Shown here: positions 1 through 64,000 of the stretch, piece after piece
How the letters are laid out: every line of letters begins with the position of its first letter
Numbering within the stretch: the stretch's first letter is position 1
Assembly: GCA_009392915.1 (NCBI GenBank)
Contig: CP045477.1
Location: forward strand, 512,001-576,000
DNA length: 64,000 nt
From: Candidatus Forterrea multitransposorum CG_2015-17_Forterrea_25_41
Lineage (GTDB): Archaea; Iainarchaeota; Iainarchaeia; Iainarchaeales; CSSED10-239
Reading direction: 5' to 3'
Made by a program: the position numbers and the translations under genes
The notes under the pieces: model-generated
Databases searched by the model: none
Seen by the model: the letters and a program-made list of their open reading frames with translations, nothing else
What the model was told of the DNA's origin: nothing

Positions 1-183
1 CTATTGAAAATAAAGATAAAAAGAAAAGTGATATAAAAAGATATTTTTTACTTTTATTTATAGCTTTTTTCATAAAACATCAAAATTAATATTTGTAGTT
101 AAAGAATATTCTATGAAAATATTTATATTTGTTTTTAAATTGAATTTTTTAAAGAAATAATTATTTTATCAAAATATAAAATA

Positions 184-528
184 CTAAATTAATAATAAAC
201 AACTAATCCAGTCTAACCATAAATGTAATAATACACCTAAAGAAAAATATCTTATAAACTTATTATTTTGTAATAAGCCTAATACCCAAAGAGGCATAGT
301 ATACCAACTATGTAATGGATGAAAATTTATTGAGCATCTGGTAGGATCATATATTGGAGTAGCTAACAAATGATCTATATCAATTAAATTTGAACCAAAA
401 ACTGATAAACAAAGATATAAGAAAGATTTTTTATCCTCTAAAAACCATTTTTTAACTTCTTTATCAAACAAATATATAATAGCAATTAATAATATATTTG
501 AAACTATATGAATTTCTGTTGTAGGCAT
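184..528 (-). CDS. hypothetical membrane protein; weak resemblance to YdjM/DUF457-type membrane-bound metal-dependent hydrolase (DIDH, HS motifs)
   Basis: ORF of 114 aa, hydrophobic segments, His-rich short motifs; no strong family assignment. Confidence 0.3.
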   Translation of the reverse strand: MPTTEIHIVSNILLIAIIYLFDKEVKKWFLEDKKSFLYLCLSVFGSNLIDIDHLLATPIYDPTRCSINFHPLHSWYTMPLWVLGLLQNNKFIRYFSLGVLLHLWLDWISCLLLI

Positions 529-608
529 AAAAATTAATCCTAGTTTTTATTTTTTGAAAAATTAGATGAATGCTTGACCATCGCTCTTCAACTAAGTAAA
601 GAGTTGAG

Positions 609-681
609 TGCCTCGAGCCAGATTTGAACTGGCGGTCTCCAGATTATGAGTCTGGCGCTTTAACCACTAAGCCACCGAGGC
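609..681 (-). tRNA. tRNA with anticodon CAT (elongator tRNA-Met or tRNA-Ile2)
   Basis: Manual cloverleaf fold on reverse complement: 7-bp acceptor (one G-U), D arm gctt/aagc, anticodon stem ccaga/tctgg with loop ctCATaa, T arm gccag-ttcaaat-ctggc, discriminator A; GC-rich island in AT-rich DNA. Confidence 0.8.
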
Positions 682-770
682 AAAATATTTTTTAAAAAAT
701 AATGATTTTTTTTAAAAAAAGACTTATTTTATTAATATATAATTATGAAACATATAGTTTATATATATTT

Positions 771-1469
771 TTATTTTTGTGCAGAAACCCTATAAACAAG
801 CATTCTCTTAGAATTAAAAGACTGCATATAAAAAGATCTGTAATTAATAGGAATATTTTTAGTTTCAACTAAAGATACATTTACTTTTTTAAAATTATTT
901 GAAAAAGCAGAATTAATATTTTCTAAATATTTATCCTTTGATATAAGTTCAGCTTCTCTAAAAGTATAAACAATTACTTTTCCTCCAGGTTTTAATTTTT
1001 TAGAAATTAAGTCAACTACCTTTTGAGTATATTTTTTAGAGCCTAGGTTTACAATTGAAAAAACATTAAAAAATTGTATAAAATTTAGAACTTTTAAATT
1101 ATTAAAATTTTTAGCTCTTGAATAAAAACCTAAAGCAAAATCACTTACAACAAGATCTAAAGAATTATTTTTAAATCTTGAAAGACCATTAACAAAATCT
1201 TCTTTATATTGTTCTAAGTTTTTAGGAACTGGTTTAAATTGTCTTTTTTCTTTTAAACCAAAATTTTTAAATCTCATTGATTCATGAACATAAGATTCAC
1301 TTTTTATATCTTTTAAATCAATTCCAAAAAACATAAATTCAGGAAACTTTTCAGCTAAAACTTTAGATCTAAATGCAGCATCTTCTCCTACATTTCCTAA
1401 ATGTACAATTTTTCTTTTTGGAGAAGCTTTATTTTTTACAAATAAATTAGAACTTTTTTTTAACACCAT
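771..1469 (-). CDS. putative Rossmann-fold SAM-dependent methyltransferase-like protein (degenerate motif I)
   Basis: 232 aa ORF; hLGNVGEDAAF motif I-like, LDLVVSDFA motif IV-like, LKPGGKVIVYT post-motif; assignment tentative. Confidence 0.4.
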   Translation of the reverse strand: MVLKKSSNLFVKNKASPKRKIVHLGNVGEDAAFRSKVLAEKFPEFMFFGIDLKDIKSESYVHESMRFKNFGLKEKRQFKPVPKNLEQYKEDFVNGLSRFKNNSLDLVVSDFALGFYSRAKNFNNLKVLNFIQFFNVFSIVNLGSKKYTQKVVDLISKKLKPGGKVIVYTFREAELISKDKYLENINSAFSNNFKKVNVSLVETKNIPINYRSFYMQSFNSKRMLVYRVSAQK

Positions 1470-1482
1470 ATAAAGCTACCAA

Positions 1483-2154
1483 TTAATTTTCTCTTCTTCT
1501 TACAGAAACAGAATCTTTTTCAGGATCATAAATAATAACAGTATCTAAAAGACCTAAAAAAACACCAGTTTCTAAAACACCAGGAATATTTCTTACAGAA
1601 TATTCAAAATCATCTAAAGTAATATTTTTATCTAATTTTATTTTTGCAAGAAAATGACCAATCTCAGTTTTTATAAATTCAGAATTAGAATCATAAAGAA
1701 CTTGAGCAACACCAAAACTTTGCAGGTGAATAATTGTTCTTTGCCATGCAAAAGTTGAAATTTCAACACAGACTTCAGAATTAATTTCAGGAACATATTT
1801 TTTAGTATTTGTTAAAACAACAAGTTTTAAAGCAGATTGAGAAACCATCTTATCTCTAATAAAAGAATTTGTTTTAATCTTTATAAAATTATTATAATAA
1901 TCAACTTGATCTCCAAGCTCTAAAGCAACATCAATCTCTTTATCATTTAAAGAAACAATATTTTGTTTTAAAAAAGTTAAATGTTTTGACTGCTTAGCAT
2001 TTACAGCTACAAAATAAACTACTTTGTTTTCTTTTTCTAAATATTCTACAACTAAAGAAATAAATTCTAAGTCTTTTGAAAAAGGTGCAATAGCTATTGT
2101 GTTTTTATTATTTATTTCTTTAATAAATTCCTGAACAATTAATGATAGATTCAT
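1483..2154 (-). CDS. ribose-5-phosphate isomerase A-like protein (divergent; glycine-rich motifs degenerate)
   Basis: C-terminal GVLETGVFLGLLDTVII matches RpiA GVVExGLF signature; central ID-A-LGDQVD block aligns with RpiA DGADE region, but N-terminal GxGxGST and KGGGG motifs are not conserved. Confidence 0.5.
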   Translation of the reverse strand: MNLSLIVQEFIKEINNKNTIAIAPFSKDLEFISLVVEYLEKENKVVYFVAVNAKQSKHLTFLKQNIVSLNDKEIDVALELGDQVDYYNNFIKIKTNSFIRDKMVSQSALKLVVLTNTKKYVPEINSEVCVEISTFAWQRTIIHLQSFGVAQVLYDSNSEFIKTEIGHFLAKIKLDKNITLDDFEYSVRNIPGVLETGVFLGLLDTVIIYDPEKDSVSVRRREN

Positions 2155-2226
2155 AACTAATGATTTATTGTTTGAAAAGTATTAAAAAGTTATGTTTTAA
2201 AAACAGAAGCACCTAAATATATATTA

Positions 2227-2288
2227 GGCGATGATGATATTGAACACCTGCTGATTAAAATATGATGATAGATGGGCGGGCTGAGCCT
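2227..2288 (+). ncRNA. C/D box sRNA (archaeal 2'-O-methylation guide)
   Basis: Canonical arrangement: terminal stem ggc/gcc, C box atgatga 2231-2237, 13-nt guide, D' ctga 2251-2254, 7-nt loop, C' atgatga 2262-2268, 12-nt guide, D ctga 2281-2284; intergenic. Confidence 0.7.
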
Positions 2289-2530
2289 TATAAATCTTTT
2301 TTAGGTTTTAAGACTACTTTTTCTTTAATAACAAAATCTTTCTTATTTTCTTCTAAAAAAGATATTCTTTTATTTAAAACTTCAATTTTTGAATTTAAGA
2401 TATCAAATTTAGCATCATTTGATGAAAAATTAAAAATTCTATTTTTTCTTACAATTACATAAGATAGTAAAAGATTTCCTATAAAAAAAATAATTATAAA
2501 AATTATTAAAATAACTGTTAAAGCATCCAT
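2288..2530 (-). CDS. hypothetical small membrane-anchored protein
   Basis: 80 aa ORF with N-terminal hydrophobic helix followed by charged coiled segment. Confidence 0.35.
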   Translation of the reverse strand: MDALTVILIIFIIIFFIGNLLLSYVIVRKNRIFNFSSNDAKFDILNSKIEVLNKRISFLEENKKDFVIKEKVVLKPKKDL

Positions 2531-2553
2531 ATCAAACTAACCTCTTTTTTATT

Positions 2554-3312
2554 CTAAACAAAAACATAATTTCCTTTTCTTTTTTCAATTATTAAACCTT
2601 CATCTTTTAAAATTTCAATAACAACTTTTAAAACTTCTTTAGAATAATTTAGTTTTAAAGAAAGAAAATCAAGAGAAAAGTTTTCTTTTAAATTAAGATT
2701 AAATAAATTATTTTTAATTTCTATAAATAAATATTTATAAATAACATAATAGTTACCATCAAAAGATTTAATACCAATAACTTCTTTAGACTTAATTAAT
2801 TCTTCAAAATCAAGAGAAAACTTTTTTGCAAGATTAACATCTTTTAAAATAATATATTTATTTGTTTGAAAATCTGAAAATTCAGAATTTTTAGAATCAT
2901 TAAAATCTTTTTTAAAATTCATCTCTTTATAGTTTGAAGGTTGATAAACCCCTTTCTTGTATTTAGAAGACATTTTATATATTTCAATTTCATTATTTTT
3001 AAGCATATCCTTAAAAATCAATAAATCTTCTTTATTTAAGAGTTTTTCAAAAGAACCTTCAACTTTATCTTGGAAAGTTAAAGATTTATCATTTAATAGA
3101 TTTAATATTTTTTTCTTTCTTAAATCAACAGAATCAACTTCTTTAACAGAACCCTCTTCTTTTTTAGAAAGTGATTCTTTTAAAGAAATTTTTAAAAAAG
3201 AACCTTCTTTTTCTAAAATCAAAGGTTTACCTATAAATACCTCTAAATCATTAGATTCTTCTTTAGAATCAACATTTAAAAAATAAACTTGATTTTTTTT
3301 AACAATTTTCAT
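2554..3312 (-). CDS. hypothetical protein, possible C-terminal winged-helix domain
   Basis: 252 aa ORF, K/E-rich, translationally coupled to downstream genes. Confidence 0.45.
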   Translation of the reverse strand: MKIVKKNQVYFLNVDSKEESNDLEVFIGKPLILEKEGSFLKISLKESLSKKEEGSVKEVDSVDLRKKKILNLLNDKSLTFQDKVEGSFEKLLNKEDLLIFKDMLKNNEIEIYKMSSKYKKGVYQPSNYKEMNFKKDFNDSKNSEFSDFQTNKYIILKDVNLAKKFSLDFEELIKSKEVIGIKSFDGNYYVIYKYLFIEIKNNLFNLNLKENFSLDFLSLKLNYSKEVLKVVIEILKDEGLIIEKRKGNYVFV

Positions 3313-3977
3313 AAATTATCAATATATTCATTAATTTCTTCAAAAGAAACTGAACATCCTTTAAACTTTAGAGCGTATAAAGCACCTTTTAAATTATTTT
3401 TATCTTTAAAAACAGATGCTAATAAGCCTTTTCTGTAAGCATATACTAAAAAATCTACAGATCTTATAACATTAACATTACCAATAATCTCCATAAACTT
3501 AATATATTTTTGTTCATCAATTGAAACTTTACTAGTTTTATATTTTCTTTTAAAAATTTCTAAAAGAGCATGAGGTTGTTCAATAATCATCCTTGTAGTT
3601 CTTTCATCAACTGCTAAATAAGAAGCATCTGTAAGTCCTAAAAGAGCTAAAGATTCAGCTTCTCCAATTTGAATAATTTTTATTGGATTACCTCTAACAT
3701 AAAACATATTATTTGTAAGATACATTATTTTATTTGTAGTTTCATCTAAAGCCTTATCACTTTGGTAAACATCAAAAATATGTGATGAAATTTCTTCTTC
3801 AATTCTTGTAGAACTAAGTTTAAATCTCATAACATTTCTAACTTTATCAATACATTCAAACTTAACATTTTTAGTAATTATAAAATTTCCAAGATTTTCT
3901 TTTAAATCTTTAAATAAAGGAATAAAACAGGTTTCTGAAAAACTAATAATTACACCAGAATCAAATACTATTTTCAT
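3309..3977 (-). CDS. PIN-domain-like protein
   Basis: N-terminal FDSGVIIS (Asp box), central GEAESLALLGLTDASYLAVDE typical of PIN nuclease acidic core; 222 aa. Confidence 0.5.
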   Translation of the reverse strand: MKIVFDSGVIISFSETCFIPLFKDLKENLGNFIITKNVKFECIDKVRNVMRFKLSSTRIEEEISSHIFDVYQSDKALDETTNKIMYLTNNMFYVRGNPIKIIQIGEAESLALLGLTDASYLAVDERTTRMIIEQPHALLEIFKRKYKTSKVSIDEQKYIKFMEIIGNVNVIRSVDFLVYAYRKGLLASVFKDKNNLKGALYALKFKGCSVSFEEINEYIDNL

Positions 3978-4561
3978 TGTTTATCACCTTTATCTTTTTC
4001 AGCCATTACTTCTAAGAGATGTACTCTCTCATTTATACTTTTAAATTGTTTATCTTCATCTGGCATTTTTGTAATTCCAACATAAGACATTAATTGTTCT
4101 TTTGTAATTGATAAAAGATCAGAAGACTGAGATGCTGATAAACCATAAGCATATGCAGTTGATGCAAGTTTTACTCTTCCATCATCAATAACAACACTAA
4201 CATATCTTCCAAGCTCATGATCTGCTTTTTTTATAAGTTCTATAATATTTTTAATATAATTATTAAATTTACTTGGATCTTCTTCTCTATATACATTTAA
4301 AGCAGAATTTAAGTTTTCAACAATTGATATTTTATAATTTGCCCAAGAATTTGTTTGTGAGATGTGTTTTTTAGAGATTAATTTTCTTAAACCATAAAGC
4401 ATAACACAAATTTCTGAATAATCTTTATTAAAATTAACAATTGCTTGTTCTAAAGTATTATTCTCTATTAAATGTAAAGATTCATAATCATTTCTTTCAA
4501 GAAAAACAATTGCTGATTTAATAATATCAGTTATTTTTAAGTTTTCAATATTTTCTTCCAT
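3974..4561 (-). CDS. hypothetical protein
   Basis: 195 aa ORF overlapping start/stop with PIN-like gene (operon). Confidence 0.45.
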   Translation of the reverse strand: MEENIENLKITDIIKSAIVFLERNDYESLHLIENNTLEQAIVNFNKDYSEICVMLYGLRKLISKKHISQTNSWANYKISIVENLNSALNVYREEDPSKFNNYIKNIIELIKKADHELGRYVSVVIDDGRVKLASTAYAYGLSASQSSDLLSITKEQLMSYVGITKMPDEDKQFKSINERVHLLEVMAEKDKGDKQ

Positions 4562-4667
4562 CTTCTATCAACTCATTTTACATATTTCTTAAGATATATG
4601 TATAAATATATAAAACAAAACATATTTATATTATTTTATATATAGATAATATTGGGTAGAATAACAT

Positions 4668-5150
4668 ATGAGTCTTTATAAAGAAAATAAATTTGATTTT
4701 TTAAAAAATAAATATATATGGATAGTTATAGGTGCTATACTTGTTTTAGCTATATTAGGTTATCTTTTAACAATGGTTAACTGGCAAGGAATGTTTGAAA
4801 AAGATAACATAAAAGTTAAATTTCAAAATAATCCTTTAGTTGTTTCAGAAAAAGACAATACTTTAATTGAGATAACTTTAATTAACAATACAGAAAAAGA
4901 TTTAGATAACTTAGAAGTAACTATTAAAGATGTTGAAAATAACTTTGAAATATTTTGTCCAGATTCACAAGAAGACAAAACAAAAGTTATAATTCCAAAA
5001 ATGGCAAGTGGTAATGAAAGAATAATAACTTGTAATGTAAGATATGACCCTACAAAAGATTTTTTTGAAGGAACATATAGTTTTGATATAGAATATTCAA
5101 TTGAAGATTATATTTATACGAAAAGAGCAGACTTAACAGTTGAAAGGTGA
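4668..5150 (+). CDS. hypothetical membrane-anchored extracytoplasmic protein
   Basis: 160 aa, N-terminal TM helix then Cys-containing domain. Confidence 0.5.
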   Translation: MSLYKENKFDFLKNKYIWIVIGAILVLAILGYLLTMVNWQGMFEKDNIKVKFQNNPLVVSEKDNTLIEITLINNTEKDLDNLEVTIKDVENNFEIFCPDSQEDKTKVIIPKMASGNERIITCNVRYDPTKDFFEGTYSFDIEYSIEDYIYTKRADLTVER

Positions 5151-5157
5151 AAGATAA

Positions 5158-5901
5158 ATGATCAGTAGTTTATGGAAAGGATTTAATTTTTTTAAAAAGA
5201 AAGAATTTTTTAAAATATTTATAGCATTTGTTTTATATGGAATTTCAATTTTTTTTTTAATAGATTATATTAATAATATAATAGATAGAATTGATTTAGT
5301 GTATGTTACAACCATAAACTACCCTCAATTAATAATTAACACCTTAGGTTTTGAAATTATACTTATCTTAGGTTCAATTTTTATAATTCTACTAACATAT
5401 GTTTTACTTTCAATAACAATTGCAAATACAGAAAGTAAAAAGAAAATTAATTTTTTTGAAAGATTAAGATTAAGTTTTAGATATTCATTATTATTTTTCT
5501 TAATATTTTTAGCATTTATTATATTGTTTGCTATTTTAGGAAGCATAATTAATATATTTACAATAATATTAATGATTCTATTATTATTTTCATTAATAAT
5601 GGTTATATTTATGTTTTATATTGGGAATATGTTTATTGGAATATATAATATAGATATTAAAGATGCTTTAGAAAAATCAAAAGACTTTTTTAAGAAAAGA
5701 TTTTGGAGAACTATTGCTATTTTGATATTAATATATTTAGTAAATGAATTAATTTTTATTGTTTTAGACTTTTTATATTTTAATATTTTTATATATAACA
5801 CAATAGCTGCAATAATTACAATACAGATAACCTTTTTTATAGGTACTATATATGTATTAAATGCTTTAGCTATATATGTAAAATCTCAAAAATTTATATA
5901 G
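5158..5901 (+). CDS. hypothetical polytopic membrane protein
   Basis: 247 aa, about 6 hydrophobic helices. Confidence 0.5.
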   Translation: MISSLWKGFNFFKKKEFFKIFIAFVLYGISIFFLIDYINNIIDRIDLVYVTTINYPQLIINTLGFEIILILGSIFIILLTYVLLSITIANTESKKKINFFERLRLSFRYSLLFFLIFLAFIILFAILGSIINIFTIILMILLLFSLIMVIFMFYIGNMFIGIYNIDIKDALEKSKDFFKKRFWRTIAILILIYLVNELIFIVLDFLYFNIFIYNTIAAIITIQITFFIGTIYVLNALAIYVKSQKFI

Positions 5902-6279
5902 ATGGTTTATTAATATGATTTTTAAAAAAATTTTTAAAAGAAATAATAAACCAAAAATTAATTTTGCAAGCTATCCTAAAAAAAAGTTAATAAAAAGTAT
6001 ATTGATTCCTTTTGGGAAAAATACTTTGATGGAACTTTAAAAAGATCTATCAATAAAAGAATAGATAATAATACAATATCTAGTTATAATCCTAATGTTA
6101 AAATATTCCCTCTTTCTCCTACAGTTGCTGTTACTATTAGAAAAATTCATAATGGAAAAAGATATCTTGAATTAAATGAATATTTTAAAAATAAACTTAA
6201 GAATAAAAAACTAAAATATTCAGAAATTGTAATTTCAGATATTATTGATTATAAAATAAAAGGAAGAGATTACTTTTTA

Positions 6280-6597
6280 ATGGAAAGAATAATTCCAGGA
6301 GCATCTGTAGCAGATGTATTAAATTATAAACTGTATAATAGAACAGCATTCTTAAATAGATTTAATGATTCATTTTTAAAAATAGTTCAGAAAATGGAAA
6401 AAAAAACTTTAGATAAAATGTATATTAATTTAGAAAAAGCAGTAAAAGAACTAAAAATAACTATTAGGAAAAATGAAAAAGAACATAAAATAGATAATTC
6501 TAAAGGAAATATTATAATTATAGACTATAATCCAAATAATGGAAAATTTAAACTAGGATTAATTGACCTTGATAGCTATTTTACATTTAGTTTTTAA
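6280..6597 (+). CDS. hypothetical protein with kinase-like hinge/catalytic-loop motifs; reading frame is open upstream to 5980 with no ATG, likely joined to 5915-6037 ORF across an A8 tract
   Basis: ERIIPGASVADV, IIIDYNPNNGKFKLGLIDLD resemble atypical protein kinase (Bud32/RIO-like) motifs; upstream frame analysis done by hand. Confidence 0.35.
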   Translation: MERIIPGASVADVLNYKLYNRTAFLNRFNDSFLKIVQKMEKKTLDKMYINLEKAVKELKITIRKNEKEHKIDNSKGNIIIIDYNPNNGKFKLGLIDLDSYFTFSF

Positions 6598-6660
6598 ACA
6601 TATTATAAAAAAAAGAGCGATGCCTATATTTTACTAATTCTTTTAAAAAAAAAGTTAAAA

Positions 6661-6678
6661 AAGTAGGAAATAATGCCT
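6661..6678. repeat. 3' half of 23S rRNA processing stem (inverted repeat partner at 9749-9766)
   Basis: aagtaggaaataatgcct is the exact reverse complement of aggcattatttcctactt at 9749-9766; flanks the 23S gene as archaeal bulge-helix-bulge processing stems do. Confidence 0.7.
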
Positions 6679-6721
6679 TTTTATAGCAAAGAGCAAGATG
6701 TTTTATTTAGTTAAAAAAAAT

Positions 6722-9700
6722 CTTAAACTTTACTCGAACCATTAGTATTAGAGAGCTTAAATACTCGCCCGAAGGCTTGCATCGTATACTCCTAACCTAT
6801 CAAACCGGTCTTCTTCCGGAGTTCTCGTCTCGCATTTCTGCGAAAATGGCTGTCTCGTTTTAGGGTTCGCTTCGTGCTTAGATGCTTTCAGCACTTATCG
6901 AATACAGCGTAGCTACTGGGCATTGCCTTGTCAGACAACCCACACACCAGAGACTGCGACCCATCGTTCCTCTCGTACTAAACGGATCTTACCTTCAAAC
7001 AACCAACACAACCAATAGATAGGAACCAAACTGTCTCGCAACGTTCTTAACCCAGCTAATGTACGGCTTTAATGAGTGAACACCTCCACCCTTGGCTGCT
7101 TGTGCACAGCCAGGATGCCGTAAGCCGACAGCGAGGTAGCAAACCGCGGGGTCGATGTGAACTCTCACCCGCGACAACCCAGTTACCCCCAGGGTAAGTT
7201 CACTGTCAGACTAGGCCCCCATAAATAGGGACACTAGCGTTCGCTAGACCCAAGTTTCCTTCCAACGTTCCGTGCTTTTAAGAACATTGTTAAGCCTGCT
7301 TTTGGTCTTGTCCTCTACGGCTGATTTCTGACCAGCCTGAGCAGACCTTTGGACGCCCCTGATATCTTTTCAGGGGCGTACCGCCCCAGTCCAACCACCC
7401 GATCAAGTGATGTCCGTCATATAGACGTAAGTTGTATTTTTCCTACTAGATGGTGTTACATTGGCGTCTGACTACTTCCTAGCGAAAGCAGCTAAAGCGA
7501 CTCCCATCTACGCTCTATAGTAAAAACAATACAACAACACCAGACTGTGGTAAACCTCCGTGGGGTCTTATCCTCCCATTGGTTGTCCGTGGCTTATTCA
7601 CCACGCTAAGCAAGTTCACTAAGTTAAAGTTAGGGACAGTGACGATCTCGTTACTTCCTTGGTGCAAGCCGACATTTAATCGGCAAGGTATTACGCTACC
7701 ATGAGAGCCTCAGAGTTAGGCCCGCTCTTTACCAGCGCTTAGACCAGTTGGACCTGGCGTTCACGTACTAGCAGTGAGCAGAAGTCAGTGACTATACACA
7801 CCGTTTCCGGCTAGCAGTCACCTGTGTTTTTGATAAACAGTCGGACCATCTTTGTAATTAAAACTTACAGTTTACTCAACCGTAAGCACCCCTTCTACCT
7901 AAGATACAGGGCTAATTTGCCGAATTCCCTTAACTTTATTCTCTTATTACGCTTTGGCCTATTCAGCCAGGGACACCTTTCTCAGTTCTGGGTACGAACA
8001 ACAATACACTTTATAGTTTCTTTTTCATGGACCCTTGGCCTTGATAAAAGATTTCTCCCATTCACCTCTTTAATCTCCATCTCATTATTATAATTCTCCG
8101 GAGATCTATAAGGTTTAGATATGCAGACAAGCATACTCCACCTTGCCAAAAGTGTTAGAAACTATACTTGCGTTACCACACGTGCATTATCGGTACAGGA
8201 ATATGAACCTGTTTCCCTTTCGTCATTCTTCGAGTTACGAAGAGACTTAGGATCGACTTACCCTTAGCTAAAGATTAGTGCTAAGGAACCCTTGCCCTTT
8301 CAGCGGAAATGATTCTCACATTTCTTTGATGTTACTATCGCGAGGATCCATATCTTTGACAGATCCAGTGGACGTTACCCCCCACCTTCTGCTCTATCAA
8401 AGCACCTACCTACCAGATCACATATTGCATGTGCTCTATGATATCGGCGACAAACTTAGCCCCGTTAATTTTCAAGGCAATCGTCCTAGATTGGTGAGCT
8501 ATTACGCACTCTTTAAAGGATGGCTGCTTCTAAGCCAACCTCCCAATTGTCTTAGGAAAACTACTCTTTTCGAATTTACACTTAGTTTGTACTTAAGGGC
8601 CTTAATCATAGTCTGGGTTTTTTCCCTTTTGGAACAGAGGCTTACCCCCCGCCCCCTACTCTGGACTTCTTAGAAAATAACAGATTCGGAGTTTAACAAG
8701 AAAGGTGGAAATTTCTTCCCAGTACTTTCTAATCAGTAGCTCTACCCCGTTATTCTTCTCCATCCATGCTAACCTCAGAGTTATTTCGATAGGAGCCCGC
8801 TATCACCAGGTTCGATAACCTTATCAGTCCTACTCCCAAGTCATACGAACAGTTAGACTAGTACCGCTTATGACCTCCACCAACCAGGCGGTTGGTTTCA
8901 TCAAGCTCAGGAGTTTATCACCTGGTTTCGGGTCTAGTTTATGTGACTTAAGGCACAGTTAATACCTTTAGCCCTCAGAATCTTGCGGCACATCGGTTTC
9001 CCTACGACACAACGACTTAATCGCTTAGTCTTGCCACACAAACTAACTCCCTCGCCCGTGCTTCGTGACGGACAGTGTGACCCTGATCAAGTAATTTGCG
9101 CTTTAAAAGTTACCTTTTATCACTTATAAATTACTCTCATTCCTTTCAAGCCACACCCGCGCTGTCACCAATTAGTTTCAAGTGCTTTTTACTCCCCGTC
9201 AAGGGATCTTTTCAACATTCCTTCGCAGTACTCGTTCACTATCGGTCTTGTGTTATATTTAGAATTAGCTGTAAATGCCAGCTATTTTCTTACGCGATAT
9301 CCAACGCGCAATACTCTAGGACATCGGAAATCTTCTCAGATATCTTCTGCTTACGGGACTATCACCCTCTATGGTAGATCTTTCCAGATCGCTTCAACTT
9401 AAATATATAAGAAGTAACCAAGCCATACCCCACATGTCTCTTATATTACTATAAGAGATTCGGTTTGTTCTCTTCTGCTTTCGATCAACTCTATTTACAG
9501 AATCACTATTGTTTTCTTTTCCTCCAGGTACTAAGATGCTTCAATTCCCTGGGTTACCCCTTCACCTTATTTTCATAAAGTGAATAATTCAGAAATCTTG
9601 GGATCAAAGGTTGCATGCACCTACCCCAAGCTTATCGCAGCTTGCCACGTCCTTCATCAGTACACAAGCCAAGTTATCCACTAATTGGTTTAGCTAAAAT
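6722..9700 (-). rRNA. rrl: 23S (large subunit) ribosomal RNA
   Basis: Reverse complement contains conserved LSU motifs, e.g. 5' region GGCTTGTGTACTGATGAAGGACGTGGCAAGCTGCGATAAGC and 3' region GCTGAAAGCATCTAAGCACGAAGC; about 3.0 kb, GC-enriched vs flanks; ends approximate. Confidence 0.9.
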
Positions 9701-9748
9701 TTAAGAATCATTTTTTTTTAACCAAATAAACTTGCTTTTGTTATTATT

Positions 9749-9766
9749 AGGCATTATTTCCTACTT
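9749..9766. repeat. 5' half of 23S rRNA processing stem
   Basis: Perfect 18-bp inverted repeat with 6661-6678; imperfect extension about 12 bp further. Confidence 0.7.
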
Positions 9767-10068
9767 CTTTCATTCCGTAAAATTTGTTAAGTATTAAACG
9801 GTCTAACTCACTAAGAAAAAACTCCTAGTGGGTAATATAATCTTTAGAAGAGCAAAGCTTTTAAAGGTATTGTTTTTTTCCTAAGTGATTTTTTAAAATT
9901 AAAAAAAAGAAGGTTAAATTAAACTTTATTTAGAGTAAAAAACAATTAAAATTACTTAATTTTAGTTTGAACGGTTTTAAAAGGTTTTTTAATACAACTT
10001 AACTTATAAAAACACTTAGATGAATTTTTTAAAAAATTAAGATTTTAAAAAAATATTAATACATAAAA

Positions 10069-10437
10069 TTATTTTGCAGAAACTAATTCACATTTTGTAG
10101 AAATTACTACTTGATGAGAGATATTTTTTTCAATATAACTTTTACATTGGTTTTTAGGATTATTATCAACAATACTTATTTTTGGTTGATTAACCACATC
10201 ACAAGCCCAACCTTTAACAATTTCTTCTGAAAGACAAGGTCCTTCTGTTAAAATTATTCCTTTAGTGTTTGCCTGAAGACATTCTTGAATACAATTATCT
10301 ATTGCAAGATCTTTATTTTCCATAAAAGAAGAGGGTTTATTAAAAATAACATTTAAAACACCAGCTACAAGTATTAATAAAAAAACTATAATATACACTG
10401 AAAATGGAATCTTTGCTTTTAGAAAATTAATTTTCAA
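10069..10437 (-). CDS. hypothetical Cys-rich membrane-anchored protein
   Basis: 122 aa, N-terminal TM, 8 Cys in ectodomain. Confidence 0.45.
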   Translation of the reverse strand: MKINFLKAKIPFSVYIIVFLLILVAGVLNVIFNKPSSFMENKDLAIDNCIQECLQANTKGIILTEGPCLSEEIVKGWACDVVNQPKISIVDNNPKNQCKSYIEKNISHQVVISTKCELVSAK

Positions 10438-10593
10438 AATTACCTTTTCTCCTTAGGGTTTAATAATTAAACAATTATATATGATATTAAATAAATATAA
10501 ATGTTTCTATTTAACATATTTTTTAATAAATATATTGAAAAAACTAAAAAGATATAAAAAGACTTATATATTATAATATATAAGTGAATAATT

Positions 10594-11793
10594 ATGTTAA
10601 TTGGAATTGTCGGAAAACCTAACGTGGGAAAAACAACTTTTTTTAGAGCTTTAACATTAATGGATGCAGAATCTGCAAATTATCCGTTTACAACAATTGA
10701 CCCTAACAAAGGAGTTGGTTTTGTAAGAAATAAATGTATTGATACTTTTTTTAATACACAATGCAATCCAAGAACAGGATACTGTAAAAACCACATAAGA
10801 TATCTTCCTGTAGATGTTATTGATGTTGCAGGTTTAGTTCCAGGAGCATCTGAAGGAAGAGGACTTGGAAATAAGTTTTTAACTGACCTTAACCAAGCAG
10901 ATGTTTTAATACAAGTAATTGATGCATCAGGTTCCACTGATGAAGAAGGAAAACCTGTTAAAGCTGGAAGTTATAATCCATCTCTTGAAATTAAATTTTT
11001 AGTTGAAGAAATTGAAAAATGGTTATTTGATATTTTTAAAAGAAATTTTATAAAAATTGGAACTGTTCAAAGAGTACAAAAAATTAAAACATTAAGAGTT
11101 TTAGAAGAATATCTCTATTCAACATTAGGATCAAAAGAAGAAGAAATACTTCAAGCACTTAAAAAAAGTAATTTAGTTGATAAAAATATTGCAGAATGGA
11201 CAGATGAAGAACTTTTATTTTTTACAAAAGAGATTAGAAAAGTTTCAAAACCTATAGTTATTGCTGCAAACAAAATAGATCTTCCTTTTGCAAAAGAAAA
11301 TATTGAAAGAATGAAAGAAGAATTTCCTGAACTTACAATTATTCCATGTTCTGCAGAATCAGAATATGCTCTAAAAGCTGCAGAAAAAGCAAAAATTATT
11401 GAATATCTACCAGGAGATTCTACCTTTAAAATATTGAAAGAAGATTTATCTGATAAACAAAAACAAGCTCTTGAATTTATAAAAACAAATATTTTAGAAA
11501 AATATCAAGAAACTGGAGTTCAAAAAATATTAGACACTTCTGTTTTTGAAGTTTTAAAATATATTGCAGTATATCCAGGAGGAACAAAAGGACTAGGGGA
11601 TAAAGATGGAAATATCTTACCTGACTGTTTCTTAATGCCACCTGGCTCAAAAGCAATTGATTTTGCTTTTAAACTGCATACAGACTTTGGTAAAAACTTT
11701 ATTAAAGCAATTGATGTTAAGACAAAAATGCTTCTAGGAAAAGATCATCCTTTAAAAAATAATGATTGTATTGAAATTGTTTCTGGGAAGTGA
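10594..11793 (+). CDS. Obg-like ATPase/GTPase of YchF/OLA1 family with C-terminal TGS domain
   Basis: GIVGKPNVGKTTFF (P-loop), NYPFTTIDPN, AANKID (G4), C-terminal TGS-like block AIDFAFKLHTDFGKNF...IEIV. Confidence 0.75.
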   Translation: MLIGIVGKPNVGKTTFFRALTLMDAESANYPFTTIDPNKGVGFVRNKCIDTFFNTQCNPRTGYCKNHIRYLPVDVIDVAGLVPGASEGRGLGNKFLTDLNQADVLIQVIDASGSTDEEGKPVKAGSYNPSLEIKFLVEEIEKWLFDIFKRNFIKIGTVQRVQKIKTLRVLEEYLYSTLGSKEEEILQALKKSNLVDKNIAEWTDEELLFFTKEIRKVSKPIVIAANKIDLPFAKENIERMKEEFPELTIIPCSAESEYALKAAEKAKIIEYLPGDSTFKILKEDLSDKQKQALEFIKTNILEKYQETGVQKILDTSVFEVLKYIAVYPGGTKGLGDKDGNILPDCFLMPPGSKAIDFAFKLHTDFGKNFIKAIDVKTKMLLGKDHPLKNNDCIEIVSGK

Positions 11794-11797
11794 AAAA

Positions 11798-12313
11798 ATG
11801 GCAATAAAAATAGAACTTAAAGAGAATCTTACAAAAGAAGAATATGATCAAATTTCTCAGATATATGCAAAAACATTTACAATCAAAAATGAATTTACAG
11901 AAACAAATTTAAGTTTGAAAAATTGTAATAAATTGTTTGAAAAATTTCCTAAATCTTCTGCTCTTATAAAAGATAATAAAAAAACAATTGGACAAACATG
12001 GATTGTCCCTACAAATAGAAAAATAATGACTGAATTTCTTGAAAATAAAATAACAGAACAAGAAATGGTTTTAAAGTCTTTAAAAAAAGTTTCTTTAGAT
12101 AACTTTAATTGCATTTATCTTTTTTATTCTTCAATATTTCAAAAATATAGAAGACAAGGATTAATATTCAAAGCAAGAATAAAAACATTAAACCACTACA
12201 TTAAATTTAATAAAAAAATAATTCTATTTGCATGGGTATACTCTAAAGAAGGAGAAAACCTAGCAATAAAGACTGCTGAAAAATATAAACTACCTTTAAT
12301 TATTAAAAAATAA
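11798..12313 (+). CDS. hypothetical protein (start chosen at internal Met to avoid overlap; ORF is open from 11762)
   Basis: ORF 11762-12313; MAIKIEL start at 11798 follows stop of upstream gene. Confidence 0.4.
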   Translation: MAIKIELKENLTKEEYDQISQIYAKTFTIKNEFTETNLSLKNCNKLFEKFPKSSALIKDNKKTIGQTWIVPTNRKIMTEFLENKITEQEMVLKSLKKVSLDNFNCIYLFYSSIFQKYRRQGLIFKARIKTLNHYIKFNKKIILFAWVYSKEGENLAIKTAEKYKLPLIIKK

Positions 12314-13696
12314 TTATTTTAAAATAAGATTAAACTTCTTTTTATTTCTTTTATTAAATAAATAATCTATGTCAGTTTCTTTAATAGTTACTTTTTTAGA
12401 TTTAATAATCTTTATTTTATCTCCATTTTTAAGAAGATGAGACTTATCTTTAATTATTTCTCCATTAATTTCTGCAAAATAAAAATATTTTGCAAAATCA
12501 GAATGAAGAGAAAATGCAAAATCTAGAAGAGTTGATTTTTTTGGGATTACAATTTCTTGATTTGTTTGGGTATAAACACTAATATAATCTATATATGAAA
12601 TATCTTTTGGTTTTTCAATTAATGTTTTATCTTTTAAAATATTAATTAAACGATTATCTTTTTCAGAAAATTCAATATTTTTATAGTGGAAATGAGCAGA
12701 AACACCAAACTCAGCATTGTTATGCATATCTATAGTTCTTATTTGTATTTCTAAAGGAAATCCATCTAAAATAATATTTAAGTGAATAGATTGATAACCA
12801 TTTTCTTTAGGATGCTTAATAAAATCTCTTACCTTTATATCATTATTCTCAATTACATTCAAATTATCTTTAATAAATTTTAAAGCAACATAACATTCTT
12901 TCTTAGAATTATAAATTAACCTTAAAGCATAAATATCTAAAACTTCATCAATATTATTTTTTTCTTTTCTAATAAATATTTTCTGAAATAAACTACCAGG
13001 ACTTTTATATCTATAATTATAAGTTATTGGCTTATGACCTGAATTTTTTAAAAGATTAATAACAGTTTCTTTTAAAGAAGTAAGTTTTTCTAAAGGATAT
13101 CTTTTTTTAAGTTCAGCATAATTTTTATTAAAACTATCTTTATATTTTAATTTCATTAGTTGAGTTAAAAAATCTTCTTTAAAATTTTGCATACCAAGTT
13201 GATAAGCTAAAGGAAAAATTGCAATTTCAATAATATCTAAAAATCTTTTTTTAAATTCAGGATCTTTTATTTTAGGAAAATAATCTAAAATAACTAAAGC
13301 TTCACCAAAAGTAATAATAATTGCTTCAATTTTAAAAAAAGACTGAACAATCATATTTTTAATTTTTATAGGAGAAATAGAAGGATTATTTATTAGATTA
13401 TAAAAATTAATAAAATAAATATCTTTAGATATCTTTCTAATAATTTTTACAAAACCCTTTTCTTTAATATTTAAATTATATTTATAAGGATTATAAAGAA
13501 CAGATGAAATTATAATATTTTCATCATAAACATTTAATCTTTTAGCAATAGCTAGAGAATATTCTACTAAAGATATATTCTTAAAAACATATTTATCAGA
13601 ATAATTATCTATAATTAAATTATATGATTTTTCAATATTTGAAGTATAATCTTTAATTAATTCTTTATATTCTTTTACAAATTTATTTTTAATCAT
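12314..13696 (-). CDS. RelA/SpoT homolog (long RSH-like): degenerate N-terminal domain, (p)ppGpp synthetase domain, C-terminal TGS domain
   Basis: Synthetase core DFIKHPKENGYQSIHLNII...EIQIRTIDMHNNAEFGVSAHFHYK; TGS block LLDFAFSLHSDFAKYF...GDKIKII; no intact HD motif seen in N-terminal region. Confidence 0.7.
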   Translation of the reverse strand: MIKNKFVKEYKELIKDYTSNIEKSYNLIIDNYSDKYVFKNISLVEYSLAIAKRLNVYDENIIISSVLYNPYKYNLNIKEKGFVKIIRKISKDIYFINFYNLINNPSISPIKIKNMIVQSFFKIEAIIITFGEALVILDYFPKIKDPEFKKRFLDIIEIAIFPLAYQLGMQNFKEDFLTQLMKLKYKDSFNKNYAELKKRYPLEKLTSLKETVINLLKNSGHKPITYNYRYKSPGSLFQKIFIRKEKNNIDEVLDIYALRLIYNSKKECYVALKFIKDNLNVIENNDIKVRDFIKHPKENGYQSIHLNIILDGFPLEIQIRTIDMHNNAEFGVSAHFHYKNIEFSEKDNRLINILKDKTLIEKPKDISYIDYISVYTQTNQEIVIPKKSTLLDFAFSLHSDFAKYFYFAEINGEIIKDKSHLLKNGDKIKIIKSKKVTIKETDIDYLFNKRNKKKFNLILK

Positions 13697-13739
13697 TTTA
13701 ATTCTCTACTGTATGGTTTATTTATTTGTTTAAAAAATA

Positions 13740-16607
13740 CTACTCAACTAAAAAACCTATTTTTCCAGGAGTTGCACTTTTTGCTTTTTCATTATCACTT
13801 TCTTCTGCTTTTATAATTTCAATAGATGTATTAAAAGTTAATTCTAAAAAATCTTTAATAGAAATTAAAAAATTATAATCTTCTTCTTGAGTTTTAATAT
13901 TTTCTTTAGACATTGGTTGTTTTAATAACTTAGGAATAGCTTTTGAAACTTCTTGTTTATTATCTGGATATTTAGAAATAAATTTGGAAATAATTTGTCC
14001 AACATTTTTAGTAATTTCAAGTTCAGCAATAACTTCTGAATAAAAAACATATTTCCAAGATTCAGATACAAATAAAGAAATTTTATTTATTTTTTCAAGA
14101 CCTGAAAGCTTAATTACATTTCTTAAGTTACTAATCATTTTTTCAACATTTTTTTCTTTATCATCAAGAGAAAGATTTATTTTTTCAATTTCAATTTCAG
14201 GAAATGTTTGTTTAACAACAAGTGTTTTATTTCCAACTAAACTATTAAGTTCTTCAGAAGTATGAGGAGTGAAAAGACCCATTGTTAAAATCCATTTTTT
14301 AAGAACTGAAAATATAACTTTTTTATTTATTCCACCTCTCTTAAGATACCAAGAAAAGTCATTATAAAAATTAAAATAAATTTCATCAGTAGCAGCTTTA
14401 AACTCTATTTTTTCCATAGATTCAATAATTGTTTGAAGTCTTAAATTAAATTTAGATTCAAACCATCTATCAAGTTCAGTTTCTTTTAAATCTTCTTTAA
14501 ACTCATTTGAAGAAATAATATTTTCAATAAACACAAATATTCTTTCAAGTCTTTGTTTATAAGTCTTTAAATCTTCTTCTTCAAAAGTAATATCAACAAA
14601 AGGACTTGCAATATTTGCATAGAAAAGTCTAATTGCATCTACAGAATATTTTTCTGCTTCAGATCCAATAGAACCTACTCCACCTTTAGATTTAGAAATT
14701 TTACCACCATTTGAAACAACCCACCAATTCACAAAAATTCCTTTAGGATAGAAATTTTTTTCAAAAACAGCAACATGATTCATTAAAAATGTTGGAAAAT
14801 GAACTGTTTGATGTTCTTTACCACCTAAATTAATATCTAATGGATACCAATAAATTACATCTTTTCTAATATTCTCTAAAATATTAATATCTATTGAAAT
14901 ATTTTTTGCAACCTCAATTGAATTTCCTTTTCCTAAAAACACAAAGTCAAAAAATTCTTCAGTTAATTGTTCAACATTTATTCTTCCTTGATTTACATAA
15001 AGTGAAACTAAATAATAAATAGGATAAAGAGTACTATCTGATATTGGTTCAACTGTATAAGATGGATCAAAAGGAAGTTTTGTTCCAAGCCAAGTTCCTT
15101 GTCTTGCACAAGCTCTATCATCAAACCAATTTAAAACATTTGGTAAATTCTTTTTAAAAGAATCTGGTAAAATAGACATTTCTTTAACATACTCAATTGT
15201 TTTTTCAGTTAATTGTTTATCTGAATATTTAATAAACCATTGATCATCTATTCTTTTTATGACAACTGGAGAAGAACATCTACAAAGAACTTCTTCTGAT
15301 AAATCATAAAAGATAAAAGCATTATTTTCATCAATCATTTTTTGTTTTATTTTATCTTTTGCAACTTCTACTTTAAGGCCTGCATATTCATCACAAACTT
15401 CACTCATAACCCCTGTATGATATCCTTTTTTGTAAACTTCTTTTTTTGCAATTTCTAACTTTTCAGTATCTTTTTGAGAATTAATTTTCATATTTTCACA
15501 AATTTCAACTGCAGGAAAATCACCGAAATCTTTAGATTTAATTATTGGTATTAGTTTAATATCTTTAATAGTTTCAAAATCTAAATTATATTTATCACAT
15601 TCTTCTTTTGATCTTTGTAAGTCATAAAGACCCATCCAATCAGCAGGAGCATCAGAAGGAACAGAAGTTACAATTCCAGTTCCTATCTTAGGATCACAAA
15701 AAGAAGAAGGTAATATAATTATCTCTCTATTAATTATTGGAGGAGTAACATACTTACCTAAAAGTTCACTTCCTTTAAAAGATTGACCTAAAAGTTCAAG
15801 ATTATCTACTTGATATTTTATTTTTTCATAAAAATCTTTTGATGCAATCCAAGTTTCATCTCCAGATTTTATTTTCACATATTCTTCTTCTGAGGAAAGC
15901 CAAATATTTGTTTGACCATAAACTGTTTCAGGTCTTAAAGTTGCAACTAAAATAAATTGATTTTCTTTTTCAAATTTTAATTTAATAATTGTAAACTCTT
16001 GTTTTTCTGCATTTCCACCTTTTGATAAATCCATTTCAGATGGGTCTACTGCAACAGGTCCACATTTAACACAAGCTGTTGCAAAATAAGGTTTTTGTAC
16101 AAGCAAATCTTTTTCTTTTAATTTTCTAAATTGCCATTCAATAAACTTTTGATAATCAGGATAAGTGGTTACAGTAAATCTTCTATCATCAACTAAATAA
16201 CCATAAGAAATATAATCTTTAACATACATTTGAGAAAAAAAATCAACAAAACCTTCAGGTGTTGAAATTTGATCTAAATTTTCTTTTGTTAAACCTTTAC
16301 TTTTATAATACTCAATTGTATCAGAATCATTTTCTTTAACTTTTAAAGCCTTTGAAACAGCACCATTTCCAGAAGCATGCCCTCCAGCTGATAGTAAAAC
16401 ATTATAACCTTGCATTCTTTTAAACCTACAAACAGCATCAGCATAAGAATACCCTCTCATATGCCCTACATGATGGAAACCAGATACTGTTAAGTATGCC
16501 CAGATTAAGAAAAATTTAGGTTTTGTCTCATCTCTATTTGAAACACCTATATTTTCTTCTTTCCATTTTGTTTGCCATTTTTTTTCAAAGTCATTATAGT
16601 TATACAT
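13740..16607 (-). CDS. leuS: leucyl-tRNA synthetase, archaeal/eukaryotic type
   Basis: 955 aa; HVGHMRGYSYADAVCRFKRMQGYNVL (HIGH region), KISKS motif (GGKISKSKGG), typical archaeal LeuRS length. Confidence 0.93.
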   Translation of the reverse strand: MYNYNDFEKKWQTKWKEENIGVSNRDETKPKFFLIWAYLTVSGFHHVGHMRGYSYADAVCRFKRMQGYNVLLSAGGHASGNGAVSKALKVKENDSDTIEYYKSKGLTKENLDQISTPEGFVDFFSQMYVKDYISYGYLVDDRRFTVTTYPDYQKFIEWQFRKLKEKDLLVQKPYFATACVKCGPVAVDPSEMDLSKGGNAEKQEFTIIKLKFEKENQFILVATLRPETVYGQTNIWLSSEEEYVKIKSGDETWIASKDFYEKIKYQVDNLELLGQSFKGSELLGKYVTPPIINREIIILPSSFCDPKIGTGIVTSVPSDAPADWMGLYDLQRSKEECDKYNLDFETIKDIKLIPIIKSKDFGDFPAVEICENMKINSQKDTEKLEIAKKEVYKKGYHTGVMSEVCDEYAGLKVEVAKDKIKQKMIDENNAFIFYDLSEEVLCRCSSPVVIKRIDDQWFIKYSDKQLTEKTIEYVKEMSILPDSFKKNLPNVLNWFDDRACARQGTWLGTKLPFDPSYTVEPISDSTLYPIYYLVSLYVNQGRINVEQLTEEFFDFVFLGKGNSIEVAKNISIDINILENIRKDVIYWYPLDINLGGKEHQTVHFPTFLMNHVAVFEKNFYPKGIFVNWWVVSNGGKISKSKGGVGSIGSEAEKYSVDAIRLFYANIASPFVDITFEEEDLKTYKQRLERIFVFIENIISSNEFKEDLKETELDRWFESKFNLRLQTIIESMEKIEFKAATDEIYFNFYNDFSWYLKRGGINKKVIFSVLKKWILTMGLFTPHTSEELNSLVGNKTLVVKQTFPEIEIEKINLSLDDKEKNVEKMISNLRNVIKLSGLEKINKISLFVSESWKYVFYSEVIAELEITKNVGQIISKFISKYPDNKQEVSKAIPKLLKQPMSKENIKTQEEDYNFLISIKDFLELTFNTSIEIIKAEESDNEKAKSATPGKIGFLVE

Positions 16608-16686
16608 GTATTCTCTTATTTTAAATATATTTTAGTATATAATATTAAGTATAGAAATGTTTATAAAAACTCAAGAAACTTAAAAA

Positions 16687-17487
16687 CTATTTTTCTCTTT
16701 CAACAAATAAATAAACTTGAGGAAGATCTGGAGATTTCTTTTTAAAATTTGAAGGAAGATATGAAAAATCTGCTTTAAAACCTCTTTTCTCTAGTGCTTT
16801 TAAAACTTGCATTCTGTGTTCTTTATCTAGATTAGTACGAAGCAATATAGGATTAAAACTAAAAATAGCCACACCACCATTATTTAAAGAATAAAGATAT
16901 TTTAAAAGAACTTCTTTTTTTAAAGGAGTTTGAGTATAATGAAAACCACCATAGACAGAAATAATTAAATCATATTTTCTTTCAGGAATAAAATTAATAA
17001 CATTCCCTATTTTTTTAAAATCAATATTTTTTGTAGAAAAGCTTTTTGTTAAAGAAACTGCTGTTGTTTTTAAATCTGCAGATACTTTTTTTTCTTTTTT
17101 TAAAGTATTCCATTTTTCTTTAAGCTGTGATAAAAAATAACCTCTACCAGCACCATCATCTAAAACATTAATTTCTTTTTTTTTATATTTCTGTTCAATC
17201 ATTTTTAAAGTAGAAATTATATCTCTTCTAAAAACAAGACTTTTAAGAGAAACTGTATTATTTAAGATTTGTTTAAAAATAAGATTATAATCTTTATATT
17301 TTCTATCTAAAATATATCTTCCAGACCTATCACTTTTCTTTAGTTTATTTAAAGAAAACTTAAGTCTTTGAGAAATTTCCTTATTTTTCAATTTTTTAGA
17401 AATTAGATCTTTTTGTAAAGATACCATACCATTAGAAATTTCTTTTTTAGTTTCTGACTTAGGATTAGTTTTTAATTTTTTAATCAT
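16687..17487 (-). CDS. class I SAM-dependent methyltransferase
   Basis: 266 aa; motif I VLDDGAGRGYF, downstream GGVAIFS motif. Confidence 0.5.
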   Translation of the reverse strand: MIKKLKTNPKSETKKEISNGMVSLQKDLISKKLKNKEISQRLKFSLNKLKKSDRSGRYILDRKYKDYNLIFKQILNNTVSLKSLVFRRDIISTLKMIEQKYKKKEINVLDDGAGRGYFLSQLKEKWNTLKKEKKVSADLKTTAVSLTKSFSTKNIDFKKIGNVINFIPERKYDLIISVYGGFHYTQTPLKKEVLLKYLYSLNNGGVAIFSFNPILLRTNLDKEHRMQVLKALEKRGFKADFSYLPSNFKKKSPDLPQVYLFVEREK

Positions 17488-17509
17488 ATCTAAAAATTTT
17501 TAAAAACAA

Positions 17510-18292
17510 TTATTCTCCACCAAAAATATTTGCCATAGCATCATAACTTGCTCTAAACTTATTATAAAGTTCTTCAAAATTATCAAGCATAGTATCATTT
17601 AATCTTCCTTCAATTCCAGTAACAGAATCATTTAAAGAAACATTAATATCTTGAACATCTTGATTTAAAGTATTAATTTCACCCATAACGTTATTATCAA
17701 TATATTCTTGCATACCATAAATCCTCATATCTACAGAATTAATCTGTGCTCTAACATTTGAATCCAAGGCATTAATCTTTGCAACTAAATCATTATATTG
17801 TTCTCTTTGAGATTGAGACATTTCAACAATTAAATTAAGTCCAGGAGATACGTGGAAAGAATAAGATATGTTTAATGTTCTAGGAGTATCGTTTCTTACA
17901 ACAGTACATCTTATATGTTCTTCATAAATACCAGGTGTTTGAGGTGTTGTAAAAGCATGATAATAGTTTCCAGGAACTGAAGTTGGAAGCATAGGGACAT
18001 CTATTAAGAAATAAGATTTATCAGGATAAAGAAGAGACAATATACAATCAGCATCCTCTATTGGTGTGTTTCTAGTATCTTCTAGACGAACAATAACTTG
18101 TCCTTGTTCACCTGAAATATATTCTGTTCCAGATACCATTTTAATACCTGGTTCTGCACTTTTTTTACTATAACTTAAAATTAAAAATAGAACTAAACCA
18201 ATAATTAAGACACCTATAACTATATAAAAAATAATTTTTTTATTAGAACTATTTAAATGTCTAAAATTATGATGTCTAAATCCTTTTTCCAT
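17510..18292 (-). CDS. membrane-anchored surface protein, paralog of N-terminal domain of 18386-20980 product
   Basis: 260 aa; signal-anchor helix; domain YISGEQGQVIVRLEDTRNTPIEDADCIL...PGNYY parallels WREDYGSTIVRLSDYKGNPYPIDECRV...AGNWY of neighbour; N-x-S/T rich tail. Confidence 0.55.
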   Translation of the reverse strand: MEKGFRHHNFRHLNSSNKKIIFYIVIGVLIIGLVLFLILSYSKKSAEPGIKMVSGTEYISGEQGQVIVRLEDTRNTPIEDADCILSLLYPDKSYFLIDVPMLPTSVPGNYYHAFTTPQTPGIYEEHIRCTVVRNDTPRTLNISYSFHVSPGLNLIVEMSQSQREQYNDLVAKINALDSNVRAQINSVDMRIYGMQEYIDNNVMGEINTLNQDVQDINVSLNDSVTGIEGRLNDTMLDNFEELYNKFRASYDAMANIFGGE

Positions 18293-18385
18293 TTGTACTC
18301 TTTTTTTAAAAATTAAAAGAAATAAAAAAAGTTCTTTTTTAAAAAAAGAACTAATAATTTATTTCTAAAATAATAAAAGAAAACT

Positions 18386-20980
18386 TTAAGAAATTATTCT
18401 TATATTAATTTCTGATTCTTGGTTTTCTAATATTTGATGAACAGTTGCATTGATATCAGTTGTTTGTGCTTTAATAATACCAACATCAGTTAAGATAGAA
18501 TCAATGTTTGTCCTAACCTCACCACTTAAAAGATTCCATGTATTTAAAGTAGTTTGATTAATTTCTTCTAACTTTTGTGCTTGTGTTTGATCCATTATTT
18601 CAATAGCTGTTTTAATATTATAAACTTCTTGACATAATGGGCTGTTGTTAGTATCTTCATTACCACAAAAGTTTTCAACTAATGCAAGATTATCATCAAC
18701 TGATGAAAATCTGTTTCTAATTTCTCCCATGTCTTCTTGATTAATTGAATTTGAAACTAACCAATTAGTATCTTGCTTAATTGATGTTAATTGATTTGTT
18801 AAATCTTCAAGCATTAAATCAAGTTGAACATTAATATTGTTTACAACTAAATCTGTCATTAAACTTGAAAGAGAATCATTTACATCAATTATCTGTGTCT
18901 GTAATGTTTGACCTGTTGAAACAACAGTTCCATTTACAGAAATCTCTAAATTATCAAGTCTTGTTGAAAGGAAATCATTTGAATCTGAAAACTTTTGTGC
19001 AATCAATGCATTTGTATAATTAAATTGATTTGTAATTTCAGTAGATAAATTAACATTAACAGCATTTAAAAGATCTGTTAAAGAAGTTGAAACATTTGTT
19101 AAATTTGTATTTATTTCTTCACCAGTTTCTGTAACAGTTGCAGTTAATGATAAATTTACATTATCAAGTTGACTAGATAATTCTGCAAATCTTAAATCAA
19201 TCTTATCTGAAAGATCAGTATTAACTGTGTTTAAAAGATTTGAAAGAGTTGTTGTTGAAAGAGAAATATTTGTATTTATCTCTTCACCTGTCTCTTCTAA
19301 ATTTGCATTTAAACTTAAATTAACATTTGTAAGTTGATCAGATAATTGATTAAATCTTAAATCAATCTTATCTGAAAGATCTGTATTAACTGTGTTTAAA
19401 AGATTTGAAAGAGTAGTTGTTGAAAGAGAAATATTTGTATTAATCTCTTCTCCAGTCTCATCTAAATTTGCATTTAAACTTAAACTTACATTTGTAAGTT
19501 GATTAGATAATTCTGTAAACTTTAAATCAATCTTATCTGAAAGATCTGTATTAACTGTATTTAAAAGACCAGTTAAAGAAGTTGAAACATTTGTTAAATT
19601 TGTATTTATTTCTTCACCAGTTTCTTCTAAATTTGCAGTTAAACTTAAATTTACATTTTCTAAATTATTTTGAGAAGTATTAAAATCTTCTTCTAATTGA
19701 TTTAATAAATTATTATTTACTGAATTTAATAAATCTAAAATATTTGTTGTAGAAGTATTAATATTTGTATTAATCTCTTCTCCTGTAGTTGTAACTGTAC
19801 CTGTTAAATTTAAACTAACATCATTTAAATTTGCAGTTAAAGAATTATAATCAAATTCCATTTGATCTAAAAGACCAGAATTAACTGAATTTAAAAGATT
19901 AGTTAAATTTGTGTTTGTAGTATCAATATTTGTATTTATTTCTTCGCCTGTTAAAAGAACAGTTCCTGTTAAATTTAAACTAACATCATTTAAATTTTCA
20001 TTTAATGAATTTAAATCAGAATCCATTTGATCTAAAAGACCAGAATTAACTGAATTTAAAAGATTAGTTAAATTTGTGTTAGTTGCATCAATATTTGTAT
20101 TAATTTCTTCACCAGTAGATGCAATTGTTCCAGTTAAATTTAAATTTACATTATTTAAATTTGCATTTAAAGAATCAAAATTTGTATCCATTTGTTCTAA
20201 AATACCAGAATTAACATTTGATAAAAGATTTTCTAAATTTGTATTAACATTTGTTAAACTTGTTTGAATTTCTTCACCAGTTGATGAAATTGTACCTGTT
20301 AAAGAAAGATCAACACCTGAAAGATCAGTTTGTAATGTTACAATTCCTTCTTGTAATTCATTTGCAAGAGTTCCATTAACATCTGCAAGTAAATCATTTA
20401 AAGAAGTATTCATGTTTGTTAAATTTGTTGTAATATATTCTCCAGTTTCAGAAATTTGACCAGCTACAGAAACATTAACATCTGCAAGTCTTAAATCTAA
20501 ATTATCTGATTTTTCGGTTAAAACACTTATTTGTTCAAGTGCTGGATTTAAGTGAAAAGATTGTGAACTTTTTACAATTGTTGCACCACTTCTACAAGTT
20601 ACTTCTTGTTCATAAGTTCCTAAAGGAGCATCTCCTAAATAATCTGTTCTATACCAGTTTCCTGCAATATTTGATTCAGACATTGGCTGATCATCAACAA
20701 ATACAGATTTGTCTGGATGCAGTATAGTTACTCTACATTCATCTATTGGATAAGGATTACCTTTATAGTCTGATAATCTAACAATAGTTGAACCATAATC
20801 TTCTCTCCAGTATTCTGTGTGAGAAACCCATTGGAAAGAAATTTCATCTTCAACAACAGTTTTTCCACTAACATAAGCAGTTGCTAAAAAGGCAACAACA
20901 ATTAATAAAACACCTAAAATACTTAATTTTAAGTATTTATTTCTTTTTTTCTTATCTGTCATAATTACTCTTAACCTCAT
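18386..20980 (-). CDS. large repeat-containing surface (S-layer/adhesin-like) protein with about 10 tandem 53-58 aa repeats
   Basis: 864 aa; signal-anchor; repeats of consensus N(V/L)SL(N/T)...TGEEINTN...LLN(S/T)VN...; extremely rich in N-x-S/T sequons. Confidence 0.7.
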   Translation of the reverse strand: MRLRVIMTDKKKRNKYLKLSILGVLLIVVAFLATAYVSGKTVVEDEISFQWVSHTEYWREDYGSTIVRLSDYKGNPYPIDECRVTILHPDKSVFVDDQPMSESNIAGNWYRTDYLGDAPLGTYEQEVTCRSGATIVKSSQSFHLNPALEQISVLTEKSDNLDLRLADVNVSVAGQISETGEYITTNLTNMNTSLNDLLADVNGTLANELQEGIVTLQTDLSGVDLSLTGTISSTGEEIQTSLTNVNTNLENLLSNVNSGILEQMDTNFDSLNANLNNVNLNLTGTIASTGEEINTNIDATNTNLTNLLNSVNSGLLDQMDSDLNSLNENLNDVSLNLTGTVLLTGEEINTNIDTTNTNLTNLLNSVNSGLLDQMEFDYNSLTANLNDVSLNLTGTVTTTGEEINTNINTSTTNILDLLNSVNNNLLNQLEEDFNTSQNNLENVNLSLTANLEETGEEINTNLTNVSTSLTGLLNTVNTDLSDKIDLKFTELSNQLTNVSLSLNANLDETGEEINTNISLSTTTLSNLLNTVNTDLSDKIDLRFNQLSDQLTNVNLSLNANLEETGEEINTNISLSTTTLSNLLNTVNTDLSDKIDLRFAELSSQLDNVNLSLTATVTETGEEINTNLTNVSTSLTDLLNAVNVNLSTEITNQFNYTNALIAQKFSDSNDFLSTRLDNLEISVNGTVVSTGQTLQTQIIDVNDSLSSLMTDLVVNNINVQLDLMLEDLTNQLTSIKQDTNWLVSNSINQEDMGEIRNRFSSVDDNLALVENFCGNEDTNNSPLCQEVYNIKTAIEIMDQTQAQKLEEINQTTLNTWNLLSGEVRTNIDSILTDVGIIKAQTTDINATVHQILENQESEINIRIIS
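19030..20300. repeat. tandem DNA repeats (units about 160-174 bp) encoding the surface-protein repeats
   Basis: Near-identical 174-bp units visible e.g. 19140-19660 (ttgtatttatttcttcaccagt...aaatcaatcttatctgaaagatc recurring). Confidence 0.7.
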
Positions 20981-21130
20981 TTAAATTTATTAAACAATAT
21001 AAAAAGAAATTTTGAACTTTGAAAAATAACTGTTTTGATAAATAAAAATTTCTTAAAAATTTATAACTAAATTTACTATTATATGTTGTATATTATATTT
21101 ATAAACATTTCCTTTTAAAAAAATAAAAAA

Positions 21131-21748
21131 TTAAGATTTAATAATTAGAAAAAATTTTCTTTTTTTTAAAGAATCAGAATTATAAATAAACATCTCACTA
21201 TTTATAAAAAATCTCTTAAAAGCATTAAAAACTGTTTGAAAAATAGTTTCAGAATCAGGATAAAATTGAAAAATTGAAATTCCGTCTTCTTTTAATATTT
21301 TTTTAAGATCTTTTGCAATTTTTTTAATAATATTTTTAATTTCAATTTCAGATTTATTTGAAATTACCCACTGAAGTGCAGAAATTGAAAGAATTAAGTC
21401 ATATTTTTCATAGATCTTTGATAAATCTTGAAAACCACCGATTTTAACATCTAGTTTTTTAGATTTTGCAATTTTTATCATTTCTTTTGAAGGATCTATG
21501 CCTTTTAAAGACAAATAACCTAGATATCTTAAATATTCTAAAGAAAAACCAGTTCCACAACCTATGTCTAAAACAGATAAAGAGAGGTTATTTGAGAAAG
21601 GAGAAGATAAAGAAAGTGCAATTTTAGTGAGCTCTTCTTGTGTTTTTTTCATACCACTGCTTTGATTATATCTATTTGATTCATCTTCAGTGTAGAAATC
21701 ATTAGGATCCTGAAAAACTTTTTCAGGAACCTCTAATTTAAAGCTCAT
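21131..21748 (-). CDS. SAM-dependent methyltransferase resembling Bud23/WBSCR22-type rRNA (guanine-N7) methyltransferase
   Basis: N-terminal PEKVFQDPNDFYTEDESNRYNQSS followed by VLDIGCGTGFS and GIDPSKEMI, matching the Bud23 family N-terminal layout. Confidence 0.5.
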   Translation of the reverse strand: MSFKLEVPEKVFQDPNDFYTEDESNRYNQSSGMKKTQEELTKIALSLSSPFSNNLSLSVLDIGCGTGFSLEYLRYLGYLSLKGIDPSKEMIKIAKSKKLDVKIGGFQDLSKIYEKYDLILSISALQWVISNKSEIEIKNIIKKIAKDLKKILKEDGISIFQFYPDSETIFQTVFNAFKRFFINSEMFIYNSDSLKKRKFFLIIKS

Positions 21749-21751
21749 AAA

Positions 21752-22807
21752 TTATTTTTTAAGCTCAATTGTTTGAGTTGGGAAAGCAAACTCAATTTTT
21801 GCTTTTTCAAATTCTTTTTTAATTGCAGTATTTACTTCATCTTTTGTTTTCATATAAACATCATAATCTCCTGGAATCCAGTAAATAACTCTTATATTTA
21901 ATGAAAAATCTCCAAAAGACTCAAAAGTTACATAAAAAGAATCTTTTTCAACATTTTTATTTTTATTTAAAATGTTTGTAACAATTTTCTTACCTTCTTC
22001 CATTTTCTTTAAAGAAGTACCGTAAGTTAAACCAAGAGTAAAATTTTCTTTTCTTGCTCTTCTTTGAGAAATATTTTCAACAGCAAAAGAAGATAATTCT
22101 CTATTTGGAACAACAATTAATGTATTATCAAAAGTTCTTACCTTTGTTGATCTGATACCAATTTCTTCAACAATACCTGTTCCATCTTTTGTAGTTAATA
22201 TATCATCTATCTTAAATGGTTTTTCAATAAATATAACAATTCCTGCTAAGAAATTTTCAACAATATCTTTAGATGCCATTGCAAGTGCAAGACCACCAAT
22301 TCCAAGACCTGCAAGTAAAGCACTTATATTATATCCAAAATTTGATAAAACTAAAAGAACTGCTATAATAAACAAAAATATTTTTATTAAAGATTTTAAT
22401 AAAGGGATTAATTGATCATCATATTTAGAATCTGTTTTTGCAGCATAAGTTTCAAAATATTCTTCAATAAGACCTATGAAAAATTTTATTAAAAATAAAG
22501 TAACTGCTAAAACATAGATTAAAAAAGATACTTGCTTAATTGCAGTATCCCACCATGTAGAAACAGATAATCTTACAAAACCAATATTAAAAAATATTGT
22601 TAAAATAACAATCTTAAAAGGTAAAGGTTTTGATAAAATTCTTGAAATAATATCATCAACTTTATTTTTTGTAAAGTTTGATAATCTTGTTAAAAAACGT
22701 TTACTTATAAAGACTATTATTCCACTTACAATAAACCCTAACAATATAAAAAACAAAAACCATAAATAATCTTTAACTGTATTTCCTAAAAAAATTTGAT
22801 CTAACAT
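21752..22807 (-). CDS. mechanosensitive ion channel, MscS family
   Basis: 351 aa; TM helices then conserved MscS core AGLGIGGLALAMASKDIVENFLAGIVIFIEKPFKIDD...VVPNRELSS. Confidence 0.85.
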   Translation of the reverse strand: MLDQIFLGNTVKDYLWFLFFILLGFIVSGIIVFISKRFLTRLSNFTKNKVDDIISRILSKPLPFKIVILTIFFNIGFVRLSVSTWWDTAIKQVSFLIYVLAVTLFLIKFFIGLIEEYFETYAAKTDSKYDDQLIPLLKSLIKIFLFIIAVLLVLSNFGYNISALLAGLGIGGLALAMASKDIVENFLAGIVIFIEKPFKIDDILTTKDGTGIVEEIGIRSTKVRTFDNTLIVVPNRELSSFAVENISQRRARKENFTLGLTYGTSLKKMEEGKKIVTNILNKNKNVEKDSFYVTFESFGDFSLNIRVIYWIPGDYDVYMKTKDEVNTAIKKEFEKAKIEFAFPTQTIELKK

Positions 22808-22921
22808 AATATCATTTCACCTTTAAAAATTGTTACTTAAATTAATTAAGTACCAAAATATTTATAATGATATAGATACATATAATATATACTATTTTTA
22901 TACTTAAAAGAAAGAATAAAC

Positions 22922-23626
22922 ATGAAAGATAAACCAATTGTAGAACTTAAGAATGTATCTAAAATATACAAGATGGGAGATGTTGAAGTTAAAGCTGTAA
23001 ATGATGTCTCATTAGAAATATATCCAAAAGAATTTGTTGCAATTATGGGTGCATCAGGTTCAGGAAAATCAACAATGATGCATTTAATCGGTGCACTTGA
23101 TTTGCCTACAAAAGGAGAAATATATATTAAAAAACAAAAATTAAATAAATTTACAGAAAACCAACTTTCAAATCTTAGAGGAAAAACAATTGGTTTTGTT
23201 TTTCAAGATTTTTATTTAATCTCAACATTAACAGCTCTTGAAAATGTAAGATTACCTATTCTTTTTCAAGAAAACGATGAAACTGAAGAAGAATATAATA
23301 AAAGATGTATAAATTTGCTTGAAATTGTAGGACTTCAAGATAGAATAAATCACAAACAAACAGAGCTTTCTGGAGGTCAACAACAAAGAGTTGCAATTGC
23401 AAGAGCTCTAGCAAATGATCCTGAAATAATTTTAGGAGATGAACCTACAGGTGCACTTGATTCTAAATCTTCAAAAGAAATAATTAATCTTTTTAAAAAA
23501 TTAAATAATATTGGAAAAACAATAATAATTATTACACATGATTTAAATGTTGCAAAAAATGCAAAGAGAATAATTACTTTAAAAGATGGTAAAATAATAG
23601 AAGATAAAAAAAACAAACCAGAATAA
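22922..23626 (+). CDS. ABC transporter ATP-binding protein (MacB/LolD-like)
   Basis: Walker A GASGSGKST, signature LSGGQQQRVAIARAL, Walker B IILGDEPTGALD, H-loop ITHD. Confidence 0.9.
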   Translation: MKDKPIVELKNVSKIYKMGDVEVKAVNDVSLEIYPKEFVAIMGASGSGKSTMMHLIGALDLPTKGEIYIKKQKLNKFTENQLSNLRGKTIGFVFQDFYLISTLTALENVRLPILFQENDETEEEYNKRCINLLEIVGLQDRINHKQTELSGGQQQRVAIARALANDPEIILGDEPTGALDSKSSKEIINLFKKLNNIGKTIIIITHDLNVAKNAKRIITLKDGKIIEDKKNKPE

Positions 23627-23628
23627 AC

Positions 23629-24819
23629 ATGAAAAAAATAATACCTTTTGTAATAATGAATCTTAAAAGAAGAAAACTTAGAAGTTATTTAACAATCATT
23701 GGTATAATTGTAGGTGTAATTGCAATAGTTTCATTAATGTCTCTTTCAGAAGGTTTAAAATCAGGGATAACTGAAGAATTCTCAAAAACTGGTGCACAAA
23801 AAATAACAATTTCATCAAAATATTCTATGATGGGACAAGGTTCAAATAAAGGACTTACTTTAGATGATGTTAAAGAAATTGAAAGAATTGGAGAAGTTGA
23901 TTTTGCAACAGGATATTTAAATTCACAAACAATATCTAAATTTTCAAAAGAAGAAAGACAATTAAGTGTTACAGGATATCAAGTGGACAACTATGAAAAA
24001 ATATTAACCCAAGAAGGAAAAGAACTATTAAGAGGAAAATATATTGATTCTGATAAATCTAATGAAATCATTATAGGATATGATCTTTTTGCAAGCGATG
24101 AATATTTTGGAAAAATTATAAAACTTGGAGACTCTATTGAAATTTCAAATAATAATTATAAAGTAGTTGGAATATTAGATGATACTGGAAATGTAAATAA
24201 CGATAGAAAAATATATATGTCTCTTGAAAATTTAAGAGAAATTTCAAATGCAGGAGAAAAAGAAGTTGATGGGATATATGCATTTGCAAAAGAAACTTCA
24301 GATATTGAAAAGACTGGAGAAAAAATAGAAGAAAGTCTTGAAAAATTTAGAGATCAAGAAGATTTTGTTGTAACAACACCAGTTAAAGAAGCAGAAAATA
24401 GAGCACAAACTTTAGAAGCAGTTTCAATTGTTGTTGTAGGAATTGCAACTATTTCTTTACTTGTTGGAGGAATTGGAATCTTAAACTCAATGTATACTTC
24501 TGTTCTTGAAAGAAGAAGAGAAATTGGAGTTATGAAAGCTATTGGTGCAAGAAGAGAAGATATTTTAGGAATCTTTTTAATTGAAGCTGGAATAATAGGA
24601 CTTATTGGTGGGATAATAGGAACTATCGGTGGATTTTTAATTGCTTTTATAGTAAATATTATAGGACAATTTACAGGTACAGAAATAAATTTATCATTTG
24701 ATATAACAATTATTTTAATAGCACTAGGATTTTCTTTTATCCTTGGATTAATTGCAGGTTTTCTTCCAGCATACCAAGCCTCAAAACAACAAGCAATTGA
24801 TTCTTTAAGAGAGGAATAA
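23629..24819 (+). CDS. ABC transporter permease, FtsX/MacB-like (large periplasmic loop + 4 TM)
   Basis: 396 aa; N-terminal TM, extracytoplasmic domain, C-terminal FtsX-like helices with GGIGILNSMYTSVLERRREIGVMKAIGA. Confidence 0.8.
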   Translation: MKKIIPFVIMNLKRRKLRSYLTIIGIIVGVIAIVSLMSLSEGLKSGITEEFSKTGAQKITISSKYSMMGQGSNKGLTLDDVKEIERIGEVDFATGYLNSQTISKFSKEERQLSVTGYQVDNYEKILTQEGKELLRGKYIDSDKSNEIIIGYDLFASDEYFGKIIKLGDSIEISNNNYKVVGILDDTGNVNNDRKIYMSLENLREISNAGEKEVDGIYAFAKETSDIEKTGEKIEESLEKFRDQEDFVVTTPVKEAENRAQTLEAVSIVVVGIATISLLVGGIGILNSMYTSVLERRREIGVMKAIGARREDILGIFLIEAGIIGLIGGIIGTIGGFLIAFIVNIIGQFTGTEINLSFDITIILIALGFSFILGLIAGFLPAYQASKQQAIDSLREE

Positions 24820-24823
24820 AAAT

Positions 24824-25483
24824 ATGTTAAAACAAAAATATGGAAGCACTAGAGTTGAAAAAAAAGGAGTTAGTGCATTCATTAATAATAAAAAGGAAAT
24901 TTGGCCTGCCTTTGGTCAAGAATATAGATACAGTCACATATTTATTAAAAAATTTAGTGAAAAACCATTTTTACATTTAAAAAAAATTAAAAAAGAAAAA
25001 CCAAAAATTATGGTTTTAGGAGCAGGACTTGGAGTTGATTTAATAGAATTTAAAAAAGCATTAAATTTAATTAAAATTAATCCAACAATTGATGTTCTTT
25101 CATTAACAAAATCATTATCTCCAAGAGCTAAAAAAATAGTTAATAAGGATTATTCACAAAACAAAGCAATTGAAACAATTGATTTTAAAAAAGAAACAAA
25201 ACTAGCATCAAATTTAAAAAGCAAATACGATCTTGTAGTAGCTCCATTAAGTGTTGGAGTATATACTGATCATCCTTCATATAATATGTTTTTAACCTCA
25301 TTAATGTTAAGTAAAAATGGAAAAGCATATATTGAATTAGGAGAATTTAAATTAAAAACAGTTACAAGATTTAAAAAATTTGTAGAAATATATAATCTGC
25401 AAAATAAAACAGATTATAGATTTACAGTAAATAAAATTAATCCAAATGAAGAAAAATTTTTAGAAATAACAAGAACAAATTAA
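24824..25483 (+). CDS. hypothetical protein (Rossmann-like MVLGAGLGVDL motif)
   Basis: 219 aa ORF in ABC operon. Confidence 0.4.
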   Translation: MLKQKYGSTRVEKKGVSAFINNKKEIWPAFGQEYRYSHIFIKKFSEKPFLHLKKIKKEKPKIMVLGAGLGVDLIEFKKALNLIKINPTIDVLSLTKSLSPRAKKIVNKDYSQNKAIETIDFKKETKLASNLKSKYDLVVAPLSVGVYTDHPSYNMFLTSLMLSKNGKAYIELGEFKLKTVTRFKKFVEIYNLQNKTDYRFTVNKINPNEEKFLEITRTN

Positions 25484-25484
25484 G

Positions 25485-26738
25485 GTGAAAAAAATGAATT
25501 TAAAAAAAATAATGCTTATCTTGGTTGCAATTATGTTACTTGCAATACCAATTACAGCAAATGAAGTAAATTATGATATAATAAATTTAAATGCAGATAC
25601 ATATAATTACAATCCAACACCAGTAATTTCAGGTGAAGATTTTGAAATCTGGATACAACTTACAAACAAAAGTAATGTAGCTGCAGAAAATGTAGAATAT
25701 TTTTTAGAAACAGAATATCCATTTATTCTAATTTCTGAAAATGAAGGACTAATTAATAAATTAGAACCTTTTCAATCAAAAATTATAAAATATAAATTAA
25801 AAACAAACACTGATGTTTTAACTGGAACTTATGATCTTGAATTTAGATATAAAAGAGAAGGATCAAACATCTATAATGTCAAAAAATATATAATTGATGT
25901 TAAAGGAAAAAGTGCAATAATTGAACTTATTGATTCTTCTTTTAATAATGCAAAGATAGGTGCTGATGGAACAGTTACACTTAATTTAAAAAATTTAGGT
26001 CAAAAGAATGCAAAAGATATTTTCTTAACATTAAATGATTCTGAAGATGAAAGTATAAAAGTAATTGATCTTAAAACACAGTATATTGAAAAAATAAATA
26101 CAGAAGAAGAAACAGAAGTTTCATTTAAAATAAATATTTCTAAAAATGCAGAAAACATAAGTTATAGTCTTCCATTAACTATTAGTTATTCTGATGTTGA
26201 TAGAGAATATACAATCACTAGAAATATAGGTCTAAAGTTAGAAGATCAACCAAAAATGATACTTAATGTTTTAGATATAGGAACTAATTTTAAGATTAAA
26301 GAAAATAGTGAAGAAAAAATATCTGTTGAAATATATAATATTGGAAATGTAGATACTGAAGTTTCATACATTACAGTTAATGGAGAAGGTATAAGACCAA
26401 CTCAAGAGTTTATAGGATCTATTGAAAAAAATAACTATGATACTATAGAGTTAACAATTAACACAACAGATATTAAAGAAAAAGAAACAAAATTAATAAT
26501 TAATTTATTCTATAAAGATAGTAATCTTAAAGAAGAAAAAATAACTCAAGAAATAACAGTTGAAGTTATGCCTCAAGCAAATGGACAAGGTGCAAATAAA
26601 GTAATAATGTCTATTTTTAGTATTTTGTTATTTATTGTAGGTCTTGCAATATTAATACTTCTTATAAAATGGCTAATAAGAATACTTATCAAACCTGCAT
26701 TAAATGTTTTAAAAGAAACTTTTAAAAGAAGAAAATAA
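25485..26738 (+). CDS. exported protein with C-terminal TM anchor (CARDB/S-layer-domain-like), ABC-associated
   Basis: 417 aa; signal peptide, beta-rich repeats, C-terminal hydrophobic helix plus basic tail. Confidence 0.5.
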   Translation: MKKMNLKKIMLILVAIMLLAIPITANEVNYDIINLNADTYNYNPTPVISGEDFEIWIQLTNKSNVAAENVEYFLETEYPFILISENEGLINKLEPFQSKIIKYKLKTNTDVLTGTYDLEFRYKREGSNIYNVKKYIIDVKGKSAIIELIDSSFNNAKIGADGTVTLNLKNLGQKNAKDIFLTLNDSEDESIKVIDLKTQYIEKINTEEETEVSFKINISKNAENISYSLPLTISYSDVDREYTITRNIGLKLEDQPKMILNVLDIGTNFKIKENSEEKISVEIYNIGNVDTEVSYITVNGEGIRPTQEFIGSIEKNNYDTIELTINTTDIKEKETKLIINLFYKDSNLKEEKITQEITVEVMPQANGQGANKVIMSIFSILLFIVGLAILILLIKWLIRILIKPALNVLKETFKRRK

Positions 26739-26782
26739 TTTTTCTTCTTATTTTTTATTTTTAAAAGAAATTTAGAAAAATC

Positions 26783-28006
26783 ATGAGTTTTGAAAAATAT
26801 AAACATTTGTTAGATTTAACAATTAAAAATATCTTCAGAAGAAGATTAAGATCAATATTAACAATTATAGCTGTAGTTATTGGAATTGCAACTATTGTTT
26901 CTCTTTTTTTAATAAGTGATGGTTTATTTAATTATGTTGAAGATGTTTTTATGACAATGGGAATAAATACAGTTTTTATTTTTCCTATAAGCTTTCAAGG
27001 AGGTCCTACTCAAAGTATTAGTAGAATTACAGAAGATATAATGATAACAGAAAAAGATCTTAAAATAATTGAAAGAATTGGAGAAATAGATTATGCTATA
27101 GGTTTTTCTTTTAGAACTGCAAAAATAGAATATAGAAATGAAGAAATATTTCAGTTTGCAATAATGCTGGATCCAAAGCTTGCTGATAAAACTTTTGAAA
27201 TTATGGATATTGATTTAAGAGAAGGAAAATCTTTACAAGGAAGAATCGCTTATGAAGTTGTAATTGGACCTTATTTTGCAGATAATCTTTTTAAAGATCC
27301 AATAAAGGTAGGACAAAAAATAAAAATACAAGATAAAGAGTTTAAAGTTATTGGAATTTTAGAACCAGTTGGTAATCTTGCAGACGATTCTCAAGTCTAT
27401 ATTACTTTAGATAAAGGAAGAGAAATATTTGAAATTGGAGATACTATTGATCAAATATATGCAAATGTTAAAGAAGAATATGATCCTTTAGAAGTACAAG
27501 AAGAAATTGAAAAAAGACTTGAAAAAGAACATGGTAAAGATAAATTTTATATAATTACTGCAAAACAAGTACTTTCAATTATTAAATCAGTGCTTGGATT
27601 ATTAAAAGTAATTTTAGTATCTATTGGTTTAATTTCAGTTGTTGTTGGAAGTATTGGAATCATGAACTCAATATATACATCTGTTATTGAAAGAACAAAA
27701 GAAATTGGTATTTTAAAATCATTAGGTGCAAAGAGAGAAGATATTTATTTTATATTTACAATTGAATCTGTTATTCTTTCTTTATTTGGAGGAATTATAG
27801 GTTTAGGACTAGGGATAGGAATTGCAAAAGCTGTTGAGTTTTATGCAACAAGTCAAGGTTTTCTAACTCTAAAAATAGTTATAGGTTGGCAAATTATATC
27901 ACTTGCTTTAATTGTATCAATAGTTGTTGGTTTAATATCTGGTCTTTTGCCTTCAAGAAAAGCTTCTAGAATGAATGTTGTTGAAGCACTAAGAAATAAC
28001 TTTTAA
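26783..28006 (+). CDS. ABC transporter permease, FtsX/MacB-like (second copy)
   Basis: 407 aa; same architecture as 23629-24819 (GSIGIMNSIYTSVIERTKEIGILKSLGA). Confidence 0.8.
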   Translation: MSFEKYKHLLDLTIKNIFRRRLRSILTIIAVVIGIATIVSLFLISDGLFNYVEDVFMTMGINTVFIFPISFQGGPTQSISRITEDIMITEKDLKIIERIGEIDYAIGFSFRTAKIEYRNEEIFQFAIMLDPKLADKTFEIMDIDLREGKSLQGRIAYEVVIGPYFADNLFKDPIKVGQKIKIQDKEFKVIGILEPVGNLADDSQVYITLDKGREIFEIGDTIDQIYANVKEEYDPLEVQEEIEKRLEKEHGKDKFYIITAKQVLSIIKSVLGLLKVILVSIGLISVVVGSIGIMNSIYTSVIERTKEIGILKSLGAKREDIYFIFTIESVILSLFGGIIGLGLGIGIAKAVEFYATSQGFLTLKIVIGWQIISLALIVSIVVGLISGLLPSRKASRMNVVEALRNNF

Positions 28007-28040
28007 GATAACTTTATAATTATTACTATAGTAAATATAT

Positions 28041-28526
28041 TTGAATAATTACAAATTGGTAAAAAATATGATTAATGAAAAATTAATTGAAATAATTAAT
28101 GATTTAAAAAATAAAAGATTATCAGATATTGAAATAATAGATATTTTACTTTTAAATAATTATAATATTGATGAAATTAAAGAAAATTTAACACATTATA
28201 ATGAAATCCATGGATATAATAGTCTTAACTATATAGATAAATATGAAAAAATCCAAGGTAAAAAATTCTTTGATAATAATGAAAGACTTGAAGAAACTAA
28301 TGAAGAACCATCTGTTAAAAAAGAAGTAGTCAAAGAAAATAAAAAAGAAGAAATAAAAGAACCAGTAAAAGAAATTAAAAAAGAAGTTTTAAAAGTTGAA
28401 AAAGTAAAAAAGAAAATGAAAATTGGAGATTTTATTGGTCTTCTTGCAATTGTTATTTTACTTGCATTTATTATTTATGTAATTTTAAACTATGATGTAA
28501 TTGGTAAATTAAAGGCAGCATTATAG
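28041..28526 (+). CDS. hypothetical K/E-rich protein with C-terminal TM helix
   Basis: 161 aa ORF. Confidence 0.4.
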   Translation: MNNYKLVKNMINEKLIEIINDLKNKRLSDIEIIDILLLNNYNIDEIKENLTHYNEIHGYNSLNYIDKYEKIQGKKFFDNNERLEETNEEPSVKKEVVKENKKEEIKEPVKEIKKEVLKVEKVKKKMKIGDFIGLLAIVILLAFIIYVILNYDVIGKLKAAL

Positions 28527-28622
28527 TTTATTAATTTCTAAAAAAGATTATGTTTTTAAAGTTATAGTATATATATTATTTATATATAGTCTATTTTTTT
28601 AAAAACTAGATTAACATATAAA

Positions 28623-28695
28623 GCCTCTATAGCTCAGTGGCTAGAGCGGCAGTCTTGTAAACTGTAGGTCGAGGGTTCAAATCCCTCTAGAGGCT
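28623..28695 (+). tRNA. tRNA-Thr (anticodon TGT)
   Basis: Manual cloverleaf: acceptor gcctcta/tagaggc, D arm gctc/gagc, anticodon stem gcagt/actgt, loop ctTGTaa, T arm gaggg-ttcaaat-ccctc, discriminator T. Confidence 0.9.
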
Positions 28696-28705
28696 TCTTT
28701 TTATT
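28692..28705. repeat. target-site duplication, left copy (ggcttctttttatt), overlapping last 4 nt of tRNA-Thr
   Basis: Perfect 14-bp direct repeat with 37074-37087, immediately outside the TIRs. Confidence 0.65.
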
Positions 28706-28769
28706 GGGTTATAGCTATTTCACTTTTTTTGTACGCTTTTTAATCTTTTCTACACTAATAAATATTTAT
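28706..28769. repeat. casposon left terminal inverted repeat
   Basis: gggttatagctatttcactttttttgtacgc vs reverse complement of right end gggttatatatatctaattatttttgtacgt: 26/33 identical, further similarity ctaata-aatatttat with indels. Confidence 0.6.
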
Positions 28770-29487
28770 GGATAATAAGTATTTAAAATATATAAATAAT
28801 TTTGTTGAAACTGATTTTAAAATTCCAAATGAATTTAAAAATAAAAATATGTTTGGATCACTAAAAAACTTTCATAAGGGATTAGATCCAGAAACTATAT
28901 TACGAGGACTAATTCAATTAATACCTGCAGGTGGATTGATCGAAAAATATTTGTTTGCTAATAAAGATAAAAATGAAATAAAAAAAATTTATTATTTTTT
29001 GTATTGTTATTATATACAAATAAATAAAATAATTGAGGATAATAAAAATAAAATTGATCAAAAATATTTAAAAACAGAACAATTTTATAATTTATTTAAA
29101 CAATGTATTGAAAAAATAAGATTTGAAACTGAAATTAGTAAAATTCAATTATTTAAGAATTTTCTAATTAATGCAAGTATTTTAAATAATAAAAATATAG
29201 ATAAAGAATATATTTTATCAAAATTAGATAATATTTCTTTAAATCATTTTGAAATAATAGACTGGTATTATAAATATAACTACATTATAATTACAGGGAT
29301 TGGTTCCGAATACGATCAAAATAAAAAAAAAATTAAATTAAAATATTCTTATTTTGATTCTTATGAAAATGATTTAGCAACAATTGGTTTTTTAAATAAA
29401 ATTAATGGATTAGGAAGTGTTGAACGATATTATTTAACAAAATTAGGACTTGATTTTTATAATTTTATAAAATATGATGATTTGTAA
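28768..29487 (+). CDS. hypothetical protein (casposon cargo)
   Basis: 239 aa ORF starting inside the left TIR. Confidence 0.45.
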   Translation: MDNKYLKYINNFVETDFKIPNEFKNKNMFGSLKNFHKGLDPETILRGLIQLIPAGGLIEKYLFANKDKNEIKKIYYFLYCYYIQINKIIEDNKNKIDQKYLKTEQFYNLFKQCIEKIRFETEISKIQLFKNFLINASILNNKNIDKEYILSKLDNISLNHFEIIDWYYKYNYIIITGIGSEYDQNKKKIKLKYSYFDSYENDLATIGFLNKINGLGSVERYYLTKLGLDFYNFIKYDDL

Positions 29488-29527
29488 AAATAATATCTAT
29501 GATTTTCATAAATTATTGTTTTAATTT

Positions 29528-29986
29528 TTAATAGTCTGGATTATACTTTTTAATTAATTTAGATTTTATTAATTCAATTATAAATAAAGCAATAAAAAAA
29601 TAAATTATTAATTCTATAGTAAAACTATCTCGTAAATTTATGTCGTTAAAATTGGCAAGTATTTTTGATATTAATTGTATTGATGGAATAATAAATAAAG
29701 AAAATACAATTGTAATAAATAGATTTTTATTTTTTGAACTTATAAAGCTAATATTTTTTAGCGAAAATGTTTTATATATTCTTTTAAATAAAAAAACTAG
29801 TATGCAAAGATACATAATAAAAATAATAATAATAGCAATAACTTCTTTAAATTCTGGAAATAAAACCGGAAACTTTTCATTTAAAATTATATGAATCATT
29901 GCTAAATAATATAATCCAAAATAAGATAATAAAATAATAGGTTCAAAAAAATTCTTTTTAAATTTGATTAAATTTTCTAATTTCAC
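29528..29986 (-). CDS. hypothetical membrane protein (casposon cargo)
   Basis: 152 aa, 4 hydrophobic helices. Confidence 0.4.
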   Translation of the reverse strand: MKLENLIKFKKNFFEPIILLSYFGLYYLAMIHIILNEKFPVLFPEFKEVIAIIIIFIMYLCILVFLFKRIYKTFSLKNISFISSKNKNLFITIVFSLFIIPSIQLISKILANFNDINLRDSFTIELIIYFFIALFIIELIKSKLIKKYNPDY

Positions 29987-29990
29987 ATTT

Positions 29991-31172
29991 TCACCAATTA
30001 TTCACAATTTCTTCAATATTTTTATTCATACTAAAAGGTTTATTTACTCTTGCATTCTTTTTAAGATAAAATAATGTGCCTTTTGATAAACCTTTATTCT
30101 TCCAATCAACATAAGATATATTTAATATCTTATTTCTAATTTCTTCTGTATCTTTCCTTTCTAGTTTATGTTTAGGTTTTGTAAAATCTATGTTTTTCGA
30201 TTTTTTCTTTAAAAAGTTAGATAGTTCTCTTGTTTTTAATAATATTAAATAATGAAAGTTTACTTTATCTCCTTTATATAATATCTTATGATTAAAATGT
30301 TTATTAATACTTTCTAAAACCTTTTTAGCTCCAGAAGATCTTAACCTTAAATTATAGTTTTCTGTTCTTATAAAATCCTTATCATTAATCAAATTATTCT
30401 CAATTAAATCTAAAACTGCAAGATCAACTAAATATCTAAATGGTTCTTGCATATCATAAGCTAAACTATTCTTACCATTTTGCTTTTCATGTAAAAAACC
30501 TATGTGTCTATCAAGACCAATAGAATTTATTGATTTTAAAATCTCTGCTTCTAATATAGCATATCCATAATTAAGCATACAATTAAATTGATCTCCAGTA
30601 CCTTTAGCTTCTTTCTTATATTCTCTACCTTCAAATTCATATTTTTTAGGTATAATCTTAATAAATTGTTTCCAATAATGAGAAGCAATTCTACCTTCTG
30701 ATAATAAAATATCTTGAATTGTATTTGATTTCTTAAATAATTCTAGCTCTTTACTAAAATTATTATCAATTACTGAATATCTTTCTTTTAGATAATCTAA
30801 AACTAGTTGTTGTTTTTCAAATTTAGCTTCAACAAACTTTTTAGCTAAATTTAATCTTTGAATTGAATAATCATAAGCTTTATATTGTTCAAACTTAGCT
30901 TCTGAACCTATATTCTTATATGGTAACATACTAGTAAGTAGTTGTCCATCCCAATTTAGAAAGCTAACTTGAACATAGTGTTTCATTAACCATCTAATAG
31001 CATCTAAAGTTAATTCTCCCGACCTACCATATATTACTATATGATCAATATTCATTTTTCTTGGAGAGTATACTAATGTTTCATTAACTAAATCAGTTTG
31101 ATGTTTAATTATTAGTTTTGCTTTATCTACTCTTAGGTTAATTCCATAACCATCTAATAACAATATTTTCAT
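29991..31172 (-). CDS. cas1: Cas1 family integrase (casposase) with about 85-aa C-terminal extension
   Basis: 393 aa; Cas1 catalytic core LLSEGRIASHYW (Glu), NCMLNYGYAILEAEIL, GLDRHIGFLH (His), SLAYDMQEPFRYLVDLAVLDLI (acidic); no adjacent cas2. Confidence 0.85.
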   Translation of the reverse strand: MKILLLDGYGINLRVDKAKLIIKHQTDLVNETLVYSPRKMNIDHIVIYGRSGELTLDAIRWLMKHYVQVSFLNWDGQLLTSMLPYKNIGSEAKFEQYKAYDYSIQRLNLAKKFVEAKFEKQQLVLDYLKERYSVIDNNFSKELELFKKSNTIQDILLSEGRIASHYWKQFIKIIPKKYEFEGREYKKEAKGTGDQFNCMLNYGYAILEAEILKSINSIGLDRHIGFLHEKQNGKNSLAYDMQEPFRYLVDLAVLDLIENNLINDKDFIRTENYNLRLRSSGAKKVLESINKHFNHKILYKGDKVNFHYLILLKTRELSNFLKKKSKNIDFTKPKHKLERKDTEEIRNKILNISYVDWKNKGLSKGTLFYLKKNARVNKPFSMNKNIEEIVNNW

Positions 31173-32002
31173 AAAATCTCACTTTCGGATTTTTTAATAT
31201 TTAATAATTTATTAACATTGTATCTTATTTGTAGAATTAAATCAGTTTGTCTTGTTAAACCATTAAAATTAAATTTTTGTTGTAATTTATATAAGTCTTC
31301 TCTATGATTATGTATGTAATTAGTGATATATTTAACAGAATATGTATGTTTAACATAATCTTCATTTTCATTTATTAAATCATCTTCCAATTGTATTAAT
31401 ACTTGTTTATCATCATAATGTGCTAATAAATAAAGTATCCATCTTTTTAGATTTGAAAATTCACTATCATATTTATTATATTTTTCCAGTAATTTTTTTA
31501 ATATAGTTCTAAATTCAGTTTGATTTATAACTTCTATATTATTTTCTAAAATTAATTGAACTAGTGTGTAACCAACAGAATTAATTAATTCTTTATCATT
31601 TATATTTAATTTAAGTATATTAATAAGATCATCAACGTTTTTAGCATAAATTAAATCATCTCTATATAAACTAATATCTCTTAATATTAACATTTTATTT
31701 TTTTCCGATTTTTCTTTACTTAACTCCTCTAATCTATTATTAATATATTGAATAATTTCTTTATTTTGTTTTAATCCAATGTACACAATCCTATTATCTT
31801 TTTCTATAATATCATAAACAGAATATTCGTCTTTAGTAATTTTAATTAATTCTTTACTATCTATAAAATGTTGTATATGTCTAACTGCTGTTGGTTTACT
31901 ACATTTATAATTATCCATTATAAAATTAATTAAATCAGTTTTAGGAACGAAAATTTTATCTCTTATAAATTTACTTATTTTAGGAATATCAATTTTAACC
32001 AT
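31169..32002 (-). CDS. hypothetical protein with N-terminal winged-HTH-like region, co-transcribed with cas1
   Basis: 277 aa; stop overlaps cas1 start; FIMDNYKCSKPTAVRHIQHFIDSKELIKI resembles wHTH. Confidence 0.5.
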   Translation of the reverse strand: MVKIDIPKISKFIRDKIFVPKTDLINFIMDNYKCSKPTAVRHIQHFIDSKELIKITKDEYSVYDIIEKDNRIVYIGLKQNKEIIQYINNRLEELSKEKSEKNKMLILRDISLYRDDLIYAKNVDDLINILKLNINDKELINSVGYTLVQLILENNIEVINQTEFRTILKKLLEKYNKYDSEFSNLKRWILYLLAHYDDKQVLIQLEDDLINENEDYVKHTYSVKYITNYIHNHREDLYKLQQKFNFNGLTRQTDLILQIRYNVNKLLNIKKSESEIL

Positions 32003-32066
32003 AAAAAAACCTTATCAAATTATGTATCAACTTATAAATATTATATATTACAATAAGTTTAAATAC

Positions 32067-32110
32067 ATATCATTTTAGATATCAAAATGGATATTAAATA
32101 TAAATATCAT
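32067..32110. promoter_or_regulatory. candidate operator: imperfect palindrome atatcattttaGATATCaaaatggatat plus third half-site atatcatt, in divergent promoter region of casposon
   Basis: Read directly; located between cas1 operon (leftward) and RHH-HNH-polB operon (rightward). Confidence 0.35.
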
Positions 32111-32153
32111 TCTTTTTCGTCATAAGTTATCTATTGACTTAAAAGGTGATGTT

Positions 32154-32294
32154 ATGTGTAGAGTTATATTTACTCTTCCCAAATATATAAAACAAAAATT
32201 AGAAAAAATAGCAAAAGAAAAAAATACAACACAATCTGAATTGATTAGAGCCTCTCTTTATTTGTATTTAGATAAGGAGAGTGATAATAAATGA
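32154..32294 (+). CDS. ribbon-helix-helix (CopG/Arc/MetJ-like) DNA-binding protein
   Basis: 46 aa MCRVIFTLPKYIKQKLEKIAKEKNTTQSELIRASLYLYL: beta-strand + two helices RHH pattern; stop overlaps next start (ATGA); below ORF-track size cutoff. Confidence 0.6.
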   Translation: MCRVIFTLPKYIKQKLEKIAKEKNTTQSELIRASLYLYLDKESDNK

Positions 32295-32923
32295 TATTCT
32301 CAAAAGCACATAAAACATATACTAGTTGGTTAAAATCAGCTAGTAAAACAAGATATACATTTAAAATCATTAGAAAACATTCAATATTTCCTAACTATAA
32401 CTTAAAACAATTAAGAAATACTAAACTAAGTGGTTATTTTCTTAATAAAACAAATTGGAATAATTTAACTAATATTCAAAAAGCTAATAGAAAACAAGTA
32501 ACAAACGCACTTAGACAAATAAGAAAGGGCTATTCATTAAAAGATGTTGTTAAAATTAATGGAATTAACAAAGAAACAATACAAAAACACTTAGGAAATT
32601 ATCTATTCAAAAGAAAAGGCAAATGGCAAGTAAGAAAAACAGATAGATTACAACTAAAACTAATGATTTTTGAAAAAAGAATGTGTGCAAGAACAATAAT
32701 TACTACAAATTCTAAAGATAGACAATTAATTGGTAAATATTTTGCTAATGTTAAACTAGCTCTTAGAGAAAATAACCCTTATTATCTAAAACAATTCAAA
32801 AATAAGAAAATAATTGATGCTTATGGAAAAGCACATCATTTTGAAACAGATTTAGATAGATTAAAAATGTGTGAAGAAGCTATAGAAGAGCCAGAATATT
32901 TGGAAATATATAGAAATAGATGA
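32291..32923 (+). CDS. hypothetical basic protein (casposon)
   Basis: 210 aa ORF in operon between RHH and HNH. Confidence 0.45.
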   Translation: MIFSKAHKTYTSWLKSASKTRYTFKIIRKHSIFPNYNLKQLRNTKLSGYFLNKTNWNNLTNIQKANRKQVTNALRQIRKGYSLKDVVKINGINKETIQKHLGNYLFKRKGKWQVRKTDRLQLKLMIFEKRMCARTIITTNSKDRQLIGKYFANVKLALRENNPYYLKQFKNKKIIDAYGKAHHFETDLDRLKMCEEAIEEPEYLEIYRNR

Positions 32924-32927
32924 TATT

Positions 32928-33248
32928 ATGACTGAACAAATAGGCAGTGGTCTTTCTTGTTATCTTTGTGGAGAAGACCATCCAGCAGTAATTAAGAAAT
33001 TAGAATTACATCATATTGATGGTAAAGCTAATTCAAATACCACTGTTGCTATTTGTCAAAATTGTCATAATAAAATTACTTGTGAACAAAATAAACTATC
33101 TCCTAAATTGAGATCTAATAAAAATAAAGATTCTTTGATCAAGTTAGGTTATCAATTATTAAGTCACGGGGCTTTATTGAAGACTTTAGGAGAAACACAA
33201 ATAAAAATTGGAAAAGAGATGATTGAATATGAAAAAAATAATACTTAG
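32928..33248 (+). CDS. HNH endonuclease
   Basis: CYLCGEDH...LELHHIDGKANSNTTVAICQNCHNKIT: C-x2-C, HH, N, C-x2-C-H HNH signature; 106 aa. Confidence 0.7.
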   Translation: MTEQIGSGLSCYLCGEDHPAVIKKLELHHIDGKANSNTTVAICQNCHNKITCEQNKLSPKLRSNKNKDSLIKLGYQLLSHGALLKTLGETQIKIGKEMIEYEKNNT

Positions 33249-34791
33249 AGCATTTGCTAATGTTAATACAAATAAGAAAGACTATACTACAGAAATTAAA
33301 AAACATAGAAGAGTTTTAGTATTTGATACTGAAACAACTACTGATGAATATCAAAACCTTAAGATAGGGTTCTTTCAGGTTTATCAAGATAATATTAAGG
33401 TAAATGAAGGTTTATTCTATATAAATGACTTACCTAATGAAGATATTAAGGTTCTACAAAAATATTCTAGAACCTACCCTACCTCACTATATACCTTAGA
33501 TAAATTTAAAGATATATTCTATAAAGAAGTGTATAATAGAGGTACGTTATGTATTGGTTATAATCTAGCTTTTGATATATCTAGAATAGCTCAAAAATAT
33601 GGATATTCTAGAAAATATAATAAGGGTGGGTTTACATTTACTTTATCTAAGGATATAAACAAACCTCCTATAATTATTAAAAAATTAGGTGATGCTAATA
33701 CTTTTAAATTTCAAAGAAATATTGCTAATAAAGGTAAATCTTACAAAAGTGGTTATTTTTTAGATGTTCAAACAATATCTAAAATAATATTAGATAAGAG
33801 AAGGATTAGTTTAGATAAATCCTGTGAAATATTAAATACAACAACTAAAAAAATGAAAAATATCACACATGGAAAAATAACTAAACTTTATATTGATTAT
33901 TTAATTACTGATGTGAAGTCTACATTTGAAGTATATTTAGAATTATTAAAAGAATTTAAAAAATATGATATTGATATTCCATTAGAAAAAACATATAGTT
34001 CAGCATCTCTAGGTAAACAAGCATTAGCTCAATTAGGAATAAAATCTTTTTTTAATTGTAATCCGAATTTTAGTAAAGAATTAATCGGAATTATAATGTC
34101 TACTTATTATGGTGGAAGATGTGAATGTGTTTATAGAAAAAAACCAGTTAAAATTGATTATCTTGATTTTACTTCAATGTATCCTACTATTACCTTATTA
34201 TATGGTATTTGGGACTTTATAATTGCAGAACAAATAACTACTGAAGATGTTACTGATGAAATAAAAAATTTAGTTGAGAATATAGATTTAGAAAGTTTAA
34301 AAAATAAAGAATTATTTAGACAATTTAATGTACTTGTGAAAATTAAACCAAACAAAGATTTATTGCCAATTAGATTTGATTATAAAAACAAAAATGAAAA
34401 TAATAACTTAGGATTAAATTATCTTACAAGTGATAAAGAATTATGGTATACTTTACCGGATATAATTTCATCAAAAATACTAACTGGAAAAGCACCTCAA
34501 ATACTTGAAGCTATTAGATTTAAACCCAATGGAATACAAAGTGATCTTAAAAAATCTAAAATTGTTGGAGTAAATATAAACCCTAAGAAAGAAAATTTAA
34601 TTAAAATTTGTGTAGATAAAAGACAAGAAATTAAAAAAGAGATAAAAGAGTTAAAAAAAGATGATTTAGAATCTAAAAGACTTGATGGTATTCAGAGAGC
34701 CCTTAAAATTTTAGTTAATACTTTTAGTTATGGTATATTTATTGAATTAAATCCTAAAGAGGTAAAAAATAACATTAAATTTATGGTTTAA
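33223..34791 (+). CDS. polB: family B DNA polymerase (protein-primed type), N-terminal part: 3'-5' exonuclease + Pol motifs A and B; interrupted by frameshift
   Basis: ExoI VLVFDTETT, ExoII GYNLAFDISRI, ExoIII YIDYLITD, motif A IDYLDFTSMYPTI, motif B KILVNTFSYGIF. Confidence 0.8.
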   Translation: MNMKKIILRAFANVNTNKKDYTTEIKKHRRVLVFDTETTTDEYQNLKIGFFQVYQDNIKVNEGLFYINDLPNEDIKVLQKYSRTYPTSLYTLDKFKDIFYKEVYNRGTLCIGYNLAFDISRIAQKYGYSRKYNKGGFTFTLSKDINKPPIIIKKLGDANTFKFQRNIANKGKSYKSGYFLDVQTISKIILDKRRISLDKSCEILNTTTKKMKNITHGKITKLYIDYLITDVKSTFEVYLELLKEFKKYDIDIPLEKTYSSASLGKQALAQLGIKSFFNCNPNFSKELIGIIMSTYYGGRCECVYRKKPVKIDYLDFTSMYPTITLLYGIWDFIIAEQITTEDVTDEIKNLVENIDLESLKNKELFRQFNVLVKIKPNKDLLPIRFDYKNKNENNNLGLNYLTSDKELWYTLPDIISSKILTGKAPQILEAIRFKPNGIQSDLKKSKIVGVNINPKKENLIKICVDKRQEIKKEIKELKKDDLESKRLDGIQRALKILVNTFSYGIFIELNPKEVKNNIKFMV

Positions 34792-35804
34792 ATGAATTTT
34801 CTTCTGATGTAAAACATATAGAAAATATTGGTAAATATTTCAATCCTATATTAGGCACGATAATAACCTCAGGAGCAAGATTATTTTTAGCTATAGCTCA
34901 ATCAATTACAGAAAAACAAGGGTATAAGCACGTTTATATGGATACAGACAGTATTTTAGTTCCTATTGAGGTATCTAGTAAGGTAATAAATTATTTTAAA
35001 CCTTTAAATCCTTATTCTTCAGATATAGCTTTACTTAAAAAAGAGAAAGAAGATGTATGTTTCTATGGTATTTGTAGTAAAAGATATTGTTTATATAATT
35101 TTAAAAATAAAAAAATTGAACTTATGGATTATAAATTACATGGTTTAGGGCATCTTATTAATCCTTGGAGTAATAAAAAGGATTGGCATAAGGATGTTTG
35201 GTTAGATATATTGAATTTACATTATAATTATATTACATCAGCAGAAATTTATGAAAAATATTCTGTAGTTTATGGAATATCTAGATTTACAGTATCTACT
35301 CCACATTTAATTAAGAGATTTAATACAATTAATAATGATAGACCTTATGAAGAACAAATTAAACCATCTAATTTTTTTTATTTAGGGTTTTCTGTAAATA
35401 AGAATAATTCTGTAAAACCATTAGTGCCTTTTGGAGGAAATCCTCAAAAGTTGGTTTATGATGAATTTATTGATTATAATACTGGAAAGGTAATGCAAGG
35501 TTGTGAGTATTGGAAACCTTTAGGAAATACAATCTTAGAGTATATTGATCATTCAGAGTATAAGTTAGATGGGGGTATTGGGCAATTAGAAAGAAAACAT
35601 ATTGTTTGTAATGATATTCAGTATATAGGAAAAGAAGCAAACAATATTGATGAAGAAGCTATATCTTCTTTTAAACCTATTGAGTATAAGAACAATAATC
35701 AGTTTAAGAAGGATCTTAGGTCATTGAATAATAAGGAGTTGATGCAAAAGTACCATTTCAAGACTAGGAGTCACATCAAGTATTGGAGAGATAAATTATT
35801 CTAA
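34779..35804 (+). CDS. polB: family B DNA polymerase, C-terminal part in -1 frame (KxY-region ITSGAR, motif C YMDTDS, thumb)
   Basis: Hand translation of frame upstream of 34938 gives IYGLNEFSSDVKHIENIGKYFNPILGTIITSGARLFLAIAQ...KHVYMDTDSILVP, continuous with PolB after motif B. Confidence 0.75.
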   Translation: MYGLNEFSSDVKHIENIGKYFNPILGTIITSGARLFLAIAQSITEKQGYKHVYMDTDSILVPIEVSSKVINYFKPLNPYSSDIALLKKEKEDVCFYGICSKRYCLYNFKNKKIELMDYKLHGLGHLINPWSNKKDWHKDVWLDILNLHYNYITSAEIYEKYSVVYGISRFTVSTPHLIKRFNTINNDRPYEEQIKPSNFFYLGFSVNKNNSVKPLVPFGGNPQKLVYDEFIDYNTGKVMQGCEYWKPLGNTILEYIDHSEYKLDGGIGQLERKHIVCNDIQYIGKEANNIDEEAISSFKPIEYKNNNQFKKDLRSLNNKELMQKYHFKTRSHIKYWRDKLF

Positions 35805-37013
35805 CGATTCATATTCATAGCAATGTTTTTTTTTAGTATTTTTAATAACTAATCTTTTATCCATATCTTTATAAACTTCAGGAGGCATAAAAGTATTTTT
35901 ACCAAAAGTTACAAAATTATATTTAGTCATATCCTTAATATCTGTTTTTAAAACACCTATAATAAATGATAATTTTTGTTTAGTTTTATAATATAAAGTC
36001 CAACAAGTAAATTTATTTTTAATTAAAATATCATCTTTTTTACCATTTGAAAAAGCGCAATAAATACCAAAATCAAAATTATCCCAACCTAAAAATCTTT
36101 GGACATAATTTTTATTAGATTTTTTAAATTCAATGTATTTCTTAAATATTTCAATACCAAAATTACATTTTTGAAATGAATTTAATTTTAAAATTTGTTC
36201 AATAAATAAATAATCATCTTGCGATTCACACTTTTCTAATTGAAATATTAAGTCATCTATAAATACACTATATTTTTCATTATTCTTTTTAATATCTAGT
36301 TGATTTTTTAAAAACTCTTTATAATTAAATTCATCAAATAATATTAAACTCGCATCAACCCACTTTTTTGTAAGTTCAGCAATACCGTCTTTATTTTGTA
36401 AGTAAATACCTAATATATTTCTTTCTGAATCTAATAAATTATTTTTATTTATGATTAGTTCTCTTTTATCTAAATAATCTATGAAGTCAACAGGTGTGTG
36501 TATATAATTTATAATTTCATTTATTTCTGTATAATTAAAAATATGTGGCATTATTTTAATATTTGATGATTCTTTTTGTGTAATTGATAACAATCCTTTA
36601 TTTGCTAATTCATAATTTCCATTATTAATAACAACACCATAGATTTTCTTAATTTTTTTAAAATTACTATTTGTTAATTTTATATTTTCATTAAATTTAT
36701 TTTTAATATTCACATGAATTTTATTTTCTTTGATTCTATTTATACTTGCACGTAATTGTTTTGTTGGATTGTATATAGCTTTTTGTATATATCTTTTATC
36801 GATAATATCATGTATTTTTGTTTTTATTTGAATAATTATAGCAACATCATTTAATAAAATAATGAAATCGCATAACTCTTTATTATTTTCTAATTGTGGA
36901 TTTGGAAAAACAAAATATTTATGAAAAATAGGTTGTAAAATATTATTATATATTTTTTCTTCAAAAGAATCTTTAAAGTTATAATTATTATTCATAAATA
37001 AATAATATTGCAA
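35796..37013 (-). CDS. hypothetical protein with possible N-terminal PD-(D/E)xK nuclease-like motif (casposon, adjacent to right TIR)
   Basis: 405 aa; ELCDFIILLNDVAIIIQIKTK resembles D-x(n)-E-x-K core; tentative. Confidence 0.4.
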   Translation of the reverse strand: MQYYLFMNNNYNFKDSFEEKIYNNILQPIFHKYFVFPNPQLENNKELCDFIILLNDVAIIIQIKTKIHDIIDKRYIQKAIYNPTKQLRASINRIKENKIHVNIKNKFNENIKLTNSNFKKIKKIYGVVINNGNYELANKGLLSITQKESSNIKIMPHIFNYTEINEIINYIHTPVDFIDYLDKRELIINKNNLLDSERNILGIYLQNKDGIAELTKKWVDASLILFDEFNYKEFLKNQLDIKKNNEKYSVFIDDLIFQLEKCESQDDYLFIEQILKLNSFQKCNFGIEIFKKYIEFKKSNKNYVQRFLGWDNFDFGIYCAFSNGKKDDILIKNKFTCWTLYYKTKQKLSFIIGVLKTDIKDMTKYNFVTFGKNTFMPPEVYKDMDKRLVIKNTKKKHCYEYESLE

Positions 37014-37016
37014 AAT

Positions 37017-37073
37017 ATGTATAAATATTACTATTAGAACAAACGTACAAAAATAATTAGATATATATAACCC
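37017..37073. repeat. casposon right terminal inverted repeat
   Basis: See left TIR alignment. Confidence 0.6.
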
Positions 37074-37087
37074 GGCTTCTTTTTATT
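37074..37087. repeat. target-site duplication, right copy (ggcttctttttatt)
   Basis: Perfect 14-bp direct repeat of 28692-28705. Confidence 0.65.
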
Positions 37088-37126
37088 ATTTTATTTTCAC
37101 TCTTTGAAAGTTTTTTATTCTTTTCT

Positions 37127-37423
37127 ATGAATAAAGATTACAACAATTACATTATTTCAGTAATAGGAGGATTAACAACTGGTTTTATAATTATTATAAT
37201 TCCAGAATTATTAAAAGTTATATTTGATAAAAATATAAAACTATTTATTAAAATTATTTTTCTAATTGGGATGATATTATTTTTAATATGGAGTTTATTG
37301 TTTGTAGGAAATAAATTCTTTTTAAAACAAAAAAAACGTACTAAAGAATTAAACAAATTAATAATAACAAGTATTATATTTATTCTTATTAATATTATAT
37401 TAGAGTGCTTAATAAATCTGTAA
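37127..37423 (+). CDS. hypothetical small membrane protein
   Basis: 98 aa, 3 hydrophobic helices. Confidence 0.35.
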   Translation: MNKDYNNYIISVIGGLTTGFIIIIIPELLKVIFDKNIKLFIKIIFLIGMILFLIWSLLFVGNKFFLKQKKRTKELNKLIITSIIFILINIILECLINL

Positions 37424-37508
37424 TTATTATTTTTTTATTAAATTAACATAAATTATAAAAAAACATTTTTATTTAAAAAAATAATTTTTATATTTAATAA
37501 AATAAAAA

Positions 37509-38387
37509 TTAATGATAATGCACAGATAACGTTAAAACTCCCGCTTCTTTATATTCACCACGATAATTTTTTACATGCCCATGATAATGATATTTAAAAT
37601 TACATTTCTTTTTTAAATCATATATATTAATTGATCCTAAATTGTAAAACGTAATACCAGGACAGTGAGATACAAAAATTGTTTTATTACTAAAATAAGT
37701 TCTAAAAAAATCAATTCGTTTTTTATCCATTCTCAAACTATTATCAATTGAAGAAATATATTTTTCTTTACCAGATTTATCAGAATTAACTCCTGTTAAA
37801 TATAAATCTTTATTTAAATATATTAGTTCTAAATCCATAGGATTATAAAAATTAGGGTTATTTATAATTTTATAAATTATTGGAATATTATTAAAATAAT
37901 TATTTAATTCCATTAAATCTCCATTAAAAAATGAACCCATAATATATTTTCTTTGAGGAAAAGCCAATATACTATCGTGATTTCCAGAATAAAATAATAT
38001 TCTTATGTCTTTTTTAACACAATAATTTTCAAAATCAATAAAATTATCAATCTCATTTTTATTTTTAGAATAAATTAATTCAGATAGTAAATTACCAAAA
38101 TCTTCTGAAGTAATATTAAGTAAATTATTTTTATTTTTGTTTAAATAATCATACACTTGAAATTCATTCCAATAAGATTTTAAAAAAGAAAAAATATCTC
38201 CTAAAAACACAACTAATTTAATTTTTTTAGCACATAAAATTTTAATTAACTTTTTTTTTATTATTAAAGAAAATCTTTCAATATCTGATATAAAATAAAT
38301 TTCATCTAATTCAATATCTTTATTAAATAAACGATGAAAATCAAATTTTATATTAATTAAATTAGGCACTATTTTTTTATCCTTCAA
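37509..38387 (-). CDS. calcineurin-like metallophosphoesterase
   Basis: FLGDIFS (GD motif), SGNHDS (GNHD), VSHCPG, YHGHVKN (GHxH-like); 292 aa. Confidence 0.55.
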   Translation of the reverse strand: MKDKKIVPNLINIKFDFHRLFNKDIELDEIYFISDIERFSLIIKKKLIKILCAKKIKLVVFLGDIFSFLKSYWNEFQVYDYLNKNKNNLLNITSEDFGNLLSELIYSKNKNEIDNFIDFENYCVKKDIRILFYSGNHDSILAFPQRKYIMGSFFNGDLMELNNYFNNIPIIYKIINNPNFYNPMDLELIYLNKDLYLTGVNSDKSGKEKYISSIDNSLRMDKKRIDFFRTYFSNKTIFVSHCPGITFYNLGSINIYDLKKKCNFKYHYHGHVKNYRGEYKEAGVLTLSVHYH

Positions 38388-38438
38388 TATTTATCTCCCC
38401 TATATACTTATTCACATTAAACAATATATTCAAAAATA

Positions 38439-39047
38439 TTATTTATAAAGTTTTATTCCTTCCAAAAGATCTATTCCAATAGATTTTTTTACTGCAATTT
38501 CCCTTATATATGAAACTATAGATTTATCTAAACAATCCCAATATCCAAATTTATCTATTAAATAAGCAATTAATTGAAAATACATATATTCAAATCTATA
38601 ATCTTCCTCATAATATAATGGGAAATGAATAAAATTATTTCTTTGATTTCCAATTAAATTAAATAAACTTTCGATTAATTCTTTATTTGAATCTTTATTA
38701 TTAATAATATATGAAAATAACTTAAATTTTAATTTACCTAAAGTTCTATTTTTAATTGGTATTTGTAAATAATTTATTGGATCTTTATCAATTAATATTA
38801 TTTTAACTAATCCTTCAACACAAATATTTAACAAAATAATATGAGAAATTTCCTCTGTAGTAGAATCTTCTTTTAATTTTTTATAATTATTTAACAAAAA
38901 TTTAAATTGCTTAAATAAATTAGCTATAAATTTTTGTTTTTTTTCATCTACATCAACTTTATCTAATAATTTACATTCCATAATTAAAGAGAGTTTTTGT
39001 AACTCTTTTAAACGATTATTTAATTCTTTAACCATAATTTCACACAT
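38439..39047 (-). CDS. hypothetical protein
   Basis: 202 aa ORF in very AT-rich island. Confidence 0.4.
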   Translation of the reverse strand: MCEIMVKELNNRLKELQKLSLIMECKLLDKVDVDEKKQKFIANLFKQFKFLLNNYKKLKEDSTTEEISHIILLNICVEGLVKIILIDKDPINYLQIPIKNRTLGKLKFKLFSYIINNKDSNKELIESLFNLIGNQRNNFIHFPLYYEEDYRFEYMYFQLIAYLIDKFGYWDCLDKSIVSYIREIAVKKSIGIDLLEGIKLYK

Positions 39048-39065
39048 TTATTTTATAAATTTAAT

Positions 39066-39935
39066 TTATTTAATTAAATCAGATATTTTAACACTTAACA
39101 CATAACCAATTCTTGAAAGGTCTTTTGTTTCAATATTAATTACTCTTAAATTATTGTTTTCTAAAATCTTATTTTTATTTGCATATCTTTTTATTTCTTT
39201 ATTTCTTTTTTCTTCATTTAATGAATTTAATCCTCCATTAAATTCAATATAAATATCTTCTTTAGGTAAATAAAAATCAATTAATCTATATTCTGCTTTA
39301 TCACCTTTTAAAAAATCAACATAATATTCAGGAATATACCTAATTTTTAATTCTTGCAGAGAAAGTGCAACTAATTTTTCTCCTTCACTCCTAGTTTTCA
39401 AATAATTTTCTTTATTAATAGTTTTTAATTTTTTTTTATTAATATCTAATAACCAATTTACATACCATTGATAGGTATCCCATTGATCCCATTTTTCTCC
39501 TGCATAAAAATGTTTAGATTCATTATCTTTTCTATAATAAAATCTTCTCCAATCATGAGGAGTAGTTTTTATAATAAATGTAGTTTGTTTATCTTTTTTA
39601 ATATAAACATCCTCTTTATTAACTACTAAATGTTTCATATGATTAGGAAACATTTTTTCAGAACCTGGTTTTTCAATATTTGGATCATATCCACAAGCTA
39701 AATGAAAATGAATAGTAACTTTATTTATTTTTATATTTGCACAAAATTTTTTATCATCAATAATTACACAGTATGGTTCTGAAGGAAACCAATCTTTAAC
39801 CATATCTTGAAAAATTTCGGATGCTTTAGAATATTGACAATCTTTCTTAAATTTATCATATTTTTTTTTATCATACCTAGCATTAATTAATCTTTCTGAA
39901 TTTGTTAATTTGTAATCCTTTAATAAATAACTCAT
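39066..39935 (-). CDS. protein with C-terminal DUF559/Vsr-like (PD-(D/E)xK) endonuclease domain
   Basis: SEGEKLVALSLQ...YRLIDFYLPKEDIYIEFNGG matches the DUF559/very-short-patch-repair-like endonuclease core pattern. Confidence 0.5.
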   Translation of the reverse strand: MSYLLKDYKLTNSERLINARYDKKKYDKFKKDCQYSKASEIFQDMVKDWFPSEPYCVIIDDKKFCANIKINKVTIHFHLACGYDPNIEKPGSEKMFPNHMKHLVVNKEDVYIKKDKQTTFIIKTTPHDWRRFYYRKDNESKHFYAGEKWDQWDTYQWYVNWLLDINKKKLKTINKENYLKTRSEGEKLVALSLQELKIRYIPEYYVDFLKGDKAEYRLIDFYLPKEDIYIEFNGGLNSLNEEKRNKEIKRYANKNKILENNNLRVINIETKDLSRIGYVLSVKISDLIK

Positions 39936-39945
39936 AATAACCCTC

Positions 39946-40515
39946 TTATCTTTTTTTAAAATTTCTTTTTCTTGAATGATTAAATTTAGAATTCTTATTA
40001 AAGCGACTAGATAAATTAGAAGGCTGTCTTTTAAAAGATCTAAATTTATTTACTTTTCTCTTTAAATAATGTGTAATTGTATAATATTTAATAAAATTTA
40101 AAATAATTATTGCAATTAAAATATAAATTAATAATTCTAAAATTAAAGAAAATAATGAAAAATCACTTAAATTAAGTATTATTTTTACAAATAAACCAAT
40201 AATAGGAATTAATAATAAACTAATATAAATTTCAATTAAAAAAAATCTATTTTTCGAATCTAATAAATACAGTCCACGTAACAGATTTTTGATAAAACTA
40301 ATAATTGTTTTAATAATTACAATAAATATAACTATTAAAGAAATAGAAAAATAAATTGTTTTTTTTATTTCACTAAGATTTGAAGATTTTATTAAAATAT
40401 TAATTAAAATAAAAAAAATCAATGTTGAGCAATAATATAAAAGGTTATTTTTATTTTCATTCCAAAAACGATGCCAAATATCTTTATGTAAAAAACTTTT
40501 ATGTTTTTTAATCAT
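39946..40515 (-). CDS. hypothetical membrane protein with highly basic C-terminal tail
   Basis: 189 aa; 4 TM; tail KRKVNKFRSFKRQPSNLSSRFNKNSKFNHSRKRNFKKR. Confidence 0.4.
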   Translation of the reverse strand: MIKKHKSFLHKDIWHRFWNENKNNLLYYCSTLIFFILINILIKSSNLSEIKKTIYFSISLIVIFIVIIKTIISFIKNLLRGLYLLDSKNRFFLIEIYISLLLIPIIGLFVKIILNLSDFSLFSLILELLIYILIAIIILNFIKYYTITHYLKRKVNKFRSFKRQPSNLSSRFNKNSKFNHSRKRNFKKR

Positions 40516-40793
40516 ATATATTAAATTAATCCATTTATTTATAAATCTATTTAATTATATAAATTATTAAAATTAATATAAAATTTATTAATTAATTTAA
40601 TTTTATTTATAAGCTAATATATATTTCGAAAATCAGTATAATATTTATAAAAATACTACAAAAACTATATATTCTATAATAAATAACATTAAATCTCTTT
40701 TTAGGTATTAATAAAAATAAGAAAATAAATTATTTTTTTAAAGAAGGAATAATTTATTTTTCAAATTATTTATTTACATTTAGTATGTTTATT

Positions 40794-40964
40794 TTATTTT
40801 TTATGAGAAAATAAACCCCAAACTAAAAATATTACAAACAATACTACAAATATATAGAATAACACTAATGCAATGTTAGTTGCAACATCTGAAATTCTTC
40901 CAAAACCAAAAATTGCAGAAATTATTGCTATTACTAAAAATATAATTGCCCATCTAAGAAACAT
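40794..40964 (-). CDS. UPF0391/DUF1328 family small membrane protein
   Basis: 56 aa MFLRWAIIFLVIAIISAIFGFGRISDVATNIALVLFYIFVVLFVIFLVWGLFSHKK, hand-translated; matches DUF1328 consensus (M..RWAIIFL..ALIA..FGFGGIAG); below ORF-track cutoff. Confidence 0.55.
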   Translation of the reverse strand: MFLRWAIIFLVIAIISAIFGFGRISDVATNIALVLFYIFVVLFVIFLVWGLFSHKK

Positions 40965-41166
40965 ATAACATCACCTTCATATATTATAGTTGAAATATCT
41001 TATAAAGAGGTGTAATTAGCAGTTATACCTTAAATTACTAATATAAATGAATTAATAAATATAATTACTGAACATTTATTTATAAAAAACCTCTAAATAA
41101 AAATGTTTTGTTACTTAAATATATTATAACTAATTTTTTAAAAAAATAATTAATAAAGAAACACAT

Positions 41167-41913
41167 ATGCTTGAAATATATTTATACACACTAATCAGTA
41201 TCTTATTTGTAAGCCTAATATCATTAATAGGAATATTAACTTTATTTACAAATAAAAAACATCTCTCAAAAATGCTTTTATTCTTAATCAGTTTTTCTGC
41301 AGGTGCACTTTTAGGAGATGCATTTATACACTTAATACCAGAAAGCTTTGAAAGTTTTAATCCTCTAGTTATATCTTTTTCAATAATTGCAGGAATCTTA
41401 ATCTTCTTTATTCTAGAAAAAATAATACATTGGAGACACTGTCATATGCCAACTTCTAAAGAACACATTCACCCTTTAGGAAAAATGAACCTTATAGGAG
41501 ATATATTTCATAATTTTTTAGATGGTATTATTATAGCTACAAGTTATATTGTTTCAATTCCTTTAGGAATAGCAACAACAATTGCAGTTTTATTACACGA
41601 AATACCTCAAGAGATTGGAGATTTTGGTGTTTTGATATATGCAGGATATTCAAGAAAAAAAGCATTAATCCTTAATTTTTTAATATCTTTAACAGCAGTT
41701 ATTGGAGGAATCATAGGAATTGTTTTAAGTAAATATATTTCAGCTTTTTCAAGCATTATGATTGCATTTACTGCAGGTGGGTTTATTTATATTGGAGCAT
41801 CAGATTTAATACCTGAACTTAAGAAAGAAACAAGTATTAAAAAGACAACCATACAGATATTAGGTATAATATTAGGAATTGCTTTAATGGCATTATTAAT
41901 ATTTATGGAATGA
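41167..41913 (+). CDS. ZIP family metal (zinc) transporter, ZupT-like
   Basis: 248 aa, 8 TM; HEIPQEIGDFGVL metal-binding motif, HNFLDG. Confidence 0.8.
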   Translation: MLEIYLYTLISILFVSLISLIGILTLFTNKKHLSKMLLFLISFSAGALLGDAFIHLIPESFESFNPLVISFSIIAGILIFFILEKIIHWRHCHMPTSKEHIHPLGKMNLIGDIFHNFLDGIIIATSYIVSIPLGIATTIAVLLHEIPQEIGDFGVLIYAGYSRKKALILNFLISLTAVIGGIIGIVLSKYISAFSSIMIAFTAGGFIYIGASDLIPELKKETSIKKTTIQILGIILGIALMALLIFME

Positions 41914-41919
41914 TATTTT

Positions 41920-42441
41920 ATGGATAAAAAGACAGACAAATTATTATATAATATTGTAATATTTTTACTAATTTTTGCATTAGTAATAAGTATTGTATTT
42001 ACTTTTGAAAGATTATTTTTAGAAAAACCAATTAATGAGTGTAATAATGTTTATCAAAAAAACTACATGAATGATAAATGTGAATATGATCAAGAAAATG
42101 TTGATACTTGTTATGCAAAAGAAGGAACAGTAATTTATAAAAGTGATTGTTCTATTGAGTGTGATTATTGTTATAAAGAATATAATAATAAATTAGAAAA
42201 TTATAATAATAATGCAAATCTTTTAAGAATAATATTATCATTTATTATAGCATTATCTTTGACATTAATAAATATTAAAGATAAAATAATTAAATATGCT
42301 TTACTTTCAGGAAGTTTAGTTTCATTATTTGTTGCAACATTAATGGCAATGAAGTTTATTGGAAGTTTACTTCCAATTGTAATTATTCTTGAATTTATTT
42401 TAGTACTTATAATTTATAAAAAAACAAAAGAGGAGAAATAA
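41920..42441 (+). CDS. hypothetical membrane protein with Cys-rich extracytoplasmic segment
   Basis: 173 aa; CxYDQENVDTCY...CSIECDYCY. Confidence 0.45.
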   Translation: MDKKTDKLLYNIVIFLLIFALVISIVFTFERLFLEKPINECNNVYQKNYMNDKCEYDQENVDTCYAKEGTVIYKSDCSIECDYCYKEYNNKLENYNNNANLLRIILSFIIALSLTLINIKDKIIKYALLSGSLVSLFVATLMAMKFIGSLLPIVIILEFILVLIIYKKTKEEK

Positions 42442-42442
42442 T

Positions 42443-42655
42443 ATGAGTGATAAAAAAACATCAGTTGAAATTGCTGGAACAGTTGGAGCATTTACTGTTG
42501 CAATTGCTGCAATTATTGTAATATTTGCAAGAGAATATTCTTGGGTAATAATATTTACAACATTAATTCTTTGTTTCTTTGGTATTGTTATGGCAAAAGA
42601 AAAAAATATTAACAATACTGAAAAACCAATTCAGAAAAAGAAAAAATCTAAATGA
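42443..42655 (+). CDS. hypothetical small membrane protein
   Basis: 70 aa, two TM helices, basic tail. Confidence 0.35.
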   Translation: MSDKKTSVEIAGTVGAFTVAIAAIIVIFAREYSWVIIFTTLILCFFGIVMAKEKNINNTEKPIQKKKKSK

Positions 42656-43370
42656 TTAGTTTGGCTCTATTTTCTCTGAGCCATTTACTTTTTTCTTTAT
42701 GATCTGGAACAAATTTTTCAACTAATTTCCAGAATCTCTTAGAATGATTATGATGAATAGTGTGACAAAGTTCATGAATAATCACATAATCAATCACATC
42801 TTTTCTTGCAAGCAAAAGAGAAGTTGAAAAAACTAGTTTTTTATCATAAGAACAAGAACCAAACTTTGAAATATTGTTCTTTAAAGAAATAGATTTAATA
42901 TTTTGCTTAAAATAAAGATCATTAAAGAAGTTAACTTTATCTTTAAGTAAAGGTAAAAGTTCTTTTGAAAGAATTTTTCCAATTAACTTTGAAATTATTT
43001 TATCTTCATTTAAAAGATTATCTGGAATCTTTAAAATAATTTGGTTCTCTTTAATTTTTGCAAGAGAAGTTTTTCTGTTTTCTTTTTGAATTGTTAATAT
43101 ATATTTTCTATCAAAAATTTCAATAATCTCACCAGAAACATATTTCCTTGAAGAAATTGGAGCATATTTTTCAGGATCTTTTTTTAAATAATCAATCAAT
43201 TTTAATTTCATATTATTTATCTGCTCTTCTCTTGCCTTTTCTGAAAAAAACTTAGGGACCCTTATGTTTATGTTCCTACCAATAGACATATATGTTGATC
43301 TTCTTCTTTCAACATATATTTTTAATAAATATTCTTTATTATTAAAAATTAGTTTTTCTTCTCTTAACAT
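42648..43370 (-). CDS. YgjP-like (DUF45/M48-type) metal-dependent hydrolase
   Basis: 240 aa; C-terminal DYVIIHELCHTIHHNHSKRFW (HExxH zinc motif typical of YgjP/UTP pyrophosphatase family). Confidence 0.7.
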   Translation of the reverse strand: MLREEKLIFNNKEYLLKIYVERRRSTYMSIGRNINIRVPKFFSEKAREEQINNMKLKLIDYLKKDPEKYAPISSRKYVSGEIIEIFDRKYILTIQKENRKTSLAKIKENQIILKIPDNLLNEDKIISKLIGKILSKELLPLLKDKVNFFNDLYFKQNIKSISLKNNISKFGSCSYDKKLVFSTSLLLARKDVIDYVIIHELCHTIHHNHSKRFWKLVEKFVPDHKEKSKWLRENRAKLII

Positions 43371-43447
43371 ATTTAAAACAATCTTTCTATTTTAAAAAGA
43401 ATATGCTACAAATATTTTATATAGATATCTTAAAAAAAAGAATAATT

Positions 43448-44779
43448 ATGGAAAATATAATAGATAGAGTAAAACCTTTAAATAACTTTAAAGAAATAAA
43501 AGATAAACAAGAGATTGTTTACTGGATGACAAGAGAACAAAGAGTTGAAGATAACTACTCTCTTTTATTTGCAGACTATCTTTCAAAAAAACATAACTGT
43601 AAACTAAAAGTAATATTTACTTTAGTAGAAAAGTTTCTAGAATCACAAGAAAAACAATTTATCTTTATGCTTGAAGGTTTAAAAGAAGTTGAAGAAAAGC
43701 TTAATAACCTAGGAATTGAATTTATTATTTTAAAAGGAAAAGAACCTTTTAAAGAAATAACAAATTATATTAATAAAAATAAAATATCTGCACTAGTTAC
43801 AGATTTAGATCCATTAAAAATAAAGGTTAAATGGAGAGAAGAAGTATTAAAAGAAATAAAAATACCTTTTTTTATGGTAGATTCACATAATATAGTGCCT
43901 ATTGAAATTGCATCTAAAAAACAAGAGTATGCAGCATATACTCTAAGACCAAAAATTAATCATTTACTTGGAAGTTATTTAAAAGAAATTCCAAAGATTA
44001 AAAAAAGAGAACAAAAAACAGATTATAAAAATGATTTTAAAAAATTAATTAAAGAAAAACAAGATTATTCTTTTATTTCTGGAGAAAAAGCTTCTAGAAA
44101 AATATTAAAAGACTTTATTGAAAATAAACTTAACGATTATTCAACATTAAGAAACGATCCTTCAAGAAACTTTCAATCAAATCTTTCACCTTATCTTCAT
44201 TTTGGACAAATTTCTTCACAAAGAATAGCTTTAGAAGTTTTAAAATCAGAAAAAAACGAAGAAAGTAAGAAAGCTTTTTTAGAAGAACTAATTGTTAGAA
44301 AAGAATTGTCTGATAATTATTGTTATTATAACAAAGATTATGATAACTATAATGGTTTTCCTGATTGGGCAAAAAGAACTATAGAAGAACATAAGGATGA
44401 TAAAAGAGAATATCTCTATTCACTTAAAGAACTACAAGACTCTAAAACACATGACATCTTATGGAATTCATGTCAAAAAGAAATGGTATTGACAGGTAAA
44501 ATGCATGGTTACCTAAGAATGTATTGGGCAAAAAAGATTTTAGAATGGACAAAAGATATTAAAGAAGCTCAAGAATTTGCAATATTTTTAAATGATAAAT
44601 ATAGTTTAGATGGAAGAGATGCTAATGGATATACAGGGATTGCTTGGTCTCTTGGCGGGGTACATGATAGAGCATGGAATGAAAGAAGTATTTTTGGAAA
44701 AATAAGATTTATGAGTTTTAATTCAACTTCTAAAAAATTTAATCTTAAAGGATATTTAGAAAAAATAGAAAAAATATAG
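43448..44779 (+). CDS. phr: deoxyribodipyrimidine photolyase, class II CPD type
   Basis: VYWMTREQRVEDNYSL N-terminal signature of class II photolyases; about 445 aa; ORF open from 43403, Met at 43448 preferred. Confidence 0.85.
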   Translation: MENIIDRVKPLNNFKEIKDKQEIVYWMTREQRVEDNYSLLFADYLSKKHNCKLKVIFTLVEKFLESQEKQFIFMLEGLKEVEEKLNNLGIEFIILKGKEPFKEITNYINKNKISALVTDLDPLKIKVKWREEVLKEIKIPFFMVDSHNIVPIEIASKKQEYAAYTLRPKINHLLGSYLKEIPKIKKREQKTDYKNDFKKLIKEKQDYSFISGEKASRKILKDFIENKLNDYSTLRNDPSRNFQSNLSPYLHFGQISSQRIALEVLKSEKNEESKKAFLEELIVRKELSDNYCYYNKDYDNYNGFPDWAKRTIEEHKDDKREYLYSLKELQDSKTHDILWNSCQKEMVLTGKMHGYLRMYWAKKILEWTKDIKEAQEFAIFLNDKYSLDGRDANGYTGIAWSLGGVHDRAWNERSIFGKIRFMSFNSTSKKFNLKGYLEKIEKI

Positions 44780-44801
44780 TTTTTAAAAAAAAATAAAAAA
44801 A

Positions 44802-45488
44802 CTATTCGTATTCAAGCATAAAATAATCTCCTTCACAAGAATTATTAACCATATCTCCTGTTGAAGAACAAACTGTACTATTATCATCTAAATAAAAACA
44901 ATCAACTGAACCATTAAAAGTATTAGTGTCTTTTTTATCAAGATAATCTAAAAGAGATTGAGGTGTTTCAAAATAACAAGTACCTTCAGTTCCAATATCT
45001 TCTTTTGAAACCATACTTTCATTAAAATCATTTTCACCTATAATTTCAATATTTATATCATAAAGAGAAAGATTTACTTTACAATAGATATATTCAATAC
45101 CATTTATTGTATATTCTGTAGTTCTTGTAAAAGATTTATTTTCAGTAGTTATTACATCTGTAAATAAAAATCTTGATCCTGATTTACATTCTGCAGCATA
45201 TTGTTTAAAACAATTTAAGTTTGTTCCACAATTTTCTGGATTTTCAATTTCTATAATTTCAATAATATTTAAATCTTCTGGAGAAACAATATTTTCATCT
45301 TCTAAAAGATTAGAATCAATATTTAAATCTATTAAATCATCTTCTAAAGAATTATTAATAGAGTCTTTATTTGTTTTTACAAAAACAAAAAGCACTATTA
45401 ATACTAAAATAATTACAATTATAATTATATATAACCATAAAAATTTTGATTTTTTAGATACTTTCTCTAAAGTAGTATTTTCATCCAT
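44802..45488 (-). CDS. hypothetical membrane-anchored Cys-rich extracytoplasmic protein
   Basis: 228 aa; TM near N-terminus, 9 Cys. Confidence 0.45.
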   Translation of the reverse strand: MDENTTLEKVSKKSKFLWLYIIIIVIILVLIVLFVFVKTNKDSINNSLEDDLIDLNIDSNLLEDENIVSPEDLNIIEIIEIENPENCGTNLNCFKQYAAECKSGSRFLFTDVITTENKSFTRTTEYTINGIEYIYCKVNLSLYDINIEIIGENDFNESMVSKEDIGTEGTCYFETPQSLLDYLDKKDTNTFNGSVDCFYLDDNSTVCSSTGDMVNNSCEGDYFMLEYE

Positions 45489-45544
45489 AATTAATCAAAT
45501 AATATATATTATAAGATATTTATACACACATAACATTTAAAAAC

Positions 45545-46675
45545 TTATATTTTATGAGTATATACTTTATTAATATAATTATAGATTATTTTTGATTTAG
45601 AAGAATCTATTCCTTGTATTTTTGAAATATCAGATAAATTTAAACTTTTAATAGTTTTTAATGAATTTTGAGAATTAATTAAACTATTAATAGTTTTTTC
45701 ATCTATTTCTGTTATTTTAGAAAAAAATCTATAACCTCTAGGGAAATCAAATTCTTTTTGAGAAGTAAAATTTGAAAGTTCTAAGATATCTATTAACTTT
45801 TCTGTATCTGCAATTTTTCTAATACCTAGTTGTTTTAGAAAATTTATTTTTTCTAAACATTCTTCTTTTAGATATATATTGTTAGAATAATCTTTTAAAA
45901 TTAAATATAATTCTTCTTCAAGACCATATGTAATTTCATAAAAAGAATTAGAAATATCTTGACCTTGAGAACCAAGCTCTACTATTAAATCATCAACTTG
46001 AGTTTCATTTTTGAAAAAATATAAAATATTCTGTATTAAATCTAAAACTTCTGTTTTTAGATTATTTGATAAAATAATTTCTAAATCATATAAATTTTTA
46101 ATTTTTTTATCAATCTTTGATCTAAAATCTTTTAAATTGTTAATTGCATAACTTGCTTTTACCATTAAAATATTAAAATCTTGTAAAACATATTTTTGAT
46201 CTTTATAATAAAGAGAAATAACATTTCTTCTATGTGAAATTGCAATAACAGGTAAATCAGATTGCATTGCTGTTTGTTCAGCTGATCGATGTCTCATTCC
46301 TGTCTCTTTTGAAGAAATATCTCTATCTGGCATTAAATGTTTATTTGCACCTACAATCTTTGTTAAATCATTTGAAAGAACTATAGCTCCATCCATTTTT
46401 GAAAGTTCAAAAAGCTTTTGAGAAGAAAAAGGAATATCTAAATCAATTCCTCCTTTTAAAATAGGTTTTAACTTATCTGAATCACCTAAAACTATTAAAG
46501 CACCTAAGTTACCATGTAAAATTTCATCCAAACCACTCCTTAATTCTGTTCCAGGAGTTACAAGAGGGAGTATTTTAGTAATATCAATAACATCATTTTC
46601 ATGTATTTGACTGATTAATTTTGATTGAAAATCTTCTTCTTGAATAAAAACTTTTTTTTTTGGTCTTGTAGGCAT
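45545..46675 (-). CDS. disA: DisA-like diadenylate cyclase (DAC domain + linker + C-terminal HhH)
   Basis: GALIVLGD, MDGAIVL, GMRHRSAEQTA (DAC motifs DGA, RHR); C-terminal LSDISKIQGIDSSKSKIIYNYI HhH; 376 aa like bacterial DisA. Confidence 0.8.
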   Translation of the reverse strand: MPTRPKKKVFIQEEDFQSKLISQIHENDVIDITKILPLVTPGTELRSGLDEILHGNLGALIVLGDSDKLKPILKGGIDLDIPFSSQKLFELSKMDGAIVLSNDLTKIVGANKHLMPDRDISSKETGMRHRSAEQTAMQSDLPVIAISHRRNVISLYYKDQKYVLQDFNILMVKASYAINNLKDFRSKIDKKIKNLYDLEIILSNNLKTEVLDLIQNILYFFKNETQVDDLIVELGSQGQDISNSFYEITYGLEEELYLILKDYSNNIYLKEECLEKINFLKQLGIRKIADTEKLIDILELSNFTSQKEFDFPRGYRFFSKITEIDEKTINSLINSQNSLKTIKSLNLSDISKIQGIDSSKSKIIYNYINKVYTHKI

Positions 46676-46851
46676 AATAATCTTTTCCTTTTTTTATAAA
46701 AATAGTCAATTTATAAATCTATGATATTATAGTTATACAAATTGTTTATAAAGATAATGTGTTAGAATAACTTTGTTTTATGGTAAAATATTTAAAAAAT
46801 AATATTTTTAAATGAATTGGATAAATATAAAAATATTAACCGGTGTAAAAA

Positions 46852-47223
46852 ATGAAAATATTAATCTTTTCTGAAAAAGAGTTTTTTAAAGAACTTGGAC
46901 CAATAAGGCATTCTCTTACAAAGCATACTGGTATTTTTCAAACAACAGAGATTGGTAGGATTAACAAAGGGCTTTGTAAAGAGAAGATCATCCTTGATAA
47001 AGATATACAATTACTAAAAGAAGTAAATGCACTCTTAGTCTGTAACTTTAAGAAAGGAAAAGAAGAAAACCATGTTGGAGCTAATTCTTTATTAATTATG
47101 GCAATTGCCTATTCTCTTGGAAAAAAGATATATTTATTAGATGATATCCCTAATAAATATGTAGAAACATTAAAAAGTTTAGAAGTTAATCCTCTTAAGG
47201 GAGATTTAAAAAAAATAATGTGA
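46852..47223 (+). CDS. hypothetical protein
   Basis: 123 aa ORF. Confidence 0.4.
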   Translation: MKILIFSEKEFFKELGPIRHSLTKHTGIFQTTEIGRINKGLCKEKIILDKDIQLLKEVNALLVCNFKKGKEENHVGANSLLIMAIAYSLGKKIYLLDDIPNKYVETLKSLEVNPLKGDLKKIM

Positions 47224-47230
47224 AATATTT

Positions 47231-47857
47231 ATGATAAAACTAATAGCATTTGATTTTTGGGGAACTTTAGCAATTAAAAGAAATCCTTTTTTTCATTTTT
47301 CAGAAGAAATAAAAAAAGAATTTGAAATTAATTTATCTAAAGAAAAAATAAGTACACTTTATCAAGAAACAGTACAAATTAAATATTGGGAAAGCCAAGC
47401 AGATGCTTTTACAGAATTTGCAAGAAGACTTAAAATTTCTCCAACAAAAGATAATATTGTAAAATTAATTGGTATTAGAAATAAATCTGAAGATGGAATA
47501 TTAGTTTTTGATTTTGTAATACCATTACTTAAAAAACTAAGAGAAAAAAGATATAAAATAGCAATTGTTTCTAATTGTTCAATGTTTACTTATCAAACTA
47601 TTAAAAAAGAAACTAATCTTTTAAAATATATAGATTATGAGCATTTTTCATTTCAAGCAGGATACACAAAACCAAATCCACAGATCTATTTAGAGCTTCA
47701 AAGAAAAGCCAAGGTATTTAATAATGAGATGATAATGATTGGAGATGATTTTGAAAATGATTTTAAAGCTCCTAAAAAACTTGGAATAAATGCTATAATG
47801 TTTAAGACTTATGAAGATCTTTTAATCGAATTTAAAAAATATAATATTGAGTTATAA
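47231..47857 (+). CDS. HAD superfamily hydrolase
   Basis: N-terminal motif I FDFWGTL, motif IVSNCS, C-terminal GDDFENDFKAP (motif IV). Confidence 0.7.
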   Translation: MIKLIAFDFWGTLAIKRNPFFHFSEEIKKEFEINLSKEKISTLYQETVQIKYWESQADAFTEFARRLKISPTKDNIVKLIGIRNKSEDGILVFDFVIPLLKKLREKRYKIAIVSNCSMFTYQTIKKETNLLKYIDYEHFSFQAGYTKPNPQIYLELQRKAKVFNNEMIMIGDDFENDFKAPKKLGINAIMFKTYEDLLIEFKKYNIEL

Positions 47858-47905
47858 GACTTTTTAGTAAAAATATTTTTACAACTCAATTTTTATTTTA
47901 GAAAA

Positions 47906-48175
47906 CTATTTTTTAAAAACTTTCATACATGGAATAATTGCAAAAAATACAAATAATATTAGATAAGCATACCATTCAAGAGAAAGGATATTAGGACATA
48001 ATTTTGCAAGCATTAATGTAAAAAATAAAACACTTAATTTTATTAAAGCAATGTCTGTCCATTTCATATTTTTTATTTTTTTATTTAATATTTTAAAACA
48101 CATAAAAACACCTCTTTTTATAATTAAAGATACAGATAATGTATTTTTAAATATATTTAAAATAAGAAATCTCAT
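47906..48175 (-). CDS. hypothetical small membrane protein translationally coupled to radical SAM gene
   Basis: 89 aa, start overlaps stop of upstream rSAM gene; 2 TM, 3 Cys. Confidence 0.4.
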   Translation of the reverse strand: MRFLILNIFKNTLSVSLIIKRGVFMCFKILNKKIKNMKWTDIALIKLSVLFFTLMLAKLCPNILSLEWYAYLILFVFFAIIPCMKVFKK

Positions 48176-49216
48176 TAAAAATGAGATTTCTCTTTAGATA
48201 AAATATAATCTAATCTTATTTTATTAGCTTCTTGAACATATTTTTTGTAATTTTGATCAGGCATTCTACTATGACTAAAACCACAAGTATAACATTCTTT
48301 TTTATGACCTGTTAAAACATCTTTGTTTTTAACTAATGCTTTTTCCCAATCTTTTGCAAAAGAATCATTTAAAATATTCCCTATAATTGTGTTAATTGTC
48401 CAACAAGTATAAACTTCACCTTTTGGAGAAATTAAAAGATCTTTACAATAACTATAACAAGGGACTATAATTTTTTCTTTTTTAAAATATTTTTTAATTA
48501 ACTCAATTCTTTCCTTACTTGTAATCTCTATATTATATTTGTTCGCAAGAGAAACTACTTTATCTATAGATGAAAGATCAATATTGAACTTATAGTTAGA
48601 ATTATTTCCAACACCATATATTTGAACAGGATCAAAGTCTATGAAAACTCCACCTAGTTCTTTAGATAACTCGACAATACTTTCAAGAGTAGAAATATTT
48701 TCATTTAAGATTGTACAATCAATCTCTATGTTTGGATGTTTATCTTTACTAATTATTTTTTTTAAACCCTCTACTGCTGAATTAAAAATTCCTGGGTAAA
48801 TTTCTGATTTTATCATGAATCTCAGGAAATCCAGAATCTATTGAAACAACAAGATTATCTACAAAATTAGAAACAACATCTACATGGTTGTTTAAAAGAG
48901 AACCATTTGTAATAATTTGTACCTTTAAATTTTTATTTTTTGCATGTATTATTAAATCATCAATATTTGGATGAAGCAATGGCTCTCCTCCCCATAAAGT
49001 TACCCATTTAAAATTAAGATCAGATAATTTATTTATTATTGAAAGAAGAGTTTCTTTTTCACCCATATAAGGATTTTTCCATATATTACACATAACACAT
49101 TTAGCATTACATGCAAAATTTACCTGCAGATAAGCATCTGTAGGAATTGAATTATTTTTTGCATTTTCAACATATAATTTCATTTTATCATATTTACTAC
49201 TTTCATTCATTTGCAT
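48175..49216 (-). pseudogene. radical SAM protein with SPASM/twitch-like C-terminal Cys cluster, interrupted by a frameshift near 48790-48816
   Basis: N part: CNAKCVMC (Cx3Cx2C), GGEPLL, ITNG; frame breaks at ...IHDKIRNLPRNF* while other frame continues PGIFNSAVEGLKKI...; C part has CYSYC...C and CYTCGFSH clusters. Confidence 0.6.
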
Positions 49217-49470
49217 ATTTTATCACCAATATATTTTTTTATAAATATTAAACCTATTTATGCTTAATCTATAAAAATAAATAGAACAATTATAAACAAT
49301 AAATAGATTTTTTAAAAAAAGAAAAATCTATTGGTGCCGTCTCACGAATACATGACTAGAGTTTACAAAAATAGTTTTATTTTTAATCATATATATCGCC
49401 TTAAAATTATATTAATAGCAAATATTTAAAAATAGTAGTATTTGATAAAAAGTTAATTTTATTAAAAAAA

Positions 49471-50289
49471 TTATTTTTCAAACCAATAAGGAGTCTTTTT
49501 ATTCCAACCAGTAACTTCTCTTATTTTTTTAGAACCGTTTTCTTCTTTTAAAAGTCTTTGATAAAAGTTAATAGAGGTAAGTATCTGAGAATCTAGAAAA
49601 TTAGAATGTTCTTCTTTCCAAATTTTAAAAGAATTATCTTTCATAAAGAACACCCATTTTTCAATAAAATCAATATGACTTTTATCTCTTTTAGTAGAGT
49701 ATACAAAAGAAGAATTATCTTTTAAACTATTATAAAGATGTTTATCTATCATTAATTTAATTTTTTTAATTTCCTCTAGACTAAGAACCTCTTTATACAA
49801 TAATCTTAGATGCAAAGCATCTTCATAGTCTTTATCACTTGAAAGATAATGTTCTTTATAAGCTATAGTTGATTCAATAGATGCAAAATAAATATCTAAA
49901 CCAGTTAAAGAAAGTTTAGTTCTTTTAAGTAAAGTATATTTATCAACTTCTGTTTTTACAAACTTAAGTTCAATGTTAGGAAGTATTGTTCCCTTATAAA
50001 CAAACCTTATAGATTCTTTTTTTATTAAATAATTATTATATATTTCTAAAGCATCATCAGATTGTATACACTCAAAATTAGAAGCATAAATATCTTCTAA
50101 AAATTTAAGAAATAAAGAAAAAGGTATTTTGTCAATAATAATATCTATGTCTTCAGTACCTCTTACTCTTCCGTTTGAAATTGCAACATAACCAGAGACG
50201 ATTACATATTTTGTATATTTTTCTAAAATCGAGGTAAACTCTATTACAAACTTGTCTAAGATGTTTCTATCAGATACAAGATTAATCAT
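49471..50289 (-). CDS. nucleotidyltransferase-fold protein (minimal NTase/Lnu-like)
   Basis: VIVSGYVAISNGRVRGTEDIDIIID matches G[SG]x(9-13)DhDh NTase motif; 272 aa. Confidence 0.5.
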   Translation of the reverse strand: MINLVSDRNILDKFVIEFTSILEKYTKYVIVSGYVAISNGRVRGTEDIDIIIDKIPFSLFLKFLEDIYASNFECIQSDDALEIYNNYLIKKESIRFVYKGTILPNIELKFVKTEVDKYTLLKRTKLSLTGLDIYFASIESTIAYKEHYLSSDKDYEDALHLRLLYKEVLSLEEIKKIKLMIDKHLYNSLKDNSSFVYSTKRDKSHIDFIEKWVFFMKDNSFKIWKEEHSNFLDSQILTSINFYQRLLKEENGSKKIREVTGWNKKTPYWFEK

Positions 50290-50361
50290 AAATAATAATA
50301 TTTAGTTGAAAAGGGTTTTTAACTCTTTTTAAAGAGAGAGTACTTGGCCGAGAAACAATAA

Positions 50362-50928
50362 CTAATAATCATGCCCTGGGCAAAGAATCTCTATATCTAA
50401 ATCTTTTAACTTGTTTAAAGAAGAAGACATTTCTTTTGGTGAAGAAAAAGGAAGATCCATTCTTCCTATGTTATCTCTAAAGAAAAGAGTATCTCCAGAA
50501 AAAAGAATTTTTCTTTTTTTATCATATATACAAATTGAGCCTTTAGAGTGACCGGGTGTATCTATTACCTCTAAATAATCTGGAAGAGATAAAGAAGAAA
50601 TATCTTTTACATCAATATTAAATTTATCTGCGAGAGGTTTAAGTAAAATTGCTTTATATTTATCTTCTTCTAAAGAATCAACTGAATCCTTAGAAGCATA
50701 AAAAGAAGCATTTGTAAAAAGATGAAAGTTTCCTACATGATCATAGTGCATGTGTGTGAAGATAACTGTTTTAACTTCTTCTAAAGGAATTATTTTTGAT
50801 AAATCTTGTTTTATCATAAGCTCATCTGTAGGATAACCTGTATCAATCAAGAGGTTTTCTTCCTTTAAAAAATAAAGATTAGATTCTCCTGTAATTTTAA
50901 AAACATCTTTATAAATTTCTTCAATCAT
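50362..50928 (-). CDS. MBL-fold metallo-hydrolase
   Basis: THMHYDHVGN (HxHxDH), downstream GHS and GD, PGHD motifs. Confidence 0.8.
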   Translation of the reverse strand: MIEEIYKDVFKITGESNLYFLKEENLLIDTGYPTDELMIKQDLSKIIPLEEVKTVIFTHMHYDHVGNFHLFTNASFYASKDSVDSLEEDKYKAILLKPLADKFNIDVKDISSLSLPDYLEVIDTPGHSKGSICIYDKKRKILFSGDTLFFRDNIGRMDLPFSSPKEMSSSLNKLKDLDIEILCPGHDY

Positions 50929-50994
50929 AAAAATTCATTTTTAAGTGTCCAACAAACATAGTTTTTAATATTAAAAAACCTTTTTCTAAAAAAT

Positions 50995-51088
50995 GGCTAC
51001 TACCTTTGGGGGTGAAGCACCTTTCCTAAAGGAGCTCTCTTGCGCGTGAACAAGAGCAAACATTGGGTGCGAACTGACCGAAACCAGT
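50995..51088. ncRNA. unclassified GC-rich structured RNA candidate immediately downstream of gltX
   Basis: About 95 nt at ~55% GC in ~27% GC DNA; hairpins ctcttg-cgcgtgaa-caagag and gaactg-accgaaac-cagttc; not foldable as tRNA/5S by hand; strand undetermined. Confidence 0.3.
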
Positions 51089-52783
51089 TCAGTGGGTAAA
51101 CCAAAAGTTATAAACCTTCTTCCCTTCCTTTTCCTCAATAGAATCAAGTCTTGCAAAACAGAATCTCTCAAACTGTATTATATCCCCAACAGATATTTGC
51201 TCAATTGTCTTTTCTGCCTTTGCATTTATCAATTCATGCTCAGGAGTAAAGATTGTAACATCTATTAATTGAGAAGGATCTTTTGGAAGGAAATGTATTA
51301 TTTTTTTATTTTCATTCTCTTCATTCTTAAAAGATAAATAATCCTCAGAATCAAAAACAAAAGAACCATCCTTTACTCTAAAATTAATATTATCCATAAG
51401 TCTTACAAGGTTTCCTTCCTTAAAAGAATCAAAATCTTCATTCTCTATTAAATAAACACCATTTGAAGTGAAATTTCTTTGTCCAAGATTTAATGAAGGA
51501 TGTAGAGATAAAGAATATTCTTTACAAACATCATTTTCAACAGTAATCTCAACAGGGTTTTTAATTGCAAAAAATCTTTTTGCAGAATCATTTAAAACTT
51601 TTTTATTATACTTAATTAAAGTATCCCAAGTTAAAACAGAACCTGCAGACTTTGTAATACCGGACTCAACAACCATTTGTTTTATTGCCTCAGGAGTAAA
51701 ACCTCTTCTCTTAAGTGCACGAAGAGTTGGAAGTGAAGGGTCATCCCAACCTATAAGCTCACCAGAGTTAACTTTTTCTCTAATAGCTCTTCCTGAAGAT
51801 AACATTCCTTCTAAGTTCATTCTTGAAAATTCATAAGTAACAGTATTATGTAAACCTAAAATTTTTCTAATATACTGATGAAGCTCACTTGCCATCTCAA
51901 ACTCAACAGTTCTTAACCTATGAGTAATATTAAAATAACCATCTAAAACAGCATTTTGAAAATCATAAGCAGGATAATTTCTATGCTTATAACCTATTCT
52001 TGGATGTTCACAATCAATTATTCTAAAGATTGTAGGATCTCTCATTCTTGAATTTTTATGTTTTAAATCTATTTTTAGTCTTAAGGAAGCTTTTCCTTCC
52101 TCGTAACCGTCCATTTCCTTCCACTTGATTAAGTTTTCTTGAGGAGAGACTTTTCTACAATTACAAGGAGTTGAAGTTTCTCTATTTTTACTCATCTCTT
52201 CAGGTGTACAGAAACAAACATATGCTTGAGATTTTAAGATTAATTTTTCTGCCATTTCTTTCATCATATCTATATAGTCTGATGCAAAAACAAGCTCGTC
52301 CCATTCAATACCAAGCCATTTAAAATCATCTTGAGAAATTTCATAGAATTCAGATCTTACAAGACGAGGGTTTGTGTCTTCAAACCTTAATTGAAATTTT
52401 CCAGAATATTTTTTTGCTAAAAGATAATTAAGTAAAACTGCTTTAGCGTGGCCTATGTGAAAATATTTTTCTGGGCCTGGTGGAAATGCAGATTTTACAA
52501 CATCGCCTTCTTTAATGTTTAAAAATGCAAAAATATTTCTTTCTTCTTTTTCTTTCTTTTCAAAAAAGCTAGGATTTATTTCTTTTAACATCTCTTGCTG
52601 TTTTTCAAGAGAAAGAGAATTAATTTCTTCAATTAAAGGAATAAGCTCAAGAGAAAGTTCTTTTGTTTTTTGTCTGTATTCAGGAAAGTCTTTAAGGATA
52701 GCTCCTAAGATATACTTAATTTCAGCTTTACCTTTATACTTTACAGCATTTTCTAAAATAATTTTTTTAAAAGTTTCTTGCAT
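51089..52783 (-). CDS. gltX: glutamyl-tRNA synthetase (archaeal type)
   Basis: 564 aa; PPGPEKYFHIGHAKAVLLNY (HIGH), RFEDTNP, archaeal GluRS length and C-terminal anticodon-binding region. Confidence 0.9.
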   Translation of the reverse strand: MQETFKKIILENAVKYKGKAEIKYILGAILKDFPEYRQKTKELSLELIPLIEEINSLSLEKQQEMLKEINPSFFEKKEKEERNIFAFLNIKEGDVVKSAFPPGPEKYFHIGHAKAVLLNYLLAKKYSGKFQLRFEDTNPRLVRSEFYEISQDDFKWLGIEWDELVFASDYIDMMKEMAEKLILKSQAYVCFCTPEEMSKNRETSTPCNCRKVSPQENLIKWKEMDGYEEGKASLRLKIDLKHKNSRMRDPTIFRIIDCEHPRIGYKHRNYPAYDFQNAVLDGYFNITHRLRTVEFEMASELHQYIRKILGLHNTVTYEFSRMNLEGMLSSGRAIREKVNSGELIGWDDPSLPTLRALKRRGFTPEAIKQMVVESGITKSAGSVLTWDTLIKYNKKVLNDSAKRFFAIKNPVEITVENDVCKEYSLSLHPSLNLGQRNFTSNGVYLIENEDFDSFKEGNLVRLMDNINFRVKDGSFVFDSEDYLSFKNEENENKKIIHFLPKDPSQLIDVTIFTPEHELINAKAEKTIEQISVGDIIQFERFCFARLDSIEEKEGKKVYNFWFTH

Positions 52784-52785
52784 AT

Positions 52786-53064
52786 TTAATCATAATTATT
52801 TTTATAAACATTATCTCTATGTTCAAAATATCTAAACAAAATTTTATTTTCTTTTTTTAAATATCTAAAAATTAAAACAAATTTCTGAGTAATGTGAACT
52901 CTTTTAAAAATTTGTAATGGTTTTTTTAAATTTTTATAATGTTCAACATCACTACAATTCTTAATTTCATCAACCTTATTAAGTACTTGAGCATACAACA
53001 CAGGATCTTTTTTAGAAATTTTTATTAAATCCTTTAATAATTCTTTATGAAATTCAAAGTCCAT
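52786..53064 (-). CDS. type II toxin, RelE/ParE family
   Basis: 92 aa; C-terminal KRVHITQKFVLIFRYLKKENKILFRYFEHRDNVYK typical of RelE/ParE fold. Confidence 0.6.
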   Translation of the reverse strand: MDFEFHKELLKDLIKISKKDPVLYAQVLNKVDEIKNCSDVEHYKNLKKPLQIFKRVHITQKFVLIFRYLKKENKILFRYFEHRDNVYKNNYD

Positions 53065-53316
53065 TTATTTTCCTTTAATATAATTATCTAAATCATCTAC
53101 AGAATTAAATTTTTTATAGTTAGAAGATTTATCTTTTTTATTATCAGATAAAACTTTTTTTATAAAGTCTGGTCTTAATTCTGGTTCTAGTTCTAAATCT
53201 GCATAATATTTTACAACTACAGAAATAGCTTCTACTTTATTTTTTAAATTATTCTTTGCTTTTATAATATTTAAGGTTTGATTTATATCTATTGGTAAGT
53301 CTAATAATGCTTTCAT
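53065..53316 (-). CDS. putative antitoxin partner of RelE/ParE toxin
   Basis: 83 aa ORF immediately upstream, stop abuts toxin start. Confidence 0.45.
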   Translation of the reverse strand: MKALLDLPIDINQTLNIIKAKNNLKNKVEAISVVVKYYADLELEPELRPDFIKKVLSDNKKDKSSNYKKFNSVDDLDNYIKGK

Positions 53317-53388
53317 GTAATCACCATATATATAATATATAGAAACATTAATAAATGTTAATAATTGTTAACAAATATTAATAATTAT

Positions 53389-53808
53389 TCATTTTTTATA
53401 AATTTCTTTTAAACTATATTTTTTAAATAAATTTTTAATAGGTAAAAATAATTTTTTAGGAAAAGCATCAATTGAAATCCATTTAACTTCTTTACATTTT
53501 TTAGGCTCTTTAATTTCTGGAGTTCCTGAAAAGTATTCTGCTTTATAAAAAATTGTAACATAATGTTTATCTGCCTTTATATAAAAATCATTTGTAATAT
53601 CTATAAACTTTAGATTTTTAATTTTTATTCCAACTTCTTCTAAAGTTTCTCGCTTTATAGCTTTTTCAAAACTTTCAAACATCTCAAGATGACCACCAGG
53701 AATTGACCAAGTGTTTTCCCCTATTTTTTTAGAAGATTTTCTTTTCATTAAAAGAACTTTATCTTCTTTAAAAATAAAAACTGCAACTCCTATCTTTGGT
53801 CTTGGCAT
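53389..53808 (-). CDS. NUDIX hydrolase
   Basis: NUDIX box GGHLEMFESFEKAIKRETLEEVG (Gx5Ex7REUxEExGU). Confidence 0.8.
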   Translation of the reverse strand: MPRPKIGVAVFIFKEDKVLLMKRKSSKKIGENTWSIPGGHLEMFESFEKAIKRETLEEVGIKIKNLKFIDITNDFYIKADKHYVTIFYKAEYFSGTPEIKEPKKCKEVKWISIDAFPKKLFLPIKNLFKKYSLKEIYKK

Positions 53809-53830
53809 AAAAAATCACTAAAAATTACAA

Positions 53831-54853
53831 TTATTCAGGATATGCCTCTTTAATTAACTCTTCTTTTCCTTCAAAGTTTTTTCTTATAGGTTCTAAAAGC
53901 TTATTAACTTCTTCTGCAACACCTGACTTAAGATCCATTGGGTGTAAAGCTTTTGATGCAAAGGCCTCTTGTAGATCTTCTTGAGTCTTAAACTTTAAAG
54001 GCCCACCCCATTTTTCTGGCCTATCAATTATAAACTCTTCACCTTTATCTTGTTTTTGAGTCATTATTAAAAGTTTTGCAAAATCTAAAACTCCATTTTC
54101 AATATTTCCTTCTTCACAATATGCTTTCTTTAATTTATTTTTAATAGTTTCATAATCATCTATTAAATCTATTTTTGAAGCTTGGTTTGAAGAAGACATT
54201 TTACCATCAGGAGTTAAGCCTCTTATAAAAGGAATCATAACTTCAACTCTTGGTTTTTCTCCAAGCTTTGGCAGGAATTCTCTTGCAAGAACAAATATTT
54301 TTCTTTGATCAATTGCTCCTAACTGCACATCAACATCTAAATGAACTTCATCAAGTGCCTGCATTAATGGATATAAAAGACCAGAAAGCTTAGGATTATC
54401 TCCTTGTTTTACAACATCACTAGATGCTTTTTCTGCATTTCTAACAGTTACTTCTGAAGACATTTTATAAAGATCTAAAACATATTCTTTAGATAATTGA
54501 AAATCTGAACCTTTAACAATTTCAAAATTTTCTAAATCTCCACCAAGTGCTTCAATCATTCCTTTAATAACTATTGAATAGTATTCGTATCTTTTTTCAA
54601 GTAAAGGCCAAGGAGTATTATCTAAAGCTCCATGAAGATCTGCTAAAAGAACTTTAACTTTAAAACCTGCATTAAGAAAATCATTTAACTTTTGAGCCCA
54701 GGTAAAATAACCTATATGAGGTCTTCCAGTAACTGATGTTCCTAAGTAAACAACTGGTTTTTCTTTTTCTTTTAAAAGTTTTAAAAGTTCTTCCTCACTT
54801 ATAATTTCTTGAGTATTTCTTTTTATTAATTTAAATCTTTCTTCAACATCCAT
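53831..54853 (-). CDS. tyrS: tyrosyl-tRNA synthetase (archaeal type)
   Basis: 340 aa; strong similarity pattern to M. jannaschii TyrRS: RPHIGYF, LLADLH, KMSSS, RPEKWGGPL...LHPMDLKSGVAEE..LEPIRK. Confidence 0.9.
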   Translation of the reverse strand: MDVEERFKLIKRNTQEIISEEELLKLLKEKEKPVVYLGTSVTGRPHIGYFTWAQKLNDFLNAGFKVKVLLADLHGALDNTPWPLLEKRYEYYSIVIKGMIEALGGDLENFEIVKGSDFQLSKEYVLDLYKMSSEVTVRNAEKASSDVVKQGDNPKLSGLLYPLMQALDEVHLDVDVQLGAIDQRKIFVLAREFLPKLGEKPRVEVMIPFIRGLTPDGKMSSSNQASKIDLIDDYETIKNKLKKAYCEEGNIENGVLDFAKLLIMTQKQDKGEEFIIDRPEKWGGPLKFKTQEDLQEAFASKALHPMDLKSGVAEEVNKLLEPIRKNFEGKEELIKEAYPE

Positions 54854-54882
54854 AATAAATCACATATTTTTTATTTAAAAAA

Positions 54883-55209
54883 TTATTTTAACTTAACAGC
54901 AGTTCCATATGCAAGCATTTCTGAAGCTCCTTGCATAACCATAGAAGTTGTAAATCTTAAACCTATAACTGCATCTGCTTTAAGATCAATTGCTTCGTTT
55001 ATCATTCTATTATAAGCTTCTTCTCTTGAATGAATAGTCATTTCTGTGTAAGTTTTAACTTCTCCACCAACTAAATTTCTAAGACCAGCACCAATATCTC
55101 TTCCAAGATTTCTTGATCTAACAGTATTTCCTTTAACAATTCCTAATATTTTTATTATTTTTTTACCAGGAATTTCTTGTCCAGTTGTAACAATCATTTC
55201 TTTTGCCAT
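54883..55209 (-). CDS. YbjQ/UPF0145 family protein
   Basis: 108 aa; IVTTG..IPG..I...LGIV.G..V...N.GRDI.AGLRNLVGGE...Y characteristic of YbjQ. Confidence 0.8.
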   Translation of the reverse strand: MAKEMIVTTGQEIPGKKIIKILGIVKGNTVRSRNLGRDIGAGLRNLVGGEVKTYTEMTIHSREEAYNRMINEAIDLKADAVIGLRFTTSMVMQGASEMLAYGTAVKLK

Positions 55210-55218
55210 AATTAAATT

Positions 55219-55395
55219 TCACCTTTTTTTAATTTGTTCAATAACATCTTCTTTTTTATTAAATAAAATAAATAAAAATACAATAAATATTGGAACACCA
55301 TATATAAAAAATATAGGACTTATAATAATTCCTAAAAATATTAAAATCAAACTTAAAATTAAACCAATATAATTAATTATATTTTTATTATCCAT
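55219..55395 (-). CDS. hypothetical small membrane protein
   Basis: 58 aa MDNKNIINYIGLILSLILIFLGIIISPIFFIYGVPIFIVFLFILFNKK..., upstream of ybjQ-like gene; hand-translated. Confidence 0.3.
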   Translation of the reverse strand: MDNKNIINYIGLILSLILIFLGIIISPIFFIYGVPIFIVFLFILFNKKEDVIEQIKKR

Positions 55396-55500
55396 ATCAA
55401 ATTATCTCTTTTATAATATTATATATAAATTATAATAAGAAGTATATAAAAATATATAGATATAGTTAATATTTATTAAAATAAAGATAAAGATTTAAGT

Positions 55501-56952
55501 ATGTTTAAAAAAATATTTTCTAAAAAAATTAATATTATATTAATTATTATTTTTATATTAATAACTACATATTCAATGATAAACTACATGCCTTATTGGG
55601 ATGAAGCAGTTTATATTAATAATGGGAAATATTTATTTTCATTAACAGAAATTTCAACTTATGAATACCAAAGACCCCCTATCATGGGTATTTTAACAGG
55701 AGTTTTTTGGGTTCTAGGTTTAAATGAGATTTTGTTTACAAAAATCCTTCTTTCAATAATATTTATTCTTGGTCTTTTATATTTATTTAAGATTTCTGAA
55801 GATATTAAAAAAGGAAGTGGAATAATTACTACTTTAATATATGCATCTCTTCCAACAATATCTTTATTTACAAATAGAGTCTTAACTGAACTTCCTGGAA
55901 GCGCTTTATCTATTATAGGTTATTATTTTTTTACTAAAAAAAAATATATATTATCAGGATTAATATTTTCATTAGCATTTCTATTTAGGTATCCTACAGG
56001 ACTTATCTTTGGAATTTTAGGAATTTTTTTAATTATTGAAGTTATTAAAAAAAGAAAATTTAAAAATTTAAAAAATATATTAAAATATGGAATTGGTTTT
56101 TCAATATTAGTAATTCCTTTTATAATTATTAATTATATATTTATTAGAAATGAATATCTAACATTATCATTAATTAATAAACTACTTTTACCATTTATTA
56201 ATGCTTCTAAAATGGTGGCAGCAAATTCTTTTGATTTAGTTACAAATGGTTTTTTATATTATATTAAATATTTATTCTATGAAAACTTTTTATTAGTTTT
56301 TTTCATATTATTTTTAATACTTGGAATAATCTTTAAAAAAAGTAGAAAATTATTTTTAAAGAAAAAAGTAATTATTCCAATAGTAATTTCTATAATAGGT
56401 TATTTGTATATTTCATCACTTGTACACTATGAACCAAGATATTTTATTGTAGCATTACCTTTCTTTTCAATAATTGCAGGAGTTTCGATAATTGAATTTT
56501 TAAAAAGAATTAAATTAATAAAAATTAAACCAATAATTGAAATTGCACTTATAATATTTGTAATAGCAATATATATTTTTTTAATAAAACAACAAATAAT
56601 GAATAACCAGATTACTGAATTTAAAGAAATTGAAGAATACTATAATTATGTTAAAAGTATAGATAAAGATTATAGAGGATTGGTAGCTGTTGATAATCCT
56701 GTATTTGGAATTTATAATGAAAATAAATTTATTTATCTATCAGGACCTTTTTATGCAGCTTACATTCTAGAGAATAACCCTTCTGTAAAATATGTTTATT
56801 TTGAAGAAAGAACAATTACTTGTTTTAATAAAGAAGATAAAGAATGTATTGAAAAAGAAGAAAAATTTAGAAACTTAATGTCTCAAAAATATGATTTAAT
56901 ATACACAACTAATTTTCAAAAAAGTACTCAATATATCTACAAGCTAAAATAA
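55501..56952 (+). CDS. GT-C fold glycosyltransferase (ArnT/PMT-like, polytopic)
   Basis: 483 aa, more than 10 TM; first loop YWDEAVY (DE motif of GT-C enzymes), YQRPP. Confidence 0.55.
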   Translation: MFKKIFSKKINIILIIIFILITTYSMINYMPYWDEAVYINNGKYLFSLTEISTYEYQRPPIMGILTGVFWVLGLNEILFTKILLSIIFILGLLYLFKISEDIKKGSGIITTLIYASLPTISLFTNRVLTELPGSALSIIGYYFFTKKKYILSGLIFSLAFLFRYPTGLIFGILGIFLIIEVIKKRKFKNLKNILKYGIGFSILVIPFIIINYIFIRNEYLTLSLINKLLLPFINASKMVAANSFDLVTNGFLYYIKYLFYENFLLVFFILFLILGIIFKKSRKLFLKKKVIIPIVISIIGYLYISSLVHYEPRYFIVALPFFSIIAGVSIIEFLKRIKLIKIKPIIEIALIIFVIAIYIFLIKQQIMNNQITEFKEIEEYYNYVKSIDKDYRGLVAVDNPVFGIYNENKFIYLSGPFYAAYILENNPSVKYVYFEERTITCFNKEDKECIEKEEKFRNLMSQKYDLIYTTNFQKSTQYIYKLK

Positions 56953-57690
56953 ATCATATTCTTTAAATTTTTTTATTCTAAACTTAGTTAAAAGATATTT
57001 AGAGATTTCTTTAATTATTGAAAGCCCATAAACTAAAGATGCCTTTAATTTTATTGAAGATGCTTCTGGAAAATATCTTGTTTCAACAGGAACTTCTTTT
57101 ATTTTGTATTTTTTAATAACAGTTTGTATAATAATTTGAGTATCAAAAACAAAATTATCAGAATTTTTATCTAATGGAATAGAAGTTAATAATTTTTTAG
57201 AATAAGATCTATAACCTGTATGAAATTCACTTAAAGAAGTATTAAGAAAAATATTTTCAAAAAATGTTAAAACTCTATTTCCAAAATATTTATAATAAGG
57301 CATACCCCCTTTAATTGGATCTTTTTTATTTAAAAATCTAGATGCAAAAACAGCATCTGCTTTTCCTTGAACAATTGGAATAAACATTTTATTTAAAATT
57401 CTAGGATCATACTGATAATCAGGGTGTATCATTATAACAACATCAGCACCTCTTTTTAAGGCTTCTTTATAACAAGTCTTTTGATTTGCACCATAACCTT
57501 TGTTTTTTTTATGCTTGATTGTCATAATACCTAGTTTTTTTGAAAGAGAGTAAGTATTATCAGTAGAATTATCATCAACTAAGATCATTTCATCTACATA
57601 TTCTTTTGGAATATCTTTAATTGTCTTTTCTAAAGTACTTTCTGCATTATATGCAGGAAAAACAATAATTATTTTTTTACCATCATACAT
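56944..57690 (-). CDS. family 2 glycosyltransferase (polyprenyl/dolichyl-phosphate sugar synthase, ArnC/DPM1-like)
   Basis: IVFPAYNAESTL...ILVDDNSTDNT...NKGYGANQKT...MIHPDYQYDP. Confidence 0.85.
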   Translation of the reverse strand: MYDGKKIIIVFPAYNAESTLEKTIKDIPKEYVDEMILVDDNSTDNTYSLSKKLGIMTIKHKKNKGYGANQKTCYKEALKRGADVVIMIHPDYQYDPRILNKMFIPIVQGKADAVFASRFLNKKDPIKGGMPYYKYFGNRVLTFFENIFLNTSLSEFHTGYRSYSKKLLTSIPLDKNSDNFVFDTQIIIQTVIKKYKIKEVPVETRYFPEASSIKLKASLVYGLSIIKEISKYLLTKFRIKKFKEYDLF

Positions 57691-57774
57691 TCAAAATCAA
57701 TATTTATAAATATTTAAGCTATCACTAAATATAATATAGATTCCTAAATAAATAAAAACTAAACTGATTAAAAG

Positions 57775-58212
57775 ATGACAAACAATATTTTAGATAAAAC
57801 ATTTGATTTTCTTGAAAAAAGAAATAAACATTTTAAAAAAATTAGAACTATTGGAAAATATACAATCTTTTCTGTAATTGCAACACTTACAGATCTTTTA
57901 TTTTTATATGTATTTACAGAGTTTATAGGTTTGTTTTATTTAGTATCAGTAAAACTATCATACTTTATAGGAATGATTGTTGCTTTTTTTGGAAATAAAC
58001 AATATACTTTTAAAAAAACTAATAAAAGAAGCTATCATCAATTTATTGATTTTTTTATAATATCTGTTATTGATTTATGTATGAATGTAATACTTATTAA
58101 ACTATTAACTGAATATTTAGGAGTATGGTATATTTTATCAAAAATAATAACTGTAATAATTATATTCTTTGGAAAATATTTACTTCATAAAAAAATAGCA
58201 TTTAAAAATTAA
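57775..58212 (+). CDS. GtrA family membrane protein (lipid-linked sugar translocation)
   Basis: 145 aa, 4 TM, GKYTIFSVIATLTDLLFLYVF...FFGNKQYTFKK GtrA pattern. Confidence 0.7.
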   Translation: MTNNILDKTFDFLEKRNKHFKKIRTIGKYTIFSVIATLTDLLFLYVFTEFIGLFYLVSVKLSYFIGMIVAFFGNKQYTFKKTNKRSYHQFIDFFIISVIDLCMNVILIKLLTEYLGVWYILSKIITVIIIFFGKYLLHKKIAFKN

Positions 58213-58215
58213 AAG

Positions 58216-58288
58216 CGCCTCGGGTAGGATTTGAACCTACGACCTATCGGTTAACAGCCGATCGCTCCAACCACTAAGCTACCGAGGC
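58216..58288 (-). tRNA. tRNA-Asn (anticodon GTT)
   Basis: Reverse complement folds: acceptor gcctcgg/ccgaggc, D arm gctt/gagc, anticodon stem atcgg/ccgat loop ctGTTaa, T arm gtagg-ttcaaat-cctac, discriminator G. Confidence 0.85.
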
Positions 58289-58363
58289 AGATTACTAATA
58301 TTTTTAATAACATAAAATTAGTATTAAATAATTAAGAACATAAATATATTTAAACCTATTTTT

Positions 58364-59209
58364 TTATATAAAAGTTAAAGAAATCAGGAAAAGATTTCTT
58401 AAAGCTGTTGAAAAACCAATTATTATTATAAATAGCTTAAAATAGTTGTTTAAAGAAGAATCTTTAACATATTTATCAATTATAAATAAAAGAGCTAGAC
58501 AAAGAAATATTTTTACAAATAAAAAAACATAAGGATTTAAAGAAATTAAAAAATTTGATAAAACATGAATTTCTTTAAAATTATTTGGAATAAAACTAAC
58601 CATATAAAAAGTAATAAAAGAATCTAGAACTTGAGAAAAAAATGCTAATTGACTAGATTTTTTTAAAAATAGTCTTTTTTTAAAAATAAAATAAAAAATT
58701 ATAAAAATTATTGAAGAAAAGAAAATTAATTTTAAAAATAAAAAATAATTAACAAGATTTATAAAAAATAAAACTAAAAGAGGAAATAACAATATATAAC
58801 TTAAAAATAAAAGAATGTTTTCAAAAGAAAATTTAGTTTTCTTTTCAATAAATAAAGATAATTCAAAGAATATTAAAAAAAGTAAACCTAAAAATAAAAA
58901 AAGATTAGGATAATATAAATAAAAACCAATTGAAAAAGGATTATTTGAAGAAGGAATAAAAAAATCTAAAGAAGTAAAAGAAAAAGATAACATTCTTAAG
59001 AAAGCACCAATAACTACAAAATTAAAAACAGATAATATGAATCTAAAATTAATATTTATTTTTCTAAATATTAAATAAGGATAGATTAAAAAATAAATAA
59101 AAATACCAATTATTGAATAAGTCAGAGTATTAATAATATTATATCCATTATCTAAAAGATTAAATTTAGAAAAATAATAAATTACCCTTTCTAAAGAAAT
59201 TGGAGACAT
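58364..59209 (-). CDS. hypothetical polytopic membrane protein (possibly DUF63-like)
   Basis: 281 aa, about 8 TM. Confidence 0.4.
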   Translation of the reverse strand: MSPISLERVIYYFSKFNLLDNGYNIINTLTYSIIGIFIYFLIYPYLIFRKININFRFILSVFNFVVIGAFLRMLSFSFTSLDFFIPSSNNPFSIGFYLYYPNLFLFLGLLFLIFFELSLFIEKKTKFSFENILLFLSYILLFPLLVLFFINLVNYFLFLKLIFFSSIIFIIFYFIFKKRLFLKKSSQLAFFSQVLDSFITFYMVSFIPNNFKEIHVLSNFLISLNPYVFLFVKIFLCLALLFIIDKYVKDSSLNNYFKLFIIIIGFSTALRNLFLISLTFI

Positions 59210-59226
59210 TTATTAAAAACCTTAAA

Positions 59227-59916
59227 TTAACCTCTAGGGCCTCTTCTAATAATTTTTTTCTTTTTTAAATTAGATTCTAACTTGCTTTGAAAATTTTTAA
59301 CTCTATTTTTATAATCAAAATTTTGAGTTGAAATATTTCTTTCAAGTTTTGGTTTTCTTTTAAAAATAAAACCTTTATCTATTAAATAAATAGGGTTTTT
59401 CTTTAATTGAGCCTGAAGCAATTCAACATTAAATTTATTTTTAAAAAGTGGATTTGTTGAAAAAAGAGTAAATAAACTATCTAAATTTTTTTTAACATCT
59501 TTATTTTTATATAACTCTTTAACTAAAGATTTAAATTGTTTATTTTTAGATTCTAAAATCTTAAGACTAGCTTCTGTATTAAGAGAAGAATTATTTAAGA
59601 CTTTTAATAATTTTTCATTAGCTTCAACATTATATTTATAAAAATCATACATTTTATTAAAAACAGCAGTATCTGTATATAATCTATCTACAATTCTTTG
59701 TGCATTTTTCTGATTTGAATCAGATAATTTATAAGGATAACTTTTAAAAAATTGTTCTACAGCAACTTTTTGTTTTAAATTTTTTTTAATATTAGCATCA
59801 ATAATTTTCTTTGCAGAAAATACAGATAAAAGTAAACTTAAAGAAATTGCACCCGAAATTATAGTTGATTTATTCATATAAATATCTATAACAGAATAAA
59901 ATATAAATATATGCAT
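59227..59916 (-). CDS. hypothetical membrane-anchored protein
   Basis: 229 aa, N-terminal TM. Confidence 0.4.
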   Translation of the reverse strand: MHIFIFYSVIDIYMNKSTIISGAISLSLLLSVFSAKKIIDANIKKNLKQKVAVEQFFKSYPYKLSDSNQKNAQRIVDRLYTDTAVFNKMYDFYKYNVEANEKLLKVLNNSSLNTEASLKILESKNKQFKSLVKELYKNKDVKKNLDSLFTLFSTNPLFKNKFNVELLQAQLKKNPIYLIDKGFIFKRKPKLERNISTQNFDYKNRVKNFQSKLESNLKKKKIIRRGPRG

Positions 59917-60297
59917 CTAAATTTATTTATGAAACTTAAAATAACAGGATTTTCAAAATTTGAAATAACTGAAAAAGAATATAACAAATTCTTAAAAAAA
60001 AGTAAAGAAGAAATTTATATTTGCCTTAAAAAAACAAAAGATGAAGAAATTTATCTTGAAATTGTTGGAGATGATTTTGAGAAAATTAAAGAAACAGTAG
60101 TATATATTTTCTTTAAAATTAAAAAAATTAAGTTTTTTAAAACAACTATCCTAACATTTAGTAAAAAAATAAGCAAAAAAGAAATAAAGAACATAAAAAA
60201 TGAAATTATAACAGAAATTGAAACAAAAATGGATAATATAAATTATAGTTATGCTCCAGAAGATTTACTTGAGATAACAAAAGCTAAATACCTTTAA
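59911..60297 (+). CDS. hypothetical protein
   Basis: 128 aa ORF directly upstream of trm5-like gene. Confidence 0.4.
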   Translation: MHLNLFMKLKITGFSKFEITEKEYNKFLKKSKEEIYICLKKTKDEEIYLEIVGDDFEKIKETVVYIFFKIKKIKFFKTTILTFSKKISKKEIKNIKNEIITEIETKMDNINYSYAPEDLLEITKAKYL

Positions 60298-60310
60298 ATA
60301 AAGATTTATA

Positions 60311-61363
60311 ATGGACAAAATAATTGGAATTAAAGTAAATAAAGATAAAGCACAAGAAACAATTTCTAAAATAAAAGAAGAAAATAACTTTAATTCAAGA
60401 TATAAGATAATTAGAGAAAAAGAAAACATAATCATACCTATTAAAAAAATAACTTCAGACTTAAATAAAAATAACATAGTAGAAATTAATAATCCAGAAA
60501 AACAAAAAGAAATTGGACTTACATACAAAGAAATACTTAAAAAAGAAATAAATTCTAAATATATAGATAATCTCCCTTCTTCTTATGATATTGTAGGAGA
60601 CATTATAATAATTAACATAGAAGATAAAGAATTTCTTAAAGAATATAGTTCAAATCTAACTAATTCTCTTAAAAAAATACATCCCCACATAAAAGTAGTC
60701 TTAAACAAATCAAAAGAACATCATGGAACCTTTAGAACACAAGATTTAGAATGGATAGGTGGCGAAAATAGAAAAGAAACAATTATCCAAGAAAACGGAT
60801 GTTATTTAAAAACAGATGTTGAGAAAGTATTTTATTCAACAAGACTTGCAACAGAAAGAAAAAGAATAGCCTCTTTAGTCTTAGAAAATGAAACAATAGG
60901 AGTTTTCTTTGCAGGAGTAGGTCCTTTTTCAATAGCCATTGCAAAACTTGCAAAACCAAAAGAAATTATTTCCATTGAACTTAACCCTATTGGTGTTAAA
61001 TATATGGAAGAAAATATTTTAAAAAATCAAATGGAAAAAATAATAACACCAATAGAAGGTGATGTTAAAGAAATATCTAAAAGATATCCAAACTACTTTG
61101 ATAGAATACCAATGCCACTTCCAAAATCTGCAGAAAATTTTTTAGATGATGCAATTTTTTCAATAAAAGATAAAGGAATAATACACATTTATAATTTTGT
61201 ATCTAAAAATGAACCATTTAAAGAAATTGAAAAAATAATAAAAGAAAAAGAAAAAAAGAATAATTGCAAGATAGAAATAATATTTAAGAAAGTTATTAGA
61301 AGTTTTTCTCAAACCACTGTACAGATTGTAATGGATTTAAAAATATCTAAAGATCTTTCTTAA
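60311..61363 (+). CDS. trm5: tRNA (guanine37-N1)-methyltransferase Trm5 / Taw2 family
   Basis: IGVFFAGVGPFSIAIAKLA...ISIELNPIGVKYMEENI...GDVKEI...IIHIYNF closely parallels archaeal Trm5 catalytic domain. Confidence 0.7.
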   Translation: MDKIIGIKVNKDKAQETISKIKEENNFNSRYKIIREKENIIIPIKKITSDLNKNNIVEINNPEKQKEIGLTYKEILKKEINSKYIDNLPSSYDIVGDIIIINIEDKEFLKEYSSNLTNSLKKIHPHIKVVLNKSKEHHGTFRTQDLEWIGGENRKETIIQENGCYLKTDVEKVFYSTRLATERKRIASLVLENETIGVFFAGVGPFSIAIAKLAKPKEIISIELNPIGVKYMEENILKNQMEKIITPIEGDVKEISKRYPNYFDRIPMPLPKSAENFLDDAIFSIKDKGIIHIYNFVSKNEPFKEIEKIIKEKEKKNNCKIEIIFKKVIRSFSQTTVQIVMDLKISKDLS

Positions 61364-63716
61364 GTTTAGGTTTCTTTTTAGAAGTTTTAGATTTAGAAAC
61401 TTCTTTTGGTTTTACTTCTTCTTTTTTCTTTGAAGGTTTAATTTTTGAAACTATTTTTTTAACACTTTTAATAGAATCACTTTTTTCATTTTCTAAAAGA
61501 AGTTTCTTTCTTTTCTCAAGTTCAAATATTTGTTTATCAATAATTTTCTTTTCAAAATCAACTGAAGCACTATCATAAATAGTTTTAGATTTAGAATCCT
61601 TTAAAACATCTTTATTTTTTATTCTTTCAAGCTCTAAAAGATATTTATCTCTCATTTCTTTATAAGTGAAAGGACTTATTTTTCCTTCAATTAATTTTTC
61701 ATCTAAATAACCTATTTGTTTAATTATTCCTTCCTTTGAATGATGTTTTTTAAATCTTTCAACTTCAAAGACAATTGTTAAAACCATTAAAAACAAAGCT
61801 GCAACAAATAAATAAAGATAAACATCTTTCTTCTCTTTTGAATAAATATAGATGTTTTGAGAAGAAGTTTCTTTTTCTTTACTTACATTTTCATCTTCAT
61901 CAGAAACAATAATTACAGAGCCTTGATTTGAAGAACTAATATCAATAACTAATGTTTCAAGATCTGTATTTAAATAATAATCAAGAACTATTTTTTCTGT
62001 TTCATAAAGATAATGTGCAAAATTAAGTATAGAGTTTGCAACATTTAATTGAGATTTTGCTTTTTCTTCATCTTTATTTTTATAGAAATCATGAGCATTT
62101 TTATAATAAATACCATGATCTAAGAAAGTTTTAGACCAAACATAATTTTCATTATTCATTGCACTTTGATTTCTTAAATCTTTAGTTAATTGATCATATT
62201 TAATATTAAAATCATTTAATGTAAAATTATTTTTACTGTCTTCTTGTGTTTTTATAACAGCTAAAGCAGTTGCTGAATCATAAAGTGAAGTTACATACCA
62301 TCCTCTTTGGTAATTAATCTTTGCAGCATTAAGTCTTCTTTTTAAATCTTCAGTATCTGCTATGTTTGGAGCAACTAAAATTAATTGATTTTCAACAGAT
62401 ATAATGCTTTCTTGTGCTTTTTCTTTAAAAAAGTTAGATTCTACAAACTTTAAATCATTATTTGTTGTAATTGATGCATCTAAAAAATCATTTGCAATTT
62501 CTGTCCATGCTAAAGCATAAGCATATTCTTGTATTTTTGAAAAATTATTTATAGTTTGCTTTTCTTTTAAAGATTCAACTTTATCTCTTGCCCAAGTAAT
62601 TCTTTGTCTTCCACCAACACACCATTCTAAATATTCAATTGAACAGTTGTTAGATCTGTTTTCTGTTAAAGTTATTTTTTCATCAAGTTCAGAAACTCTA
62701 AGATCAAAAATAATTGAAGAATCTGCTAAAATTGATGGATTTGTAATAATTTCTTCAACAGAGATTATATTAATATAAGCTAAAAAAGAATTATTTGCTG
62801 CTGAATAAAAATAATTATTTTCATAAAACTTTTTTGAATTTTCAACAAGTTCTTCAGAATAAGTAACTGTTGATAAAAGTGTATCTAGAACATCTAAATC
62901 TTTTATGTTAGAGGAAGATATTTTAGAATTAATTGAAGATAATTTTTCTTCAGTATTAAGAATATATTCTTCAGTTATTTTTTTTAAAGGTTCAACAGCT
63001 TTAGAATATTCAATTTTATTATAAACAAAATCATCTACTTTTTCTTCTTGAATAGAATTTACATCAATTGAAGAAACATCTTTAAAAGCATAATCTAGAA
63101 CATCATCAATAGTTGATACTTCAATAATCTTTAAACCCCATTCATTATAAGCATGCTCAATTAAATCAACTTGTTTAATTTCATCATCTTCATTAATCAC
63201 TTGAGATCTATTTCCTTGAGGTATGAAAAATAAATCAACACCTATTTCAGAAGCTTTTTTTGCTTTATAATAAATTCCACCAACATCTCCAATATATCCA
63301 TCAATTGAAATTGAACCAGTCATACTTACATTTTCAGGAACTGGAGAATCTTTAAACATTGAAATTATTAAGAGAGCCATTGCACCACCTGCAGATGGAC
63401 CATCTATAGTGTGTGCATTTGAAGTAATATCAACTGTAAAATCATACTCTTGCTTAATATCTTCTTTTATAACTGAATCTGCAACTGCAATTGCATTTTT
63501 AAAAGATTCTTGTGTTGAAGAACCTACTATTGATTCATCTATTGAAGAATATATTTTTCCAGTACCAGGTATAATTTTTACATTTAATTGTGCATCTTTT
63601 GCACTTGTTTCACCAGATACTGCGAAAATCTTCATATTAGCATCAGAAACTAATGCAAAAAGATTAGGCATTAAAAGTATTAAAAATAATAATATTGCAA
63701 TTGATTTAATTTTCAT
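61347..63716 (-). CDS. membrane-anchored extracytoplasmic Lon-like (S16) peptidase-domain protein
   Basis: 789 aa; signal peptide; S16 motifs DGPSAGGAMALLIISMF (Ser) and VGGIYYKAKKASEIGVDLFFIPQGN (Lys); TM near residue 640; K-rich cytoplasmic tail; no AAA+ domain. Confidence 0.6.
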   Translation of the reverse strand: MKIKSIAILLFLILLMPNLFALVSDANMKIFAVSGETSAKDAQLNVKIIPGTGKIYSSIDESIVGSSTQESFKNAIAVADSVIKEDIKQEYDFTVDITSNAHTIDGPSAGGAMALLIISMFKDSPVPENVSMTGSISIDGYIGDVGGIYYKAKKASEIGVDLFFIPQGNRSQVINEDDEIKQVDLIEHAYNEWGLKIIEVSTIDDVLDYAFKDVSSIDVNSIQEEKVDDFVYNKIEYSKAVEPLKKITEEYILNTEEKLSSINSKISSSNIKDLDVLDTLLSTVTYSEELVENSKKFYENNYFYSAANNSFLAYINIISVEEIITNPSILADSSIIFDLRVSELDEKITLTENRSNNCSIEYLEWCVGGRQRITWARDKVESLKEKQTINNFSKIQEYAYALAWTEIANDFLDASITTNNDLKFVESNFFKEKAQESIISVENQLILVAPNIADTEDLKRRLNAAKINYQRGWYVTSLYDSATALAVIKTQEDSKNNFTLNDFNIKYDQLTKDLRNQSAMNNENYVWSKTFLDHGIYYKNAHDFYKNKDEEKAKSQLNVANSILNFAHYLYETEKIVLDYYLNTDLETLVIDISSSNQGSVIIVSDEDENVSKEKETSSQNIYIYSKEKKDVYLYLFVAALFLMVLTIVFEVERFKKHHSKEGIIKQIGYLDEKLIEGKISPFTYKEMRDKYLLELERIKNKDVLKDSKSKTIYDSASVDFEKKIIDKQIFELEKRKKLLLENEKSDSIKSVKKIVSKIKPSKKKEEVKPKEVSKSKTSKKKPKLKKDL

Positions 63717-63780
63717 GTTTTCTTCCTCTCAAATAAATAGTTTTCAATGTAATATATATTATATAATATTTATTTAAAGG

Positions 63781-64000
63781 TTACTTTTTCTTGTTTTTGA
63801 AAAGAAGATTAAATTTTTTAGTTGTAGAAAGAATATTTTTCCTTCCTTTTTTTTCAATTGAAATTAAATCTAGTTCTTTAAGTATTTTTAAGTCTTCAAA
63901 AGGTCTTTTCTTACTTATTTTTGATTGTTCAACAGGAGCATTTAAAGAAATAAAAGCTAAAGTTTTAAGTTCAGATTTTGAAAGAGTTGTTCCTGTTGCA
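63781..64000 (-). CDS. partial CDS (C-terminus only; continues beyond window end), unknown function
   Basis: Open frame on minus strand ending NKKK* at 63781; hand-translated. Confidence 0.3.
   Translation of the reverse strand, partial: ATGTTLSKSELKTLAFISLNAPVEQSKISKKRPFEDLKILKELDLISIEKKGRKNILSTTKKFNLLFKNKKK

Follow-up and report, generated by a model that had tools for sequence, protein, structure and literature searches.

The gene at 12314 to 13696 on the reverse strand of the window (the whole 64-kb stretch of DNA analysed) encodes a truncated derivative of a long RelA/SpoT homologue (RSH), in which the hydrolase (HD) domain has been reduced to a pseudo-HD domain and the RIS/ZFD and ACT domains are missing. 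At odds of roughly two in three, its product is a functional monofunctional (p)ppGpp synthetase with the architecture pseudo-HD, SYN, TGS, derived from a long RSH and gated through its TGS domain by uncharged tRNA away from the ribosome. The gene and its parts are:

12314 to 13696, reverse strand: RSH gene, 460 aa, made up of pseudo-HD, SYN, linker, TGS and a short helical tail
13097 to 13696, reverse strand: pseudo-hydrolase (degenerate HD-fold) domain, aa 1–200, defined by alignment to the Rel HD domain and by fold
12677 to 13096, reverse strand: SYN domain, aa 201–340, with a complete catalytic set
12590 to 12676, reverse strand: flexible SYN–TGS linker, aa 341–369, defined by pLDDT and conservation
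12392 to 12589, reverse strand: TGS domain, aa 370–435, with the predicted CCA-sensing histidine H398, supported by the Pfam TGS match
12314 to 12391, reverse strand: C-terminal tail, aa 436–460, and the stop codon; two short helices, left over from the beginning of the helical domain

The ORF is complete from ATG to stop, and its translation contains the strings GYQSIHLNII...EIQIRTIDMHNNAEFGVSAHFHYK from which a preliminary description had recognised a synthetase core. Pfam RelA_SpoT (PF04607) matched residues 229–340 (E 1.7e-29, 102.8 bits against a cut-off of 27) over positions 2–110 of the 113 in the profile, and Pfam TGS (PF02824) matched residues 372–432 (E 1.3e-11, 44.8 bits against a cut-off of 22.2). 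Both the synthetase core and the C-terminal TGS domain of the preliminary description were therefore upheld, and the core was assigned to RelA_SpoT rather than to another nucleotidyltransferase family, the outcome that the description had named as counting against it. No Pfam match to HD or HD_4, or to RelA_RIS or ACT, was found anywhere in the 460 aa, and the score of 165.8 bits against TIGR00691 (spoT_relA) was far under the NCBIfam cut-off of 499.2. A profile built from the clade to which the protein belongs matched residues 18–483 of B. subtilis Rel in the PDB (E 1.4e-41), and alignment to intact long RSHs using hhalign gave a probability of 100% (E 2.6e-65, 436 columns). An AF2 model (pLDDT 83.6, pTM 0.80) was compared using Foldseek, and the top PDB matches by both sequence and fold were B. 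subtilis Rel, E. coli RelA and SpoT.

The first 200 residues align column by column with the HD domain of Rel (profile–profile probability of 100%), and the fold gave TM values of 0.71–0.74 (normalised to the target) against catalytic HD+SYN fragments of Rel in Foldseek. Of the Mn2+ ligands of the HD domain, H53 is replaced by Y46 and H77-D78 by Y68-N69, the fourth ligand, D144, corresponds to E132, and the ED pair is likewise lost in the profile alignments. The ligand replacements are consistent throughout the clade. An earlier statement that no HD motif is recognisable thus holds for the Pfam searches and for the metal ligands, but the N-terminus is a degenerate HD fold and not an unrelated extension. 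As the Mn2+ site has been lost, the domain is predicted to be unable to hydrolyse (p)ppGpp and, like its counterpart in RelA, it may persist because it supports SYN structurally or allosterically.

The pseudo-HD domain is well conserved in the clade, with 34 of its 200 columns invariant (for example in YDE..I...L.NPY and RK..D.Y..NF) and a dN/dS of 0.20. This exceeds what a passive scaffold would need, and a search for a separate hydrolase, using an HMM made from intact HD domains against every ORF of 50 aa or longer in the 64-kb window and the clade loci, found no HD-type hydrolase there and matched only the RSHs themselves. Both observations would suit a bifunctional enzyme, in which the remodelled N-terminal domain, with Tyr, Asn and Glu in place of His, Asp and Asp, still degrades the alarmone via a non-canonical site. 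However, residues unable to bind metal now occupy the ED pair and three of the four Mn2+ ligand positions, Pfam HD and HD_4 give no match, and in RelA, where pppGpp binds the NTD, a conserved pseudo-HD domain can be retained for allostery alone (PMC7797070), making bifunctionality quite improbable. Against the monofunctional reading stands that, in bacteria, a synthetase lacking a hydrolase is toxic (Atkinson 2011, PMC3153485). If the protein is a monofunctional synthetase, removal of the product would fall to a non-RSH enzyme or to dilution.

The synthetase domain retains the full catalytic set, for which a check had been proposed in the preliminary description. R229, K231, S235, K239, D254 and R259 correspond to R241, K243, S247, K251, D264 and R269 of B. 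subtilis Rel, and K297, N299, Y301, H305, E316 and Q318 to K304, N306, Y308, H312, E324 and Q326; the substitution D264G, at the equivalent of D254, is cited as synthetase-dead (PMC7797070). Every residue checked is invariant over 16 clade sequences that are 44–94% identical. The guanosine-binding motif PKxNGYxSxH is also kept in the clade, and the motif K-V-R-D is of the basic xxRD type, matching Rel. That the protein is a catalytically silent relic, or serves only as a regulatory RNA-binding protein, is very unlikely given such invariance at this level of divergence and given that SYN has the lowest dN/dS (0.11), a pattern not expected of a dead enzyme. The most likely reaction is synthesis of (p)ppGpp by transfer of pyrophosphate from ATP onto the 3'-OH of either GDP or GTP.

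SYN is joined to TGS by the least conserved segment of the protein, with 2 of 29 columns invariant within the clade; pLDDT in the AF2 model falls below 50 at residues 332–364. In the TGS domain, which has a dN/dS of 0.11, H398 aligns with H432 of E. coli RelA and H420 of B. subtilis Rel, and is invariant in the clade. The role of this histidine has been described (PMC7797070): in RelA/Rel it makes a stacking contact with the free 3'-CCA end of deacylated tRNA, and an isolated TGS–helical fragment binds deacylated tRNA specifically (PMC7797070). H398 is predicted to act likewise and, as the CCA-stacking histidine is kept, the input signal is likely to be uncharged tRNA.

Beyond the TGS domain, the AF2 model has two helices at 440–445 and 449–459, the profile alignment stops at Rel residue 483, and the protein finishes 25 aa past TGS with no RIS/ZFD and no ACT to follow. 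All clade members share that end, with total lengths of 455–467 aa, and there is no split C-terminal gene as the next ORF sits on the opposite strand. The label of long RSH given in the preliminary description is hence apt for the HD-fold, SYN and TGS domains but not for the RIS/ZFD and ACT region. Regulation by the ribosome requires the C-terminal domains (PMC7797070) and, as the RIS/ZFD and ACT/RRM domains by which bacterial RelA/Rel dock on the ribosome are gone, sensing would probably occur off the ribosome or via another partner.

The genetic context of the RSH gene includes the following:

13740 to 16607, reverse strand: archaeal-type leucyl-tRNA synthetase (LeuRS), TIGR00395 (leuS_arch) 786 bits
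11762 to 12313, forward strand: conserved hypothetical ORF between the GTPase and RSH genes, 183 aa; probable start at 11798, giving ~171 aa
10594 to 11793, forward strand: YchF-related Obg-family GTPase, 399 aa, identified by NF007171 and Pfam

An archaeal LSU rRNA (LSU_rRNA_archaea, 6722–9705, 2488 bits) was found 2.6 kb from the RSH gene, and the LeuRS gene lies directly upstream of it on the same strand across a 43-nt gap, indicating that the host is archaeal. The GC content of the RSH gene (0.19) reflects the same extreme AT-richness as its surroundings and the host, and the same location and gene order were found in at least eight independent assemblies named Iainarchaeum, ainarchaeum or archaeon. 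Bacterial contamination or a mis-assembled contig might be suspected, since RSHs usually occur in bacteria and the genomes were assembled from metagenomes, but with the archaeal rRNA and LeuRS so close, the composition equal to that of the surroundings and the gene order repeated across assemblies, either is scarcely credible.

The LeuRS–RSH adjacency is kept in seven related loci (L002, L003, L004, L006, L007, L008 and L009), and is absent from a divergent clade member (L015), in which the neighbours are instead Orn/Arg decarboxylase and arginase-family genes. An operon with a tRNA-charging logic was considered and set aside, as the whole ~12 kb block is syntenic and the neighbours in L015 differ, and the adjacency is treated as lineage synteny.

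The GTPase gave 521.1 bits against NF007171 (cut-off 387; positions 4–396 of 397), with the Pfam domains MMR_HSR1, YGR210-like_G4 and a C-terminal TGS, and is an ordinary housekeeping archaeal YchF-related protein that is not part of the RSH system. Attention had earlier been drawn to it as a YchF-type GTPase convergent with the RSH gene and ending in a TGS domain; the family, the TGS domain and the convergent orientation were confirmed, but the two genes are not adjacent, as a conserved ORF lies between them. A functional link through the common TGS domain was rejected as the NF007171 family definition already includes TGS, the conserved ORF and zero to two variable ORFs separate the two genes in relatives, and no GTPase is found near the RSH gene in L015, the most divergent clade member. 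Given a housekeeping family, a syntenic block and the different neighbours in L015, no specific meaning is attached to the TGS domain or the orientation of the GTPase.

The intervening ORF is 44–51% identical to ORFs in the same position in L002, L006 and L008, and is missing from L003. Pfam, NCBIfam and PDB profile searches with it returned only chance-level or compositional matches, and a resemblance to a GNAT motif was discarded as it is not conserved among the homologues. Elsewhere in the window, 28707–37073 holds a candidate mobile element, with tRNA-Thr as its putative site.

The RSH belongs to a small monophyletic clade of Iainarchaeota that is under purifying selection (overall dN/dS 0.16). 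In a neighbour-joining tree of 59 sequences (452 columns, 100 bootstraps), the clade was recovered with 100% support and the protein P0159 as its sister with 88%, with deeper nodes at 52% or less; the clade lies on a long, fast-evolving branch and does not group with proteobacterial sequences. No donor lineage can be named because the branch is long and deep support does not exceed 52%. The comparison with bacterial Rel proteins that had been suggested in the preliminary description yielded a lineage-specific clade. The contig that encodes P0159 also carries genes for a bacterial-type cardiolipin synthase and PurA.

The earlier proposal of either a horizontal acquisition or a lineage-specific enzyme fits with an Iainarchaeota-specific clade and with the bacterial origin predicted for DPANN RelA/SpoT genes (Li et al. 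2021, PMC8407392). According to that study, 69% of Diapherotrites genomes have RelA/SpoT; the DPANN annotations were noted there and not analysed further. The premise that long RSHs are generally absent from archaea matches the standard RSH census, in which archaea are listed as lacking them (Atkinson 2011, PMC3153485), but is outdated for DPANN, as complete HD-SYN-TGS-RIS-ACT proteins were found in Diapherotrites and Woesearchaeota metagenome-assembled genomes. In the accessible text of the supplementary tables to Jimmy et al. (bioRxiv 10.1101/575399), who distinguish 13 long-RSH subfamilies, there is no mention of Diapherotrites, Woesearchaeota, DPANN or Archaea.

The sequence cannot by itself fix the product, since the active-site motifs are similar in toxSAS relatives whose products are (pp)pApp or pyrophosphorylated tRNA (bioRxiv 10.1101/2021.04.30.441581). 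The same fold could therefore carry out other chemistry, making (pp)pApp or pyrophosphorylating the 3'-CCA of tRNA in the manner of the toxSAS FaRel2 and CapRel, with the TGS domain presenting the tRNA end as substrate rather than sensing it as a signal. Retention of a TGS domain with its CCA-stacking histidine alongside the loss of all ribosome-binding domains, the lack of an RSH hydrolase in the 64-kb window and clade loci, the long, fast-evolving branch, and the existence of tRNA-pyrophosphorylating RSH enzymes (the same preprint) would all be consistent with this. However, by sequence, profile and fold alike, long RSHs are the nearest relatives, with SAS and toxSAS proteins scoring much lower, and the PKxNGYxSxH and basic xxRD motifs agree with Rel. 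The gene is also a stable chromosomal resident under purifying selection, with LeuRS and a convergent ORF as neighbours and no adjoining antitoxin-like gene or bicistronic layout, and the related loci have no conserved small same-strand partner gene of the kind found in toxSAS bicistrons. Such alternative chemistry is thus considered unlikely, though less so than the other alternatives, and synthesis of (p)ppGpp by a TGS-gated monofunctional enzyme is preferred.

As late as 2023, a review held that no (p)ppGpp had been described from archaea and that a major role there was improbable (PMC10249747). It is conceivable, and we put this forward only tentatively, that the clade and the fuller DPANN RSHs form the core of a genuine archaeal (p)ppGpp response that is independent of the ribosome and triggered by uncharged tRNA, in which the alarmone, there being no RSH-type hydrolase, would be cleared by an unrelated enzyme. 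If true, this would overturn the view that (p)ppGpp has no role in archaea. For the question of whether an archaeon makes (p)ppGpp, the protein offers a compact candidate of 460 aa with good conservation and an apparently complete catalytic set. As a long RSH with TGS as its only regulatory domain and no hydrolase site, it also serves as a natural experiment, whose outcome would bear on where the stringent response came from, on how portable it is and on starvation sensing in reduced-genome symbionts. As the enzyme family, the pseudo-HD domain and the C-terminal truncation are each already known, the finding is incremental and not categorical.

Among known systems, the small alarmone synthetases (SAS) RelP and RelQ have the synthetase fold and catalytic motifs in common with this RSH, but are single-domain tetramers without the HD-fold or TGS domains that are both present here, and their matches to it are far weaker (TMq 0.22–0.27, E 1e-5 to 1e-8). 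Short HD-SYN-TGS RSHs of ~470–500 aa from small-genome bacteria (e.g. P0038, encoded alongside topoisomerase I, DprA and ParB in a bacterial context) have the same truncated domain set and likewise end soon after TGS. However, with HD and ED motifs intact and a strong HD_4 match they are presumably bifunctional, and they do not group with the clade in the tree. PDB 6YXA, a C-terminally truncated construct of B. subtilis Rel, ranked first in both the sequence and the structure comparisons (E 1.4e-41 with the clade profile; Foldseek E 3e-22), and the match runs from HD through SYN and TGS into the beginning of the helical domain. In B. subtilis Rel the HD site is intact, the C-terminal region is complete and the enzyme is bifunctional, and the truncation in 6YXA is man-made, whereas that in the clade is a natural and conserved gene end.

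Within the same superphylum, DPANN long RSHs of ~625–640 aa, such as P0135 ('Ca. Diapherotrites archaeon'), P0127 ('Ca. Woesearchaeota archaeon') and P0124, have a core of HD-fold, SYN and TGS domains in common with this RSH, and rank among the highest-scoring matches to the clade profile from outside the clade (181–195 bits). Several also have a decayed HD motif (HN in P0135 and P0129, HG in P0031 and HC in P0141). Unlike the RSH studied here, they match HD_4 and ACT_4, and P0135 also RelA_RIS; their genomic neighbourhoods differ, and they have no supported sister placement in the tree.

E. coli RelA, a monofunctional long RSH ([hS] type, GTP pyrophosphokinase), is alike in combining a pseudo-hydrolase HD fold that lacks the metal site with an intact SYN domain and a CCA-sensing TGS histidine (H432 in RelA, here H398). 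It differs in being longer, at 744 aa, and in carrying helical, RIS/ZFD and ACT/RRM domains for ribosome docking, in an identity of only ~21%, and in that the host here is an archaeon. RelA is said, from work by Sajish and colleagues in 2007, to carry an acidic EXDD motif, and the x-x-R-D of the clade is nearer to the RXKD of bifunctional Rel. With this basic motif and no grouping with proteobacterial sequences in the tree, the RSH is not an orthologue of gamma/beta-proteobacterial RelA, but it shares with RelA-type monofunctional enzymes the loss of the HD catalytic and metal residues with retention of the fold.

A RelA/SpoT homologue (RSH) and a YchF-related GTPase had been reported in the preliminary description, and both reading frames were recovered, with a ribosomal RNA gene nearby:

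6722–9705, reverse strand: complete archaeal LSU (23S) rRNA gene
10594–11793, forward strand: YchF-related GTPase of 399 aa, a full-length match to NF007171 (521 bits; cut-off 387)
12314–13696, reverse strand: RSH, a 460-aa ATG-to-stop frame containing the motifs quoted previously

The (p)ppGpp synthetase core and TGS domain attributed to the RSH were both identified by Pfam, as RelA_SpoT at residues 229–340 (E 1.7e-29) and TGS at residues 372–432 (E 1.3e-11), well over the curated cut-offs. No HD or HD_4 match was found by Pfam. However, E. coli RelA and B. subtilis Rel aligned with RSH residues ~110 to 436 in a single-sequence PDB search, and residues 18–483 of B. subtilis Rel matched positions 11–460 of a profile of the window clade, the small group of RSH proteins to which this one belongs (E 1.4e-41). 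Profile-profile comparison of this family with 14 long RSHs in which HD is intact gave a probability of 100% (E 2.6e-65, 436 columns). In an AlphaFold2 model (pLDDT 83.6, pTM 0.80), disorder was predicted only at residues 1–5 and in the 332–364 linker. The model superimposes on Rel crystal fragments containing the HD and synthetase (SYN) domains (TM normalised to target 0.71–0.74, ~350 columns), and also matches full-length Rel, RelA and SpoT, TGS included. As the profile alignments and the model both match Rel/RelA, the N-terminal 200 residues are assigned to an HD-fold domain, and the earlier remark that no HD hydrolase motif is recognisable holds, the fold itself being kept in a degenerate form.

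The Mn2+ ligands of this pseudo-HD domain are replaced (Rel H53, H77-D78 and D144 by RSH Y46, Y68-N69 and E132) and no ED pair is left; judged from this alignment, the HD catalytic site is gone. In contrast, the synthetase site is complete, with all 12 residues examined matching B. subtilis Rel: R229, K231, S235, K239, D254 and R259 correspond to Rel R241, K243, S247, K251, D264 and R269, and K297, N299, Y301, H305, E316 and Q318 to Rel K304, N306, Y308, H312, E324 and Q326. This conservation contradicts the possibility that the RSH is a catalytically dead relic, while a remodelled N-terminal domain with a non-canonical hydrolase activity is a less likely alternative. H398 is equivalent to the TGS histidine (RelA H432, Rel H420) that stacks on the tRNA 3'-CCA (PMC7797070). 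The protein ends 25 residues past the TGS; the RIS/ZFD and ACT domains found at the C-terminus of long RSHs are absent from it (Pfam), and no gene downstream could supply either. The analysis supports the core of the original interpretation, namely an archaeal RSH that has SYN and TGS and lacks a functional HD.

Close relatives were sought among 5.8 billion proteins, and 15 clusters (455–467 aa, 44–94% identical) were found, each with RelA_SpoT and TGS only, below which the score fell from 378 to 139 bits, where bacterial long RSHs start. The small size of the clade was confirmed when 1.84 billion representatives were scanned exhaustively with an HMM: it comprised P0015, P0121 (more divergent) and P0122 (a fragment), below which the matches formed a continuum at ≤206 bits. 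The host genomes carry the names Candidatus Iainarchaeum, ainarchaeum or 'archaeon', which puts them in the DPANN phylum Iainarchaeota (Diapherotrites). Across the clade, invariant columns number 34 of 200 in the pseudo-HD, 45 of 140 in SYN and 15 of 66 in TGS, and dN/dS, computed against one orthologue of 94% identity, was 0.16 overall (pseudo-HD 0.20, SYN 0.11, TGS 0.11). The RSH gene has a GC content of 0.19, like its surroundings, and is a long-resident gene under selection, neither a recent insertion nor a pseudogene. The RSH is a naturally truncated, hydrolase-dead long-RSH derivative limited to this small Iainarchaeota clade. To our knowledge, characterisation of an RSH from any archaeon is still lacking, and one this compact is a convenient test case for (p)ppGpp production in any archaeon.

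The window is of archaeal origin, with an extreme AT bias (GC ~24%), and the leucyl-tRNA synthetase gene (LeuRS) directly upstream of the RSH is of the archaeal type (TIGR00395, 786 bits). This archaeal context contradicts the explanation that the RSH gene is contamination. As the 23S rRNA gene occurs without any 16S or 5S rRNA gene in the 64-kb window, the rRNA genes are unlinked; ORFs 7824–8093, 8278–8673 and 9096–9377 lie inside it and were rejected as spurious.

The GTPase (Pfam MMR_HSR1, YGR210-like_G4 and TGS) is YchF-type, TGS-bearing and convergent with the RSH as described, but a conserved ORF (11762/11798–12313, forward strand) separates the two. This ORF shares 44–51% identity with same-position ORFs in the related loci L002, L006 and L008, is absent in L003, and had no match in Pfam, NCBIfam or PDB. 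The alignment suggests a true start at Met13 (nt 11798); with that start, the 32 nt by which the ORF seemed to overlap the GTPase disappear. A gene order of methyltransferase ... LeuRS -> RSH -> <- (0–2 variable ORFs) <- 167–183-aa ORF <- YchF-like GTPase is found again in L002, L003, L004, L006, L007, L008 and L009, where the block is syntenic as a whole. In L015, the locus of the most divergent clade member, the genes on either side of the RSH are instead an Orn/Arg decarboxylase and a member of the arginase family, with FEN1 on the same contig. The LeuRS and GTPase adjacencies are therefore put down to lineage synteny and do not argue for a functional module with the RSH, and the TGS of the GTPase is no more than a defining feature of its family. 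In L015 (CAYXWT010000005.1, GCA_964468895.1; coordinates 5913–9288), a single case, the RSH and its polyamine-synthesis neighbours are on the same strand, and a HIT-family gene is located three genes downstream.

Further features were identified in the window:

18386–20980, reverse strand: 864-aa protein with tandem 165-nt (55-aa) repeats at 19099–20303
21752–22807, reverse strand: MscS channel, adjoining the MacB-type cluster, as does a methyltransferase
22922–28006, forward strand: MacB-type ABC export cluster (ATPase, two MacB_PCD/FtsX permeases, CARDB-domain protein, unannotated 219-aa ORF)
about 28707–37073: Cas1-bearing element of 8.4 kb (28693–37087 with flanking repeats)
29991–31172, reverse strand: stand-alone Cas1 (Pfam 2e-62; TIGR00287 204 bits)

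Two copies of a 14-bp direct repeat, GGCTTCTTTTTATT (28693–28706 and 37074–37087), flank the Cas1 element, the left one overlapping the tRNA-Thr 3' end. Immediately within them are terminal inverted repeats of 36 nt, which are imperfect and start GGGTTATA...TTTTTGTACG. The seven ORFs of the element other than Cas1 had no confident family match, none of its ORFs was recognised as PolB, and no CRISPR array was found anywhere in the window; the element looks like a casposon-like mobile element. The repeats of the 864-aa protein (~7 copies, 75–84% identity) and its sub-threshold Apolipoprotein-like matches fit a repetitive protein of helical or coiled-coil type; in L006 and L008 its position is taken by a shorter ORF of 636 aa. 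A Plastid-ycf2 5'UTR match (608–681, forward strand), exactly at the Rfam gathering threshold and antisense to tRNA-Met(CAT) on the reverse strand, was dismissed as a false positive.

Long RSHs had been described as generally absent from archaea, in line with their listing as lacking there (Atkinson 2011, PMC3153485), but proteins of ~625–640 aa are among the best non-clade matches to the clade profile, including P0127, named 'Candidatus Woesearchaeota archaeon', and P0135, named 'Candidatus Diapherotrites archaeon'. P0135 carries HD_4, RelA_SpoT, TGS, RelA_RIS and ACT_4, and its neighbours on a 270-kb contig are an archaeal TGT and a RadA with an intein; a family-B DNA polymerase adjoins P0031 and P0111, with FEN1 and Trm5/TYW2 also near P0031. 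These ~630-aa archaeal RSHs agree with the report of RelA/SpoT in 69% of Diapherotrites, 42% of Woesearchaeota, 21% of Pacearchaeota and 19% of Nanoarchaeota genomes, for which a bacterial origin was predicted (Li et al. 2021, PMC8407392). As DPANN RelA/SpoT genes were already reported at annotation level, the surprise is limited. In a 2023 review (PMC10249747), (p)ppGpp was still stated as not described in archaea.

In a distance tree, the window clade was monophyletic (bootstrap 100), and P0159 (452 aa, also with only RelA_SpoT and TGS) was its sister (bootstrap 88). A clade limited to Iainarchaeota fits the suggestion of a horizontal acquisition or a lineage-specific enzyme. Support at deeper nodes of the tree was ≤52, and it thus does not decide between descent from the 630-aa DPANN form and a separate acquisition. 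The HD motif is decayed to HN, HG or HC in several non-clade RSHs, whereas the window clade has YN and P0121 has YD, suggesting that hydrolase activity was lost repeatedly in small-genome lineages; most of the proteins concerned carry no taxonomic label and others are archaeal. Decayed dyads were seen in P0135, P0129, P0031, P0141, P0020, P0187 and others, which are short, AT-rich RSHs.

The best-supported reading, to which we give odds of about two in three, is that the RSH is a monofunctional (p)ppGpp synthetase following a RelA-like logic. The pseudo-HD would be kept for structure or allostery, the complete synthetase site would make (p)ppGpp, and the TGS would sense uncharged tRNA. A less likely alternative is a different acceptor, with (pp)pApp or pyrophosphorylated tRNA-CCA made as in toxSAS enzymes. 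For a (p)ppGpp synthetase, a route of alarmone removal is presumed; a search of the 64-kb window and the flanking loci for an HD-type hydrolase gave none. Ribosome regulation requires the C-terminal domains, and a TGS-helical fragment on its own shows specific binding of deacylated tRNA (PMC7797070); with the ribosome-docking domains missing, tRNA sensing off the ribosome is therefore plausible for the truncated RSH. A similarly truncated HD-SYN-TGS arrangement is found in P0038, but there the HD is intact and the context bacterial.

Follow-up and report, generated by a model that had tools for sequence, protein, structure and literature searches.

Gene content of the locus

The 64-kb stretch of DNA analyzed here (the window) contains, directly abutting tRNA-Thr(TGT), an element of 8,368 bp (~8.4 kb; positions 28706 to 37073) that carries a cas1 gene and a family-B DNA polymerase gene (polB) and is enclosed by terminal inverted repeats (TIRs) and, outside these, by a 14-bp direct repeat, read below as a target site duplication (TSD) (Table 1). 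Since the GC content of the element (21.7%) equals that of its host, a binning artifact was ruled out.

Table 1. Features of the element, its ends, and the adjoining tRNA gene
Feature	Coordinates	Strand	Basis or remarks
tRNA-Thr(TGT), integration target	28622-28697	+	ARAGORN; Rfam RF00005, 75.5 bits, 28623-28695
T-loop motif TCAAATC	28677-28683	+	Positions -15 to -9 from TSD start
Left direct repeat (TSD), GGCTTCTTTTTATT	28692-28705	.	Perfect 14 bp
Left TIR, GGGTTATAGCTATTTCACTTTTTTTGTACGCTTTTT	28706-28741	+	Repeat search; has bipartite end motif
orf239, cargo	28768-29487	+	No Pfam, NCBIfam, or PADLOC match; in 0/9 compared casposons
orf152, cargo, hydrophobic, ~4 predicted membrane spans	29528-29986	-	Spans judged by eye
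Casposase, 393-aa Cas1 homolog with C-terminal HTH, intact	29991-31172	-	PF01867, E = 2e-62
orf277, conserved gene upstream of cas1	31169-32002	-	Syntenic homologs in L008 (48%), L029, L043
RHH (CopG-type) protein, 46 aa	32154-32294	+	PF01402, E = 1.2e-4, 22.3 bits versus cutoff of 20.5
orf210, family-2 casposon core gene, putative HTH	32291-32923	+	tblastn, 9/9 compared casposons, syntenic
HNH-type endonuclease, 106 aa, CxxC ... HH ... N ... CxxC H	32928-33248	+	NCBI name; synteny
polB, family-B DNA polymerase of family-2 casposon type	33223-35804	+	Frameshifted; ORFs 33223-34791 and 34938-35804
orf405, cargo, putative NERD/PD-(D/E)xK-like nuclease fold	35796-37013	-	E46, D49, K64
Right TIR, reverse complement GGGTTATATATATCTAATTATTTTTGTACGTTTGTT	37038-37073	-	Repeat search, gapped alignment, end motif
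Right direct repeat (TSD), GGCTTCTTTTTATT	37074-37087	.	Perfect 14/14 versus left copy

A preliminary description of this DNA had noted a Cas1 catalytic core at this position and the lack of CRISPR repeats in the 64 kb, and both observations held: residues E159, H228, and E243, which correspond to E162, H232, and E247 of the Methanosarcina mazei casposase, are conserved, and a search of the window for CRISPR-like arrays came back empty. Likewise, no Cas2 was found among the ORFs neighboring cas1. In a casposase-versus-CRISPR profile comparison such as the description had proposed, a match to the M. mazei casposase structure (PDB 6OPM; E = 8.7e-132) spanned residues 1 to 393, C-terminal HTH included, versus E = 1.8e-37 for the best CRISPR Cas1 structure (4N06); the protein passed the generic cas1 model alone, every CRISPR-subtype Cas1 model remaining far under its cutoff. 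Judging by dN/dS values of 0.10 to 0.21 versus sister elements, the casposase is under purifying selection. One assembly annotates a 324-aa Cas1 without the HTH, and both NCBI and JGI label the casposase "CRISPR-associated endonuclease Cas1."

The polymerase gene had been taken as one gene, whereas a -1 frameshift within 34779 to 34789, past motif B (KILVNTFSYG) but ahead of motif C (YMDTDS), splits it in two, the second ORF running from 34779/34938 to 35804. Restoring one T yields an 860-aa PolB that aligns with 100% coverage, and gapless at the junction, to intact PolBs of 853 to 890 aa. The split fragments recur in 38 contigs and 4 NCBI MAG records, the frameshift being present in all assemblies, and inspection of the sequence at the break did not reveal a canonical slippery heptamer in the appropriate frame. 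Full-length identity amounted to 49 to 61% with PolBs of Methanosarcinales and Iainarchaeota genomes, ~50% with the syntenic PolBs in Methanosarcinales family-2-type loci, and 39 to 49% with those of bounded family-2-type casposons. The earlier assignment to the protein-primed type, which defines family 1 and not family 2 (PMC4046053), was not borne out: among the 50 best PDB matches to a high-confidence model of a homolog (61% identity), the only PolBs were RNA/DNA-primed ones, which the polymerase thus appears to resemble, and it is not demonstrably protein-primed. Additionally, an HTH is common to the C termini of Cas1 and PolB (hhalign probability, 97.6%; E = 3e-12), and such related C-terminal HTHs on both proteins are a family-2 hallmark (PMC4046053).

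The gene order PolB-HNH-orf210 / (orf277)-Cas1 is kept in the nine other casposons compared, whose hosts are methanogens and DPANN archaea. With the casposase and its HTH, the upstream helical protein, the RHH protein, orf210, the HNH protein, and PolB with the related HTH, the element carries the family-2 core, besides three lineage-specific cargo genes. The two core proteins designated "HTH," orf210 and orf277, had weak or no profile support: orf210, although found by tblastn in the nine casposons at E values of 1e-23 to 1e-59, matched Pfam HTH_40 under threshold (E = 0.002), and orf277 putatively consists of a winged-helix N terminus followed by helical repeats, a reading based on a single-sequence AF2 model (wHTH-like N terminus at pLDDT 71 to 89, remainder low-confidence helices) and on a weak TPR-like match of its homolog in the sister element L085. 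The previously noted RHH gene scored above the PF01402 threshold, was also called by JGI, and has a counterpart in L085. For the reported HNH nuclease, the NCBI name and the conserved position between orf210 and polB in 9/9 compared casposons agree with the assignment, but profile matches, confined to residues 10 to 51, were weak (ZorE HNH, E = 0.0014; PF01844, E = 0.52). Among the cargo genes, orf152 had no family match, and neither it nor orf405 is present in the other compared casposons. A near-ORFan in a word-indexed search, orf405 yielded 178 distant relatives in an exhaustive one; 2 of 30 of these matched Pfam NERD, and E46 and D49 were invariant and K64 nearly so.

Ends of the element and the target site

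The 14-bp direct repeat was found where the preliminary description had placed it. GGCTTCTTTTTATT occurs just twice in the window, and its left copy covers the last 4 nt of tRNA-Thr, the mature 3' end of which lies at 28695 on the basis of the acceptor stem (GCCTCTA/TAGAGGC) and the discriminator T. As the window (24% GC) contains 212 maximal pairs of exact repeats that are 14 bp or longer and lie 3 to 25 kb apart, exact 14-mer repeats are common, and the direct repeat alone proves nothing. However, of all 1,617 pairs of exact repeats that are 12 bp or longer, the TSD pair is the only one to enclose an inverted repeat directly. The two TIRs are identical at 28 of 36 positions (or at 26 of 33 over a shorter span, reproducing the reported value), with conserved blocks 1 to 8 and 23 to 30 intact at both ends, and similarity reaches ~55 to 60 nt in a gapped alignment, much like the ~55 nt noted before. 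The runner-up among the 1,617 pairs scored 23, and random position pairs averaged 11.4 (standard deviation, 3.0) with a maximum of 25 in 200,000 trials, such that the similarity clearly exceeds that of random AT-rich flanks, the comparison by which the description had proposed to refute the element.

The sequence GGGTTATA occurs once per strand in the 64 kb, precisely at the two termini. Similarly, the bipartite end motif GGGWTATA-N14-TTTGTACG, which is common to Methanosarcina, Methanolobus, and Methanococcoides casposons, is found twice in the window, both times at the ends, and in 0 of 100 shuffles, although this test is not independent, since the window itself had in part served to define the motif. 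Over its first 33 nt, the left TIR agrees without a mismatch with the left end of the casposon in L008, and over its first 14 nt, it does so with the TIR of the casposon in Methanoculleus sediminis (L020).

Relatives and insertion polymorphism

GGG(A/T)(T)ATA termini, a 14-bp TSD, and a 4- to 5-nt tRNA overlap were found in the bounded elements L011, L020, L029, L036, L043, L044, L049, and L050; the TSDs of seven bounded elements begin 8 nt past TTCRAWTC. A complete sister element of 8,400 bp with a perfect 14-bp TSD and an intact PolB lies at another tRNA-Thr (L085). In the sibling strains (L002 to L005 and L008 to L010), tRNA-Thr itself is shared, and the flanks are ~96% identical to those of L002, L005, and L008. 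No casposon follows this tRNA in L002, L003, L004, L005, and L009, while L008 and L010 carry another casposon (72 to 78% nucleotide identity) at the same nucleotide, starting after the 14-bp GGCTTATCTTTTTA, which is the exact empty-site 14-mer of L002 and L009. In the proposed search for an empty site, siblings were thus empty or differently occupied, but the exact site for the insertion at 28692 to 28705 was not found in the JGI metagenomes, and since sibling DNA downstream of tRNA-Thr differs, it does not directly show what this strain looked like before the insertion.

In its core module, termini, and target geometry, all compared at the sequence level, the element matches family-2 casposons. 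We therefore consider it very probable that 28706 to 37073 is a family-2 casposon, i.e., a DNA transposon of the self-synthesizing kind with a Cas1 homolog as its integrase, inserted directly after tRNA-Thr(TGT) in the AT-rich chromosome of a tiny DPANN archaeon. Casposase match, synteny, termini, and polymorphism agree on this, as the preliminary description had surmised from Cas1 and PolB, TIRs, a 14-bp TSD, and a family-2-like tRNA 3'-end target. Its suggestion of a new casposon family was not borne out, the casposase nesting within the family-2 radiation in a rough NJ tree (built without references for families 1, 3, and 4 or CRISPR Cas1). The alternative suggestion, a new host range, fared better: a link between casposons and DPANN was not found in the searchable literature, which supports, relative to that literature, a host range extension of a known casposon family. 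However, many similar casposons already sit unannotated in public DPANN genomes (Woesearchaeota, Nanoarchaeota, and Iainarchaeota).

By analogy with the Aciduliprofundum boonei and M. mazei enzymes, the casposase would read the T-loop motif TCAAATC, 9 to 15 bp upstream, along with the first target bases, GGCT. Each casposon end would then supply the 3'-OH of its terminal ...TATAACCC-3' for the attack on the target, at positions on the two strands that are 14 bp from each other, and gap repair would duplicate the 14 bp, leaving the tRNA undamaged. For the A. boonei casposase, TCAAATC at -15 to -9 was mapped by mutagenesis (PMC6614799), and its counterpart here is the probable recognition motif ("leader").

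Present state, alternative origins, and known systems

With polB frameshifted, this casposon copy is probably not autonomous. It is possible, though we lean against it, that the element, once inserted by a casposase, is now immobile and vertically inherited, persisting as a genomic island. The break in polB, present throughout and without a slippery heptamer, would fit such a fate, as would the 324-aa Cas1 called in one assembly and the occurrence of an identical Cas1 in a single context across the 24 contigs examined of 92 collection blocks listing Cas1. Moreover, the 8 mismatches between the TIRs, over 36 positions, make present-day activity doubtful. However, the 28/36 pattern recurs in L085, whose PolB is intact, which makes imperfect TIRs normal for the clade, and the insertion is young, given its absence from strains whose flanks are ~96% identical. 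The perfect TSD, the intact TIR blocks, and a full-length casposase with complete catalytic residues and apparent purifying selection also speak against immobility. This possibility overlaps with the reading that we prefer, the sole difference being whether excision or mobilization in trans can still occur. We regard the casposon as probably a recently arrived copy that has lost self-replication but may still be excised or mobilized in trans.

Integration of a tRNA island by a tyrosine or serine recombinase, with the 14-bp repeat as att core and cas1 and polB as passengers, seems very improbable to us. The 3' ends of tRNA genes are classic att sites, and in the region from tRNA-Thr to the Zip gene, strains differ in more than the casposon itself. 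Nevertheless, no ORF in or beside the element matched an integrase or recombinase family, the repeat is abutted by inverted repeats with the terminal sequence of biochemically characterized casposon ends, and the 14-bp spacing with a 4-nt tRNA overlap is the casposase footprint. Additionally, one insertion point is accompanied by different duplicated sequences (GGCTTCTTTTTATT, GGCTTATCTTTTTA, and GGCTTTCTATTTTT), which fits transposase-type duplication and not att-site identity. Least credible of all is a stand-alone Cas1 from a CRISPR-Cas adaptation module with accidental flanking repeats in AT-rich DNA, which has the database label and the frequent 14-bp direct repeats of the window in its favor but is contradicted by the lack of an array in the 64 kb and of Cas2 among the neighboring ORFs, the subtype models, the casposase-specific HTH, the conjunction of repeat and TIRs (1 of 1,617 pairs, with 0 of 200,000 random pairs reaching the score), and the polymorphism of the insertion between strains.

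The integrase fold and catalytic triad of the casposase are homologous to those of CRISPR Cas1-Cas2, and leader-adjacent integration with duplication of the target, like that of a CRISPR repeat, is analogous; however, 14 bp are duplicated here versus 25 to 50 bp, an 8.4-kb element is integrated versus a spacer, the casposase has the extra HTH domain, and the Cas2 and array of CRISPR adaptation have no counterpart among the neighboring ORFs and in the window, respectively. The thaumarchaeal family-1 casposons (NitAR1-C1) likewise combine a Cas1-type integrase and PolB with TIRs, a TSD, and site-specific insertion beside a conserved gene, but their defining traits are that the PolB is protein primed, that the casposase lacks an HTH, and that they insert at the aEF-2 gene, at its 3' end (PMC4046053, PMC8464041), none of which is seen here. 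AciBoo-C1 of A. boonei, a family-2 casposon (Hickman & Dyda 2015; Beguin 2016, 2019), compared by published features, shares tRNA 3'-end integration, a 14- to 15-bp TSD, a casposase with C-terminal HTH, and the same heptamer at the same distance, whereas its target is tRNA-Pro with CC as the first TSD bases (here, tRNA-Thr and GG) and its host is a thermoacidophilic euryarchaeon and not a DPANN archaeon.

Finally, the family-2 casposons of M. mazei, MetMaz-C1 and relatives (Krupovic 2016, Hickman 2020, PMC10359463), differ in their methanogen host (here, a DPANN archaeon of 22 to 24% GC), in their target (tRNA-Leu with a TSD starting CGCA versus tRNA-Thr and GGCT), in the CGCA-reading arginines R191/R192 (here, K187/E188), and in their cargo genes, the frameshifted polB being a feature of the present element. 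They resemble it in the casposase, which aligns along its whole length, C-terminal HTH and catalytic E/H/E included, with an identity estimated by eye at ~55%, in the PolB type and HNH gene, in the bipartite end motif, which Methanosarcinaceae elements have as well, in casposon 3' ends reading ...TATA(T/A)CCC (for M. mazei, ...TATATCCC), and in a 14-bp TSD that, in the same geometry, holds the last 4 bp of the tRNA gene.

Boundaries and target of the element

The tRNA, the direct repeats and the terminal inverted repeats (TIRs) were all upheld at the coordinates of the preliminary description when reexamined with ARAGORN, Rfam, a repeat search and alignment. On the basis of the acceptor stem (GCCTCTA/TAGAGGC) and the discriminator T read from the sequence, the mature tRNA-Thr ends at 28695; the TSD, a perfect 14-bp repeat directly outside both TIRs, covers tRNA positions 70 to 73 (28692-28695) and leaves the tRNA intact. 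The 26/33 match first counted between the TIRs was reproduced over its own span, and a gapped alignment of the two ends, as the same description had proposed, carried the similarity to about 55 to 60 nt.

Features of the element and its target in window coordinates
Feature	Position	Strand	Remarks
tRNA-Thr(TGT)	28622-28697 (ARAGORN); 28623-28695 (Rfam)		
TCAAATC	28677-28683		positions -15 to -9 from the window TSD
TSD GGCTTCTTTTTATT	28692-28705 and 37074-37087		sole two copies in the window
TIRs	28706-28741 and 37038-37073		28/36 matching
cas1	29991-31172	-	Pfam Cas1 PF01867, E 2e-62; Pfam domain ends at residue 290
orf277	31169-32002	-	conserved in 3/9 compared casposons
Ribbon-helix-helix gene, 46 aa	32154-32294		PF01402 above threshold
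orf210	32291-32923		conserved in 9/9 compared casposons; HTH_40 match under threshold
HNH-like gene, 106 aa	32928-33248		NCBI name HNH; weak profile matches
polB	ORFs 33223-34791 and 34938-35804		second frame open from 34779

Since exact 14-bp repeats are frequent in this window of 24% GC (212 maximal pairs at a spacing of 3 to 25 kb), the repeat is by itself no evidence, and such abundance would make chance AT-rich repeats a conceivable source of the boundaries. That reading is contradicted by the conjunction of TSD and TIR, which is unique in the window: a repeat with an inverted repeat immediately inside it was found for 1 of 1,617 exact pairs of at least 12 bp, scoring 28/36 with the runner-up at 23, and in a control, the scores of 200,000 random position pairs averaged 11.4 (sd 3.0) and peaked at 25, versus 28 for the element. 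Over the 64 kb, each strand has a single copy of GGGTTATA, and these two copies lie precisely at the element termini.

Other elements were bounded by the same rule, a direct repeat abutted by inverted repeats. Their target is tRNA-Gln in a Methanosarcinales MAG (L011) and an "archaeon" MAG (L043), tRNA-Leu in Methanoculleus sediminis (L020), tRNA-Arg in the complete Ca. Iainarchaeum genome CP064981 (L036) and tRNA-Ser in a nanoarchaeote (L049); no tRNA was detected at the locus of Methanosarcina sp. DH2 (L029), and for two Woesearchaeota loci (L044 and L050) the stretch retrieved shows no target tRNA. A 14-bp TSD and termini of the form GGG(A/T)(T)ATA were found in all eight bounded elements, with an overlap of 4 to 5 nt between TSD and tRNA where a tRNA was present, and in seven elements the TSD starts exactly 8 nt past the T-loop sequence TTCRAWTC. 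The left end of the window element and the L020 TIR agree over their first 14 nt (14/14); the TIR end sequence of the window is common to L020, L029, L049 and Methanosarcinaceae casposons, and a bipartite GGGWTATA-N14-TTTGTACG is present both at the ends of the window element and at those of casposons in Methanosarcina, Methanolobus and Methanococcoides loci. Two more distant members of the window clade, L087 and L088, lie on short contigs without a tRNA, L087 showing one end followed by GGCTT...

Both casposon orientations occur, because the L011 casposon (2030-13188) is reversed relative to tRNA-Gln, with cas1 distal and codirectional, compared with the window, L008, L085, L020, L036, L043 and L049, where cas1 is proximal and antisense to the tRNA. 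The Woesearchaeota contig L044 (1-10300, 10,300 bp) is nearly nothing but one casposon (55-10246) with its pair of 14-bp TSDs and some 40 nt to either side; evidently, the assembly broke at both junctions, fitting coexisting occupied and empty alleles or several copies.

Casposase, polymerase and accessory genes

The product of cas1 aligned over residues 1 to 393 with the Methanosarcina mazei casposase (PDB 6OPM, chain residues 18 to 414; E 8.7e-132), and its best CRISPR Cas1 match was 4N06 (E 1.8e-37). The catalytic residues of the M. mazei enzyme, E162/H232/E247 (PMC6977970), correspond to E159/H228/E243, which are invariant across an alignment of 20 homologues. Past the Cas1 domain, residues 330 to 393 align with 6OPM as a C-terminal HTH extension of about 60 to 70 aa, and the C-terminal 60 to 70 residues are indispensable for integration by M. 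mazei casposase (PMC6977970). Cas1 dN/dS among three elements (window, L008 of a sibling strain, and the complete sister element L085) was 0.10 to 0.21; judged from these sequences, the window casposase is intact and under purifying selection. In one JGI assembly (a 623,806-bp contig), a 324-aa Cas1 call (P0242) is 100% identical to residues 1 to 324 and lacks the HTH, which could be a truncating population variant or a gene-calling artifact.

In the profile search that the preliminary description had suggested for Cas1, the generic cas1 model alone passed, with every CRISPR-subtype NCBIfam model far under its cut-off (for Cas1b, 136 bits versus 304). A CRISPR remnant, to which a cas1 gene might be ascribed, was rejected: these subtype models stayed under their cut-offs, the absence of CRISPR repeats noted earlier was borne out, there being no array in the window, and a profile search of the ORFs neighboring cas1 yielded no Cas2. 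Position at a tRNA could also speak for a tRNA-targeting integrase island or a provirus, which we ruled out since no element ORF matched a tyrosine or serine recombinase or any virion family. In the IMG/VR viral collection, a single Cas1 query gave no loci, and further searching brought up nearly no relatives.

Upstream of the T-run at which it breaks, polB reads in one frame and downstream in another; the second frame is open from 34779, and the frameshift therefore lies within 34779-34789, past motif B (KILVNTFSYG) and ahead of motif C (YMDTDS). With one T inserted in the T-run, the restored protein of 860 aa shows no gap at the junction (NNIKF/YGLNEF versus ...IYGLNEF...) and aligns at 92 to 100% coverage to intact PolBs of 853 to 890 aa. 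Because the split recurs (38 contigs and four NCBI MAG records contain the downstream fragment, and JGI gene calls show the same split), the lesion is real and no one-off assembly error. No intact near-identical PolB was found in a collection of 5.8 billion proteins, and programmed -1 frameshifting was rejected, as the 11-nt stretch holding the shift contains no X_XXY_YYZ heptamer in the ORF1 frame. Going by its frameshifted polB, the window copy is probably nonautonomous.

The polymerase had been described as protein primed, a view that we could not sustain. Whether scanned as a fused protein or as fragments, the window PolB matched no polymerase family in Pfam, and the sole phmmer match in the PDB comprised 48 residues of a Thermococcales PolB; the classification rests on homologues and on a structure model of P0122, a homologue with 61% identity. 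The closest homologues (49 to 61% identity overall) come from Methanosarcinales genomes (~50%) and an Iainarchaeota MAG (60%), and for PolBs from the syntenic position of bounded family-2-type casposons, identity is 39 to 49%. With the confident AF2 model of P0122 (pLDDT 86.5, pTM 0.84), the top 50 Foldseek matches in the PDB were all RNA/DNA-primed PolBs (KOD, 9°N, Tgo, Pol alpha and Pol zeta), at TM-scores of 0.34 to 0.47, which are as low as expected with a multidomain enzyme. Homologues, model and published family definitions concur in assigning the window PolB to the family-2 type, related to RNA-primed rather than protein-primed enzymes. Family-2 PolBs are related to the RNA-primed archaeal PolB3, and family 1 is defined by its protein-primed PolB (Krupovic et al. 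2014, PMC4046053); the Aciduliprofundum boonei PolB belongs to a cluster of its own, with ties to the main PolB group as well as to the protein-primed one (Kazlauskas et al. 2020, PMC7544198). Profile-profile comparison of the Cas1 and PolB C-termini with hhalign (probability 97.6%, E 2.7e-12, 36 columns; pairwise BLASTP, E 0.54) shows that the PolB C-terminus carries an HTH similar to that of Cas1.

The 106-aa HNH-like ORF (ZorE HNH, E 0.0014; PF01844, E 0.52) has a homologue in each of the nine casposons compared, located there between orf210 and polB. Pfam and NCBIfam searches of orf210, orf277 and their casposon homologues gave no confident HTH match; a low-confidence single-sequence AF2 model of orf277 (pLDDT 61) predicts a winged-helix-like N-terminus plus helices. 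The cargo genes orf239, orf152 (hydrophobic) and orf405 had no counterpart in any casposon compared. The product of orf405 belongs to a sparse family of about 400 aa with 178 distant relatives, a few of which match the NERD nuclease-related domain, and with conserved E46, D49 and K64; it is a putative NERD-like nuclease.

Insertion polymorphism at tRNA-Thr

The flanking permease has variants of at least 90% identity in other assemblies, and the element proteins form single-sequence clusters. Sibling strains L002, L005 and L008 match the window at about 96% identity in the flanks as far as the tRNA, and tRNA-Thr has no casposon after it in L002, L003, L004, L005 and L009. In L008 and L010, it is followed by GGCTTATCTTTTTA and then by GGGTTATAGCTATTTCACTTTTTTTGTACGCTTTT, a different casposon, with a core of 72 to 78% nucleotide identity to that of the window, a Cas1 of 82% amino acid identity and, as cargo, a 191-aa ORF and a D12 methyltransferase. 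The 14-mer GGCTTATCTTTTTA also follows the tRNA, letter for letter, in L002 and L009, where the site is empty (...GGCTTATCTTTTTA/TATAATATT...). In L008, this 14-bp target segment stands at the left junction, and the contig stops short of the other end; the right-hand terminus of the L008/L010 casposon is predicted to read ...TATAACCC/GGCTTATCTTTTTA/TATAATATTTT. A complete sister element of 8,400 bp (L085) occupies another tRNA-Thr(TGT), flanked by the perfect TSD GGCTTTCTATTTTT; its Cas1 is 89% and its intact PolB (L085:5081-7669) 61% identical to that of the window, and its cargo is an Eco47II-type restriction enzyme with a C5 methylase. Whereas GGCTTCTTTTTATT, GGCTTATCTTTTTA and GGCTTTCTATTTTT differ, the point of insertion relative to the tRNA does not; a constant insertion point with a variable duplicated sequence is exactly what a transposase-type staggered cut predicts. 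The exact empty site of the window strain (CCCTCTAGAGGCTTCTTTTTATTATTTTATTTTC) was not found in JGI metagenome contigs searched with the 28-nt junction and with the tRNA end, N{0,30} and the right flank.

By analogy with family-2 biochemistry, a casposase tetramer would bind the target through the upstream T-loop-encoding motif and the bases that open the TSD. At each end, the 3'-OH of the last C would attack, 14 bp separating the sites on the two strands, and gap repair would then give the 14-bp duplication; excision would leave one clean target, as it does in vivo in M. mazei, and PolB would copy the excised element. Of this course of events, the precise, tRNA-sparing insertion, the 14-bp duplication, the conserved termini, the intact casposase under selection and the polymorphism within the population were observed here.

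The window and L008 left ends are identical over the first ~33 nt even though the cores are 72 to 78% identical, and the window and L085 are far closer in Cas1 (89%) than in PolB (61%), which suggests that the casposons are mosaic, via modular recombination between cocirculating elements. In L085, the right TSD is followed by GGGATATAGTTAAT..., a second casposon-type terminus (L085:8526-8633) whose first 9 nt equal the end of the Methanosarcina sp. DH2 casposon (L029); the contig ends 95 nt on, and the second terminus may mark a tandem casposon array like that of M. mazei.

In the window strain, the 4 kb past the casposon (37088-41080) are also unlike the siblings. Up to the ZIP gene, this segment encodes a 98-aa membrane protein, a 292-aa metallophosphoesterase, ORFs of 202, 289 and 189 aa and a DUF1328 protein; the siblings carry a 117-aa ORF and a DUF3368 gene between tRNA-Thr and Zip, with an extra 2',5'-RNA-ligase-like gene in L005. 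Because gene content there differs between strains, the tRNA-Thr-to-Zip interval is a variable hot spot beyond the casposon itself.

Elsewhere in the window, a complete archaeal 23S rRNA gene (6722-9705) with no 16S or 5S in the 64 kb agrees with the earlier remark that the rRNA genes are unlinked. A match at threshold to the Rfam "Plastid-ycf2 5'UTR" (608-681, plus strand), antisense to tRNA-Met(CAT), is almost certainly an artifact of a tRNA-like segment in the Rfam model. Tandem repeats at 19099-20303 (periods of 165 and 330 nt, about 75 to 84% identical) fall in an 864-aa ORF (18386-20980, minus strand) whose counterpart in sibling strains has 858 or 803 aa, which points to a repeat-containing, length-variable protein.

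Family membership, host range and known systems

Family-2 casposons encode a casposase with a C-terminal HTH and a PolB that bears a similar one, and their core comprises Cas1, PolB, HNH and two HTH proteins; they have TIRs and a 14- to 15-bp TSD at their ends and insert over the last 4 to 7 nt of tRNA genes (PMC4046053, PMC9939771, PMC6614799). The order PolB-HNH-orf210/orf277-Cas1 is common to the window and nine casposons, bounded or partial, from Methanosarcina, Methanoculleus, a Methanosarcinales MAG, Iainarchaeum, Woesearchaeota and Nanoarchaeota. In a rough NJ tree, the window casposase falls in a small clade with L008 and the homologous proteins P0003, P0004 and P0005, within a star-like radiation in which DPANN and methanogen sequences are interleaved. 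The suggestion of a new casposon family was not borne out by this tree, where the casposase nests among homologues from family-2 host groups, and the element is well supported as an ordinary family-2 casposon.

The suggested new host range fared better. Iainarchaeota belong to the DPANN kingdom Nanobdellati (NCBI labels proteins at least 90% identical to those of the host "Candidatus ainarchaeum sp."), and reviews give Euryarchaeota as the hosts of family 2 (PMC4046053, PMC9939771). The window host lies outside that group, and more family-2-type elements were found in Woesearchaeota, Nanoarchaeota and Iainarchaeum genomes. A genome-contig search with a single Cas1 query gave no loci, and an alignment-based query did; at least 14 of 74 loci from GTDB species representatives are labeled Woesearchaeota, Nanoarchaeota, Iainarchaeum or unclassified "archaeon" and are annotated merely as "CRISPR-associated endonuclease Cas1." Since the GC content of the element (21.7%) equals that of the host and the element lies inside a 664-kb contig, a binning artifact is excluded; the contig is Ga0100381_1000002 (663,621 bp) of JGI metagenome 3300007985. 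The papers found by full-text search treat casposons and DPANN, Woesearchaeota or Diapherotrites separately, none in the searched text linking them, and earlier mention elsewhere is possible.

The CRISPR adaptation machinery is presumed to descend from casposons. The present finding leaves the concept of a casposon unchanged and extends its host range, the family-2 machine being present in ultrasmall, AT-rich DPANN genomes. Within the tRNA-Thr-specific clade (window, L008 and L085), insertions at one site look very recent, repeated and in competition with each other, and defense-type cargo seems to be swapped, namely restriction-modification genes, methyltransferases and a putative NERD-like nuclease. 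Empty sites and two casposons at the same nucleotide in ~96%-identical strains, together with a third sister element, amount to a natural experiment on target choice, and the same material bears on casposon turnover, cargo exchange and possible symbiont-host transfer. The ends shared by the window and Methanoculleus elements and the interleaved DPANN and Methanomicrobia casposases would fit transfer between episymbiont and host. We tentatively entertain, as a possibility a little short of probable, that DPANN archaea harbor a large and as yet undescribed pool of active family-2 casposons, which they exchange with methanogens.

A CRISPR-Cas adaptation module combines cas1 of a recognizable subtype with cas2 and an array, whereas the window holds no array and the neighboring ORFs no Cas2. 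Family-1 casposons likewise differ, having a protein-primed PolB, a casposase without HTH and the 3' end of the aEF-2 gene as target, in contrast to the RNA/DNA-primed structural neighbors of the window PolB, its HTH-bearing casposase and its tRNA target. Only three biochemically characterized casposases were found in the searched literature, those of A. boonei, M. mazei and Nitrosopumilus koreensis. M. mazei resembles the window in that the last 4 bp of tRNA-Leu lie in a 14-bp TSD, its ends being ...TATATCCC-3' (PMC6977970) and those of the window ...TATAACCC-3'; however, its TSD starts with CGCA, contacted base specifically by R191/R192, whereas the window TSD starts with GGCT and the aligned residues are K187/E188. 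The A. boonei casposase was shown by mutagenesis to use TCAAATC at -15 to -9 (PMC6614799), a motif and a distance identical to those in the window.

Follow-up and report, generated by a model that had tools for sequence, protein, structure and literature searches.

Probable inactivation of polB by a genuine one-base deletion in a young, decaying family-2-like casposon at the 3′ end of tRNA-Thr in an Iainarchaeota chromosome

The family B DNA polymerase gene (polB) of a casposon in an Iainarchaeota chromosome is distributed over two reading frames, which raises the question of whether this split reflects a sequencing error, a recoding site, a division into two functional subunits or the decay of the element. 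In the window, i.e. the whole stretch of 64,000 nucleotides that was analysed, the N-terminal reading frame (33223..34791, + strand) starts with TTG 33223 and encodes 522 aa, or 520 aa from the first ATG at 33229. Exo I-III, motif A and motif B all lie in this part, whose last residues, ...NIKFMV, are followed by TAA 34789-91. The C-terminal reading frame (34779..35804, + strand) lies in -1 relative to the N-terminal part and comprises 341 codons with a stop at 35802-04. It reads IYGLNEFSSDVKHIENIGKYFNPILGTIITSGARLF...YMDTDS...SKRY... and carries ITSGAR, motif C (YMDTDS), KxY, the thumb and the C-terminal tail. This frame is closed by TAA 34776-78 and open from 34779, which together with the N-terminal stop at 34789-91 confines the frame change to 34779-34791 (13 nt). 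Gene callers annotate two polB ORFs, the second of them only as a 288-aa piece from ATG 34938, the methionine of YMDTDS and the earliest ATG, GTG or TTG in its frame. When A34779 is read twice, a family B polymerase of 860 aa results, with the junction peptide NNIKIYGLNEFSSDVK and the motif order Exo I-III, motif A (DFTSMYPT), motif B (KILVNTFSYG), frameshift, ITSGAR, motif C (YMDTDS) and KxY (SKRY). The first-pass annotation had described a -1 split of ORF 33223-34791 with a C-terminal frame from 34779 and had predicted a restored protein of about 860 aa; its coordinates, quoted peptides and length were all correct.

Across 93-100% of its length, the fused protein of 860 aa matched proteins of 853-903 aa that are intact and encoded by one ORF, with E values down to 0. 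Identity was 60-61% to the relatives P0002 and P0003 and about 50% to the casposon PolBs of Methanosarcinales, with Methanolobus psychrophilus R15, Methanococcoides burtonii and Methanosarcina as the best named matches. The C-terminal 341 aa alone aligned to residues ~510-870 of ~890-aa proteins, with 104 representatives at E<=1e-30. Judged from these alignments, the relationship of the -1 frame to the remainder of PolB is far beyond chance, and the view that it forms a seamless continuation was upheld by a junction free of gaps against intact casposon PolBs of 850-890 aa. The relatives were drawn from a protein database and from contig look-ups; scans of genome and metagenome contig collections with the fused PolB returned no relatives. 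Neither the split nor the fused PolB was recognized directly by Pfam or NCBIfam, and the assignment to family B thus relies on the homologues, which are annotated as casposon-type, share 49-61% identity with the fused protein over its full length and carry the precomputed Pfam domains PF03175/PF00136, and on a profile search against the PDB, in which motifs A, B and C of the PolB family profile aligned in the same order with those of archaeal PolBs of known structure (5mdn, E=1.1e-9). The homologue alignment and the PDB match also bore out the predicted position of the split between motif B and the ITxxGR/motif C region. The split interrupts a loop of ~30 aa that links motif B to ITxxGR and is specific to casposon PolBs; solved PolBs have a short connection in its place.

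Comparison with the relatives located the lesion at 34777..34782 (+ strand), where the window has AAATTT and the relatives have AAA-ATA/ATT-T. The codons CAA AAA ATA TAT GGT TTA AAT GAA TTT in the contig L002 correspond to ATT AAA -TT TAT GGT TTA AAT GAA TTT in the window, and another contig (L017) reads GAA ATT TAT GGT TTG at this site. The contrast between AAA-ATA/ATT-TAT-GGT-TT in relatives and AAA-TT-TAT-GGT-TT in the window identifies the lesion as a one-base deletion in a short A/T run. Only with one base restored is the spacing of 10 residues between IELN and YGL kept in the PolB alignment, and the restored residues K-I-Y-G-L-N-E-F are identical to those of P0003. The gene is uninterrupted at this site in the closest relatives P0002 (contig L003), P0003 (contig L002) and P0114, indicating that the frameshift is lineage-specific and not a conserved signal; all 120 of the 120 listed homologues lack it. 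No intact allele with more than 62% identity was found among 5.8 billion clusters.

A single base in a short A/T run is an error class typical of some sequencing platforms, and the first-pass annotation had named such an error as one candidate. On this reading, a miscalled homopolymer length would conceal a true gene of one ORF of 858-860 aa. In short-read data, errors do not tend to arise in runs as short as 3-4 bases. The exact 520-aa product was present on 39 contigs, listed in 88 index blocks, and the 288-aa ORF on 38 contigs; the pair is recorded in NCBI, JGI, ENA and Logan. Four NCBI MAG accessions contain the 520-aa ORF (NCP71962.1, NCP79137.1, NCP97917.1 and NCQ06904.1). At least 24 of the contigs, from independent assemblies and archives, were read and showed the identical split, among them SPAdes/Illumina-style contigs and contigs from JGI 3300008255, 3300007986 and 3300007988 and ENA ERZ17986944. 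Copies from four different samples (L001, L004, L005 and L006) are 99.99-100% identical to the window and all split; only copies of this degree of identity have the frameshift in common. The recurrence of the same split ORFs in dozens of independent assemblies effectively excludes a sequencing or assembly error, and the lack of any intact version on record adds to making this explanation barely credible.

Programmed frameshifting was also proposed in the first-pass annotation. A programmed or tolerated -1 ribosomal frameshift on UAAAUUU(A) was pictured as a slip of tRNA-Lys from AAA to UAA and/or of tRNA-Phe from UUU to AUU, yielding mainly an exonuclease-only product and, in minor amount, the full-length PolB of 860 aa, in the manner of dnaX or the IS3-type transposases. 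Re-reading A34779 gives exactly the homologous K-I-Y-G-L-N-E-F, the C-terminal frame has remained intact without degradation, no allele but the frameshifted one was observed in dozens of assemblies, and the A/T-rich stretch at the shift contains AAAUUUA, the letters of an RSV-type heptamer. However, AAATTTA (34777-83) is one base out of phase and no in-phase X_XXY_YYZ heptamer is present, while a -1 slip on the in-phase T_AAA_TTT would leave the two tRNAs mispaired at the first codon position. No stimulatory hairpin or pseudoknot was found downstream: the best local hairpin had -5.1 kcal/mol (z=-0.87), and over 131 nt the folding gave z=-1.74, with 8 of 200 shuffles folding as well. The site has no rare codon, an in-frame stop follows three codons beyond the AAA-TTT slip site, and the shift is missing in the three closest relatives as well as in the 120 listed homologues. 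Neither slip site nor RNA structure nor conservation lent support to the earlier proposal, and we regard frameshifting of this kind as improbable. Still less probable is a non-canonical -1 slippage on UAAAUUU that bypasses the gap at low efficiency and gives mostly exonuclease-only protein with little full-length polymerase; such slippage would be compatible with the undegraded C-terminal frame and the missing intact allele. If it occurred, only one programmed -1 frameshift would have been reported from Archaea before it, and none from a casposon or a DPANN organism.

Known programmed -1 sites include those of bacterial dnaX, the IS1/IS3 transposases, Sulfolobus solfataricus fucA1 (A-AAA-AAT) and RSV gag-pol (A-AAU-UUA). 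Like these, the -1 change in the window lies in an A/T-rich stretch, here with the letters AAAUUUA, and joins two enzyme halves in a mobile element; unlike these, its heptamer is in the wrong phase, no stimulatory structure accompanies it, and relatives do not share the site. The A3 and T3 runs at the lesion fall far short of the length that transcriptional slippage requires. For the A6 run 34764-69, such slippage was also considered and rejected: an added A leads immediately to a TAA, and a removed A leads to TGA 34793-95.

The position of the break in the casposon-specific loop between motif B and ITxxGR, together with the two ORFs annotated by gene callers, could be taken for a polymerase of two subunits, in which the N-terminal 520-aa product and a C-terminal product are made separately and then assembled. 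A natural split between motif B and motif C was reportedly described by Kelman and co-workers in 1999 for the Methanothermobacter PolB (PolB1/PolB2). The break in the window also lies between these motifs. Unlike PolB1/PolB2, the window provides nowhere to initiate a complete C-terminal subunit: in the -1 frame, ATG, GTG and TTG are all absent ahead of the methionine of YMDTDS, and a start at ATG 34938, which has no Shine-Dalgarno-like sequence upstream, would lose ~53 residues including the conserved FNPxxxxxITSGAR and the tyrosine of motif C. The two frames moreover share 13 nt, which is what a simple indel would produce and in contrast to the Methanothermobacter genes, and PolB is unsplit in the relatives. 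Two apparent C-terminal-only homologues, P0200 and P0181, begin only a few residues away from the junction, and a recurrent functional split at the same site was therefore considered and rejected, as their lesions differ: in P0200 (contig L016) the frameshift lies within motif B and the GTG start is the gene caller's choice, and P0181 (contig L017) is a 5′-truncated remnant on a contig of 1.9 kb. A functional two-subunit polymerase thus has very little probability.

Decay of the element, the remaining candidate of the first-pass annotation, was favoured by the evidence. The polB of this family-2-like casposon carries a genuine one-base deletion, and the copy is likely to be young and decaying. 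The loss of one base most likely killed polB recently, as ordinary mobile-element decay and not as a recoding signal. An ancestral ...AAA ATT TAT GGT... would have become ...AAA TT TAT GGT..., shortening an A4 run to A3. Translation in the original frame would then halt 12 nt downstream of the deletion and give a protein of 520-522 aa, which would keep the 3′-5′ exonuclease motifs and the polymerase motifs A and B and be devoid of ITxxGR, the catalytic aspartates of motif C, KxY and the thumb. Lacking these, the product presumably cannot polymerise DNA. With the loss of self-replication, the element would be a very young, non-autonomous or dead casposon copy that became fixed in this strain.

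The C-terminal part showed no extra degeneration, its 341-codon frame still being fully open in DNA of ~24% GC, which indicates that the deletion is recent. Deviations at otherwise invariant columns numbered 2/76 in the window PolB, compared with 2/76 in P0002 and 3/77 in P0003, and in a relative-rate test its distance to outgroups was the same as for intact relatives, with no excess change. Both results fit a very recent deletion and fit equally a gene that is still expressed by recoding. The frameshifted polB is the only form of the element on record, an observation that was counted against decay. Further damaging alleles were found in individual samples of the same population: Cas1 Ser325 is replaced by amber in JGI sample 3300007986, and sample 3300008255 has Gly in place of Ser502 in motif B of PolB. 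Each of the three SNPs inside the casposon alters a protein, and the single SNP in the flanks is intergenic. The Cas1 amber and motif-B alleles fit ongoing decay; as evidence for relaxed selection, three changes carry no statistical weight. On the preferred reading as decay, the frameshift would show an early moment in the inactivation of a self-synthesizing transposon, which has precedents among casposons. Several public MAGs list the 520-aa and 288-aa products as 'hypothetical proteins'; these most likely represent one frameshifted polB pseudogene, and their annotations should be merged and flagged as such.

The casposon spans 28706-37073 (8,368 bp). Its integration target is a tRNA-Thr gene with the anticodon TGT (28622..28697, + strand; ARAGORN, Rfam tRNA 75.5 bits), whose last 6 nt at the 3′ end are overlapped by the left target site duplication (TSD). 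The TSD GGCTTCTTTTTATT is a perfect direct repeat (14/14) at 28692..28705 and 37074..37087. The left terminal inverted repeat (TIR), GGGTTATAGCTATTTCACTTTTTTTGTACGCT (28706..28737, + strand), aligns with the reverse complement of the right one, GGGTTATATATATCTAATTATTTTTGTACGTT (37042..37073, - strand); the two are imperfect, with ~75% identity. The same core, GGG(T/A)TATA...TTTTTGTACG, flanks related casposons in the contigs L002, L003 and L014, and the TIR and TSD architecture is complete in L003 and present at one end in L002. These borders were found by a k-mer search limited to words with at least 3 G/C, a generic inverted-repeat search having given 998 pairs that were swamped by AT-rich noise.

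The element encodes a Cas1 casposase of 393 aa (29991..31172, - strand) with matches to Pfam Cas_Cas1 (2.3e-62, residues 6-290) and TIGR00287 (2.5e-60). With this match, the TIRs, the 14-bp TSD and the tRNA target all present, the initial identification as a casposon was confirmed. An extension of ~70 residues follows the Cas1 domain, and this tail matched weakly the C-terminal HTH region of the family-2 PolB P0022 (BLASTP E=0.008 over 20 aa). Rfam reported no CRISPR family in the window. A conserved gene for a protein of 277 aa (31169..32002, - strand), without a significant Pfam match, has homologues with 49-55% identity (tblastn) in the corresponding place of L002 and L003; it occupies the slot of the HTH/HEAT protein in family-2 casposons. 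Also conserved in L002 and L003 is a protein of 210 aa (32291..32923, + strand), possibly an HTH protein according to a weak match to Pfam HTH_40 below the curated cutoff (E=0.0022). Directly upstream of polB, as in L002 and L003, lies the gene for a small HNH-like nuclease of 106 aa (32928..33248, + strand) with CxxC...HH...N...CxxCH in its translation and only sub-threshold Pfam HNH matches (E=0.5, profile positions 1-45 of 47). A cargo ORF of 405 aa (35796..37013, - strand) had no Pfam match and was not found in L002 or L003.

The host is a tiny, AT-rich archaeon of the Iainarchaeota/Diapherotrites (DPANN) with ~22% GC. In two strains with ~95% identity in the flanks (L007 and L010) the tRNA-Thr site is empty. 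Together with the perfect 14-bp TSD and the recognisable TIRs, the empty site in sister strains makes the element look recently acquired. All casposons of the small group to which it belongs target tRNA-Thr(TGT), some in one orientation and some in the other, and a solo-TIR scar is present in a more distant relative; empty sites, scar and group document recent gain and loss of casposons in the Iainarchaeota lineage. The literature searched made no mention of casposons at tRNA-Thr or in DPANN hosts. The main, modest value of the locus lies in this context, a well-delimited family-2-like casposon in an Iainarchaeota genome, and the frameshift itself matters little.

Family 2 casposons have been described from Euryarchaeota, for example as MetPsy-C1, MetBur-C1 to C3 and the Methanosarcina casposons, and integrate intergenically or at the 3′-distal end of tRNA genes with a 14-bp TSD (Krupovic et al. 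2014, 2016: PMC4046053, PMC4779613). The window element resembles them in gene set and order, with a Cas1 with C-terminal extension, a PolB of ~860-900 aa, two further conserved small proteins and a small HNH-type protein directly upstream of polB, although the HNH and HTH assignments rest on weak matches. Its size of 8.4 kb is inside their range of 6-16 kb, its TIRs of ~32 bp are imperfect, its 14-bp TSD covers the last tRNA bases and leaves the tRNA gene undamaged, and both orientations occur at the same target. The 49-54% identity of its PolB to those of M. psychrophilus R15 and M. burtonii, hosts of described family-2 casposons, points to a relationship with the RNA-primed-like family-2 PolBs. 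The element differs in its DPANN host, in its target tRNA-Thr(TGT) and in a PolB C-terminal tail that is shorter than in Methanosarcinales and likewise shortened in P0002 and P0003.

The literature already describes casposon copies that have been inactivated, among them MetBur-C3 with amber mutations and tandem Methanosarcina copies in which polB has multiple internal stops (PMC4046053, PMC4779613). As in these copies, a core gene of the window element is broken by a point lesion while TIRs and TSDs are recognisable. The window copy is solitary and not the second of a tandem pair as in Methanosarcina, and in contrast to the described copies its only damage is one deleted base, and it would therefore represent an earlier stage of decay than these.

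The casposon polB gene is divided between two overlapping reading frames, as the first-pass annotation had described. The first ORF (33223-34791; TTG start, first ATG at 33229) ends in ...FSYGIFIELNPKEVKNNIKFMV and a TAA at 34789-34791. The -1 frame is closed by a TAA at 34776-34778, opens at 34779 and extends over 341 codons to a stop at 35802-35804, with the translation IYGLNEFSSDVKHIENIGKYFNPILGTIITSGARLF...YMDTDS...SKRY. The frames share no more than 13 nt (34779-34791), so any frame change falls within this stretch. When A34779 was read twice, the frames fused to an 860-aa protein, in line with the length of about 860 aa expected of a continuous ORF. The comparison with intact PolBs, also recommended in that annotation, revealed a colinear match to single-ORF proteins of 853-903 aa across 93-100% of the fused protein. 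Identities were 61% to a JGI metagenome protein (P0002), 60% to P0003 ('Candidatus (I)ainarchaeum sp.') and 48-54% to PolBs of Methanolobus, Methanococcoides, Methanohalophilus and Methanosarcina, including those of M. psychrophilus R15 and M. burtonii, both of which harbour described family-2 casposons. The junction was ungapped in a multiple alignment, and IELN to (Y/N/F)GL comprised exactly ten residues in all sequences. The C-terminal 341 aa alone retrieved 104 cluster representatives at E<=1e-30 and aligned with residues ~510-870 of ~890-aa proteins. Direct Pfam and NCBIfam scans did not recognise the window PolB; its family profile was colinear with solved archaeal family B polymerases over motif A, motif B and the ITxxGR/motif C/KxY block (5mdn, E=1.1e-9). 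By sequence comparison, the two ORFs are one gene.

Relative to its homologues, the gene lacks one base, most simply an A out of AAAATT. The codons at the junction are ATT AAA -TT TAT GGT TTA AAT GAA TTT in the window, CAA AAA ATA TAT GGT TTA AAT GAA TTT in L002, the locus encoding P0003, and GAA ATT TAT GGT TTG in L017, another relative's locus. With one base put back, the translation becomes K-I-Y-G-L-N-E-F, identical to P0003. The site is uninterrupted in the three closest relatives (P0002, P0003 and P0114) and in all other homologues listed.

Sequencing error, which the first-pass annotation had considered beside decay and programmed frameshifting, is a very unlikely cause, as the same split recurs in independent samples and archives. 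The exact 520-aa N-terminal product was present on 39 contigs (88 index blocks; longest contig 840 kb), under four NCBI MAG protein accessions and also in JGI, ENA and Logan, and the 288-aa C-terminal ORF on 38 contigs. All four near-identical loci inspected, from different samples, carried the split polB: L001 (sample 3300008255; 1 mismatch to the window in 7,085 nt), L004 (ERZ17986944, a SPAdes-style contig; identical across 21.5 kb), L005 (sample 3300007986; 2 mismatches) and L006 (sample 3300007988; 1 mismatch). No full-length allele of more than 62% identity was found in the protein collection.

Low-level recoding at the junction is improbable, and we give it only slight weight. The letters of AAATTTA (34777-34783) are similar to the retroviral A_AAU_UUA heptamer, but relative to the incoming frame the motif is displaced by one base. 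The in-phase heptamer is T_AAA_TTT, on which a -1 slip would cause first-codon-position mispairing by both tRNAs. No striking structure is predicted in the RNA downstream (best local hairpin -5.1 kcal/mol, z=-0.87; folding over 131 nt, z=-1.74), and the uninterrupted homologues likewise argue against recoding. As far as sequence can tell, a programmed signal is not supported, contrary to the option raised earlier. The A6 run at 34764-34769 was rejected as a slippage source because slippage there meets stops. A functional two-subunit PolB is very unlikely as well. The -1 frame contains no ATG, GTG or TTG upstream of ATG 34938, the M of motif C YMDTDS, and a separately initiated C-terminal protein with this sole possible start would miss ~53 conserved residues. 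Two database proteins, P0200 and P0181, start close to the polB junction and suggested a recurrent split, which was dismissed because L016 and L017 carry other lesions: L017 is a 5'-truncated remnant, and in L016 the frameshift is a different one and the GTG is the gene caller's start. In L016 (4476-7143), part of a 1.05-Mb ENA contig, a distantly related casposon has a polB (495 + 380 aa) split inside motif B, between KVIANS and ..SYG. Since the name of the contig points to long-read assembly, this split may be an error, or it may mark another pseudogene.

An authentic, recent one-base deletion is quite probably the cause of the lesion in the window. The polymerase would then end after motif B, and the element is predicted to be unable to replicate itself. 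Decay is favoured among the earlier options; the deletion is shared across samples and absent from relatives. The tRNA-Thr site is empty in two strains (L007 and L010) with ~95% identical flanks, where synteny resumes at window 41058; the casposon was recently acquired. In both halves, PolB is as far from outgroups as intact P0002 and P0003 are, and deviations at otherwise invariant columns (4 of 111 N-terminal, 2 of 76 C-terminal) are the same as in intact proteins. PolB bears no sign of prolonged neutral drift, so the deletion is very recent, or tolerated. The consensus of sample 3300007986 (L005) carries an amber codon at Cas1 Ser325 (TCG to TAG, window 30199), which shortens Cas1 to 324 aa, without its C-terminal extension, and is a second allele in the population that disables this casposon. 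Samples 3300008255 and 3300007988 differ from the window by Ser502 to Gly in PolB (motif B) and by T393N in the 405-aa ORF, respectively, and the single flank SNP lies between genes. With three changes, these variants are only suggestive of relaxed constraint.

The window has ~22% GC and contains an archaeal 23S rRNA gene. An FtsX permease in the flank is 96% identical to a 'Candidatus (I)ainarchaeum sp.' MAG protein and 77-78% identical to Iainarchaeum and Diapherotrites MAG proteins, so the host is an Iainarchaeota (DPANN) archaeon. The 23S rRNA gene (6722-9705) has 38-39% GC versus 22% for the genome; no 16S or 5S gene was found in the 64-kb window. An Rfam hit to 'Plastid-ycf2' at 608-681(+), antisense of tRNA-Met and scoring exactly at threshold, is almost certainly spurious. 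At 19099-20303, about seven 165-nt (55-aa) tandem repeats of 82-84% identity lie inside an 864-aa ORF (18386-20980, minus), and their arrangement varies among strains. A further strain-specific segment of ~4 kb (37088-41057; ORFs of 98, 292, 202, 289, 189 and 56 aa) separates the right target-site duplication (TSD) from a conserved Zip-family transporter gene (Pfam PF02535). Its counterpart in the 95%-identical L007 and L010 spans 1-1.7 kb with different small genes, DUF3368 among them. As a variable island, the tRNA-Thr locus extends past the casposon.

Related Iainarchaeota casposons form a small group, all at the 3' end of tRNA-Thr(TGT): window 28692-37087, L002 ~4900-4945 and L003 112-160 + 8480-8540. 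They share the terminal inverted repeat (TIR) core GGG(T/A)TATA...TTTTTGTACG. The 14-bp TSD is complete in the window and L003; of the L002 element, which runs opposite to the other two, only one end is visible. The literature searched made no mention of tRNA-Thr targets or DPANN hosts for casposons. Between the window and L003, Cas1 (29991-31172) is 89% identical, PolB (33223-35804) 57-64%, and the HNH and HTH proteins 59-65%; the casposon appears mosaic, through module exchange or very unequal rates. In L014 ('Candidatus Iainarchaeum archaeon' MAG), a casposon-type TIR, GGGTTATATGTATTTCTATTTTTTTGTACGC, lies immediately 3' of tRNA-Thr (11912-11960). The 9 kb beyond it hold no right TIR, Cas1 or PolB, and host synteny follows; the repeat resembles a solo-TIR scar left by a casposon since lost. 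A TIR-like start, GGGATATAGTT, immediately after the right TSD in L003 (8540-8560) may mark the border of another casposon in tandem, truncated by the end of the contig.

The window element is bounded by 14-bp TSDs, GGCTTCTTTTTATT, at 28692-28705 and 37074-37087, the left copy spanning the final 6 nt of tRNA-Thr(TGT) and the next 8 nt. Imperfect inverted repeats of ~32 nt, GGGTTATAGCTATTTCACTTTTTTTGTACGCT and GGGTTATATATATCTAATTATTTTTGTACGTT, lie directly inside them, delimiting a casposon of 8,368 bp (28706-37073). Besides Cas1 (393 aa; Pfam 2.3e-62) and the split PolB, it codes for a protein of 239 aa, a membrane-like one of 152 aa, a conserved one of 277 aa, a weak-HTH protein of 210 aa and an HNH-like protein of 106 aa, and it carries a 405-aa cargo ORF. 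Family-2 casposons measure 6-16 kb, share Cas1, PolB, HNH and two HTH proteins as their core, and have TIRs of 31-59 bp, 14-bp TSDs and tRNA 3'-end targets in both orientations (PMC4046053, PMC4779613). The window element fits this description, with weakly supported HNH, HTH and C-terminal-HTH features, and adds to a known kind of element, though its host is unusual. Its polB lesion is an ordinary feature and probably represents an early step in a decay process known from other casposons.
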